Shown here one piece after another: positions 1 through 64,000 of a stretch of DNA of 64,000 nt. The stretch comes from Azolla caroliniana (lineage: Eukaryota; Plantae; Polypodiophyta). Where the stretch lies: contig JBHGNT010000021.1 in assembly GCA_043228905.1 (NCBI GenBank), positions 2,480,001 to 2,544,000 of the forward strand. Reading direction: 5' to 3'. The notes beneath the pieces were generated by a model, which was not told where the DNA came from, did no database searches, and worked only from the letters and a program-made list of their open reading frames with translations. Each line of letters opens with the position of its first letter. Within the stretch, counting starts at the first letter, position 1. Made by a program: the position numbers and the translations under genes.

Positions 1-65
1 AATTTTGATAAATCCACAACTCCAAAAATGTAGACAATATTCATAAACGGTTAAAACTGTCAAAC

Positions 66-1019
66 TTAGACGTGAACATTAATATATATCAATTTGAACA
101 TATCAACAGTTGTCAGGATATCCACACTGCTTTCCACTTCTTCCTTTTGAGAACTCCCTAACAAAATTTGTGAAGTAGTATCTACTCCATATAGGCTGGC
201 AATGATAGGGTCCTCAAATAGCTCGTTGACAAAATCAATAAGCTCCCTAGGTTCACCAACTAATGGAGGAATAAGTTCATGGGATGCAGATTGAAAATGT
301 TAAGGCTTTAATCCTCATGTTAATGAAACTCACTTGCTCATCATCCTTTTTAAGTGCAATTGTATTTCTGAATAACTCCAATGCAGATGCAGATGCAGTA
401 CACATGAACAATTTAAAATGCGGATTGATTTAGCTAAACATAAACTATATTGATTTCTAAAGGCATAACAAACAAAGTTATAATAATTTACCTGAGCCAA
501 AGAACAAATCTAGTATCCAATCTCCTTCATTGGAAAACATTTCAAATGACAAAAATCAATATTATGTAGAATATATTGATGGGAAAATTAAAATTCTCCA
601 TGTAAGATAAATATTCCTTACTAAGCAAGGTTTTCTATCCCATTGCAATGAGATCTCAAGGCCTGTGCTATAGACTATCCTTGGTCCATGCTATGGAATA
701 TGACAATTCTCCATAAGGATATTTCCTGTGCAAAATCTTTCATCATCTTCTCAAGTTGTTTGAACATAAATGGTTCATCATCATATGTTGATCCAACCAT
801 ACAAAAATCCGTATGGTATGTCAACAATCAATAATATGTATTTCTTCGTTAGCAATATGTGTATCATCTCAACCACATCACCATAATAGACATTATAGTA
901 TAAATCCCGGGTGATATCCTTTTTGTGGCTAAATTTCTTAAAAGTGTCACTATCTTCTACACCTGGATATGCTTTCACTAAACGATAGTCCTTTTCTTTC
1001 CCCATTCTTTCAAGATGTG
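66..1019 (-). pseudogene. Decayed intron-containing beta-class DNA amino-methyltransferase (N6_N4_Mtase-like), 5'-truncated
   Basis: Manual minus-strand translation gives VYYGDVVEMIHILLTKKYILLIVDIPYG (motif IV, DPPY-like DIPY at 811-822). After a frameshift it reads GSTYDDEPFMFKQLEKMMKDFAQ..WRIVIFHS, then FEMFSNEGDWILDLFFGSG (motif I, FxGxG, about 491-546). A GT donor at 491 opens a ~90-bp intron, followed by TASASALELFRNTIALKKDDEQVSFINMRIKAL. Motif IV precedes motif I, the beta-class order. It carries stops, frameshifts and a damaged acceptor. Confidence 0.8.
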
Positions 1020-4000
1020 TCAACAGACGACGCTTATGTAGTACAAGGTTCGACAGACCGATCGAACATACGAGGAAGAGATTCCTCACGGCCGCCGAAT
1101 AGTCAGCGAAGACGGAGCCAGTCACGGGATAACCGAATCTGCAACTATTGCAAGAAACCCGGACACATCAAAGCCGACTGCCGCGCACTCAAGAACAAGA
1201 ACAACAAGAAGAGTGGCCGGCATGAGGAGATCAATTACGTCAGCTTCTCAGCTGATGTGCTACCAGACGACCCGAATATACTATCAATCGAAAATCCAGT
1301 CGGATCAGAAGTTCTACTCACGACTGAAGAGTCGAGCACATGGCTCTTAGATTCGGGCGCGTCATTTCACGTGACTCCTCATCGATCCCAATTTCGGCAA
1401 TATACGATCCGTCACTCCGACTCAGTTCGAGTCGGTAACTCGCAACACTGTGACATCATCGGAATCGGCACAGTAGAGCTCAACCTTGCAGGTGGCTCTA
1501 CACTTGTACTCCACAATGTCCGACATGTACCCGAGCTCTCAAGGCCATTGATCTCAGTCGGACAACTAGATGAAGACGGCATTCGTGCCGGTTTTTCTTC
1601 GGGAGGGTGGACACTCCACAGGGGGAACCTCCTGCTTGCTAGAGGACCCAAGATACACTCCCTGTATCCGTTACATGTTACGCTCAGAGAGGGTAACCTG
1701 TTTTTGGTGGATATTCCTGTGTCATCACTATGGCACAGAAGATTAGGACACCTCAGCAAGGCCGGCATCACGCATCTATCTAGAGCCGGATACATCCCCA
1801 AACTCTCCTTCTCCGACCATCAATTCTGCGAGCATTGCCAGTATGGCAAACAAGCAGCCGCATCACACCCGACATCAGCACCAAGAGAAACGAGACCTCT
1901 CGATTTGGTCCACTCGGACGTCTGTGGCCCGATGCCGCATCAGTCTCTTGGCGGTGCCTCTTACTTCGTCAGTTTTATTGACGATTCGACTCGAAAGGTG
2001 TGGGCTTATCCAATTCGCACCAAAGATCGTGTCTTCTCGATCTTCTCCGATTGGCTCGCTATGGTAGAAAATCAAACTGACCAAAAACTGAAATGCCTTC
2101 GGACAGACAATGGGGGAGAGTTCAAATCAGAAGAATTCGTCAAATTCTGCCGACAACGCGGCATCCGACGTGAATTTACGGCACCACACAGTCCGGAGCA
2201 AAACGGGATTGCAGAACGAATGAATCGGACAATCCAAGAACGGATAGTTTCCATGCTCCAACACTCCGGACTGTCGGATGGCTTCTGGGCAGAGGCTCTA
2301 CTCACGGCAGTACACATAATCAATATGTCGCCAAGTAGACCTCTAGGACTTCAAATTCCTCAGGAACGATGGATCGGCAGTAAGCCGAATTACGACAAGC
2401 TGAGGATCTTCGGATGCGAGGCGTACGCCCTTATTCCGAAAGATGATCGCCGAAAACTTGCACCTCGGTCCAGGAAATGCATTTTCCTTGGATATGGATC
2501 CGACGGCGAAATGGGATACCGACTCTGGGATCCCGAACGCAGACAAATCGTCCGAAGTTCGGACGTTGTGTTCAACGAGTCGGCTATGAATCCATCAGTC
2601 GAAAAACCGATCGAAGTCCGAAGGGTAACATTTTCCGATGTGCCGACCCTTCAAGAAGGCCCCGCTCTCAACACACGGGTAGCTGAACCTTACACTACCG
2701 ACTCGGACAACTCCGACTCGGCACAGCAGAACAATCCGCTTTCGGACCATCCGACCTTGATACCCGATGCGACCAGTCCAATCATACCTCGACGATCCGA
2801 GAGACTGTCGCAACCTCCGGAGAGGTATTCTCCTGGAATTTTCTTCACCGACGCCGGCGAACCGACGTCTTACGAAGAAGCATCGACATCTGTCGATTCC
2901 GTCACCTGGCATCTGGCGATGGAGTCGGAAATGCACTCCATTCGGGCAAACAAGACTTGGGATCTGGTCGAATTACCTAGGAACCGACGTGCTCTTCCTT
3001 GCAAGTGGGTTTATCGACTAAAAGAGACGTATGATTCGACCACCCCAAAGTACAAGGCCAGATTAGTTGCGAAGGGCTTCCGACAAGAATATGGCGTCGA
3101 CTTCGACGAGATTTTTTCACCAGTGGTGAAAATGACAACCCTTCGTTTTCTACTCGGCGTAGTGGCAGCCGACAACTTGGAGCTGATTCAGCTAGATGTC
3201 AAAACAGCCTTCCTCCATGGTGATCTCGAGGAGGAAATTTATATGGAGCAGCCAAAAGGCTTCGTGGCACCTGGCCAAGAACATCTAGTCTGCCGACTCA
3301 GGAAGAGTCTATACGGCCTCAAACAGGCACCGCGACAATGGTACAAGAAGTTCGACGACTTCATCCAATCGATCGGCTTCTCCAAAAGCGATGAGGACCA
3401 TTGTCTCTTCACCAACACAGCTCAAGATGGATCACCCATCTTCCTCATCATTTACGTGGACGACATGCTAATTTCTGGACGCCACGCGGGCGAACTTGCC
3501 GATCTCGTTCGGCAACTGCGGTTGAAGTTTGCCATGAAGGACCTCGGTCCGGCACGACACATCCTTGGCATGAAGATTAGTCGGCATCGCGATAAACGAC
3601 ATCTTTTTTTGTCTCAGACCGACTATATCGGACGTGTCTTGGAACGCTTCAACATGCAATCAGCCAAATCTGCTTCAACCCCGCTCCCAATGAATCTTCG
3701 GCTCTCTCAGCGAGACTGCCCGACATCCGGCCCGGAGGGGGAAGATATGAAGTCGGTACCGTATGCACCGGCAGTCGGCTCCCTTATGTACCTGATGGTC
3801 GCGACACGGCCTGATATTTCTCATGCCGTAGGAGTCGTTAGCAGATTTATGCACAATCCTGGCCGATCGCATTGGAACGCAGTCAAGCATGTGTTCAGAT
3901 ATCTGGCTGGCACAAAAGACCATGGCATTCTTTTCGGTCCGAACCGAACCTCAGGCGTAGTCGGTTACACCGACTCGGACTTCGCCGGCTGTATAGACAG

Positions 4001-4436
4001 TCGAAAATCAACAACCGGATACTGCTTCAAATTCGGCAATGGAGCAATCTCGTGGAAGTCGAAACTTCAGGAGTGCACAGCGACCTCAACGACCGAAGCA
4101 GAATATGTAGCTGCGTCCGACGCAGCAAAAGAAGCTTTGTGGCTCGGTCGGCTGGCGCACACGTTTCGACAAGTCGACCATGACTCGGCTCCAGTTGTCT
4201 ATAGCGACAGTCAAGGTGCTGTTGCCTTGTCGAAAAATCCGGTTCACCACAACGCCTCCAAACATATCGACGTTCGATATCACTTCGTTCGGGACTGCGT
4301 CATTTCAGGGAAAATCGGTCTAGAGAAAATATCCACAACCGACAATGTCGCAGATGGAATGACCAAGTGTCTTTCGGCAGACCGCTTTCGGTCTCTTCGG
4401 CATCAGATGGGCGTAACGACAAACCAGTCCGGTTAG
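1020..4436 (+). CDS. Copia polyprotein lacking its N-terminus (Zn knuckle, protease, integrase, RT, RNase H)
   Basis: Motifs CNYCKKPGHIKADC, WLLDSGAS, integrase HSDVCG/RTDNGGEF/AERMN, RT YVDD and RNase H SKHIDVRYHFVRD, in copia domain order. The frame is open, but the ATG at 969 lies outside the element. Confidence 0.9.
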   Translation, partial: STDDAYVVQGSTDRSNIRGRDSSRPPNSQRRRSQSRDNRICNYCKKPGHIKADCRALKNKNNKKSGRHEEINYVSFSADVLPDDPNILSIENPVGSEVLLTTEESSTWLLDSGASFHVTPHRSQFRQYTIRHSDSVRVGNSQHCDIIGIGTVELNLAGGSTLVLHNVRHVPELSRPLISVGQLDEDGIRAGFSSGGWTLHRGNLLLARGPKIHSLYPLHVTLREGNLFLVDIPVSSLWHRRLGHLSKAGITHLSRAGYIPKLSFSDHQFCEHCQYGKQAAASHPTSAPRETRPLDLVHSDVCGPMPHQSLGGASYFVSFIDDSTRKVWAYPIRTKDRVFSIFSDWLAMVENQTDQKLKCLRTDNGGEFKSEEFVKFCRQRGIRREFTAPHSPEQNGIAERMNRTIQERIVSMLQHSGLSDGFWAEALLTAVHIINMSPSRPLGLQIPQERWIGSKPNYDKLRIFGCEAYALIPKDDRRKLAPRSRKCIFLGYGSDGEMGYRLWDPERRQIVRSSDVVFNESAMNPSVEKPIEVRRVTFSDVPTLQEGPALNTRVAEPYTTDSDNSDSAQQNNPLSDHPTLIPDATSPIIPRRSERLSQPPERYSPGIFFTDAGEPTSYEEASTSVDSVTWHLAMESEMHSIRANKTWDLVELPRNRRALPCKWVYRLKETYDSTTPKYKARLVAKGFRQEYGVDFDEIFSPVVKMTTLRFLLGVVAADNLELIQLDVKTAFLHGDLEEEIYMEQPKGFVAPGQEHLVCRLRKSLYGLKQAPRQWYKKFDDFIQSIGFSKSDEDHCLFTNTAQDGSPIFLIIYVDDMLISGRHAGELADLVRQLRLKFAMKDLGPARHILGMKISRHRDKRHLFLSQTDYIGRVLERFNMQSAKSASTPLPMNLRLSQRDCPTSGPEGEDMKSVPYAPAVGSLMYLMVATRPDISHAVGVVSRFMHNPGRSHWNAVKHVFRYLAGTKDHGILFGPNRTSGVVGYTDSDFAGCIDSRKSTTGYCFKFGNGAISWKSKLQECTATSTTEAEYVAASDAAKEALWLGRLAHTFRQVDHDSAPVVYSDSQGAVALSKNPVHHNASKHIDVRYHFVRDCVISGKIGLEKISTTDNVADGMTKCLSADRFRSLRHQMGVTTNQSG

Positions 4437-4629
4437 AGCCGGACACAGCGCAGGATGGTTCCCGACAACCGACATCAGTTCCTCAATGATCGGCTTCAAC
4501 TGTTCCGACCCGACCAGTTCGGTCTTCTGCCTTCGGACCCTGCCGACTCGAACAAAGCTGATATGTCCGAGAACCTAAGTCTATACCTGTAATCTTAGAT
4601 AACCCATGTATACGCCCATTACGGGGGAG

Positions 4630-4795
4630 TGTCGAATACAAGTGTATAATGGACGTATTCACACTATCCCTTTAGGCCATTTGTGTAATTATCATAAAGG
4701 GTAGTTGCCCTAAGTCGGTCACTATATATAGTGACCTTGTAACCTTTTTGTAAGGTTGGGTGTTGTATTATTGCTTTGTGGAATAAGAAGTCTTT

Positions 4796-4844
<49 letters not shown>

Positions 4845-4928
4845 ACGACCTACAATCTGTCATACACAGGTATTCAACAAGAATCGAATGCTTCTTGATC
4901 TTCCGCATAGACGACCTCGTCTCCAACA
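4630..4928 (+). repeat. Copia A 3' LTR
   Basis: TGTCGAATAC...CTCCAACA directly after the PPT; contains a (TC)n tract and a palindromic TATA region. Confidence 0.95.
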
Positions 4929-4950
4929 CCGTCTCCAACACCGTCGTCAA

Positions 4951-5452
4951 TGCACACGGTTGTGACGAAAGTTTCCCATGATGAGGGAAGGCTACTCATG
5001 AGTATCATTGCTCTGAGTTCATCCTCGATTGCCGTCCCCTGTGACGAGATTTGGGAGCTTATGCTTTCGTACTCATTTAGGTGTGCTTGAACCGAGTCGG
5101 ATTCTTTCATCCGCAAGTTGTAGAGGCGCCGGATCAGAAACATCTTTGTTGCGGCGACCTTCTTTTCGTTAGTGTCCGACAGTGTTTTCCATAGTTCGAA
5201 TGCTGTCGTACACGATTGCACCGTAAAGTATACCGATTCCGATAGGTGCATCCGAATCGTGGCGCGGACGATTCTGTCCAGCTTCTGCCACTCAATTGGT
5301 TTGTATCCTTCTGGAGGTTCTTCATTTTCGATGGGATCGATTTGCCCCTTGACTATGAGATAGTCCTGCATTTGTTCCTTCCAGAAGTTGAAGTTCGATC
5401 CATCGAACTTGCGTAGACTCATTTCTGACGAGCCGGATGTTGATGCCATCAA
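4951..5452 (-). pseudogene. Copia gag N-terminal fragment, separated from pol by the inversion
   Basis: MMASTSGSSEMSLRKFDGSNFNFWKEQMQDYL...ETFVTTVC matches the N-terminus of ORFs 19176-22703 and 33992-35563. Confidence 0.9.
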
Positions 5453-6132
5453 ATTTGGTTTCGGTTGACGGAGCTCGGTTCGGAGTTGACTACGAACCTT
5501 GTTGGAGTGCAGCCGGTTGGCTCACCCGATATCGTTCTAGTCGGATTTGAACCCGAGTCGGTTCGGCTTCGGAACTTGCTCGAATTGACTCCGGTAGCTT
5601 GAGGGACAGAACCGACTGGTCTTCCCGAATGTTGCCGAGTCGGAGTGAGCCCGGTTCGCTTCGGATATATATATGCCGAATACCGATTATTGAAACCGAT
5701 TATCTGGACCGATTCTGCTTCGGGTGGCTGCAGCGACGAGAGAGACAGATTCAACTGATCCTCCCGAATGTCGATCAGCCGGATGAAGCGCGAATTGGGG
5801 TTGTTGTCTTGAGACCGATCTGCACCGAGTGGTTACAACGAGCGGCGAGCAGCGTTTAATGACCTTTTCGGATGTTGTTTAACCGAGTGGAGCACGATCG
5901 TGTCAATGTTGCACAAGGGGATTTCACCTCGGGCGGTTACGATCACAAGGAACAGAGTACAACCTGCTGGCTTACTCCAAGCGAAGATGATCTAACGCGA
6001 TGAGATGCAAGCCTCGTTTTTCTTCTTCTTCTCTCTTCTTCGAATGACGCAAGAAACCGAATGCTGTGCAGGCTGAGACGACGGCCGACAGCGGGATGAA
6101 GGACCGAATACTGTGCAGGCTCTGATACCAGA

Positions 6133-6216
6133 TGTTGGAGACGAGGTCGTCTATGCGGAAGATCAAGAAGCATTCGATTCTTGTTGAATACCTGCGTATG
6201 ACAGATTGTAGGTCGT

Positions 6217-6262
<46 letters not shown>

Positions 6263-6439
6263 ACACACACACAAAAGACTTCTTATTCCACAAAGCAATA
6301 ATACAACACCCAACCTTACAAAAAGGTTACAAGGTCACTATATATAGTGACCGACTTAGGGCAACTACCCTTTATGATAATTACACAAATGGCCTAAAGG
6401 GATAGTGTGAATACGTCCATTATACACTTGTATTCGACA
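6133..6439 (-). repeat. Copia A 5' LTR
   Basis: Reverse complement of the LTR at 33003-33311, adjacent to PBS TGGTATCAGAGCC on the minus strand; outer flank AACGG. Confidence 0.95.
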
Positions 6440-8815
6440 AACGGTTTGACGTACGCGCGCGTCAAGAGCCAAGACAGTCGCCATTCCGTCCAGTTCATGA
6501 CCGTACGTCCGAACCATGAGAGGAATCGCGAGACCCTCGGCGGCGACAGCCGAGGGGATTTTTAGAGAGGGCTATCAAGGCGTGGGGCCGCGGTAGTCCG
6601 GACGTACCAGAAGAACCCCACACATGTAGAGTAGGTAGGAAGTTTTGGTTCTCCGAAAACGGAGGTTGTACTATAGTCGGCGTTAGCGGCCGGGAGAGGA
6701 AGCGAGCGGAGGAGCGGCTCAGGGGATGCGGAGTCCTCTCCCCCAACGAAGAAATTAGCGGCGCCGTGGAGGCGGTCTCTTTTGACGACACCTTGGGCGA
6801 GTTGCGAAAGGTGATCGGTGAAGACCTTAGAGAAGACCGGATTGTTCCGGTTAGTTCGATGGGAATGTACGAAGTCATCGCAGACTTCGGGGAAAGGGTC
6901 AGGTCGGATCAGACGGCCCGCGTGGATACAAAGTACAAGACTGTGGACCGGAAGGTGAGGCCAGTCGTGGCACCCTTGCCGGAGGGCAGCGAGGAGTGGA
7001 TAAAAAGGGTCGCGTCGAACCCAAGTTTACGAAATCCGGCTAGCATAGGGCACCGGTTCACCGACATAACGCTACGGGAGCTCAAGGTCGGTGATGGTGG
7101 CTTTCTACTGCCGGTGGAGGAGGATAGGTTTCGGAGAATGCTCGGAAGGCATGGGAAAGCCTTCGCGTTCTCGCCGGAGGAGATCGGGTGCGTGGACCCG
7201 ACGATCGTCGAACCGATGGTGATCTTCACGGTACCGCATGTACTGTGGAATCTCAAACTGATTATGGTGCTGAGAGCTCACATCCCGAAGTTGATGGAGC
7301 TTCTGAAGCAAAAGGTGGAGATGGGCATCCTTAAACCGTCGAGTGCCCCATATTCGAATCGGTGGTTTACGGTGCCGAAGAAGAACGTCACGTTGTGCTT
7401 CATTCAGGACCTGCAACCGGTCAACAGGGTGACCATCCGTAATGCAAGGATCAGACCGACCATAGAGGAGTTCGCAAAGGCCTTCGTTGGAAGATCGATC
7501 TATTCGGTCGGTGACTTATACTCAGGGTACGACCAGTTCCAGCTAGCCGTGGAGAGCAGGGATATCACGACGATGCGAACTCCTCTCGGCCTAGTACGGA
7601 TGTGTACCCTACCGCAAGTCGGGACGAATTCGGTGGCGCATATGGTGAACGTAATGAACAAGGTGCTGAGGGACTGCATCCCAGACATCACCATGCCATT
7701 CTTGGACGACATCCCGATAAAGGGGTGTCCGGTGGAAGATGCGAACGAGACTGTCGGGCCAGACGGATGCTGGAGGTTCGTCGTGAACCACATCAACGAC
7801 TGCAAGAAGGTGCTGCAGAGGCTCGAGAGCACACGACTCACCTTCTCCAGAGAAAAATCGGCATTCGGGCAGTCGGAGATCTTGGTGGTCGGACACCTGT
7901 GCGGGCCTTACAGTAGGAAACCATCTCCGGCAAAGGTAGATGCCATCTCCGCGATGAGGAATGATTGCGGGTCGGTTACGGAGGTCCGCAGATTCTTGGG
8001 TGCATGCGCGTTGTCGTGAAGAAAACCGTCCATAGGCGGAATCGGCGCACCAAGGCGTGGGAACCGGTTCTTCACGCGCGCACGCTCCGAGTTGTACATA
8101 GAAACGAATTGAGAGGATAATCGGCAGGAACGGGCCCTAACTCAAGTGGAGACAAAGACCGCGCGAACAGTCTTTTCGGTCGCGCGCGCGAACTGTACGA
8201 GTCGGCGGCGTAACTACGCGGATCCGTGAAAAACGGAGCGGATCCCTGTCCAAAAGGGACAGGGAATAAAGCTGACACGACGGCCTGTTCGTCGGCCTAT
8301 ATAAGGAGCGGGAAAGAGCTGTTGCAGGGATCTGGCGCGGAGAGGACGAAGTGCTGTCGGACCGTTTCTGGACGCTTCGCTCTCTCTGTTTCCTTCCTTC
8401 TTGAGCTCCAAAGCTTTCTGTGCAGGGTTCCGGGGAGGCTCGCGCTGTTTCGAGGAACGCCCGAGTGCTTCCGGCAGCACCTCCGACCTGCTACCCCCCC
8501 CCCATTTCCCCATTTGTGCGTCGAAGCGAACAGGCATCGGCATCTGTTCGCCGGCCTGTGCGGTTGCAACCAACCTGTGCCCCATCGGGGGTTGTAGTCG
8601 TGTTAGCCATTTTGTTAATACACATATTTAGTCATTCGCATCCGTCTGTGTCGGTGTCTGTTCGCGTTCTCCGTGCTGAAGGGCCGTGTCCCTGTGTATC
8701 CCCGGTCCTGCGTAGCCGGTTCTCTCTCTTTCTCCTCCCTCGCTTGCTCTTTGGTTCGAGACCCCCGCGGTCCCGCCTCTATTCCACACGCACTTGCGTA
8801 ATATCTCGACATCTT

Positions 8816-8833
8816 TGGTGAACCCGACGTGAA
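8816..8833 (+). promoter_or_regulatory. Primer-binding site complementary to the 3' end of plant cytosolic tRNA-Trp
   Basis: TGGTGAACCCGACGTGAA is the reverse complement of TTCACGTCGGGTTCACCA, which I recall as the plant tRNA-Trp(CCA) 3' end. The same PBS occurs at 28035-28052 and, with one mismatch, at 40839-40856 (-). Confidence 0.85.
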
Positions 8834-8855
8834 AGAGGCGGCAGAAGAGCAGAAG

Positions 8856-10982
8856 ATGAGGGGGTCGGATCTCGCAGAGGCCATGGCTTCGGCCGTGGAT
8901 CGGATCGTAAACGCGCGCGAGGGTACCGGTGCCCTCGACAGAGCTATTGAGGCGGTCGTCGGCACGATCGGCCGGTTCGATGGGAGGGATGCCACGAAGT
9001 ATCTGGCGTCCTACGGTGCAGAAATGTTGATGCGGGACATTCCGGAAGAAAGGCGTCTTGCCGGTTTTCCCCGAGTGGCAATGCCGAGCATCCATGCGGA
9101 GGTGCTCGAGGTGCGGGCGGAGAGCCGTACCTAGGAGGAGTTCGAAGGTCGGCTCCTAGAGAAATACGGGCTGGACGACGCGCTCCGGCTTTCGAAGCGA
9201 AGGTTCATGGAATGGGTGGAGTCCCCGGGGAAGGGAAGAAACGCGTCGGCACTCCTCCGGGAGTTCGAGGAAAACTTTGCGCGCCTTTCGGCGCTCGACC
9301 GAACCATCCTGGACACGAGCCGGGTCTTGCTGTTTGTCAAGTCGGTCGACGAGCGGGATCGGGAGCAAGTGGGCCTCTTGCTGGAAACCGAAGACGGGCT
9401 CACTACCGACTGGGCGGCTGTCAGGAAGGTCTGTGGCCGTTTCGACAAACGGCGAGAATGGGCGGATAACGGGGCGACTGGGTCGGGCTCGGTCGCAGCA
9501 AGGAAGCTCGAACCAGCGCCACAGGTGCGCAAGGAAGAGACCCGGGAGTGGTTGGAAACCGGTTCGGCTTCGACCGGCGTAGTCAGAGGCTCAACCGGAG
9601 GAGCGGCGCTGGAGGAATTGACGAAGGCGATAAAGGACCTCCAAATCGCGCAGGCCCGAAGGGAAGGAGGCGAACCGGCTCGTGACCGACGGCCGGCGGC
9701 AGGAAACAGGTGCATGTGGTGCGATGAAGTCGGCCACGTTCGGAAGGACTGCGGCGACTTCGCGGAGGCGCTGAGGGACCGGGTGGTGTACCTGTGGGAA
9801 GGACGGGTGCATGCCAGCGACACCCGAAGGGCCCTGAGCCGAAACGACGGAAAGGGTGGTATGAAAAGGTTGATGGAAGAGGCGGCGGCCCGACACGCGG
9901 AAACCGTCCACTACTCGGCGTCGGCCGGCATTCGAGTCGGGGGCGGCGAGGCCCGAAAGGAAAGCAAAGCCGGATTCTGGCCGACGATGCTGGAAGGCCT
10001 TGCCGGTGCAGGGCTTAAAAGGGAGGAATCGGACCGTGCGGAGAAACGGGTACGGGAGATGACCGGGTGGAGCGACCCGGTCGAGGAAAGGACGGGCTTC
10101 GTGGAAGCCGCTTGCCGGAACTACGAGGCTCTGGTAGAAGAGAAGCGGGTGGGAAAACCCGGGACGACCGGGCCCTCACAACGATACGAGACCCGGTCCG
10201 GGCCACGACGGGACGAAGCCGGCAGGGCCGGTACGCAAGATAAACCCCAGAAGGGCGGGTACCGTCTGGGGACGGAGATAGAAAGAACCACGGACTTACG
10301 AAAGGTCCTGGAGGAACGGATCCTCGACAGCAAGGTGGAGCTGTCGCTACGGGAGGTGCTTGGAATCGCCAAGAAGGAGTTCCACGACTCCATCGTGGAC
10401 TTGGTGAAACGGAAGAGGCTGTCAACGGAGACAGAACCGGAAAGACCGGTGGAAGTGCGGACGACGCACCTAGACGACATGGCGCTGGGAGACGAGTGGG
10501 CGGAAAGCCACTATTCGAGACCGCACTGGGCCCGAGCGACCACGGAAACCCCGGTGAAGATCGGCGATGTCCAGGAACCGGTGATAGCTTTGGTGGACCA
10601 CGGATCGGAGATCAATTTGATGTCCATGGACTTCTATAAGAAGGGCAAATGGCCGATCAACACCAAGCACGGGTGGAAAATAAGGGCAGCAACGCGCGCC
10701 ACCGAGGAACTGCACGGGGCCTGTCCGAATGTGCGAGTCAAGATCGGCGACGTCGAGATTGACCAGCACTTCTTCGTGCAGGAGACGTCTTCGCATCCGG
10801 TCATACTGGGAGAGCCGTACATCACGGCGGCGCGAATGGAGACCAAGGTGCTGGACAATGGTTCGGCCTATGCGCGGGTCAAGAGCCAGGACGGCCGCCA
10901 TTCGGTCCAGTTTTTGACGGTTAGGCCGAACCACGAGCGTAACCGCGACTCCCTCGGTTCCGATAACCGAGAGGATTTTTAG
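8856..10982 (+). CDS. Element B Gag-protease ORF with one in-frame TAG at 9132-9134
   Basis: ORFs 8829-9134 and 9207-10982 share a frame. Contains the CMWCDEVGHVRKDC knuckle and the ALVDHGSEIN protease motif. The stop replaces a TGG (Trp) that is present in elements C and D. Confidence 0.85.
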
Positions 10983-13900
10983 AGAGGGCTGCCAAGGCGT
11001 GGGGCCGCGACAGTCCGGACACCCCGGGAAAACCCCACACCTGTACGATAAAACCGAAGAAACCTTGTACCATAGGTAGGGAATTTTTGTTCTCCGACAA
11101 CGGAGCGTGTGCGATGGTCGGCATCGCCGGCCGAGAGAAAACAAAGACGGAGGCGAGACTTCGAGCGTGCGGAGTTCTCGGCCCGGACGAGGAAATCAAC
11201 GGAGCCGTGGAGGCGGTCTCATTCGACGACACCTTGGGAATGCTGGGAAAGGTAGTCGAAGAAGGCCTTAACGACGACCGGACGATACCGGTGTGTTCCG
11301 AGGAGATGTACGAAGTCATCGCGGACTTCGGTCGAGGGCTCGAGTCAGTTCGGACGGCCCATGTAAACACCAAGTACAAGACTGTGGACCGGAAGGTAAG
11401 GCCAGTAGCGGCACCCTTACCGGAGGACAGCGCGTCGAGAATCAAAGGGGTTGCATCAGACCCTAGTCTACGAGATCCGGCCTGCATAGGGCACACCTTC
11501 ACTGACGAGACGCTCCGAGAGCTCAAAATCGGTGGGGGCGGGTTCCTACTGCCGACGGAGGAAGACCGGTTTCGGAGAATGCTCGGAAGGCACGGGAAAG
11601 CCTTCGCATTCTCGCCGGAGGAAATCGGGTGCGTTGACCCGACGATCGTGGAGCCGATGGTGATATTCACGGTACCGCATGTACCATGGAATCTCAAGCC
11701 AATCCCGGTTCCGAGAGCTCACATCCCGAAGTTGATGGAGCTGCTGAGGCAGAAAGTTGATATGGGAATTCTCGAGCCGTCGAGCGCCCCATATTCGAAT
11801 CGATGGTTTACCGTACCGAAGAAAAACGGTTCGCTGCGCTTCATCCAGGACCTGCAGCCGGTCAATCGAGTGACCATTCGGAACGCAGGAATCGGACCGA
11901 CCATAGACGAGTTCGCGGAGGCCTTCGCCGGAAGGTCAATTTACTCGGTCGGGGATCTATACTCAGGGTACGACCAGTTCCAGCTGGCCGTGGAGAGCAG
12001 AGACCTTACGACGATGCGAACTCCCCTCGGCCTAGTTCGGATGTGTACACTGCCGCAAGGAGGGACCAACTCGGTGGCCCACATGGTGAATGCGATGAAC
12101 AAGGTTCTGAGGGACTGTGTCCCGGACATTACCATGCCGTTTCTGGACGACATCCCGATCAAGGGATGCCCGGTGGAAGAAAAGGACGAGACGATCGGGC
12201 TGGACGGATGCCGGCGATTCGTGGCGACGCACGTCGACGACTGCGAGAAGGTGCTGCAAAGGCTAGAGGATGCGAGACTCACCTTCTCCGGGGAGAAGTC
12301 GGCCTTCGGGCAGTCAGAAATCATGGTGGTCGGACACCTGTGCGGACCATATGGCCGGAAACCGTCTCCGGCGAAGGTAGAAGCCATCTCCGCGATGAAG
12401 CCCGACTGCAGCTCGGTCACGGAAGTACGGAGATTCCTGGGGGCATGCGCGTTCTACCACATATGGATCCCGCATTACGCACACGTCGCGGAGCCACTGT
12501 ACGGGTTGCTGAAAAAGGGGCGAAGGTTCGAATGGCTAGACAAGCACGCGGAATCGGTCCGGAAGCTGAAAGAGGCCCTTGCAGCGGCACCGGCACTCCG
12601 GAAGGCGGTTTACGGGAAGGGTACCCCGGTATTCATAACGGTGGATACCAGTCCGACCGGGATCGGATGGGTCGTGAACCAGGAAGACGAGGACGGCAAT
12701 CGGTTTCCGATCCGATTCGGCGCGAAAGTCCTCAGTGAACGGCAGCGAGGGTACGCCCAGGTTAAACGCGAACTCTGGGGTATTGTTTCGGCGGTTAAGG
12801 CCGACAAAGACTACCTGATAGGGACGGAAGTGATCATCGAGACGGATTGCCTGCCGATTCTCGGTATGGTTTCCGGATGCGCGACTCCGGACCTGGCGAT
12901 GCTCAGGTGGATAGCGTACATCAAGTCCCTGGACCCGGAAATACGACACATTTCCGGGAAAGACAACGCCATGGCCGACATGCTTTCGAGGGCGAGGTTC
13001 GACGACGAGGGCGGCATGGTTTCGGAAGACGAAGAAGTCGGCGTGGATTTCTTCGAGGCGGCATACATAACGACCGACGGGATGAGCACTCCGGCGCTTA
13101 ACGAGTTCGACGCGAGCAAGTACGACGGGGAATGGCTGCAGATCGGCGGGTTTTTGAAGACGATGACGCCCGATGCGTCATGGACGAAGGACGAGGCCAA
13201 CCGGATCCGGAAGAAAGCATATCGATTCTTTCTCCGAGATGGGCATCTATGGAAGCACCCGAAGAAGAGGGACGGCGTCCCGCTCCGAGTGGTGGCGATG
13301 AAGGAAGAACAGGAGGAGCTACTGGCGGCCTACCACGACAGCCCTTGGGCTGGACACCGTGGAACGTGGGCGACGTTTGAGAAGCTGAAGGGAAAGTACT
13401 GGTGGCCGGGATTGTACCGGGACGTGCATCGGTTCGTGTCAACTTGCGAGAGTTGTCAGATGCACTCGATAGTCCGACACCGGGACGGGCTTCACCCTAC
13501 GTACCCTCCGACTATCCACTTCAAATGGATGGTAGATCTGGTGACGATGCCGATGGGGGTAGGACAGATGCGGTATCTGGTCCTAGCGCGGGAAGACCTG
13601 ACGAACCAGGTGGAAGGCCGAGCCCTTCAGAACAAGACGACCGCGGCCGTGTGTCGGTTCCTAGTCGAGGACGTGATATGCCGGTACGGGTGCGTCGGGA
13701 AGATCGTGGCTGACCGAGGGGAGTTGGACGCCGAAGAGGCCGCGGAGCTGTTCGACCGGCTTGGAGTCAAGCTCTCGCTCACCACTGCGTACAATCCGGA
13801 GGCGAATGGAAAGGTGGAGCGCGGACACGGACCGATCGTCAAGGCGTTGATTCGGGCATGCGGAGGCCAAGTCGGTAACTGGCCGCGGCTGCTACCTTAT

Positions 13901-14470
13901 GCTTTGTGGGCAGACCGGACCACGCACAGTTCGGTAACCGGGTACATGCCGACGGAGCTCATGTTCGGCCAGAAGCCGATCATGCCGATTGAACGGACGA
14001 TCTCCTCGTGGGCAACGGTCGACTGGAGGGACGAGATGAGCCGGGAGGAGTTGTTGGTCGCACGTATACGACAGCTCGAGCGGAGGCCGGAGGACGTGGC
14101 ACTGGCTACGGAGAAGCTCCGGGTGGCGAGGACAAAGAACAAAGCCCGGTTCGACCGAACGCACCGGCTACGACCGAAGAAAATCGAAGAAGGTGACTGG
14201 GTGCTCGTCTACGACAGCAGCCTCGACAACCAGCACCGAGCCACACGGAAGTTCGCACGAAGGTGGTTCGGGCCTTACGTGGTACGGAGCGCCAATGACA
14301 ACGGGACATATCACCTGGCGGAACTTGACGGCACGAGAATGGCGATACCGGTTGCAGGGAAGCGGATCAAAGCGTTCAAGAAGCGACACGACGACGAGCC
14401 AGACCCGGCTCTCCTGGTCGGCAGTGACGAACGATCCGAAAATGAAGAAGAACCGACGGGCGAGGAATGA
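10973..14470 (+). CDS. Element B Pol (RT, RNase H, integrase) in the -1 frame
   Basis: The frame is open from GGATTTT at 10973. RT LPQG/FLDD, RNase H TVDTS/ETDC, integrase HHCC and DDE, and a WFGPY motif; no chromodomain. Confidence 0.92.
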   Translation, partial: GFLERAAKAWGRDSPDTPGKPHTCTIKPKKPCTIGREFLFSDNGACAMVGIAGREKTKTEARLRACGVLGPDEEINGAVEAVSFDDTLGMLGKVVEEGLNDDRTIPVCSEEMYEVIADFGRGLESVRTAHVNTKYKTVDRKVRPVAAPLPEDSASRIKGVASDPSLRDPACIGHTFTDETLRELKIGGGGFLLPTEEDRFRRMLGRHGKAFAFSPEEIGCVDPTIVEPMVIFTVPHVPWNLKPIPVPRAHIPKLMELLRQKVDMGILEPSSAPYSNRWFTVPKKNGSLRFIQDLQPVNRVTIRNAGIGPTIDEFAEAFAGRSIYSVGDLYSGYDQFQLAVESRDLTTMRTPLGLVRMCTLPQGGTNSVAHMVNAMNKVLRDCVPDITMPFLDDIPIKGCPVEEKDETIGLDGCRRFVATHVDDCEKVLQRLEDARLTFSGEKSAFGQSEIMVVGHLCGPYGRKPSPAKVEAISAMKPDCSSVTEVRRFLGACAFYHIWIPHYAHVAEPLYGLLKKGRRFEWLDKHAESVRKLKEALAAAPALRKAVYGKGTPVFITVDTSPTGIGWVVNQEDEDGNRFPIRFGAKVLSERQRGYAQVKRELWGIVSAVKADKDYLIGTEVIIETDCLPILGMVSGCATPDLAMLRWIAYIKSLDPEIRHISGKDNAMADMLSRARFDDEGGMVSEDEEVGVDFFEAAYITTDGMSTPALNEFDASKYDGEWLQIGGFLKTMTPDASWTKDEANRIRKKAYRFFLRDGHLWKHPKKRDGVPLRVVAMKEEQEELLAAYHDSPWAGHRGTWATFEKLKGKYWWPGLYRDVHRFVSTCESCQMHSIVRHRDGLHPTYPPTIHFKWMVDLVTMPMGVGQMRYLVLAREDLTNQVEGRALQNKTTAAVCRFLVEDVICRYGCVGKIVADRGELDAEEAAELFDRLGVKLSLTTAYNPEANGKVERGHGPIVKALIRACGGQVGNWPRLLPYALWADRTTHSSVTGYMPTELMFGQKPIMPIERTISSWATVDWRDEMSREELLVARIRQLERRPEDVALATEKLRVARTKNKARFDRTHRLRPKKIEEGDWVLVYDSSLDNQHRATRKFARRWFGPYVVRSANDNGTYHLAELDGTRMAIPVAGKRIKAFKKRHDDEPDPALLVGSDERSENEEEPTGEE

Positions 14471-15348
14471 AGACGGGCCGGTTTTCTCCGTCCCAACTCT
14501 CTTGGCGCATACCGGAGGATGCGCGGTTAGGTGGGGGCGGATGTCGTGAAGAAAACCGTCCATAGGCGGAATCGGCGCACCAAGGCGTGGGAACCGGTTC
14601 TTCACGCGCGCACGCTCCGAGTTGTACATAGAAACGAATTGAGAGGATAATCGGCAGGAACGGGCCCTAACTCAAGTGGAGACAAAGACCGCGCGAACAG
14701 TCTTTTCGGTCGCGCGCGCGAACTGTACGAGTCGGCGGCGTAACTACGCGGATCCGTGAAAAACGGAGCGGATCCCTGTCCAAAAGGGACAGGGAATAAA
14801 GCTGACACGACGGCCTGTTCGTCGGCCTATATAAGGAGCGGGAAAGAGCTGTTGCAGGGATCTGGCGCGGAGAGGACGAAGTGCTGTCGGACCGTTTCTG
14901 GACGCTTCGCTCTCTCTGTTTCCTTCCTTCTTGAGCTCCAAAGCTTTCTGTGCAGGGTTCCGGGGAGGCTCGCGCTGTTTCGAGGAACGCCCGAGTGCTT
15001 CCGGCAGCACCTCCGACCTGCTACCCCCCCCCCATTTCCCCGTTTGTGCGTCGAAGCGAACAGGCATCGGCATCTGTTCGCCGGCCTGTGCGGTTGCAAC
15101 CAACCTGTGCCCCATCGGGGGTTGTAGTCGTGTTAGCCATTTTGTTAATACACATATTTAGTCATTCGCATCCGTCTGTGTCGGTGTCTGTTCGCGTTCT
15201 CCGTGCTGAAGGGCCGTGTCCCTGTGTATCCCCGGTCCTGCGTAGCCGGTTCTCTCTCTTTCTCCTCCCTCGCTTGCTCTTTGGTTCGAGACCCCCGCGG
15301 TCCCGCCTCTATTCCACACGCACTTGCGTAATATCTCGACAGCGTTCT

Positions 15349-15904
15349 CCAAAGATGTCACGAAGTTTCGCGAGTACATGTAGATCCTAGGCGGGACCAC
15401 GGGGGTCTTGGACTAGGGAGAAGAGGATAAAGGTACAAATGGAAGATTAGCTCAAGAGGAGAAGAGAACGAATATGACATTATGATAGAAGAAGAAGAAG
15501 ATGGAGTCAAGATACTCAACAAGAAGTTCTATTAAGAAATGAATGATTACAATAATCGTGGCCGCATAGGCCACACCCCACGATATATGAAACCGTAAGC
15601 GAATTAGTAGGAAGAAGAAGAATAAGAAAACCCTAAGCGAACCCTAACCCTAAAACGAAATGGGAAGAAGGAGAACCCTAGACTAAGTGGTATACCACAC
15701 TCACACTCAAAATTAGGCAACCCCTTCATAAGTGACCCCTCCCTTCCTTTTATAGCCCAAGGAGGGAGGGACCTTACAATGTGGGATAAAATTTCCCCTC
15801 TTATCTCTATACACCATTTCCTAGTATACATGTGCACATGGTGCACACCACCGATTTGCCTATTCCACCCCGGTTTCCGCCTATGGACGAAAATCTTCAC
15901 AACA
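15349..15904 (-). mobile_element. Lone gypsy LTR F (15356-15904) retaining a spacer/PBS stub
   Basis: Homologous to the LTR at 40901-41426, with TG..CA ends. It is followed on its own strand by TCTTTGG, identical to element B's spacer plus PBS start. Flanked by GCGT(TCT). Confidence 0.85.
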
Positions 15905-18587
15905 GCGTTCTACCACATCTGGATCCCGCACTACGCACATGTCGCGGAACCCCTCTACGGACTATTGAAAGGGGGGCGTAGCTTTGAGTGGAGGACGGAG
16001 CACACGGAGTCAGTCCGGAGACTAAAGGAGGCGCTTACGGTAGCGCCAGCTCTCCATAAAGCAGTTTACGGCAAGGGAGTCCCCATCTACATGATGGTGG
16101 ACACGAGCCCGACTGGGATCGGGTGGGTGATCAACCAGGAGGACGAGGACGGCATACAGTTCCCGATCCGGTTCGGGGCGAAGGTATTGAGCAAGCGGCA
16201 GCGAGGATACGCCCAAGTCAACCGCGAACTATGGGGTATCGTTTCGGCAGTCAAGGCCGACAGGGACTACCTGATTGGGACGGAGGTAATTATCGAGACG
16301 GACTGTCTGCCGATACTCGGCATGGTTTCTGGATGCGCGACGCCGGACCTAGCAATGCTCCGGTGGATAGCGTACATTAAGTCCCTGAACCCGGAGATAC
16401 GGCACATCTCCGGAAAGGATAACGCCATGGCTGACATGCTTTCGAGAGCGAGGTTCAAGGACAAAGACAGCATGGTTTCGGATGACGAAGAAGTCGGCGA
16501 GGACTTCTTCGGGTCAGCTAACGTGACGACGAAGAAAGGGGACACTCCCGCGCTTAACGAATTCGACGAAAGCATGTATGACGGGGAGTGGCTCCAAATC
16601 GGGAGGTTCCTACGGGCGATGACGTCGGACACAACGTGGACGAGAGAAGAGGCAAGCCGGTTACGGAAGAAGGCGTACCGATTCTTCCTACAGGACGGGT
16701 GCCTATGGAGGCACCCAAAGAAAAGAAACGGCATCCCACTCCGAGTAGTGGTAAAGAAAGAAGAACATGAGGAATTACTGGCGGCATTTCACGAGAGTTC
16801 CTGGGCCGGGGACCGCGGAACGTGGGCCACATTCGAGAAGTTGAAGAAGAAGTACTGGTGGTCAGGGTTGTACCGGGACGTGCATCGGTTCGTAACGACT
16901 TGCGAAAGCTGTAAGATGCACTCCGTAGTCCGATATCGGGATGAGCTACACCCGACCTACCCTCCTACGGTCCATTTCAAGTGGATGGTGGACTTGGTGA
17001 CGATGTCGATGGGAGTAGGACAGATGCGATACCTGGTGCTTGCGCGGGAAGACTTAACGAACCAGGTGGAAGGTCGTGCACTACAGAACAAGACAACCGC
17101 AGCGGTATGCCGGTTCCTGATCGAAGAGGTGGTGTGTCAGTACGGGTGCGTCAGGAGGATCGTGGCGGACCGGGGAGAGCTGGATGTGCCGGAAGTTGAG
17201 GAGTTGTTCGACCGGCTAGGGGTCAAACTCTCCCTCACTACGACGTAAAATCCGGAGGCGAACGGGAAGGTAGAACATGGGCACGGGCCGATCGTAAAGG
17301 CGTTGGTGCATGCATGCGGAGGGCAGATCGGGAATTGGTCGCGGCTCCTTCCTTACGCACTATGGGCGGACCGAACTACGCACAATTCGGTGACAAGGTT
17401 TATGCCGGCGGAGCTGATGTATGGACAGAAGTTGATCATGTTGGTGGAACAGACGGTTTCTTCGTGGGCGGCGGTAGATTGGAAGGACGAGATGAGCCGG
17501 GAGGAGTTGTTGGCGGCGCGAATTCAGCAACTCAAGTGGAGGTCGGAGGACATGAGACAGGTGAAGGAAAAGCTACGGCCGGCAAGGGAGCGGAACAAGA
17601 CCCGGTTCAATCGGACGCACCGGTTGCGACCAAAGAAGGTCGAGGAAGGCGACTGGGTCTTGGTATACGAAAGCAGCCTTGACAATCAGCACAAGGCGGT
17701 GCGAAAGTTCGCCAGGAGATGGTTCGGGCCCTACACGGTGACGAGTGCGAACGACAACGGCACGTACCACCTCACGGAACTCGACGGGACACAGTTAGCA
17801 GTACCGGTGGCCAGGAAGCGGATCAAAGCGTTCAAGAAGCGGTTCGAAGACGAGCCGGAGCCGGCGAGCGAGAGCGACGACGATGATCGGTTTGGGCCCG
17901 GCGAAGAATCGGAGACCGACGAGTGAAGCCGGTTTTCTTCGGTATCTACCCGTCTCTGGCGCATGCTGGTGGATGTGCGGTTTAGTGGGGGTGGATGTCG
18001 TGAAGAAAACCGGCCATAGGCAAAATTGGAGAAGAAGGCGCATGAACCGGCTCTTACATAGGCGGACGCGAGAATTGATATTGTGGACATAATTCATAAT
18101 TAGGTCGGCTGATGTAAATACTAGGTAGTACACATTTATTAGGGGATTTGTGTGTATCTCTATCGAAAGGGACATGGAATAAAGCGATTTGACTAGGGAA
18201 GAAGGGTCTCCCCTTGGCGAACTATTTTGAGGGAGAGAAGCAAGAAAAGGGATCGCGCGTTGGCAAGGACGAAGTGTTGTTGCAGAACCGACGGCCGAGC
18301 TCTCTCTCTTCTGATCGTCGTTCGCTTCCAGCAGAGGCTCTCTCTCTCTCTCTTCTCCCCCCCCCCCCCCCTTTTTTTGTTTCTTCGAGTCATGTGGCTG
18401 TCGTTTGTGTGCGTGAGTAGGACCCCGTGTCAGCTCCATTACCGGGTTGCCGGTTGTAACTGTTCGAGTTGTAAGCTACTGATCATAGTAATCGGATTCC
18501 TGTTTCTTGCTCTTATTTTCTTTCTGTGTATGTGCAACTCTCTCTCTCTCTCACTCTCTCCTTGGTCCAAGACCCCCGTGGTCCCGC

Positions 18588-18671
18588 TGTTGGAGACGAG
18601 GTCGTCAATGCGGAAGATCAAGAAGCATTCGATTCTTGTTGAATACCTGCGTATGACAGATTGTAGGTCGT

Positions 18672-18735
<64 letters not shown>

Positions 18736-21700
18736 ACACACACAAGACTTCTTATTCCACAAAGAGACAATACAACACCCAACCTTACGAAAAGGTTACA
18801 AGGTCACTATATATAGTGACCGACTTAGGGCAACTACCCTTTATGATAATTACACAAATGGCCTAAAGGGATAGTGTGAATACGTCCATTATACACTTGT
18901 ATTCGACACTCCCCCGTAATGGGCGTATACATGGGTTATCTAAGATTACAGGTATAGACTTAGGTTCTCGGACATATCAGCTTTGTTCGAGATGGGAGGG
19001 TCCGAAGGCAGAAGACCGAACTGGTCGGGTCGGAACAGTTGAAGCCGATCATTGAGGAACTGATGTCGGTTGTCGGGAACCATCCTGCGTTGTGTCCGGC
19101 TCTAACCGGACTGGTTTGTCGTTACGCCCATCTGATGCCGAAGAGACCGAAAGCGGTCTGCCGAAAGACACTTGGTCATTCCATGGTTCGGTTCGGACCG
19201 AAAAGAATGCCATGGTCTTTTGTGCCAGCCAGATATCTGAACACATGCTTGACTGCGTTCCAATGCGATCGGCCAGGATTGTGCATAAATCTGCTAACGA
19301 CTCCTACGGCATGAGATATATCAGGCCGTGTCGCGACCATCAGGTACATAAGGGAGCCGACTGCCGGTGCATACGGTACCGACTTCATATCTTCCCCCTC
19401 CGGGCCGGATGTCGGGCAGTCTCGCTGAGAGAGCCGAAGATTCATTGGGAGCGGGGTTGAAGCAGATTTGGCTGATTGCATGTTGAAGCGTTCCAAGACA
19501 CGTCCGATATAGTCGGTCTGAGACAAAAAAAGATGTCGTTTATCGCGATGCCGACTAATCTTCATGCCAAGGATGTGTCGTGCCGGACCGAGGTCCTTCA
19601 TGGCAAACTTCAACCGCAGTTGCCGAACGAGATCGGCAAGTTCGCCCGCGTGGCGTCCAGAAATTAGCATGTCGTCCACGTAAATGATGAGGAAGATGGG
19701 TGATCCATCTTGAGCTGTGTTGGTGAAGAGACAATGGTCCTCATCGCTTTTGGAGAAGCCGATCGATTGGATGAAGTCGTCGAACTTCTTGTACCATTGT
19801 CGCGGTGCCTGTTTGAGGCCGTATAGACTCTTCCTGAGTCGGCAGACTAGATGTTCTTGGCCAGGTGCCACGAAGCCTTTTGGCTGCTCCATATAAATTT
19901 CCTCCTCGAGATCACCATGGAGGAAGGCTGTTTTGACATCTAGCTGAATCAGCTCCAAGTTGTCGGCTGCCACTACGCCGAGTAGAAAACGAAGGGTTGT
20001 CATTTTCACCACTGGTGAAAAAATCTCGTCGAAGTCGACGCCATATTCTTGTCGGAAGCCCTTCGCAACTAATCTGGCCTTGTACTTTGGGGTGGTCGAA
20101 TCATACGTCTCTTTTAGTCGATAAACCCACTTGCAAGGAAGAGCACGTCGGTTCCTAGGTAATTCGACCAGATCCCAAGTCTTGTTTGCCCGAATGGAGT
20201 GCATTTCCGACTCCATCGCCAGATGCCAGGTGACGGAATCGACAGATGTCGATGCTTCTTCGTAAGACGTCGGTTCGCCGGCGTCGGTGAAGAAAATTCC
20301 AGGAGAATACCTCTCCGGAGGTTGCGACAGTCTCTCGGATCGTCGAGGTATGATTGGACTGGTCGCATCGGGTATCAAGGTCGGATGGTCCGAAAGCGGA
20401 TTGTTCTGCTGTGCCGAGTCGGAGTTGTCCGAGTCGGTAGTGTAAGGTTCAGCTACCCGTGTGTTGAGAGCGGGGCCTTCTTGAAGGGTCGGCACATCGG
20501 AAAATGTTACCCTTCGGACTTCGATCGGTTTTTCGACTGATGGATTCATAGCCGACTCGTTGAACACAACGTCCGAACTTCGGACGATTTGTCTGCGTTC
20601 GGGATCCCAGAGTCGGTATCCCATTTCGCCGTCGGATCCATATCCAAGGAAAATGCATTTCCTGGACCGAGGTGCAAGTTTTCGGCGATCATCTTTCGGA
20701 ATAAGGGCGTACGCCTCGCATCCGAAGATCCTCAGCTTGTCGTAATTCGGCTTACTGCCGATCCATCGTTCCTGAGGAATTTGAAGTCCTAGAGGTCTAC
20801 TTGGCGACATATTGATTATGTGTACTGCCGTGAGTAGAGCCTCTGCCCAGAAGCCATCCGACAGTCCGGAGTGTTGGAGCATGGAAACTATCCGTTCTTG
20901 GATTGTCCGATTCATTCGTTCTGCAATCCCGTTTTGCTCCGGACTGTGTGGTGCCGTAAATTCACGTCGGATGCCGCGTTGTCGGCAGAATTTGACGAAT
21001 TCTTCTGATTTGAACTCTCCCCCATTGTCTGTCCGAAGGCATTTCAGTTTTTGGTCAGTTTGATTTTCTACCATAGCGAGCCAATCGGAGAAGATCGAGA
21101 AGACACGATCTTTGGTGCGAATTGGATAAGCCCACACCTTTCGAGTCGAATCGTCAATAAAACTGACGAAGTAAGAGGCACCGCCAAGAGACTGATGCGG
21201 CATCGGGCCACAGACGTCCGAGTGGACCAAATCGAGAGGTCTCGTTTCTCTTGGTGCTGATGTCGGGTGTGATGCGGCTGCTTGTTTGCCATACTGGCAA
21301 TGCTCGCAGAATTGATGGTCGGAGAAGGAGAGTTTGGGGATGTATCCGGCTCTAGATAGATGCGTGATGCCGGCCTTGCTGAGGTGTCCTAATCTTCTGT
21401 GCCATAGTGATGACACAGGAATATCCACCAAAAACAGGTTACCCTCTCTGAGCGTAACATGTAACGGATACAGGGAGTGTATCTTGGGTCCTCTAGCAAG
21501 CAGGAGGTTCCCCCTGTGGAGTGTCCACCCTCCCGAAGAAAAACCGGCACGAATGCCGTCTTCATCTAGTTGTCCGACTGAGATCAATGGCCTTGAGAGC
21601 TCGGGTACATGTCGGACATTGTGGAGTACAAGTGTAGAGCCACCTGCAAGGTTGAGCTCTACTGTGCCGATTCCGATGATGTCACAGTGTTGCGAGTTAC

Positions 21701-23672
21701 CGACTCGAACTGAGTCGGAGTGACGGATCGTATATTGCCGAAATTGGGATCGATGAGGAGTCACGTGAAATGACGCGCCCGAATCTAAGAGCCATGTGCT
21801 CGACTCTTCAGTCGTGAGTAGAACTTCTGATCCGACTGGATTTTCGATTGATAGTATATTCGGGTCGTCTGGTAGCACATCAGCTGAGAAGCTGACGTAA
21901 TTGATCTCCTCATGCCGGCCACTCTTCTTGTTGTTCTTGTTCTTGAGTGCGCGGCAGTCGGCTTTGATGTGTCCGGGTTTCTTGCAATAGTTGCAGATTC
22001 GGTTATCCCGTGACTGGCTCCGTCTTCGCTGACTGTTCGGCGGCCGTGAGGAATCTCTTCCTCGTATGTTCGATCGGTCTGTCGAACCTTGTACTACATA
22101 AGCGTCGTCTGTTGAGTCTTTGGCGAAAGACTTTCTCCGAGCTGCTTCGGTCAGGATTGCGCTCGTGACTTCGGAGTATTTAACAGCCGTGGTTGAAGCG
22201 TTGCACACGGTTGTGACGAAAGTTTCCCATGATGAGGGAAGGCTACTCATGAGTATCATTGCTCTGAGTTCATCCTCAATTGCCGTCCCCTGTGACGAGA
22301 TTTGGGAGCTTATGCTTTCGTACTCATTTAGGTGTGCTTGAACCGAGTCGGATTCTTTCATCCGCAAGTTGTAGAGGCGCCGGATCAGAAACATCTTTGT
22401 TGCGGCGACCTTCTTTTCGTAAGTGTCCGACAGTGTTTTCCACAGTTCGAATGCTGTCGTACACGATTGCACCGTAAAGTATACCGATTCCGATAGGTGC
22501 ATCCGAATCGTGGCGCGGACGATTCTGTCCAGCTTCTGCCACTCAATTGGTTTGTATCCTTCTGGAGGTTCTTCATTTTCGATGGGATCGATTTGCCCCT
22601 TGACTATGAGATAGTCCTGCATTTGTTCCTTCCAGAAGTTGAAGTTCGATCCATCGAACTTGCGTAGACTCATTTCTGACGAGCCGGATGTTGATGCCAT
22701 CAAATTTGGTTTCGGTTGACGGAGCTCGGTTCGGAGTTGACTACGAACCTTGTTGGAGTGCAGCCGGTTGGCTCACCCGATATCGTTCTAGTCAGATTTG
22801 AACCCGAGTCGGTTCGGCTTCGGAACTTGCTCGAATTGACTCCGGTAGCTTGAGGGACAGAACCGACTGGTCTTCCCGAATGTTGCCGAGTCGGAGTGAG
22901 CCCGGTTCGCTTCGGATATATATATGCCGAATACCGATTATTGAAACCGATTATCTGGACCGATTCTGCTTCGGGTGGCTGCAGCGACGAGAGAGACAGA
23001 TCCAACTGATCCTCCCGAATGTCGATCAGCCGGATGAAGCGCGAATTGGGGTTGTTGTCTTGAGACCGATCTGCACCGAGTGGTTACAACGAGCGGCGAG
23101 CAGCGTTTAATGACCTTTTCGGATGCTGTTTAACCGAGTGGAGCACGATCGTGTCAATGTTGCACAAGGGGATTTCACCTCGAGCGGTTACGATCACAAG
23201 GAACAGAGTACAACCTGCTGGCTTACTCCAAGCGAAGATGATCTAACGCGATGAGATGCAAGCCTCGTTTTTCTTCTTCTTCTCTCTTCTTCGAATGACG
23301 CAAGAAACCGAATGCTGTGCAGGCTGAGACGACGGCCGACAGCGGGATGAAGGACCGAATACTGTGCAGGCTCTGATACCAGATGTTGGAGACGAGGTCG
23401 TCAATGCGGAAGATCAAGAAGCATTCGATTCTTGTTGAATACCTGCGTATGACAGATTGTAGGTCGTGCACAAAGAGAGAGAGAGAGAGAGAGAGAGACA
23501 CACACACAAGACTTCTTATTCCACAAAGAGACAATACAACACCCAACCTTACGAAAAGGTTACAAGGTCACTATATATAGTGACCGACTTAGGCCAACTA
23601 CCCTTTATGATAATTACACAAATGGCCTAAAGGGATAGTGTGAATACGTCCATTATACACTTGTATTCGACA
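18588..23672 (-). mobile_element. Ty1/copia family A, copy A2, with RNase H deletion
   Basis: LTRs at 18588-18908 and 23384-23672, PBS at 23369-23381, TSD CCCGC/CCCGG (4 of 5 match). Inserted into the 3' LTR of E. Confidence 0.95.
19176..22703 (-). CDS. Copia Gag-Pol, 1175 aa, lacking RNase H
   Basis: Open from MMASTSG through RT. The junction at 19184/19185 removes 403 bp (equivalent to 3951-4353 of A1). Confidence 0.9.
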   Translation of the reverse strand: MMASTSGSSEMSLRKFDGSNFNFWKEQMQDYLIVKGQIDPIENEEPPEGYKPIEWQKLDRIVRATIRMHLSESVYFTVQSCTTAFELWKTLSDTYEKKVAATKMFLIRRLYNLRMKESDSVQAHLNEYESISSQISSQGTAIEDELRAMILMSSLPSSWETFVTTVCNASTTAVKYSEVTSAILTEAARRKSFAKDSTDDAYVVQGSTDRSNIRGRDSSRPPNSQRRRSQSRDNRICNYCKKPGHIKADCRALKNKNNKKSGRHEEINYVSFSADVLPDDPNILSIENPVGSEVLLTTEESSTWLLDSGASFHVTPHRSQFRQYTIRHSDSVRVGNSQHCDIIGIGTVELNLAGGSTLVLHNVRHVPELSRPLISVGQLDEDGIRAGFSSGGWTLHRGNLLLARGPKIHSLYPLHVTLREGNLFLVDIPVSSLWHRRLGHLSKAGITHLSRAGYIPKLSFSDHQFCEHCQYGKQAAASHPTSAPRETRPLDLVHSDVCGPMPHQSLGGASYFVSFIDDSTRKVWAYPIRTKDRVFSIFSDWLAMVENQTDQKLKCLRTDNGGEFKSEEFVKFCRQRGIRREFTAPHSPEQNGIAERMNRTIQERIVSMLQHSGLSDGFWAEALLTAVHIINMSPSRPLGLQIPQERWIGSKPNYDKLRIFGCEAYALIPKDDRRKLAPRSRKCIFLGYGSDGEMGYRLWDPERRQIVRSSDVVFNESAMNPSVEKPIEVRRVTFSDVPTLQEGPALNTRVAEPYTTDSDNSDSAQQNNPLSDHPTLIPDATSPIIPRRSERLSQPPERYSPGIFFTDAGEPTSYEEASTSVDSVTWHLAMESEMHSIRANKTWDLVELPRNRRALPCKWVYRLKETYDSTTPKYKARLVAKGFRQEYGVDFDEIFSPVVKMTTLRFLLGVVAADNLELIQLDVKTAFLHGDLEEEIYMEQPKGFVAPGQEHLVCRLRKSLYGLKQAPRQWYKKFDDFIQSIGFSKSDEDHCLFTNTAQDGSPIFLIIYVDDMLISGRHAGELADLVRQLRLKFAMKDLGPARHILGMKISRHRDKRHLFLSQTDYIGRVLERFNMQSAKSASTPLPMNLRLSQRDCPTSGPEGEDMKSVPYAPAVGSLMYLMVATRPDISHAVGVVSRFMHNPGRSHWNAVKHVFRYLAGTKDHGILFGPNRTME

Positions 23673-23711
23673 CCCGGCTCTTCCTACACGCGAACGCGAA
23701 ATTTCGTGACA

Positions 23712-26700
23712 GCGGATCAGAAGAGTAGCCGGCAAGATGAGGTCAACTACGTCGACTCTTCAGCCGAAATTTTGACGACCAACCCGAACATACTGTCCAT
23801 AGAGAACCCAGTCGAATCAGAAGTTCTGCTTACGACTGAGGAAACGAGCACATGGCTCCTGGACTCGGGCGCATCGTATCATGTGACACCTCACCGATCT
23901 TAGTTTCGGCAATACTTGGACCAGCACTCCGACTCAGTTCGAGTCGGAAACTCGCAGCACTGTGCTATAATCGAAATTGGCACCGTAGAGCTCAATCTTC
24001 CCGAAGGCTCTACACTCGTACTACACAATGTCCGACACGTTCCTGAGCTTTCAAGACCCTTGATCTCAGTCGGACAACTTGACGAAGCCGGCATCCGTGT
24101 CGGATTCTCATCAGGAGGGTGAACACTCCACAAAGGGAACCTCTTGCTTGCTCGAGGACCAAAGGTACATTCCTTGTATCCTTTATATGTCACACTCAAA
24201 GAGGGTGACTTATTTTTTGTCGATATCCTCGTGTCATCGTTATGGCACGGACAACTTGGACACCTCAGCAAGGCCAGCATAACGCACATATCCATAGCCG
24301 GTTACATCCCCAAACTCTCCTTCTCGGATCACCAATTCTACGAGCATTGCCAGTACGGCAAACAAGTAGCCACATCACACCCGACATCAGCACCAAGAGA
24401 ATTGAGTCCCCTCGATTTGGTCCCCTATGTCACATCAGTCTCTCGATGGTGCTTCGTACTTCGTTAGTTTTATTAACGACTCGACTCAGAAGGTGTGGGC
24501 TTACCCCATTAGAACCAAAGATCGGGTGTTCTCGATCTTCTCCGAATGGCTTGCAATGGTCGAAAATCAGACCGGTCGGAAACTAAAATGTCTCCGAACC
24601 GATAATGGAGGAGAATTCAAGTCTGAAGAATTCGTCAAATTCTGTCGGGAACGCGGCATTCAACGTGAATATACAACACCTTATAGTTCGGAGCAGAACG
24701 GAATTGCTAAATGCATGAATCAGACGATTCAAGAACGCGTAGTATCCATGCGCCAACACTTCGGACAGTCGGATGGCTTCTGGGCGGAGGCTCTACTTAC
24801 GGCAGTACACATAATAAATATGTCACCAAGTAGACCTCTAGGACTTCAAATACCTAAGGAAATATGGACCGGCAGTAAGCCGAATTATGATAAACTGAGG
24901 ATCTTTGGTTGCGAGGCGTATGCTCTCATACCGAAAGACGGCCACAGGAAACTTGAACCAAGGTCAAGGAAATGTGTTTTTCTTGGATATGGACCCAACG
25001 GCGAGATCAGATACCGACTCTGGGACCCCGAGCACAGACAAATCATCCGAAGTTCGGACGTCGTGTTCAACGAGTCGGCTATGCATAAAACGGCCGAAAG
25101 GCCTATTGAAGTCCGAAGGGTAATATTTTCCGAAGTGCCAACCCTTCATGACGGCCCAGCCCACAACACGAGATCGGTTTCACGGGTAACTGACAACTCT
25201 CGCTCCGAATCCACCGATTCGGCACAGCCGAATGGCTCAGCTCCCGACCATCCGACATTGACACCCGGTGTGACTAGTTCAGTCATACGTCGCAGATCCG
25301 AGAGACTGTCGCAACCTCCGGAGAGGTACTCTCCCGGAATTTTCTTTACCGACGCTGGTGAACCGACGTCTTACGAAGAAGCATCGGCATCTGCCGATTC
25401 AGCCACATGGCATATGGCGATGGAGTCGGAAATGCACTCCATTCGGGCAAACAAGACTTGGGACTTGGTCGAATTGCCGAAGAATCGACATGCTCTTCCG
25501 TGTAAGTGGGTCTATCGACTAAAAGAGACGTCCGACTTGACCACCCCAAAGTACAAGGCCGGATTAGTTGCGAAGGGATTTCGACAAGAATATGGCGTCG
25601 ACTTCGACGAAATCTTTTCACCAGTGGTGAAAATGACGACCCTTTGTTTCATGCGCAGCGTCGTGGCCGCCGACAACTTGGAGCTAATTCAGCTAGATGT
25701 AAAAACGGCATTCCTCCACGGTGACCTACAGGAGGAAATCTATATGGAGCAGCCGAAAGGCTTTGTGGCATCCGGCCAGGAACATCTAGTTTGCCGACTC
25801 AAGAAGAGTCTCTACGGCCTGAAACAAGCACCCCGACAGTGGTACAAGAAGTTCGACGACTTCATCCAATTGATCGACTTCTCAAAGAGCGATGAGGAGC
25901 ACTGTCTCTTCACCAAAACAGCTCAAGACGGGTCTCCCGTCTTCCTCATCATCTACGTGGACGACATGCTACTCTCCGGTCGGCATGCCAGAGAGCTCAC
26001 CGATCTCGTTCGGCAACTGCATTTGAAGTTTGCCATGAAGGACCTCGGTCCGGCAAGACACATACTTGGTATGAAGATTAGTCGGTATCGCGATACACGA
26101 CAACTTTTCTTGTCTCAAACCGACTACATCGGACGTGTCTTAGAACGCTTCAACATGCAATCGGCCAAGTCTAGTTCAATCCCGCTCCTCATTAACCTTC
26201 GGCTGTCTCAGCGAGACTGTCTGACATCCGGTCCAGAGGGGGAAGATATGAAGTCGGTACCGTATGCACCGGCAGTCGGCTCCCTCATGTACGCGATGGT
26301 TGCGACACGGCCTGATATTTCTCACGTCGTAGGGTTTAGGGTTGTCCACAGCGACTCGGCTCCAGTTGTCTACAGCGACAGTCAGGGTGTTGTTGCTTTG
26401 TCAAAAAATCTGGTTCACCACAACGCCTCTAAGCATATCAACGTTCGATATCACTTCGTTCGGGACTGCGTCATTTCAAGGAAAATCGGTCTCGAGAAGA
26501 TATCCACAACCAATAATGTCGTAGATGAAATGACCAAGTGTCTTTCGGCGGATCATTTCCGGTCCCTTCGGCACCAGATGGGCGTAACGAAAAATCGGTC
26601 CGATTAAAGTCGGACACACAGCACAGGATGGTTTCAGACCACCGACATTGGTTCTCTAAGGATCGGCTTTAGCTCTTCCGACCCGACGGATTCGGTCTTC

Positions 26701-27114
26701 TGTCTTCGGATATTGCCGACTCTAACAAAACCGATATGTCCGATAAACCTCGTATATATACCTGTAATTTCTTAAGATAACCCATGTATACGCCCATTAC
26801 GGGGGAGTGTCGAATACGAGTGTATAATGGCCGTATTCACACTGTCCCTTTGTACAACCCAAGTTCGGGCTATTTCTGTAAATAGCATAAAGGGTAGTTG
26901 CCCTAGGATAGTCACTATATAAAGTGACTTTGTAACCTTTAGTGAAGGTCGGTTGTAATTTGTAATTGTTGCTATTGGAATATAACGGTTCCTTTGTGCC
27001 TCTCTCTCTCTCTCTCTCTCTCTCCCTCTATGTCTATCTTGCTCATGCATACACAGGTTCTTCTTCATCACGAATCTTGCTTGCACTTCCGCATTGACGG
27101 CCTTGTCCTCAACA
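23712..27114 (+). mobile_element. Older diverged Ty1/copia G, a relative of family A, 5' part missing
   Basis: Degenerate protease, integrase and RT with stops (23901, 24120) and a frameshift; ORF 24427-26607. PPT at 26801-26807, 3' LTR at 26808-27114, right flank GGACC inside D gag. Confidence 0.9.
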
Positions 27115-28070
27115 GGACCCACCTTCTCCCGATCCTACGCATCCACGGACTTGATGAAGAGCAGGACACGGCTCGTGCCGAGCACGATCCTGTCCAACGC
27201 CGAGAGATGAGCAAACCGTTTCTCGAACTCCCAGAGGAACACCGACATGTTCCTCCCCTTTCCGGGGCTTTCGACCCATTCCATAAATTTTCGTTTCAAT
27301 AACTAAAGTTAGTCCTCGAACACGTCGTCATAGTGTATTCCACACACTACGTGAAAACCATAAAATAATATATCCGATTTTAGATACATATAACTAGATA
27401 AATAATATATCAAAAGAATTTATCACGTGCATAGGGCAAGATTCGAACCATGCACCTCCACATAGATAAACCCCAACTTTACCATTGTAATAACTTATCT
27501 TTAGTGTTATAAATATAGATTTAATACGTATAAGACCTTTATTTACACATACCTTTATTAAAAGGTAAAAATCATGTATTCTTTAGAGTGTGAATATTTT
27601 ATTTACACGTGACATTAAAAGTGACTCATGCACATCTAGCGTGCATGAGCCCTATATTTAGGAAATGACAAAGCATCACATGCACATTTAGTGTGCATGG
27701 ACACTTTAGGTGAAAAAGCATGAAGTCATGCTTAGCCTCTTCCATCTTTATATAAGGAGGAGAGAAATATGTATATGGTTGTTGATTAATATACAAGGAT
27801 TGATCAATCTAATATATTCGTGGGATTCACGAATTTTGCCATCTAAATTACTCTTATAATCTAAATATTGTTTTAATTACACTAAACTTGTGGGATTCAC
27901 GAGATTCCTATCTTACTTCTCTTCCTATTATTCATAACTAGCCTTAAGTTGTATTCCTCTTCCTCCTAGTCCAAAACCTCGGCGGTTCCCACCCGACTCA
28001 CGCAACGATCCGGAACCGAAAGGCTCGACACAGTTGGTGAACCCGACGTGAAGCACCGGGTGGCAAGGAG

Positions 28071-30113
28071 ATGGAAAATCAACCGGAGGCTAGCAACATG
28101 ATGATGATGTTCGAGCGCATGCTACAAGAACAACGCGCGATGTCGGAGATAGCGGCATTAGTGGAGCGGCTCGTGCAACGAAACGGGCAATTCAACGGGA
28201 AAGGAGTGTCGCGGTATCTTCGGGACTACAAGGCGGAGATGCTACGGTGCGGAATATCGGAAGGACTGCAAGTGACGTCCTTCAACCGGGTGGCGACCGA
28301 CGGGCTTCAAGCAAGCATCCATGGGCTACGACAACAAAATCCGACATGGGAGGCGTTTGAAGAAGAGCTAAAGAGGACATTCGCCATCGAGGATTCCTCC
28401 AAGGCGACGCGAAGGGGATTCGAAGATTGGGTGGAGACGCCGGACAAGGGATTGAAGGTCGTTGATGTGTTTTCGGCATTCGAAAGCCGGTTCGGGAGGT
28501 TGTCCGCGAGAGATCAAGCTATCCTCGTACCGGACAAGGTAATCATGTTCTTGCTAGCCGTGGACGTCCGGGACCGGAAAGATCTCGGAGTGCTCTTGGA
28601 GGACACGACCACGGAGAGCGGCCTCAACGAAACATGGGAAAGCGTGCGGGATATCATCGCGCGATACACGAAGAGGGGGCAATGGCTTGCCAACGAGGAA
28701 AAGAGGGTTTCGGAACCGATTCCGAAACCGAGAACCGGATTGGAAGACCATCAACCAAGGGCTCGACAGACTACGACCGAGAAGGGAATTGATGCATCTA
28801 CGGTGGAGCAACTATTGAAGGAGATGGAGAATCTGAAGATCGCGATGGTGAAGAAGACGGATGACCGCCCCACAAGCTCCAAGTATACGGACCGACGGTG
28901 CATATGGTGCGATAGCGCCGAACACGATCGGAGGGATTGCGACGAGCATAAGGAGGCGCTACGGCGGGATCTCATCTACTACGAGGGAAACCGGATTCAT
29001 TCGATGGACTCTCGGAAGCCACTCCGACCGAACTTCCGGAAAGGCGGCATGAAGAAGGTGCTCGAGGAGGAATTAGCGGCAAGAAGCAACTATGCGACAA
29101 CCGCGGGAATATGTGTCGGGGAATCATCGAGAGCAAAGACGTCTTTTTGGCCGGAAGTTCTAGAAAACACCGAGAAAACCGACTCCAACGAGATCCGAAG
29201 CACCGCGGAAGGCGTCCGGGAAGCTACGGGATGGGAGTGCCCTGTCGACAAGAATAGCGTATACGCCCTGTGTCAATTGCATAAAGTGTATGTGGACGAG
29301 AAACGACGACGCACGGAGGATGCGGCCGGGCCATCGAAGATACCGGAAAGTTGGAACTCCGGAGGTAAGGGAAAAGAAAAGGAGACTCCGGCATTCAAGC
29401 TCGCCTCGGACATAGAACAACAAACCGACTTGAAAAGAGTGTTCGAGGAAAGAATCTTGGATAGCCGGGTAGATTTCTCGCTTCGGGAGCTACTCGGAAT
29501 AGCAAAAAAGGAGTTCCACGATCTTCTCGTGGATCTCGTGAATCGAAAAAGACAAAGTACGGAGGAAAATGCTCCAAGGGTGAATGCGAACACCGTTTTA
29601 ATGAACGACACCGAAGCGGAGGACGAAATTCCGAACTCCCACTATACAAGGCCACATTGGGCACGCGCGACTACGGAGACTCCGGTCCGAATCGGCAACA
29701 TCAAAGAACCCGTGCTAGCATTGATTGATCACGGATCGGAGATCAACTTGATGTCCAAGGAGTTCTACCGGAAGGGGAAGTGGCCTATTAACACCAACCA
29801 TGGATGGAAGATTCGGGCGGCCACCAAAGCAACGGAAGATCTATTTGCGGCTTGTCCGGATGTGACGGTGAAGATCGAGGATGTCGAGATCGACCAAAAT
29901 TTCTTCGTGCAAGATGAGGTTTCACATTCCGTCATCCTCGGCCAACCCTTTATCACGGCATCACGGATGGAGACGAAGGTGCTCGATAGCAGTGCGGCTT
30001 TTGCGCGAATTCGGAGCCAAAACGGTGGGAAATCCGTCCAATTCCTAACGGTGCCGGCAAATCATGAAAGGAACAAGAGGGAACTCTTGTCCCAAGTGAC
30101 AATGGATTTTTAA
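28071..30113 (+). CDS. Element C Gag-protease, 680 aa
   Basis: CIWCDSAEHDRRDC knuckle and ALIDHGSEIN protease motif; ends GGATTTTTAA. Confidence 0.9.
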   Translation: MENQPEASNMMMMFERMLQEQRAMSEIAALVERLVQRNGQFNGKGVSRYLRDYKAEMLRCGISEGLQVTSFNRVATDGLQASIHGLRQQNPTWEAFEEELKRTFAIEDSSKATRRGFEDWVETPDKGLKVVDVFSAFESRFGRLSARDQAILVPDKVIMFLLAVDVRDRKDLGVLLEDTTTESGLNETWESVRDIIARYTKRGQWLANEEKRVSEPIPKPRTGLEDHQPRARQTTTEKGIDASTVEQLLKEMENLKIAMVKKTDDRPTSSKYTDRRCIWCDSAEHDRRDCDEHKEALRRDLIYYEGNRIHSMDSRKPLRPNFRKGGMKKVLEEELAARSNYATTAGICVGESSRAKTSFWPEVLENTEKTDSNEIRSTAEGVREATGWECPVDKNSVYALCQLHKVYVDEKRRRTEDAAGPSKIPESWNSGGKGKEKETPAFKLASDIEQQTDLKRVFEERILDSRVDFSLRELLGIAKKEFHDLLVDLVNRKRQSTEENAPRVNANTVLMNDTEAEDEIPNSHYTRPHWARATTETPVRIGNIKEPVLALIDHGSEINLMSKEFYRKGKWPINTNHGWKIRAATKATEDLFAACPDVTVKIEDVEIDQNFFVQDEVSHSVILGQPFITASRMETKVLDSSAAFARIRSQNGGKSVQFLTVPANHERNKRELLSQVTMDF

Positions 30114-33002
30114 AGCAGACTGTTGCGGAGTGGGGAAGTGATAGTCCGAGAAGCCCTGATACCCCACACAAGAAGAAAACTCTCGGAGCAAAACATGTAC
30201 GAATCGGTCCGGATGGGGCATCTACGTACACGACCGTAACCGAAGGATTGAAGAAAGGATACCGACAAGTGGAGGATAAGTTGCGGTCGGCATCAATAAT
30301 AAAAGAAGATGAAGAAATCGTGGGGATAGTCGAAGAAGTGTTCTATGAGAGCACGCTACAACGACTTGAAGAGCTTGCGGAAGATAAAAGCCAAGGGAAC
30401 CGGGTAGTCCCGGTGGAATCGGTCGAGATGTACGAGATCATTGCGAAAATGGAGCCGGATATGCTCCGCAAAGAAGAAGCAATGGTAAGTACGAAATACA
30501 AGACCGTGGAGAAGAAGGTGAAACCGGCCGCGGGACCACTACCCGCTGATAGCGAACAAAAGAGGAAAGAAGTCTCGGGAGATCCGACACTTCGGAAGAC
30601 CGTGGATATCGGACATGCCTTCACGGATGAGACCCGGAAGAAACTTCGGATCGGTGGAGGTGGGTTCCTATTACAAAAAGAAGAAGAACGGTTTCGCGAG
30701 ATGTTGGAGCAACACGGCAAAGCGTTTGCATTTACATCAAGGGAGATAGGGTGCGTCGATCCGAGAATAGTGGAGCCGATGGTGATCTTCACGATTGACC
30801 ATGTACCGTGGAACCTGAAGCCGATTCCGGTGCCACGAGCGCATATTCCGAAAGTCATTGACTTGCTCAAGGAGAAGGTGGCGATGGGGATTCTAGAGCC
30901 ATCAACTGCTCCGTACTCAAATCGATGGTTTACGGTTCCGAAGAAGAATGGGTCACTCCGATTTATCCAAGACTTGCAACCGGTGAATAAGGTCACGATC
31001 CGGAACTCGGGAGTCGGTCCGATAGTGGACGAATTTGCAGAAGCTTTTGCCGGTCGTGCGATATACTCCATCGGAGACCTATACTCGGGGTATGACCAAT
31101 TCCAACTAGCCGTGGAGAGCCGAGACATCACAACCATGCGAACACCGATAGGATTAGTCCGAATGTGCACACTACCACAAGGAGCGACAAACTCGGTTGC
31201 TCATATGATGAACGCGATGAACAAGGTGCTTCGAGACTGCATTCCGGAGATAACGATGCCGTTCCTCGATGACATTCCGATGAAAGGATGCGCGGTAGAA
31301 GAAAAAGATGAGACTATGGATGATCGGGGATGCCGAAAGTTCGTGGTCGACCATATTCATGATTGCGAGAAAGTGTTGCGAAAGCTAGAAGATGTGCACC
31401 TAACACTTTCCGGGGAGAAATCGGCATTCGGGCAAGAAGAAATATTGGTGGTCGGACATCTATGTGGGCCCTACGGCCGAAGACCGTCACCAACAAAGAT
31501 CGATGCAATTCAAGCTATGGAGGAAGTATGCGAGTCAACATCCGAAGTCCGAAGGTTTCTCGGTGCATGTGCATTCTATCACATATGGATTCCGCACTAT
31601 GCACATATAGCGGACCCGCTCTACCACTTGTTGCGGAAAGGTAAGAAATTCGAATGGAAACCGGAACACACCAAAGCCATGAAGAAATTGAAGAAGACAC
31701 TTCGGAGGGCGGAAGCACTTAAGAAACCGAGCTATGACCGACCGATCATAGTAACTGTTGATACAAGTCCAACCGGTATCGGGTGGGTCATCAATCAAGC
31801 CGACTCGGATGGTTCGCGGTATCCGATCCGATTCGGAGCAAAGGTTCTCAACGAAAGGCAACGTGGATATGCACAAGTCAAAAGAGAACTGTGGGGAGTC
31901 GTGTCGACGATAAAATCGGATCGGGATTATTTGATCGGAGCCGAAGTGGTGATCGAGACGGATTGTCTTCCGATACTCGGGATGATGCGGTGTTGTACGA
32001 TACCGGATGTAGCTATGCTAAGGTGGGTTGCATATGTCAAATCGCTTAATCCGGAGGTTCGACACATCTCAGGGAAGGACAACGCGGTAGCGGATATGTT
32101 ATCAAGGGCTCGGTTCGGAGACGACATAACCGAATTGGATAATGAAGAAGTTTCCGAAGACTACTTCGCGTCGGAGCACATATGCCGAGTGAACGTAATC
32201 CGAGAATTCCGGGAAGAAGAATACGAGGGAGAAAGTTTGATGATCGGAAAGATGTTACAAGAGGCCGAGGACTCGACAAACGATAAAGGAAGAAGAGCCG
32301 AGATCCGAAGGAAGAAGAGGCAAGTCCAAAAGTTCTTCTTGGAAAACGGATTAATATGGAGGGCGCCGAAAAGACCGGATGGTATACCACTTCGAGTAGT
32401 CGGGACAAAAGAGCAACAAGACCGGATAATGTCTGAGTTTCACGAATCCGATTGGGCTGGACACCGAGGAACATGGGCAACATTTGTGAAGATCAAGCAA
32501 AAATATTGGTGGAAGAAAATGTACAAAGATGTCGCGGAGTTCACGGAAAGCTGCGAGAAATGTCAAGTCTACTCCGGGGTTCGACATCGAGATGAGTTAC
32601 ATCCGACATTCTCACCGACAATCAACTTCAAGTGGATGGTTGACATAGTGGCCATGCCGACCGGGATCGGACAAAAGAAATACTTGGTATTAGCTCGAGA
32701 AGATCTCACGAATCAAGTAGAAGGTCGAGCGCTTCAAAGGAAAACGTGTTCCGCGGTATGCCAATTTCTTTTGGAGGAAGTATTTTGTAGGTACGGGTGC
32801 GTTGGACAAGTGATTGCGGACCGGGGAGAACTCGACTCGGACAAAGCTAGGGGATTCTTCGCCAAACATGGAGTTCGGTTATCGCTGACAACGGCATACA
32901 ATCCGGAGGCCAACGGGAAAATCGAACGAGGACATAGTCCGATCGTGAAAGCACTTGCGAAGGCATGTGATGGAAACGTGAAGGACTGGCCGCGGATGCT
33001 TC

Positions 33003-33179
33003 TGTCGAATACAAGTGTATAATGGACGTATTCACACTATCCCTTTAGGCCATTTGTGTAATTATCATAAAGGGTAGTTGCCCTAAGTCGGTCACTATAT
33101 ATAGTGACCTTGTAACCTTTTTGTAAGGTTGGGTGTTGTATTATTGCTTTGTGGAATAAGAAGTCTTTTGTGTGTGTGT

Positions 33180-33227
<48 letters not shown>

Positions 33228-36200
33228 ACGACCTACAATCTGTCATACGCAGGTATTCAACAAGAATCGAATGCTTCTTGATCTTCCGCATAGACGACCT
33301 CGTCTCCAACATCTGGTATCAGAGCCTGCACAGTATTCGGTCCTTCATCCCGCTGTCGGCCGTCGTCTCAGCCTGCACAGCATTCGGTTTCTTGCGTCAT
33401 TCGAAGAAGAGAGAAGAAGAAGAAAAACGAGGCTTGCATCTCATCGCGTTAGATCATCTTCGCTTGGAGTAAGCCAGCAGGTTGTACTCTGTTCCTTGTG
33501 ATCGTAACCGCTCGAGGTGAAATCCCCTTGTGCAACATTGACACGATCGTGCTCCACTCGGTTAAACAGCATCCGAAAAGGTCATTAAACGCTGCTCGCC
33601 GCTCGTTGTAACCACTCGGTGCAGATCGGTCTCAAGACAACAACCCCAATTCGCGCTTCATCCGGCTGATCGACATTCGGGAGGATCAGTTGGATCTGTC
33701 TCTCTCGTCGCTGCAGCCACCCGAAGCAGAATCGGTCCAGATAATCGGTTTCAATAATCGGTATTCGGCATATATATATCCAAAGCGAACCGGGCTCACT
33801 CCGACTCGGCAACATTCGGGAAGACCAGTCGGTTTTGTCCCTCAAGCTACCGGAGTCAATTCGAGCAAGTTCCGAAGCCGAACCGACTCGGGTTCAAATC
33901 CGACTAGAACGATATCGGGTGAGCCAACCGGCTGCACTCCAACAAGGTTCGTAGTCAACTCCGAACCGAGCTCCGTCAACCGAAACCAAATTTGATGGCA
34001 TCAACATCCGGCTCGTCAGAAATGAGTCTACGCAAGTTCGATGGATCGAACTTCAACTTCTGGAAGGAACAAATGCAGGACTATCTCATAGTCAAGGGGC
34101 AAATCGATCCCATCGAAAATGAAGAACCTCCAGAAGGATACAAACCAATTGAGTGGCAGAAGCTGGACAGAATCGTCCGCGCCACGATTCGGATGCACCT
34201 ATCGGAATCGGTATACTTTACGGTGCAATCGTGTACGACAGCATTCGAACTGTGGAAAACACTGTCGGACACTTACGAAAAGAAGGTCGCCGCAACAAAG
34301 ATGTTTCTGATCCGGCGCCTCTACAACTTGCGAATGAAAGAATCCGACTCGGTTCAAGCACACCTAAATGAGTACGAAAGCATAAGCTCCCAAATCTCGT
34401 CACAGGGGACGGCAATCGAGGATGAACTCAGAGCAATGATACTCATGAGTAGCCTTCCCTCATCATGGGAAACTTTCGTCACAACCGTGTGCAACGCGTC
34501 AACCACGGCTGTTAAATACTCCGAAGTCACGAGCGCAATCCTGACCGAAGCAGCTCGGAGAAAGTCTTTCGCCAAAGACTCAACAGACGACGCTTATGTA
34601 GTACAATGTTCGACAGACCGATCGAACATACGAGGAAGAGATTCCTCACGGCCGCCGAACAATCAGCGAAGACGGAGCCAGTCACGGGATAACCGAATCT
34701 GCAACTATTGCAAGAAACCCGGACACATCAAAGCCGACTGCCGCGCACTCAAGAACAAGAACAACAAGAAGAGTGGCCGGCATGAGGAGATCAATTACGT
34801 CAGCTTCTCAGCTGATGTGCTACCAGACGACCCGAATATACTATCAATCGAAAATCCAGTCGGATCAGAAGTTCTACTCACGACTGAAGAGTCGAGCACA
34901 TGGCTCTTAGATTCGGGCGCGTCATTTCACGTGACTCCTCATCGATCCCAATTTCGGCAATATACGATCCGTCACTCCGACTCAGTTCGAGTCGGTAACT
35001 CGCAACACTGTGACATCATCGGAATCGGCACAGTAGAGCTCAACCTTGCAGGTGGCTCTACACTTGTACTCCACAATGTCCGACATGTACCCGAGCTCTC
35101 AAGGCCATTGATCTCAGTCGGACAACTAGATGAAGACGGCATTCGTGCCGGTTTTTCTTCGGGAGGGTGGACACTCCACAGGGGGAACCTCCTGCTTGCT
35201 AGAGGACCCAAGATACACTCCCTGTATCCGTTACATGTTACGCTCAGAGAGGGTAACCTGTTTTTGGTGGATATTCCTGTGTCATCACTATGGCACAGAA
35301 GATTAGGACACCTCAGCAAGGCCGGCATCACGCATCTATCTAGAGCCGGATACATCCCCAAACTCTCCTTCTCCGACCATCAATTCTGCGAGCATTGCCA
35401 GTATGGAAAACAAGCAGCCGCATCACACCCGACATCAACACCAAGAGAAACGAGACCTCTCGATTTGGTCCACTCGGACGTCTGTGGCCCGATGCTGCAT
35501 CAGTCTCTTGGCGGTGCCTCTTACTTCGTCAGTTTTATTGACGATTCGACTCGAAAGGTGTGAGCTTATCCAATTCGCACCAAAGATCGTGTCTTCTCGA
35601 TCTTCTCCGATTGGCTCGCTATGGTAGAAAATCAAACTGACCGAAAACTGAAATGCCTTCGGACAGACAATGGGGGAGAGTTCAAATCAGAAGAATTCGT
35701 CAAATTCTGCCGACAACGCGGCATCCGACGTGAATTTACGGCACCACACAGTCCGGAGCAAAACGGGATTGCAGAACGAATGAATCGGACAATCCAAGAA
35801 CGGATAGTTTCCATGCTCCAACACTCCGGACTGTCGGATGGCTTCTGGGCAGAGGCTCTACTCACGGCAGTACACATAATCAATATGTCGCCAAGTAGAC
35901 CTCTAGGACTTCAAATTCCTCAGGAACGATGGATCGGCGGTAAGCCGAATTACGACAAGCTGAGGATCTTCGGATGCGAGGCGTACGCCCTTATTCCGAA
36001 AGATGATCGCCGAAAACTTGCACCTCGGTCCAGGAAATGCATTTTCCTTGGATATGGATCCGACGGCGAAATGGGATACCGACTCTGGGATCCCGAACGC
36101 AGACAAATCGTCCGAAGTTCGGACGTTGTGTTCAACGAGTCGGCTATGAATCCATCAGTCGAAAAACCGATCGAAGTCCGAAGGGTAACATTTTCCGATG

Positions 36201-38481
36201 TGCCGACCCTTCAAGAAGGCCCCGCTCTCAACACACGGGTAGCTGAACCTTACACTACCGACTCGGACAACTCCGACTCGGCACAGCAGAACAATCCGCT
36301 TTCGGACCATCCGACCTTGATACCCGATGCGACCAGTCCAATCATACCTCGACGATCCGAGAGACTGTCGCAACCTCCGGAGAGGTATTCTCCTGGAATT
36401 TTCTTCACCGACGCCGGCGAACCGACGTCTTACGAAGAAGCATCGACATCTGTCGATTCCGCACCTGGCATCTGGCGATGGAGTCGGAAATGCACTCCAT
36501 TCGGGCAAACAAGACTTGGGATCTGGTCGAATTACCTAGGAACCGACGTGCTCTTCCTTGCAAGTGGGTTTATCGACTAAAAGAGACGTATGATTCGACC
36601 ACCCCAAAGTACAAGGCCAGATTAGTTGCGAAGGGCTTCCGACAAGAATATGGTGTCGACTTCGACGAGATTTTTTCACCAGTGGTGAAAATGACAACCC
36701 TTCGTTTTCTACTCGGCGTAGTGGCAGCCGACAACTTGGAGCTGATTCAGCTAGATGTCAAAACAGCCTTCCTCCATGGTGATCTCGAGGAGGAAATTTA
36801 TATGGAGCAGCCAAAAGGCTTCGTGGCACCTGGCCAAGAACATCTAGTCTGCCGACTCAGGAAGAGTCTATACGGCCTCAAACAGGCACCGCGACAATGG
36901 TACAAGAAGTTCGACGACTTCATCCAATCGATCGGCTTCTCCAAAAGCGATGAGGACCATTGTCTCTTCACCAACACAGCTCAAGATGGATCACCCATCT
37001 TCCTCATCATTTACGTGGACGACATGCTAATTTCTGGACGCCACGCGGGCGAACTTGCCGATCTCGTTCGGCAACTGCGGTTGAAGTTTGCCATGAAGGA
37101 CCTCGGTCCGGCACGACACATCCTTGGCATGAAGATTAGTCGGCATCGCGATAAACGACATCTTTTTTTGTCTCAGACCGACTATATCGGACGTGTCTTG
37201 GAACGCTTCAACATGCAATCAGCCAAATCTGCTTCAACCCCGCTCCCAATGAATCTTCGGCTCTCTCAGCGAGACTGCCCGACATCCGGCCCGGAGGGGG
37301 AAGATATGAAGTCGGTACCGTATGCACCGGCAGTCGGCTCCCTTATGTACCTGATGGTCGCGACACGGCCTGATATTTCTCATGCCGTAGGAGTCGTTAG
37401 CAGATTTATGCACAATCCTGGCCGATCGCATTGGAACGCAGTCAAGCATGTGTTCAGATATCTGGCTGGCACAAAAGACCATGGCATTCTTTTCGGTCCG
37501 AACCGAACCTCAGGCGTAGTCGGTTACACCGACTCGGACTTCGCCGGCTGTATAGACAGTCGAAAATCAACAACCGGATACTGCTTCAAATTCGGCAATG
37601 GAGCAATCTCGTGGAAGTCGAAACTTCAGGAGTGCACAGCGACCTCAACGACCGAAGCAGAATATGTAGCTGCGTCCGACGCAGCAAAAGAAGCTTTGTG
37701 GCTCGGTCGGCTGGCGCACACGTTTCGACAAGTCGACCATGACTCGGCTCCAGTTGTCTATAGCGACAGTCAAGGTGCTGTTGCCTTGTCAAAAAATCCG
37801 GTTCACCACAACGCCTCCAAACATATCGACGTTCGATATCACTTCGTTCGGGACTGCATCATTTCAGGGAAAATCGGTCTAGAGAAAATATCCACAACCG
37901 ACAATGTCGCAGATGGAATGACCAAGTGTCTTTCGGCAGACCGCTTTCGGTCTCTTCGGCATCAGATGGGCGTAACGACAAACCAGTCCGGTTAGAGCCG
38001 GACACAGCGCAGGATGGTTCCCGACAACCGACATTAGTTCCTCAATGATCGGCTTCAACTGTTCCGACCCAACCAGTTCGGTCTTCTGCCTTCGGACCCT
38101 GCCGACTCGAACAAAGCTGATATGTCCGAGAACCTAAGTCTATACCTGTAATCTTAGATAACCCATGTATACGCCCATTACGGGGGAGTGTCGAATACAA
38201 GTGTATAATGGACGTATTCACACTATCCCTTTAGGCCATTTGTGTAATTATCATAAATGGTAGTTGCCCTAAGTCGGTCACTATATATAGTGACCTTGTA
38301 ACCTTTTTGTAAGGTTGGGTGTTGTATTATTGCTTTGTGGAATAAGAAGTCTTTTGTGTCTCTCTCTCTCTCTCTCTCTCCCTCTCTCTCTCTGTGCACG
38401 ACCTACAATCTGTCATACGCAGGTATTCAACAAGAATCGAATGCTTCTTGATCTTCCGCATAGACGACCTCGTCTCCAACA
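33003..38481 (+). mobile_element. Ty1/copia family A, copy A3, colinear full length
   Basis: LTRs at 33003-33311 and 38189-38481, perfect TSD GCTTC, tRNA-iMet PBS TGGTATCAGAGCC at 33314-33326, PPT at 38182-38188. Confidence 0.97.
33992..37995 (+). pseudogene. Copia Gag-Pol with a nonsense codon and a frameshift
   Basis: TGG>TGA at 35561-35563 and a 1-bp deletion near 36461 (TCCGCACC versus TCCGTCACC in A1). Confidence 0.92.
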
Positions 38482-40067
38482 GCTTCCGTATGCACTATGG
38501 GCGGATCGGACGACGCATAGCTCCATAACCGGTTACATGCCGGCAGAACTCATGACCGGGCAAGCACCGGTAATGCCGACGGAAAACGCGATCGCAACAT
38601 GGACAGTGCTACCGTGGAAGGAAGAGATGAGCCGGGAAGAACTACTAGTGGTCCGGATACGACAACTAGAGGGAAGACCGGCAGACATAGCGGAAGCAAT
38701 ACGCCGACAACAAGAAGCACGATTAAGGAACAAAAGCCGGTTCGACACAAAGCACCGACTACGACCGAGGAGGATTGAAGAAGGAGACTGGGTGATCGTC
38801 TATGACAGTAGTTTGGACCATCAACATACAACGATGCGGAAATTCGCGAAAAGGTGGTTCGGGCCATACGAGGTTCGGAAAGTCTTCGACAACGGAACGT
38901 ACCGACTGTCCGAGTTGGATGGAACAATACTACGAGTGCCTATAGCCGGGAAGCGGGTGAAGATTTTCAAGAAGCGGACCGACGACAAACCCTATGTGAT
39001 CCAAGCCAAGGCCGACAACGAGGAGCAATCGGACGAAGACCACGGTGATGCGGGAAGCGAAGAAAGTGAATTACAACTCATAGTCGACATAAGGGAAGAA
39101 TCGGAGGAAGCTTTGGATGAAGACGGATATGGGGAATCGAGAACTTCGGCACATACCGGAGGATGTGCGGGTTCGGAGGGGGCGAGTGTCGTAGTGTATT
39201 CCACACACTACGTGAAAACCATAAAATAATATATCCGATTTTAGATACATATAACTAGATAAATAATATATCAAAAGAATTTATCACGTGCATAGGGCAA
39301 GATTCGAACCATGCACCTCCACATAGATAAACCCCAACTTTACCATTGTAATAACTTCTCTTTAGTGTTATAAATATAGATTTAATACGTATAAGACCTT
39401 TATTTACACATACCTTTATTAAAAGGTAAAAATCATGTATTCTTTAGAGTGTGAATATTTTATTTACACGTGACATTAAAAGTGACTCATGCACATCTAG
39501 CGTGCATGGGCCCTATATTTAGGAAATGACAAAGCATCACATGCACATTTAGTGTGCATGGACACTTTAGGTGAAAAAGCATGAAGCCATGCTTAGCCTC
39601 TTCCATCTTTATATAAGGAGGAGAGAAATATGTATATGGTTGTTAATTAATATACAAGGATTGATCAATCTAATATATTCGTGGGATTCACGAATTTTGC
39701 CATCTAAATTACTCTTATAATCTAAATATTGTTTTAATTACACTAAACTTGTGGGATTCACGAGATTCCTATCTTACTTCTCTTCCTATTATTCATAACT
39801 AGCCTTAAGTTGTATTCCTCTTCCTCCTAGTCCAAAACCTCGGCGGTTCCCACCCGACTCACGCAACGATCCGGAGCCGAAGGGCTCGACAACGTACCTC
39901 TCGAGGAGCCGCCCTTCGAACTCCCCCCAAGTCTGGCAACCGACCTACATTTCGAGCACCTCCGCGTGGATGCTCGATGTCACCACCCGAGGGAATCCAA
40001 ACATTCATCTATCCTCCGGAATGTCCCTCGTTATCATTTCGGCTTGGTAAGCCTCGAGATAGCTCGT

Positions 40068-40673
40068 TGTCGTGTTGTTACGCTTTCGCATATGAAATAA
40101 GGCGGGACCGCGGGGGCCCTGAACCGAGGAGCGTGAGAGATGAGAGGGAGAGAGATTCACAGAAAACACAGAGAGACAGAAACGAGAGAATCAATTCCAA
40201 TAACAGTATAGATTACAAAGCTTGCAACGTTACAACCGGCAAGCCGACGACAGACTCGACACAGATGAACACACGCACCGAAACTCGCAGTGGAGCCTCT
40301 ACCGGAAGCACACGGGCTTTCGCGCAGCAGAGGCAGCCAACTTAATCCCAATCCTTGCAGAAGCAACAATGATGGTGGAGGAGAGAGCTCAGTTCCCAGT
40401 CCGACAGCACTTCCTCCTCTCCAAAAATGTTCGATCCTCACTCAGGCCCCTTTCCCCTCCTTTTATAGCACAAGGAGAGAGCCATTTACAGACCTTTCCA
40501 TCCCTGTTATTCCCTTCGATTCCCTACTTAATGAACTAGTGCTACCTAGGATAGTTACCTCGTCGGCATGTACCTAACTATGTATATAAATATCAAAACA
40601 TGTGCCCATGTGTAAGGGCCGGTTCACACACACTATCCGCTGATTCCTCCTAGGGACGGTTTTCTCCACGACA
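40068..40673 (-). mobile_element. Gypsy solo LTR H
   Basis: TG..CA ends, begins TGTCGTGGAGAAAACCG on the minus strand, TSD TCGT at 40064-40067 and 40674-40677; interrupts D gag. Confidence 0.88.
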
Positions 40674-40900
40674 TCGTCACGTTCTTACGTTCAAACTGGC
40701 CTATTGTGCCAACGATCATTTCGATGGCCCGGTCGAGGGTACCTGTACCTTCACGAGCATTCACCAGTCGGTCTATAGTTGCCGCTATGGCTTCGGCGAG
40801 TTCGGTTCCTCTCATCTTCACACTCCTCTACCACTTGTTTCACGTCGAGTTCACCACTATATGTTGTGTAACTACGCATATGCGTGAGAAACGAAGGCGG

Positions 40901-41426
40901 TGTCGTGAAGATTTTCGTCCATAGGTGGAAACCGGGGTGGAAAGGGCAAGTCGGTGGTGTGCAACATGTGCACACGTATACTAGGAAATGGTGTATAGAA
41001 ATAAGAGGGGAAATTTTATCCCACATTGTAAGGTCCCTCCCTCCTTGGGCTATAAAAGGAAGGGAGGGGTCACTTATGAAGGGGTTGCCTATTTTGCGTA
41101 TGAGAGGTATACCACTTAGTCTAGAGTTCTTACCGTTTTAGGGTTAGGGTTTCGTTTAGGGTTTTCCTTATTCATCTTCGGTTAGGGTTTTCTCATAGTC
41201 GTTTGGTGCGGCCCATGCGGCCACCGTTGTTGTAACCATTCGTTGTTTTAATATATCTTGTTGAGTATCTTACCTCCGCTGATCTCTCCTTCTTTGTCAT
41301 GATCCTATTCTTTCTTCTTCTCCTCTTGAGCTAAGCTTCCAAACATATCTTATTCTTTCTCCTCTACTCCCTAGTCCGAGACCCCAGTGGTCCCGCCCCT
41401 TCTACACGCACACGCGTAACGCGACA
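40901..41426 (+). mobile_element. Gypsy solo LTR I
   Basis: TGTCGTGAAG...GCGACA with TSD GCGG at 40897-40900 and 41427-41430; sits inside the 5' LTR of D. Confidence 0.9.
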
Positions 41427-42079
41427 GCGGGACCACAGGGGTACTGGACCAAAGAGCGTGAGAAGAAGAGGGAGAGAAACAACAAGCACATGTCGTGCAA
41501 GATGTTGAGTGCCATGAACACAGAGCTCGTCTGGCTCGGACGAAACTAGAGCGACGCGAGAGACAATTAGAAGAGAAAAGGGGACCACAATCGATTAAGA
41601 AAAACAGGTTACAACCGGCACGCCGGTAGCCGAGCCACAACTCAGCCAACACACACACCCCAACTCCGAGGTACAATGTGGAGCCCCTGTTGGGAGCACA
41701 CGGGCTTGTTGCATGAACAGAGGCGTCTAGTAAAGAACTCCTACTGAGAATGAAATAGAGAACAACACTCGGTTCCCAGTCCGGCAGCACTTCGTTCTCC
41801 TAAATCCCCCCCCCCCCCCCAATCACTCAGTCTTCTCTCCCTCCTTTATAGACACCCAGGAGAGAGAGGGGGTTGTTACATCAAGTAGTTATTCTCTATC
41901 ATTTCAGACAAAGATTCGCCTAGATTTATTTGTCCTATTAAAGTTTCCTACGTCACGCCAACCTAGCCTAGTCCTAGGTTATTTACAAACATAGTTTATA
42001 ATTAGCGTGCATCCGTGCACGTTGTGGTTCACACACCTTTGGTCTCCATTTCTTCTTGTAGCTGGTTTTCACCACGACA

Positions 42080-43660
42080 TTGTGTTCTCGAAATCTTGAC
42101 AGCACCAAGCGAACATGTTGCTCATGGGTATCAAGATTCGAGGAGTAGATGAGGATGTCATCTAGATAAACCACCATGAATTAGTTGAGATACTCACGGA
42201 AGATATCATTCATCATGTGTTGGAATACGGCAGGGGCGTTGGTTAGCCCAAATGGCATGACACGATAGTCGAACAACCCGTATCGGGTTCGGAACATCGT
42301 ATTCCATTCGTCTTTCAAACGGATATGCACTAGGTTGTAAGCCCCTTGTAGATCAGTTTCGAGAACACTCACCTGCGCCGGAGGCAATCCAAAAGCTCTG
42401 GAATCTAAGATAGTGGGTAGCGATTGTGGATCGTTACCTTGTTAAGTTCTCAGTAGTCGACACATAGACGCAAGGAGCCATCTTTTTTCTTGACGATTAG
42501 GATTGGTGCCCTGGCCAGAGATTTTGAGTGACGAATAAACCCTTTCGTGCAGTTTTCGTCGATGTATGCATGGAGTGCATCCAACTCTGGCTTGGATAAC
42601 CTGTAGATGGGAGCAAAGGGAGGACAAGCACCGTCCTAGATGTCGATTGGACAATCATACAACCGATGCTCTAGTAGTCGATCCGCATTTTGTTTCTCAA
42701 AGACATCAGAAAACTCCCAATAATTTGGAAGAATTGAGTTGAATGTTCGACCGTAGTAGCAGCTTGAGCAAGATGGTCATCCTTAGGCTTCACCTGACCG
42801 GGTGAAGTGCCGATGTTGGGAACAACTTTGAATTTATTGTTAGCTTTGCCCATCCAAGTTGTGAAGTCGAGGGATTGCCTACGCCAATCCACAATGGGAT
42901 TGTGCGTCACTAACCAGGACAATCCTAGAATGACAAGATGCCAAGGGGAAGAAATTAGATCGAATGTGATTGTTTCCCGATGAGATCCCATAATGAGCTC
43001 TAGTGGAATCGTTTCTTCTAGGATGGCACCTGACGGGAGCAGTCATCCGTCAATAACCTCAACCAGAATAGGCTTTGTTTTGATGAACGTAGGGATGCAG
43101 TGTGTATGGCCAAAGAGCACATCCATAAAACATACGTGGCTCCAGAATCAAGTAGGGTGGTGACGCATATCACCCAAGTCCCTATCTAGAAGCTCACCGG
43201 TATCGTAAATCCATTTTGAGATGGCATCTTATGAGTAGAGCGGATCATCTAACTGATGGAGCCCAGTTGCATAGCTCTTACTGCACCTGGGCCCTCTTAT
43301 TTCCCGATATGCGACTACCTTTTCACCGGGCAAGAGGCAGCAAGATGTCTGGACACGCCACAGTAGAAACATAAGTCATTGTCTTGTCGATGTTGTCATT
43401 ATGAACTGGACAACGATCGGGGGCCCACTTTATCCACCTCCATCGGCGTAGGTGAATCAGTGGTTGGGACTTGGTTAGGGACATATGGCAGGGTTGGAGA
43501 TTGAGAGGAAAAAGGCCAAAAAGAAGACGGCCCAGGCCTTATTGCCCGAGTCGTACGCTCCTCTTGACATAGCTCGAAGAATCGGTTATCACAACATACC
43601 TCATGTGTTATAGCTTCGTTCAGCGAGGTTGGCTCTCGAAAATTTAGTAATAAATTTTTT
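42080..43660 (-). mobile_element. Degenerate chromovirus-type (Tcn1-like) Ty3/gypsy fragment: gag knuckle, protease, RT
   Basis: LCFYCGVSRHLAASCP (about 43330-43375), TLLDSGAT (about 43135-43160), [37 protein letters not shown] and VVYLDDILIYS; many stops and frameshifts. Confidence 0.8.
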
Positions 43661-43666
43661 ATACTT

Positions 43667-43895
43667 CACTTTCTTTCATGACTAATCACAATGAGAAAAG
43701 CAATCGAACTGATCCCAAAATACGATTCGAATCTTTCTCAGGTTTACCTACAAAGGATGTCATGATGTAGATCGATCAATTGCACGAATCATATACATTG
43801 CTTTCTTTCATGACTAATCACAACGAGAAAAGCAATCGGATATATCACAAAAATGTGTCCCGAATCTTTCCCAGGTTTACCTACAAAGGATGTCT
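43667..43895. repeat. Imperfect tandem duplication, about 130-bp period
   Basis: CTTTCTTTCATGACTAATCACAA.GAGAAAAGCAATCG...CAGGTTTACCTACAAAGGATGTC occurs twice. Confidence 0.8.
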
Positions 43896-46263
43896 TGACC
43901 ATTCTTGGAATACCACAAGGTCATCATGTGTGGTCCGACGGACGAACGCAAGGCCATCATGGAAGCTCCGCGCGCGCCCTATTTGACAATGTCACGACAA
44001 TCTAGTTCAATAAATAACAAACATGAGACGGACAAATGCAGAGTGGCGGGCATGGAAGAATCTCTTAAATCCCGAATTTTTTTATCGCCAGAACGCAACA
44101 CGAATTAACCAAAATTACTCCTTCGAGATCGTGCAGGCCTAACTATGTTATGTCCCAAGAAATTTGAAGTTAGCTTTTTCTTAAAGACTCCCCTAAGGGC
44201 AGTCCCAAGTGCTTCTTTTTTCTGCACCAATTTATGTAAAGAAACATTGCAGGAAAACCGAAAGCTCAACAAACAATTCACCAGACTTCGCACAGATCAA
44301 ACATTGCAGATTTAGCAGAAAAACTGTCGAGCTAGGTCCCCCCCCCCCACATTGCACCTGCAAGGTTCCGCATTTAACAGAATTACACAAGAAACCTTGC
44401 TTAGATTCCTGTATTAGTAGTATGTCTTCCATCAGCACACAATTAGCCTCAACAATCAGGATTAGAAACCGCAGAATCCACACCGATTAGGGCTTTCCTT
44501 TGGTGATAAACAGCACGTGTATCAGTCCCATACTGTCGCATGCCTGCTCTTTTTCGTTGGCTCACCATACATTCTGATTCCACCACTACTTTTAAACAAC
44601 ATTTTTCCCATCACATCAGGTTGTTGTGATTGGCTCTTACAAAAGCAGAGTGCAACTAAATTCTAGTACTACAAATCTAGTTTTACCACATTCTGGCCAC
44701 ATCCCCATGTTCATATCAGCACATCCCCCATGATTCCTTTTTTACACCCAAAAGTCACAGCCAACCACCGAGTTTCTCACCTGCATGATAGAAGAAATTT
44801 ACTCAGAAAATTCCCTGAAATCTTCATGACATGGTTCCATACCCGTACCGCAGTCTTCCCGGCGGTTCAGCATCCCATTCACATCGGCAAAGCCACACCT
44901 GTGTACACCTTATGAGGGTGTCATCATAGAATGCAACCTACAACTAGGAAAGCATGGAAGAGCCTACATGTTGACTATATCATTGCAGATCAATAGGGAT
45001 GCCATTCCCTTCTTGTTTGCATGGAGTGAGACAGATGGGGATGAAGGTGTCTATATTCATATTGTAATTTGTAAGTGCAATGCTCTCTCAAGATTTTCGT
45101 CAACAACTAAAGAAAAGCTCAATTATCAAGCTATGATCGATAAGGCTTGAGAAATTTTAGTATACATTGATGCACTTAAAGATCCAAGTGTAATCATGAA
45201 AGTCCCAAATTCTATGTTCATCAAATGTGAAACTTGCAATTTCCTTTAGATGTCGATGGCATTAGGGAGAGGTGAAGAAGACGTGGGCAACTTTATGGAC
45301 AATAGATACTAGTAGAACAAGGTGGTAATCAAAAGAACATAGAAGTTCTTGGTGTATGCTTTTCAGCTGAAAGTTAACCGTTTAGAAATGCATAATTAGA
45401 AAGCTACAGGAAATTTACAATGATCTTACAGAAAAAAGAGATTCACAACCTACATTATCATCCCAAAATGTGAAACTAGTTTAGACCACATGTAATGCTA
45501 ATCCAAGGTTCGTAAAGCTTCATGAAACCCCTACCACATAATTATGGCCAGCATGCACAGACACTTTTACAATGCTCTTTATTAGCTCATCATACACTAA
45601 TATGTGCAATGCCAAGTCTCAAATACATGCATGAACTTGTATGTTCGGAGACTACATACAACTCTTCATAGGATCCATAAGGTTGTCCAGTTACTAAGAC
45701 CCTACCTAATACATGTCTCTAAAATGCAAACACGTGCAAGCACGAATGCTTATCCTACATTTAAAAACGACACATTAACACGTGAAGAGTTTGACAAAAC
45801 ATGAACGATGGAAAGAATGAATGAAAATTTTATATTGTTTTGCTCTTAAGTAATCTATACAGTGTTAGATAAAACACGATTTCTGTGTGGATAGGTAGAA
45901 TCAATATGAATCACAATTAAGCATCAGAATTTCAATCTGCATATGCACCCCCCCGCCCCCCCTTTGTCACAATGGATGAAGAGAATAATTTGTATACAAA
46001 AACAGCATTATGTTTTGAGGGCCCTCAAACAATTTTACATCAAAAATTGCTCCCTGGCTTCCAAAAGGAATAGAATACAACTCCACACAGAGATTAGCTA
46101 GCTACTAACATCTGTCATCATCAATGATTCCCTTTTGAGAACCCACCTCATCAGCATATACAACTCTTGAAGAGAGTCATCACAAATCAATCATGATTCA
46201 TATCTTGGATGCATTCCTTGATTCATATGTATATATAACCCAACTTGATAAGGGTCACTTGAC

Positions 46264-49200
46264 TCATGCAACTTTAGACGCACTTGTGGAAGTTCTCTCT
46301 TTCAATTCAGCTACAGGAACATACATCAATACTCCATAATCATCTGGCTTTGCTGTATCTTGCAAGAGTACTTTAAGCCTTTCAATCTTGAATTCTGTCT
46401 CATTTACCATATCCATCGTAGCTAGCCACCACTGCTCTGATGCTTTTTCTTTTGCTTTGGCCTTAGCATCTCTACTCTTCAATTCTTCTTCTTCTTTACC
46501 AATGAGTTTAGATGAACGTCTGCCCCTAGCTCTGGACCTTTGTACCAAGCCTTTCCTCAAAGCTACAGCTCGAACATTCCGGAACCAAACATGCACCTGG
46601 AAGTCCATGAATTTTTGTTATTATGTATCACAACAAACAAAGAAATTCCACAAGGGTGCTCAACCTAATCAAACTCTGATGGAATCTATTCAAGCCCTGA
46701 GATTTTCCAAATACTATCAAGGAGAATGTGAGGTCATTTTGTTCCATTTCAGATTATTTAAGGACATATAACCAAGGTTAGCCATCAGAATACATACATA
46801 TGGATTGTTACATCACTATATAGTGATCAGCCTCCTCCGCATATGGCTCAACCATGTTCATTGAGGATATCAAGATTTGAAATTTTCACAACTAATACTG
46901 GCAAGCATTTTTATAGCTAATCTTTGGGACTGAAACGTCGAGCATTTTGCAGCCTGTATCATACTACAATGTAGAAGTGTTTGTTCCTTATCACCCAGAA
47001 ATTGTATCCAACCCATGAAACTCATCACGATTCCTTCTATGTCTTTCTGATCAATTCTCTCATCATTTTTGGGGTCTGCAATTCTAAAGCATTACAGCCT
47101 ACAGGCATATTAATAAAGAAGAATTAACTTTCAACCGATTTAAAAAGTATATTAAGGTTTTTTAATTGAGTGCTATGAGTGGTCTATAGGTTATAATTCT
47201 AAGCTGGCTTCATATGACTGTTACAGCTGTATTTGAGCAAGCACACTGATAAAGGAAATGTTAACTTGAAGGAGGATTGGATCCTAGAAGGAGAATCACT
47301 CCATGTAGTTAGCATGAAAGGCTAAGATATAGATACAGCAACCAAATGTGCCATTTGGAGAAATACAGAAATAAAGATGTATTAATGTTTATTGAAAGGA
47401 CAAAATGATCTATGAGACCAGATCATTCTTCAAAAAAGTTCAATGTAAACATTAACTCATTTACGGAGAACTTAAACAGGAGATGAGATGCAATCATTCT
47501 CGTTTTAAATTCGTTTAGCTCAGAAGCACAAGAAATCATGCAGGTTTGAGATATTGGACAGTAAACAGAAAGTCAGCTTCATAAATAGCCAGTGTTCCAT
47601 TTAATAGAGCAACTCCACCTCACAATATCCACAATATGAATATGAATACTAAAAAACATGTCAAAGGACACATTCAAGAAACTAAAATTCTTTATCATCC
47701 CAAGCACCCTTTTCTATTGTAATAGAAAACCCCGTATGGAAGAGACACTATAAGGCTCTAATGAAGGATGCCTTTCTCCGCCTATATTGGTTTCAGTTAC
47801 TACTTTAATGTTTGCATAAAGTACAAAGGGCAAGGCTCTAGTGAAGGATGCCTTTCTCCGCCTATATTGCTTTCAGTTACTACTTTAATGTTTACATAAA
47901 GTACAAAGGGCATCTCCTAATACATGCATTTCGTCAAAATAAGGATCAATAACTATTAAAACATTCACATTACAATAATCCTAAAGGTGCATGGAGCATG
48001 TACGTATTTAATCAAACTCTCACTTTTCGAAATGAAAGGCCAAGTTGCTTTGACAAACCCTCCTTGAAAGCTCTCGAGGGAAGTGGGTTCTCCTTGAATA
48101 CTTCCCGAAGCTTCTGAAACCACAAACAACATTTACATGAACCTGATTTCAATATCAATGAGAATAGAAACACAATACCTGCTAAGAAAAATCTACCAAA
48201 AACAGTTTCTCCATTTCTCTCTTCAGAAACACCTACAATTTTCAAGTGCAAGGATCTGTGTGTGACCTGAGAAAAGTATTTTTCCTACAAATTGAAAAAG
48301 TTATCAATTGAATTCACACTACAAAATGTTAGCGAGCAGTTTCGGCTTTGCTCCTGAGAAATAAATCTCCATGATTGAAAAGATTAATCCATTGGGGAGT
48401 GTTTCCTTTCCCATTGACAGTATCACACGCTTATTGACTTCACTCATGATTTTACCCACATTTGGCTATCTTGAGCATATGGATCAATGTGTATTTCATA
48501 AGCATTCATGAAGTTAGCAATGACTGCAACCTACAAATTGTTAGAGAACAGTTTCAATTTTGTTCCCCACAAAATTTCTCCACAAATGAAAATATTAGGG
48601 TTATTTGTACTTGATGAATCTAACAATTAAAACTTATGCTCAACACCCAAGTCCCATATATATCTAAAACATAAACTGTGGTATCTAATGAAATTCTAAG
48701 ATAGATTGCAAGAGGCCCCAGGGCATACACCTTCACAGCTGACATGCTTATTGATTAAATCCTATTAGTTTTCAATCAACAGGAAGCCCCAGCATGTCCA
48801 CATGTTCAATTCAATGATCATGAAGTAAACTAATACTAAATTGAATATCTGATTTCTTATGTCTCATCTTGATTAGACAGAGCTAAATGATAGATGGCAA
48901 CTATATTTTCATGGTTCACAGAGTTTCTACAGATAAGTCATGTTTCCTCTGCTTGCTTGTGACAACAGACACTCAAAGTGGATTCACTAACACATGTATA
49001 AGTGTGTATTCCTATCCCGAGGCTTTTCTGGCATCTCTTATTTGAGATTGACATAAGTTACATTTTCTTTCTTGATAAGTTGACGGCTGTAATACGTCAT
49101 ACTTCACCACACGGAATAAAACAGGATTTATTCTAGCTGCAAAAATAGAACATTACCTTCAAAAAGGGTTGCAATATCTAGACCAAAATAGAAGTCACAT

Positions 49201-52200
49201 ACCTCAACAACATCAGGTGGTAAGCACACACGACCCGATTTGCTCTCATGGCCATTAGACACCCCTCTTGCTTTGACCTCCTTGTTTGACTCATTATAAG
49301 AGGATTGCCCTCTATGCCTTACTTTCCTCGTGCGTTTGCTTGGTCCCCATTCTTCGTCCTCACTAGCTTCCTCTGGAAATGAACTCTTTCCAAACATTTC
49401 CTTGAAATTCACATTAACCGAAGTTTTCCAAAGAATCAGGCAAGTGTCATGTCGACTAAGTATCCATTGAGAATAAACGAAAATTGATGTTCAAATAAGA
49501 TAATATATCAACCAATCATTAGCCTATCAGAATCTTATCTTTTTTTACAAATTAGTTTTTACTATGTCGCAATCAAATAATTACAAAAAAAAAGTATAAG
49601 ATAGTTCTTGTGCTTCAAGAAATTTCACAACAAAAGAAATATTTTTCAGCAAATTAGACATTATCTTTAAATTTTGTTGATTTTGCCGACATTTACTCCT
49701 CACATGGACTGGCTGCATAGGCTCCAGGCATCAGCTCACCTCCACATCTATGTCTTCTGCTGTTTATGTCCAGCTTTCATGTAATTTTACAACTATTATA
49801 GATGAAGTATCTCCATGACGACAGTGAGAGGAGAGAATCCATATAAAAGAAACCATGGCGGGAGTGTGTATTATGATGAAATGTCACAAAGAAACAAAAT
49901 TTTTAAAAACGAGAATATTACCCATCCAGCAGTAGCCATTGAGGCTCTCTCTTTTCTATACTCTTTTGAGCCATTTCTCAAAGCCCATTCATAAGGTTTC
50001 TCACCTTCTCACAGGATGCTCATGGCATTGTACACTTTTCTCTTGGTTTATACAAGACTCTTTCTCTTTTATGCATTATGACTCATTTCTTACTTACATC
50101 GTTATTCTGTCATGGTATCAGAGCTTCAGATCTCTCTACTAGAGTTTACATTAATTCCTATTATTTGAGTTCATCCCTGTAGCCTTTTCACTCCTTTCCA
50201 GGATGTGCATTATTCACTCACCACTCAATCTTGTTTTCCGAGAGTACAAAGCTCTTAAAGAGAACTTTATTGACTCAACACATGGCACCAAGCTCCTCAG
50301 CATTAGTTTCACCATCTATCCAGAAACTTTAAAGTTGAATGGATCCAAATATGAAATATGGAGGTCAAAATTTCAGAAATTTGCATCTATAAAGAGGTGC
50401 AACATGGCTAAAAAAATTGCTGATAAAGCATTGATGCCCTATAGAAGATGAGTTGTTCAAATGCATTTATGTTTTGAGCTGGTGCTGCATACCTTCCAAG
50501 TGCACTATAAGTGACTATCGATGATAATCTAGGAGATTCAGCAGGCACTGGTGCAGTAGGCAGTAAAAATGAATCAGAATGCTCTCATGATAGCATTATT
50601 CAAATATGTTGTGTATAGTCAAAACACTTTCGAAGTATGAAAACGCAACCATGATCAGAGCCCTCAATTGATTAGAAATGATCTCTCAACCCCTACTGAT
50701 CAAGGGACATTCCAACTACCAAGCTTTCTTGCACTGTGGATGATGCTCTTGTTATGTTAAGCCATAATAACACGCATAACAAGCAATCTCATTCTAATTT
50801 TAAAACTAGGAAGGATGCAGAGTGACATTATGTCATAAGAAAGACACTTCTATTCAGAATGTCGGAAGAAGCGAAAGGTGGATGCAGAGGACTGATATAT
50901 CTTTGAGGGAGGTCAATCTGCAGAAGACCTTGTATGGTTTTAAACCACCATCTTGGACTTTATATCAAAAATCAAATTATTATCTCCACAACTCGGAAGC
51001 AGGGTTTGCAGCGTACAATGGCAAATTATTGTTGTATTTGTGGATAATCTCATTTTTACATGGTCATGGAGGATCCAGTATATCACGCATTTTCAATGCA
51101 AACCCACTTTAACATGACCAACCTCAGGCTTCTCTATTCATTTCAGAGTTCAGAAATCCACCGAACATCAGAAGGGGATCTTTTTTTCACAGGAGTATGT
51201 TCCTGAGATTAAGCAACATTTCCAGATGATTGGGTATCGCCCAACCCTCCCATTAAAGAAGCCTGGTGTGATCCTTTCAATGCAAGACACATCTCAAAAG
51301 GTCAACCACGTGAGTTACAGTAGTATCACCAGTTGCCTTGTGGCTTAACTATCCTCATCCTAACATATTCGCCGCCATCAACATGTTAAGATCTTTCTGT
51401 TTTAAGCCTTGTCAAATTCACTGGCACGCTGCAAAGTATGCCTTGCAGTGCATCTCGAGTACATCTTCACATGGGACCTTCTATCACCATGGCACAAGAT
51501 CGGTCTTAGATGGCATGATTCTGATTTTTCAGGGAACCCAGACACCCATCAATCAACTACATGTGTTGTCTTCAGCTTGGGTTTCAGTCCCATATAATGG
51601 AGCAGTATGCAACAAGCATAGTTTCAGTCTCCTGAATTTATTGCTACTCTTCTTCACTGTGATAACCCATCTCTTGGAACCTTTTCTTTCACACCCACAC
51701 CAAATATATTCAAGTATCACACCATTGCATTCATGCGCAAGTCATCACTGGAAATCTGCGACCCGAGTATGATCCACCTACAACAGCGGATATCTTCACC
51801 ATAGGTGAGTTTAGTGGTTCAATTACAAACTATAGCTCATTGGATTACCCCTAGTGCTGAGGGGTTATGGGCATTTAAAGCCCAGAAGTTAGTCGCTATA
51901 ACAGCCAGCTAATTAGTGGCATTAGTTGCTAGCAGGTTAGTTGGTTATGGAGTTACATAGGGACTTAATTACTTGTCCTAATTTGAGGAGTTCTGTGGCC
52001 ACCAGAGTGTACCCATTTATGAAGACCTGTAACCAGCCAACTAGTCTAAGTTGGAACCTGTATAAAGGATGCTTCCCTACTTATTTTATTGTTTAACTTT
52101 CAGCTGTCTAGCCTTGTTTCTCTCAGTTTATTATAAGGCTCATTTTTTTTATGTTGTTTATCTCCTTGCTTCTGCAGTCATGCAACTTTCCAAGACTGCT

Positions 52201-54604
52201 TCATCCAGCATTCTCATCAGAAGGTCTAATGGAGAACCACTACATATGTCATCATCTATTCTAGTACGAAATCAGTGGAAATATTGTTGCGCCTTTAGGA
52301 ATTGAACCTGTCTTTAGAGTGAAGGGATGCATTGATGAGGGAGATGTACACAAAATCAAACAAATGCGTTTAAATTTTATTAAGAGTGCAGCACATATTC
52401 AGTATGATTATGGAGGCATCTGATTAACATGTACCACCAAAAAGTCCACAATATGGAGCAAGGACAATATTAGTTATGCCACAATACAATTTTGCTGGAA
52501 ATGGAAAGGGATAAACATGTATGTACTGACTTACATCATGTAGCTTCTTATAGTCTACTTCTTTCCTCTGTCTCTTTTCATTGATCACCACACCATCTTC
52601 GTCTATCAAAGCACATTCGTCTTCAATGTTCTTCACATCAGGCTCATCAAACTCATTAAAACCATTTTCCATAATTCCTGCCAGTTCCTCTAGAAGTGAG
52701 CCTTTGGAGTATTCCTCATCATTTGATTCAGAATTAGAATCAGAATCCTCCTCCCTTTCAACACTTGGATCAGATGCTGACTCATTCCCAGAACCATCAA
52801 GTCCTATGTTGGCACCCTTATCTCTGTGGCAATTAGCTTCACCTGGGTTATAATCTTCATCTTCTGAATCCTCGGAAGGCAATAGTTCATCTACAGCATC
52901 CTGTTTCCGATCACCACTTGCAAAAGCTGCAGCTTCAGCAAAAATGTTCTGAACAAAATTGAGGAATTAAACATTTTTAATTCAAAATGTATAAGCATAC
53001 TTCAAGTTGAATATTTAATATATGTACCTGCCAATGATCATCCAACGAGTAGGAGGTTCCCAAATAAGCATTAACAACATCTAAGCATTCCATCTTGCAT
53101 TCACATACAGGACAAAGCCAACCTTCATCTTCTGGTGGGACTGTAAAAATGTGTCCTGACATTTACGAATACATCCTTGACACAACAAAGACATAGAATA
53201 TACAACAAGATACACTATGAAAACTCACTATTATCTGTTTCTAAGGGAGGCACAAGGCACATTTGGTGGAATGCCCGATCACAAAACCCATCACACAATA
53301 TGATATCATTATTCTCTCCAGAATCCTGGAATTTACACTTGGCACAAAATATCTGCAGCACAAGCATTGGTAACCATATTCATATATCTTAGGGAAAGTC
53401 ATAAATAAATACAATAGACAAGCATTTCATAAATACATGTGTCATTGAAAATCATGTAATTGAAAGTACACAAATAACTTGCATATATGAATGCAAAGTG
53501 CACAATCATGTCTATATTGCAACGTGTTCAGTACTATTGAAACAGAAAACACACAAATGACATTGGCATTACTAGGCCTTCACGCATGTTATGATATATG
53601 GAAGTTTTGCATGGCTGATTCACTTTTGATAGCCAATGTGCCTATTAGATAAGTTGGTTCGGTTCAGTATTTGGTTTAGTGTCAAGTATCTATGAGCAGC
53701 ACATGATGTGAATAGCATAAATAAACAAGACTTACATCTCCATGATGGATTTGGCCATCTGAATCAAAGACATGTTCTTTCATTGTGCCTTGCAACCCCA
53801 AAGAATCAAGTTGTTGTATTGCATCACGTATTCCAAGTTGAAATTGTAAAATCTGAGCCTTGGCTCTTTGTAACTCCCTCTCTGGCCTTATCTTTTCACG
53901 GCTGCCAACACCATGTAAGATGTGAACATTAGTAAAATGTATGGAAACACCAGTGTAAAATAGATGTTTTGTTTGAAATCAATTAACCTTTGGCCTTTCC
54001 ATCCTTCTGCAGAGTATGCATCAATGTAATTCTGTTCTAAGTTCACACGAGTGAGAAGATATTTCACCCTTCTTTTGATCCTAGCCATGTTATTACAAAT
54101 GTTATCCTCGCAGGTAGACTCAGCTGCATTACTATTTTTCTGTTTGCGCTGACGCTTTCTTGGGGGTCTTTGAGGATCCGTTCTCTTTGGTTCAGATTTG
54201 CAAACCTCAGATTGTCCCTGAGACCCAAGTAATCTTGCCATTTTATGTGCAGAGCTCTTTGATGCTGAGCTTTTCCTTCCATATCTTCCTTGATTAAGGC
54301 TATTCTTTGCAAATTTTGAACTCTCTTGCAAAGTTCTAGACTGATCAGCTCGTTTTCTAACATGCCCTTTTGACGCATCTGAATGGATGATTTTAGATGA
54401 TTTTGTCTTTGACCTTTTCCTTAGAGTTCCTGTATTTGAAAGTATACTAGAGGTATGATTTTTTCCTTCTCTTTGTCCCTTTCTTAACTGATGCTTTGAA
54501 ATTATGGAAGCGATTACTTCAGCTTGAGATTGATCTGAAGCTCTTCCTGAAGCCTCACCGTGTGAAAAGCTCAGTGTCGTCCTTGATTTCCGGCTTTTTT
54601 TCAT
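46264..54604 (-). CDS. PRH: PHD-finger homeodomain protein (pathogenesis-related homeodomain / HAT3.1 family), 8 coding exons, about 684 aa
   Basis: GT-AG exons at 54604-53988, 53901-53736, 53352-53229, 53140-53028, 52948-52535, 49400-49203, 48113-48024 and 46596-46264 are phase-consistent (2055 nt). Motifs: [62 protein letters not shown], and homeodomain [21 protein letters not shown]. The start codon is uncertain. Confidence 0.9.
47752..47911. repeat. 80-bp tandem duplication in an intron
   Basis: AAGGCTCTA.TGAAGGATGCCTTTCTCCGCC...GTACAAAGGGC occurs twice, with few mismatches. Confidence 0.9.
50113..51870 (+). mobile_element. Highly degenerate, deleted Ty1/copia relic inside the PRH intron
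   Basis: PBS-like TGGTATCAGAGC at 50113; peptides [10 protein letters not shown] (gag), [13 protein letters not shown] (RT), [31 protein letters not shown] and ADIFT (RNase H). Boundaries are approximate. Confidence 0.7.
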
Positions 54605-54869
54605 CTCTTTTGACTCATCTGTCTTCTTATTTGAACAATAATTCTATCTGCAATCAATGACGAAGGATTCCTCAAGAAGTGGATTCATCATCAATCCATG
54701 AATGCAAGTATTCTTTTCAACAAGAGTTCACATTTTATCAAATTATTACACCATAGGATTCTTCAAGGAGCTTCTTGAACAAGTTTTCACGGGTCTGTAC
54801 ACGTGAATCACTCTTCAAGGATCTTCATCACCAAACAATGGAAGTGATCCACCAGATGCATCAACATAA

Positions 54870-55890
54870 TGAGTTCTGCATAACCTCTTCTCAGGGATCA
54901 AAGAAAGATCCAATCCATTATACATATGATTCTTCGACAAGATTTATCATTAAGGGATGGATTATTTCAGAATAAAATGAGACTCTGCATATAATGTATA
55001 TAAACTCCTCTTTCACAGATCAAAGAGGAATTATAACTCTTAAAAATGTGAATGATTGCGAAGACCTTCTTGATTGAGCCATGGACGTGTAGAAGCTTCT
55101 TCATTTTCCATGGCTCAATGAAAATTTGTGATCCAGAGCTTCTTTATTGAGCCATGGATTGAAGTCATTATACACCTCTAGATGTGAAATACTCTTCCAA
55201 AGTGTGTGAAATACTCTTCAAAAGTTTCTTCTTCAGGGGGTCATGGATTTGTCAACAGAACCTGAATCGTTTAATAACACATTCTTGTAAGTTCATCAAC
55301 AGATTAAAGGAGAATCCGAACTAATCCTTCTTCCCCAAAAGGGCTTCTCAATCAACAGTGCAGGGATTCTTCAGCAGAAAACGAATATCTGCATAAAATG
55401 CATAGCATATTAAATAAAGATCAGAGGCATTAATATCACTTTGATTCTTCTGAACGCAAAGGTTTCTTCATCGAAAATCTATGGCTTCCTTGACAAAAAA
55501 ATGAGCCCCTACATAGAATGCATAACTCCTCTTTCACAGATCAAAAAAGGAATCACGCCATTATACCTGTACTTGACAATAATTCTTCTACAGAAAACCC
55601 TTCTTCAACAAGCCATTATACGTTAACTTTGCAATGAATCTTCAAAACAAAAGCTTCTTCATCAACGAGCCATGGATTCTCCTCCAATAGAGAATTCGCT
55701 TCTGCATAACTCCTCTTTCACAGATCAAAGAAGGTTTTCAACCCATTTAACCTGCACGTGAGAATGATTCTTCAAAAATGGAAAAATAAGACAGCTTCTT
55801 CATGTCAGCAATCCATGGATTTCTTCAACAGAAGAATGAGTTTCTACATAGAATGCAAAATAAAATTCTCTCTTGACACAGATCAAGGAA
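54870..55890. repeat. Degenerate dispersed/tandem repeat upstream of the PRH coding region
   Basis: GCATAACTCCTCTTTCACAGATCAAA-like and GAGCCATGGATT-like motifs recur at about 54880, 55000, 55520, 55705 and 55865. Confidence 0.6.
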
Positions 55891-58800
55891 GGATTCAAGC
55901 CATTACATGCCATCATTCACATGATATGAATATAGAATATATATGACCGACATCATCAAACTACTGTATATACATTGGATCCAACCTCTTTGCAGCCATG
56001 GATTGGTGTTGGTTGTATGCAATCCTTTCTTATTTCTTCCTCTTTCCTTCCCTTCTTCAAAATTGTGCAAACAAGTGTGAGAGCATTCTTAACAAACAAA
56101 ACCTTTGGCTCTTCCAAACTGCAAAGTTTCTTCCTTTTCCATGGAACTTCCAAGTACCCCACACTTCTCCCCCACCCCCCCCCCCCCCACCTTCCTTGCC
56201 CACGGTGACACCCACGCCATTCCGTGCAAACTATGTATATGTTTGTCAGGCGGGCAATGGTGGGTGGGTTCTTTGCCAATGGTCTGCTCGCAGAACTTTG
56301 AAAACCATGGACATGTTTCTTTACATGTCTATTTGCTTAATCCATTCGGTGTTGATGGGTCGCAACATTGGGCATCTACGCCACCCCATTACTGTGTGAA
56401 ATTGTATTTGTCTGGTGAGCAATGGTGGGGAGATTGATTGCCTATGGTAGCAAACTTCAAAAACATGAGGATGCCACACACACATAATCTTTCGTACTTG
56501 GTTCAGGTTGCTTGAGCCGTTAGGATTGATTAGTCGCAACACGAGGCATTTGTGATGATTCTATCACCCTTTCAATGGGTGCTTGACACTCGTTCATGCA
56601 GTTCGTAGCTTAAACCTCCCCATCATATACAGTGGTGTTTGACGACCTTGAGTATCACGATGATGTGTTTTAAGATGCTGGTGTGATTCATTATCAATGA
56701 TGAATAGACTTGTGTATGTATCTCCACTCGATGGAGTTAGTGTATGTTTGTTATTTGATGTAGTGTGAATAAGTGTTCAACATCACACAAACAATTATAT
56801 TGTAGATATGCTTTGTAATGTGTATCTCTTATGGTCGCACTTACAAGAAGTTACAATGGAGAAGAATAATATTATTCTCTCTCACCTCCCAAAGCCCCCC
56901 AAGCCCCATTTCTTCAGACGACACCACTTCCCATCGGGATAATAGCCATGGAAACGGCTGTTGAGTAAATGCTTAAAGCTCAAAAAAGTCCACTACGTCA
57001 ACTTCTAGAATCTCACGGGAGTAAGCAAAAAATTGTGTTCCAATTGGATGCAAGACATGAAAAAAAGGCTTGGAAGATGGAAGATAAAATGTGGCACACT
57101 TGCTTCATGATGCGTCAATATATTATTTTGTGAACAGGGCCTTCTTAGAATGCTAATATATCATCATGGCATAGGGAAAATGTGGAGACTCATCCTTCGC
57201 GCATTATGTTAGATATGTTGTACTTAGATACAAACTAATATTCTTTGTTGAACGAGTAATTTGCATGCTTCAATACGTGTTACAACCGATCCTATCATCA
57301 ACCATTTGAACCATCACCCCCATGAGACTTAATTCACACTTGCTTCAATGTGAAACAAGACAATGGAGCACATGTGTTGAGACTAATTGATTGTGCACGT
57401 TTTATTGCCTTAAACAAGTTCACGAGTATAATTATCACATTTTGATGCAATGCTCATCCTTTGATCACGTTCAATTAGGATTTCCATGCATATTTGACTC
57501 AACCCAATCCTTTCATAAATTTCTCTCATGGTCACAATGTGCATTCTCAATTGTGACATTCATTAACAAAGTATGTGAAAACGTTATATTCTTTTGTCTC
57601 ATAGCTCATATTCAACCTCCAATGTCGATAAGAGAAAACTCTATTTTGTTGCTTCATCACACTTTCATATGAGCGTTGATGTGTGAACATGTGTTTTTTA
57701 TGTATTTTATAAATAGGAAATTTATGCCTGATTATTCCATCATCAAATGACCATGATTTGATTTTAGCACTAAGATTTTATGCTTTCTCATCCAACACTT
57801 ATGGGAAGTTAATCATAGGAGCCTTGTTTGGCCCATTGGTTGTGAGATCCTATTGTCAAAGGTGTGCTCTTATTAGTTCTATGGTTGAGATACGATTCAA
57901 GTGTTTGTCTTTATTTGACTTATGTTGATGCTTGTTTTGTTTTAAAGTTGAGGATTGGAAAATAATGTAATATGGCAATGACCTAGGGCTACAAATACAC
58001 ACATGCATGGCCATGACCTATAAATACATGTGTGCATGGTCATGACCTATAAATACACGCGTGCATAATGTCCCCCTTAAATGCTTGCTCTATTTTTTCT
58101 TATACATGCATGGACACTTTATTGATATCGTATGTATGAGAAGGGTATTCCTTATATGTACTAATTATCAACACTACAAATCAAACCGGAAATATTACAT
58201 GGTAAAGCATTGTCATTATGTAAGTTGGAGAAATGTCCCCATGAGTATTTCTTATATTTACATTCGGCGAGCTCACCAAACTTGTGACTTGTAATTGTCA
58301 AGTTGTAAGTTAGTTCTTCATAAACCCTCCCATGAATTTAGTTGGAGAGCATGAATTCAACTGAATAATGATTCTACAATAGTTTTTGGTATTTTATATC
58401 ATGAACATTAGTAAACATGTTTGCATTGCCATTACATTTACACACATGTCGACATAAGAGAGGATACTCTCACATGCAAAATGCTCATAAAGTACTGCAT
58501 TCATAAGACAACCACACTAAATTAAGGTTGATTGATTTCCAATTTTGAAAAGTCACAAGCTCTCTCTCATAAGATTCTATTGTAATTGCCCCCACCCAAC
58601 TAAGAGAATCCTTCGCTCAATAAGGGCATTGATATCGATTATTAAAATGTAGTGTGTTGAGCCCTAAAACAATATTAAACCATAAAAATAAATCTCCAAC
58701 ATTTACATGTACATTAAAATTTCCTTTCACACAAATACTTGATCTTTCATTTAATGTGCCCATCTAGAATGCCATGTTTTCCATTCACTCTTTATTTACT

Positions 58801-59926
58801 ATCCTAGAGAAGAACATCCCAAATATGTCAAAGAGACCCATAATCAAGTGGATTAGACGAGATTAATTACGAAGGCATTGACAATGTTCCTAACTATTAT
58901 GAATGGATTGAGGTAGGACACATGGATTAATAAGACAAGACAATACAAAAAGGTTGGTTAGCTTATATATCTCAAATGTACACGAGGTAAGATCAAATAT
59001 GCCCCTTATATTTTTCATAATAAAGAAATACCCCCAACAAGATAGTCTGAAAGACTAAAGGATAGAAGTTTCTTAAATCTCTACATGAGAGGTTTATGAA
59101 ACTTAAGTGAAGGAATCTCATTAGAGTAACATAGTTGATTTATAATGCAACTTAATAAGAGAAAACTAATCTAGTAACAATGCAACTTGATTCAATTAAA
59201 ATTAAAGAATTATGATGCAAACCAACCTAAGTATACTACCTTAAAACGTGGTTAACAAAATATTCCACTAAATGAATGAGATTATGATGTTGTCATGAAT
59301 TGATCGGGTGATATAATTAGATTGTTACGTAACCTAAGTGGAGCAACTTACTCCAAGAAACTAATCAATTATGATGCAACTTGAGTATTAGATCATAGGA
59401 GCAATGCAAATAGATTTCATGTGATGTAAGTAGATTATGGCGTAATTAGATCACATGATGCAGGTAAACTATAGTATATATATATTTATATTTTCCAAAA
59501 ATGTAAACTATAGTATATTATATCACATGATGCAAAACCTATTAAGCAATGCATTGACTATGTTCTATTTTGAGCAAGAAGTTTCAGGCTTACTTACATA
59601 GATCCATACGAATAAATTAGCTTGATCGATTTAGGCTACATCCAAGTGGCACATTCGAAATAGGATTACATGATGGAAACATACTCAGTTGTGGTATATT
59701 ATAAGCAGATCACGAGAATGTGGGCCTACACGCATAAGTTATGCATTTCGGGTTCGATTATAAGCATGACAACATGCCGATTACATTATGCGTGTTTCAT
59801 CTGCTATGATTTGTTTTCAAATGGGGGTAGTAAAGTGAATTCGTTGGAACCGATCAATCGGGCCATTGTGCCATTAATAGTTGATGCCTCTAGCTCCAAC
59901 CCATCTTCACAAAAATTTAGCAATGT

Positions 59927-60062
59927 GGAGAGGGCTTTATGAGTATTTTTAATTATTCTTAATTCTACTCGATGCCCCTCCAATGGTTTTTCACAAAAAA
60001 GAGAGGAAGGGAGAGGGCTTTATGAGTATTTATAATTATTCTTAATTCTGCTCGATGCCCCT
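59927..60062. repeat. Direct repeat with about 83-bp period upstream of the ATP synthase e gene
   Basis: GGAGAGGGCTTTATGAGTATTT.TAATTATTCTTAATTCT.CTCGATGCCCCT occurs twice. Confidence 0.85.
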
Positions 60063-60250
60063 GCGATGATTTTTCTTAATTTTAGACCATGCCCTCACTA
60101 CTCAGTCTCTCACTCGATGAAGAAAGGCAGAGACATTTCGATAGAAACAACATTTTAGGTATTCGTTTCTTCTTCTTCTTCTTCTTCTTCTTCGCAGGCG
60201 GAACGAAACGAACCGAGCGAAGAAAGGCGAGCTTCGATTCCATTTCGGCG

Positions 60251-62419
60251 ATGGCGTATCCAGGCCCTTACTCAGGAAAGAGCGCCCTTGCTCAGGTCAG
60301 TCAATTCCTTCCCTCCTTTCTCCCCTAGATCTCTTTCTATGTGCATTCTTTTTGCTCTCTTGCACCAAAACGCGACGATCTTTGCTTCTTCTGCCTCATC
60401 TCTCGGACATTATCTGCTTTCGCTCGAAATTAGTCCGATCGCACAAATACCGAGAAAAGGAGATAATGGAGGAGAACGTGTAGAGATTCTAGCCAGCAAG
60501 AGGAATGTGCCGAAATCCTGAGAAAAAAGCTATGTGCATCGCAGAACATGAAGGTCTTCTTGTGCTTCCTCTAGGGATGTGATTTAGACCTAACGACCCC
60601 GTGCTACTGATTGAAGGAGATAGGCGTTACAGAGTTAGGCTAGTGAGGTTTAATTTAACCTTTCTTTCTAGGTTTTGGTATCTTTGGAAAAGGTAGAAGA
60701 ATATGCAGATATCGTGTCAAAGAAATGTATTTTGTGTGATCATGAAGATTCTGACTATGTTTCTAAGCTTATTGACACAACAGGTAAAATTCCTGTTTAG
60801 ACCAAACGATGATTGATATTGGGAAACGGTTCTGATCAGAAAAGAAATATTCCTTGCAATGTTAGATTTAGTAAGACTACTCTAGGTCTTACTTTCTACA
60901 TGCTGCTAGAGAAATGAAGAAGAATATGCAGGAATGTTTAGAAAGCAAGGTAATTGCTTAACTAGGCTGAGTAAGGCTCTGTGTCTACGTTTTCATTTAA
61001 GAAACGAACTATATATGCATGAAAGAAAGAAATTTTATGCGAACCTGAAAATATGAAAATTTGATGATTATACGAAATTCCTGCTTTGAGGAAACGAGCT
61101 GTGCTTTTCCTTGACCAGTTAGTAAGAAGAGATACATTTTATAATGGTAGATTAAGGTTAAATATGTTGTCTAGCCAACATAATCTCACTCTTCAGTACA
61201 GTCAAATTGTCTCTTTTTCCTTAAAAAAAGCAAAAAGAACAGAATAAATTTTCCAGAAAGCTGGAGAAAGAAGTATCTATTTCTGTTGATGCTGTTTGAG
61301 AAATGGCGTGGAAGAGAAGTAATTTTATGAGGAGTTGATGTGGCTATTAGTTCATTTTATATGCCTAGAGTCTAGAATAATTAGAAATTCCTCTTTAGAA
61401 AAACAACTTCGAATCAAGATTGCTCCCCCCCAAGACATACTTACTACATCATGTAATATTTTCCTCTAACAGCATGTAGAAAGTCCTACCAACATCATCT
61501 GGACATGTTACAAATGGAAGAGTTAGGTTTTGAACTTTTATGTAAGTCCATGACCATAAAGCAGTTATCTGTTCTGGCTTTATTTTAAAATTCGAGAATT
61601 GTAAGACATGTTAGTCTTCTTATCATCAGAAACTCTTCTTAAATTGTTAGAACTGTCATAGAGGAGTTAATCCCGTGATCATGTAACAATTCCTGGTTTC
61701 TAATGGCAGTTCTAAATTTTTTACGCAGTCTTTGACTGAGTCAGTGAGTCTAGTAACCTCCGCAATCTTGGAGAAGACCTTTTCTGCAATTTTTCAAGAT
61801 TCTCTCTTGGGGGTCTTCCGCAAGCTTCAGAGAGTTTCCTCTTGATGGCAGTATTTCTGCTTTCTTGTTTATTTTAGTGGTCCCCCCCTCTTGATCTTTT
61901 TATATTTTCATCAGTGAGGAATTTGCAAAACCAAGTCTAGTACAAAATTGTGTTATGCACAGCCCTGTCTCTCAAATATATGTGCTGGATCATTTGTCTA
62001 CATTTAATTGGTATAAATTTTCTGTAAAAGATATTGACAAATGCCTCTTTTGTAATTCTTGTTAACTTATTTTCTTTTATATATGTTGATAATAGAAAAA
62101 TTATGGGCTTCTTCTGGTGTGCTGTATTAAAAGTTGGATATGTATCATTCTTGAGATTACTGGTCAGTGATATTTTATTAGCGGTCCTGTGGTATGGCAT
62201 ACATTCTTTACAGGTTGCTCGGGCAGCAGCATTTGCTATTGGACTCACTTATGGATCGATTAAGATTGCTTTTTTGCGGGTATTTATTGTTAAAGTTTAT
62301 GGTTAAACAGGGTAAGGTTCCTCGTGAGCATTATGTTTGAAATAGATGTTTATATTTTTCATTATTTTCAGGCGGAAGCTAAATCACAACAAAAGGCTCC
62401 AGCGAAGGCACACCATTGA
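60251..62419 (+). CDS. ATP21: Mitochondrial ATP synthase subunit e, 3 exons, 52 aa
   Basis: Exons at 60251-60295, 62214-62279 and 62372-62419 with GT-AG phase-0 introns give MAYPGPYSGKSALAQVARAAAFAIGLTYGSIKIAFLRAEAKSQQKAPAKAHH*, matching the plant subunit e pattern PGPYSG.S.LA.VAR...F..GL.YGS.K. Absent from the ORF track as a whole. Confidence 0.88.
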
Positions 62420-62689
62420 AAATGGCATCTTGTGACCCCCCATAGTGTTGATTCCTTTCAATACCCTACTGTTATATTTTCTTTGAGTAGGCCTCTTGGT
62501 TTTCCATGACTGAAACCATCAGTGGTGACTATTCTTTTACTGTGGAGTTTTTTAGTTCCTCATTAAGAACTTAATTTCATGGTTCACCCCTTGAGGAATC
62601 TCAAATAAATATGGTCCACGCGTTTCTTTTCCCTTGTTTTTCAAGGCTTGTCAGGGGATTACCAGAAGTTACAAGTCGGAAACTAATTA

Positions 62690-63060
62690 TGAAAAGGTTC
62701 TAATGGGGAAATAATTAAGAGGTAACGATGCAGCAGTTGGAATGTTGGTTGGTTCTTGTTTTGCATGACTTGTTTCTTTGCTCCCCTCATCTTGTGGCAA
62801 TTTTTTGATGCTCAGATTTTTTAAAGTAATTTGTCAACAACAAAATACAAATTTGTTTTTCTGCTATGGACAGTTATCAGGCATAGGGTAGGAGATGGAA
62901 TTGCCCTTTCTTTTTGAATCTTAAACACCTCCGAAACTGAGGGAAAGGTTCTAATGGGGAAATAAATAAGAGATTCACGAAGCTGCAGTTGGAATGTTGG
63001 TTAGTTTTTGTTTTGCATGACATGTTTGTTTGCCGGCCACCCCTATCTTGTGGTGATTTT
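62690..63060. repeat. Imperfect direct repeat downstream of the ATP synthase e gene
   Basis: GGTTCTAATGGGGAAATAA..GCAGTTGGAATGTTGGTT.GTT.TTGTTTTGCATGAC at about 62696 and 62947. Confidence 0.7.
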
Positions 63061-64000
63061 TAATGCCCTTACCTTCATCGGCAATTTCTGGATTCCCTTT
63101 GTTTGTTCCCCCCAGGAATCTGTAATATCTCTGTTTAAATGATGATTCTTACATTAGGAACTTCAAGTAGTCCCAACTTTCATGAAGAGAATTTTATTTA
63201 CATTGCCTATGTAAAGAATTTCCATAAATTCCAGCTCATTGATGGAAGATATTTCTTAGAGAATTTCATTTCCCTAGCACATGTAGAGATTTTTCAGCTC
63301 ATCGATGTTGGACTTCTGATTAAACCTGTGCTAGAGAATTACAAATACTCAGTAATCTTTCTGTCTAAAGCTTGATAATACTTCTATAAGTTATAGAGAG
63401 GTGAATGTATTATGTTACGTAGGTAGCATGGGTGTGTACAATTGTCTCTTTTCTCAGGTCAGCGCTATTGATGTGGAGAACTTACATAGGTTTTAGCTGT
63501 TTTGTTGGACAAGACTAATAAAATGTTTAACTTAGTTTCTTATGCATGTGTATTCTGATTCGTTTGTAGCATATTTCTAATCATGATTCTGATTACTTTA
63601 GCTATATTCCAAAATTCCCATTGCTTTTGATCTGTTTAATTCTGAAATATGTTATCAATTCCTTGAAATGGACAGGTTGTTGTTTGTTTGTCTATTGGTT
63701 GGCTTAGAAGTCAGAAGTATAGTTTCGAAGCTGTTTTGGAGATATTGTGATACTTGTTCACCTTTAATGAATTCAAATGGTGTTGGACACAACTGTTTTC
63801 TCTCTGTACTTGAGTTATGAAATGTGGAATATGGGGTTTTGACACAATTTTCATAAATTATAACCTAAAACAAGAGTGCTCCCAAGTGTTGCCATATTCT
63901 CAAATGTGATTTCTTTGGTAATCTCCTAAACTGACTTTCTGTCTACTATTGGTCTTAAAGTAGTGCTCCTTTTTTTTTGTCCACTTGTCCACCAGATTTC

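Follow-up and report, generated by a model that had tools for sequence, protein, structure and literature searches.

The first kilobase of a stretch of 64,000 nucleotides from the fern Azolla caroliniana (contig JBHGNT010000021.1, positions 2,480,001 to 2,544,000; the whole stretch is called the window here) raises the question of how pieces of a gene resembling a bacterial DNA methyltransferase came to lie beside a retrotransposon in a plant genome. A sequence-only reading of positions 66 to 1019 had described a broken, spliced methyltransferase gene and had speculated that it belonged to a transposon-borne or multicopy family. The stretch is very probably the non-functional fossil of a passenger gene carried by a cut-and-paste DNA transposon family of ferns, a reading that draws on observed homology, the architecture of the family, the pattern of selection and the distribution of shared and private lesions. 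Nothing at this locus can work, and the locus itself is junk DNA, an ordinary dead fragment.

A three-frame reading of positions 1-1100 recovers all of the peptides quoted earlier, on the minus strand of 66-1019 and in the order quoted. The remnant of exon A (622-1019, minus strand), truncated at its 5' end at 1019, encodes the N-terminal half of the methyltransferase domain with motif IV. It reads YYGDV...LLIVDIPYGF and, after a change of frame by one nucleotide, GSTYDDEPF...WRIVIFHSMDQG; a TAG stop at 675-677 follows, then ...ALRSHCNGIENL and a GT donor at 620-621. Its defects comprise an extra T near 803, which causes the frameshift, the TAG stop and a 9-nt in-frame deletion. Motif IV (811-822, minus strand) is DIPY in place of DPPY or SPPY. 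The remnant of intron 1 (544-621, minus strand) runs from that donor to the junction of a deletion of approximately 300 bp, which, as judged by alignment, stripped exon B of its target-recognition part and of NPYQKP. What survives of exon B, EMFSNEGDWILDLFFGSG (492-543, minus strand), carries motif I, FFGSG (490-504, minus strand), downstream of DIPY, and this is the beta order that the sequence-only reading had proposed. The intron of about 90 bp reported there corresponds to intron 2 (402-491, minus strand), which measures 90 nt and keeps its GT donor at 490-491; its acceptor has changed from AG to GT at 402-403. Exon C opens with TASASALELFRN ... INMRIKAL (301-401, minus strand) and continues as a C-terminal tail (66-300, minus strand) that is out of frame after a 56-nt deletion, is 52% identical to the tail of the better-kept relative L013 and ends at a stop codon at 66-68. 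The window begins about 65 bp past this stop codon, and no second methyltransferase piece is present elsewhere in the window.

The window exons were searched separately, with natural gene models from Ginkgo as the full-length references. A 24-aa piece around motif I matches profile positions 176-194 of PF01555 (N6_N4_Mtase) with an E-value of 2.4e-4 and 21.5 bits, below the gathering score of 26.7 bits. Better-kept relatives lie above this cut-off. Exon B of L013 scores 43 bits (E 6.7e-11, profile positions 71-199), natural ORFs reading through intron 2 match up to profile position 219, and the Ginkgo models Gb_10123 and Gb_37443, which have the same upstream domain together with PF01555, reach 66-69 bits (P0059, 68.9; P0068, 65.7). 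The proposed membership of this bacterial-type family therefore stands, with relatives at 43-69 bits, and the match of the relic itself, as judged from sequence comparison, is far beyond chance. Exon A alone gave no Pfam match, either with the window pieces or with eight exon-A homologues, and no sequence match in the PDB with a 27-sequence profile; its AF2 model was poor (pLDDT 61), Foldseek against the PDB returned noise, and an Atlas look-up yielded PF01555 leads only.

Among solved structures, the best matches of the family are CcrM (6pbd), M.RsrI (1eg2), M.MboIIA (1g60) and DpnA (5hek), with E-values of 1e-7 to 1e-5. In common with these beta-class N6-adenine enzymes, the family has the motif order IV, target-recognition region, xPxQKP, FxGxG, and its C-terminal half aligns with them at E ~1e-7; the target-recognition region and xPxQKP, present in the family, are deleted in the window copy. 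The Ginkgo counterpart of YYGDV...DIPYGF aligns weakly and collinearly with IHGDC...DPPYN of CcrM, and also with the DPPY region of M.RsrI. DIPY is retained in approximately 31 of 43 copies, NPYQKP in 17 of 23 and (L/M)DLFSGTG in 15 of 21, and motif I of the relatives reads FSGTG or FSGSG. On profile and motif evidence, the family belongs with the beta-class DNA amino-methyltransferases of PF01555. Matches to N4-cytosine enzymes are far worse (E 2e-3 for 8s9m and 0.74 for M.PvuII, versus 1e-7 for N6-adenine enzymes), which is suggestive, and only that, of 6mA rather than 4mC as the product. The family departs from the bacterial and phage N6-adenine enzymes in its introns, its eukaryotic host, its fusion to a ParB-like domain and its DIPY (DIPH or DISQ in Ginkgo models) where they have DPPY. 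In the window and in most copies, the first proline of the (D/N/S)PP(Y/F/W) consensus is replaced by isoleucine and, since DIPY is non-canonical, enzyme activity of the intact copies is putative. At motif IV, the Ginkgo models P0068 (Gb_37443) and P0069 (Gb_17912) have DIPH and DISQ, with NPYQKP and FSGSGTT kept; judging by these residues, catalysis may have been lost, or decay may be under way, in the Ginkgo copies.

Relatives of the relic are numerous. A 79-aa piece found 32 relatives among 1.84 billion representative proteins (phmmer, best E 1.7e-20), all of them ORFs the size of an exon (47-155 aa) from short ENA contigs, and their clusters were all singletons. With tblastn, the same piece led to 44 loci on metagenome contigs, up to 9.4 kb long (best E 1e-34), in a scan that used a nine-sequence alignment. 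Several of these contigs have a k-mer coverage of 30-362x against ~2x for others, as expected of collapsed repeats. In DNA, the window is 92.6% identical to L005 (over 720 bp), 87% to L007, 81% to L045 and approximately 75% to intact copies. Moreover, DNA runs of two organisms yield short contigs that together cover 1-1019 completely, in many variants, and the relic's family is thus multicopy in those two organisms; the Ty1/copia part next to the relic is 10-100 times deeper than the relic in the DNA runs. One presumed-RNA run contained pieces over the exonic parts, with ends that also look unspliced. Gene models exist for family relatives in Ginkgo and Ceratopteris, and a search with the methyltransferase part of Ginkgo matched Ginkgo proteins only.

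The better-kept relatives reveal the gene from which the relic is broken. In L021, L014, L013, L008 and others it has five coding parts, namely a first exon of ~555 aa, a small exon (HKVYMKIQ...), exon A, exon B, which consists of the target-recognition part, NPYQKP and FSNEGDWILDLFSGTG, and exon C. Intron positions are common to diverged copies, as befits the spliced eukaryotic gene that had been postulated, and L013 and L047 retain GT..AG in intron 2. In relatives L021 and L014, this gene sits in a DNA transposon bounded by terminal inverted repeats (TIRs). L021 has a perfect 26-bp TIR at 1-26 and 8595-8620, and its homology to L008 stops at ~8630, indicating an element of about 8.6 kb. On the opposite strand, L021 and L014 have an ORF of 829-916 aa that matches PF25273 (DUF7869) with E 2e-53. 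Relatives of this ORF occur in Ceratopteris, Adiantum and the liverwort Riccia, and in Atlas clusters from streptophytes, oomycetes and echinoderms; no paper mentioning DUF7869 turned up in the literature searched. The earlier suggestion of a transposon-borne or multicopy family is borne out by the 44 loci and by relatives that lie between TIRs with this transposase-like ORF. The window shows no TIRs, palindromes, ParB exon or transposase for its own copy, and the transposon origin of the relic rests on homology to these relatives, because its upstream part has been replaced by the copia element and the window begins so near its stop codon.

Upstream of the gene, 10 loci carry an array of a 23-bp palindrome, AACTCGATAC-N3-GTATCGAGTT, which was absent from shuffled sequences and from the window. 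The arrays lie at 673-1021 in L013, 3687-3999 in L021, 165-259 in L008, 27-112 in L017, 34-209 in L018, 117-364 in L029 and 462-606 in L022, with palindromes spaced ~32-41 bp apart and always upstream of the ParB-methyltransferase gene; the DUF7869 ORF lies beyond the array on the other strand, and the gene faces away from it. Subfamilies that cannot otherwise be aligned in their intergenic DNA still have the array in common. By sequence, the upstream exon gave ~14 bits to DUF6551 only in Pfam and no matches in the PDB with phmmer or a 12-sequence profile. Its AF2 model, built from 12 homologues, has a pLDDT of 79, and the top Foldseek matches of this model are all ParB, Noc, KorB, Spo0J or sulfiredoxin (E 2e-5, probability 1.0). 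At the level of the predicted fold, the upstream domain of the family gene is confirmed as ParB-like, and Ginkgo gene models join it to PF01555. The palindrome array is a candidate docking site for this domain, which the window copy does not have. No paper linking ParB to ferns was found in the literature searched.

The family protein has been kept by strong purifying selection over a long time. Among intact copies, the median pairwise NG86 dN/dS is 0.04 for exon A (28 pairs), 0.02 for exon B and 0.15 for exon C, and dS is mostly >1. The deleted sub-lineage that includes the window copy evolves neutrally (dN/dS ~1), with values of 0.6-2.3 internally and 0.06-0.2 against L013. Its lesions are partly held in common. 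The deletion of ~300 bp, which took what remained of intron 1 and ~80 codons from the start of exon B, is common to the window, L005, L007 and L045 and absent from L047 and L013; the 56-nt deletion after RIKAL is common to the window, L007 and L045; and the AG acceptor of intron 2 is lost in the window, L005, L007 and L045. L047 retains everything lost through these three lesions. Two further lesions, the extra T near 803 and the TAG at 675-677, are confined to the window copy or rare, and in public DNA runs most other copies have G at 675 and many have no base at 803. The copy is broken, as the sequence-only reading had it, by a private frameshift and stop on top of shared deletions. In L005, L022 and L001, exon A follows directly on the opening ~50 codons of the first coding exon, the small exon and the entire ParB-like domain having been lost, and L022 retains the family palindromes ~600 bp upstream. 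In L022, some 300 bp of upstream sequence are also duplicated in inverted orientation (1-280 versus 608-1207). Taken as sequence evidence, the lesion pattern is typical of non-autonomous transposon derivatives that arise by internal deletion and decay neutrally. The window copy very probably descends from such an internally deleted, probably non-autonomous derivative, itself catalytically dead before the window copy arose because the target-recognition region and NPYQKP had already been lost, and then acquired its frameshift and stop.

Other origins have to be weighed against this descent. The relic could be a decayed paralogue of a host, non-mobile methyltransferase gene that was acquired horizontally and served a cellular role, in the manner of Marchantia DN4MT1 or rotifer N4CMT. 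Conserved introns and strong purifying selection in the relatives are what such a gene would have, and gene models in Ginkgo and Ceratopteris could be taken in the same way. Nevertheless, the relatives are bounded by TIRs and neighbour a transposase-like ORF, each assembly contains many diverged copies, with coverage of up to 362x versus ~2x, and the deletions of the sub-lineage are typical of non-autonomous transposon derivatives. Motif IV is, moreover, DIPY and not the TSPPY of the Marchantia enzyme DN4MT1, and a host origin is quite improbable. Chance resemblance, or kinship with an RNA or protein methyltransferase family, could appeal to the window pieces, which alone fall under the Pfam gathering score, but the relatives exceed the PF01555 cut-off and every one of their best matches among solved structures is a DNA N6-adenine or N4-cytosine methyltransferase, so that its probability is close to nil.

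A further reading accepts the methyltransferase and disputes its route, holding that a gene fragment was captured by an unrelated transposon (Pack-type) or moved by segmental duplication, and is not a deletion derivative of the parent element. No element ends are visible for the sub-lineage, and the similarity of L007 to L005 breaks off some 72 bp upstream of exon A, as a capture might leave them. It is difficult to reconcile capture with the first ~50 codons of the first coding exon retained in fusion with exon A in L005, L022 and L001, or with the family palindromes ~600 bp upstream in L022, both of which are predicted by internal deletion of the parent element, and capture is accordingly highly improbable.

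The closest published system to the deleted transposon derivative favoured here is that of Sola1-1_Ec32, a 21.5-kb element of Ectocarpus in which a gene of 1104 aa, combining a ParB-like domain with an N4C/N6A methyltransferase, lies opposite the transposase (PMC12477816). Passages of the same paper cite similar proteins for green and red algal transposons (Iyer, Abhiman & Aravind 2011; Petroll et al. 2025), and clades of ParB-linked methyltransferases in algae and chytrids were described by Iyer et al. (PMC4738411). The fern relatives resemble Sola1-1_Ec32 in architecture, having a ParB-like domain fused to a PF01555-type methyltransferase in a gene opposite the transposase strand and inside a DNA transposon. 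They differ from it in their land-plant host, in the size of the element (~8.6 kb versus 21.5 kb) and in coding exons that total several hundred residues below the 1104 aa of Ectocarpus, and the window copy differs further in being a damaged methyltransferase remnant alone. The family is a land-plant member of the transposon-borne ParB-methyltransferase design already published for brown, green and red algae. DN4MT1a/b of Marchantia and N4CMT of bdelloid rotifers are likewise bacterial-type amino-methyltransferases in eukaryotic genomes; unlike the transposon-borne, multicopy family described here, these eukaryotic 4mC writers are host genes, and DN4MT1 carries the catalytic motif TSPPY, as opposed to DIPY.

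The relic therefore adds a data point on eukaryotic transposons bearing a ParB-methyltransferase of bacterial or phage type, from an old family, present in many copies and strongly constrained by purifying selection in fern-like genomes, that has relatives in Ginkgo and also yields deletion derivatives which decay neutrally. In intact copies, the ParB-like part might dock on the palindrome array and the methyltransferase might mark the element's own DNA with 6mA or 4mC, a proposal already made for the algal transposons (PMC12477816), and deleted derivatives might be mobilised in trans. That the family is an active self-marking land-plant transposon, with ParB on its own palindromes, a fused enzyme writing 6mA or 4mC and deleted derivatives, such as this sub-lineage, that retain palindromes and are both marked and moved in trans, is a tentative and rather doubtful proposition. 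If true, self-marking could help the element to escape or steer host silencing, and ferns would have a transposon-encoded DNA methylation system other than 5mC. An active intact enzyme would be a transposon-encoded writer of 6mA or 4mC in land plants, and would call for caution in reading 6mA or 4mC signals in fern genomes.

The missing 5' end of the relic, which the sequence-only reading had placed at position 1020, is accounted for by its neighbour. Across 1019|1020 the GC content passes from 0.34 to 0.50, rising at ~1000-1050, and from 1020 the sequence belongs to a Ty1/copia retrotransposon (1020-4928, plus strand; RVT_2, rve and gag_pre-integrs) whose ragged 5' end adjoins the relic. This element stands next to the relic without its first ~1.58 kb and has its 3' LTR at 4630-4928. 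Full Ty1/copia copies lie at 33003-38484 and at ~18585-23672 (minus strand), and from 1020 onward the element next to the relic matches internal parts of both at 99% identity. Since these copies extend ~1.58 kb further 5', an ordinary LTR insertion does not explain the junction, at which exon A of the relic is joined illegitimately to a point inside the copia element. Exon A of the relatives runs further upstream (...KKPxEVKDIHDFPTSFLA before HLER), and the relic has thus been cut inside an exon. The join to the 5'-truncated element would have removed everything upstream of the codon 'HLER'. No contig bridging 1019|1020 was found in four public runs (short contigs), and the junction rests on the assembly only.

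The first 1.49 kb of the same copia element, including its 5' LTR, is found inverted at 4951-6439, 22 bp past the 3' LTR, with ~86 bp missing at the break. This arrangement suggests inversion or template switching, and not simple truncation. An inversion carrying the methyltransferase gene on into the 22 bp at 4929-4950 was considered and rejected, as these 22 bp, when translated, do not carry the exon on. Pfam gave no match for the ORFs at 28071-30113 (680 aa), 38315-39229 and 53888-54604. Nested with the copia copies, at 6440-17250 and 28000-33020, are several polyproteins of Ty3/gypsy type (RVT_1, RNase H, Integrase_H2C2), and LTR retrotransposons make up almost all of the window's first 40 kb.
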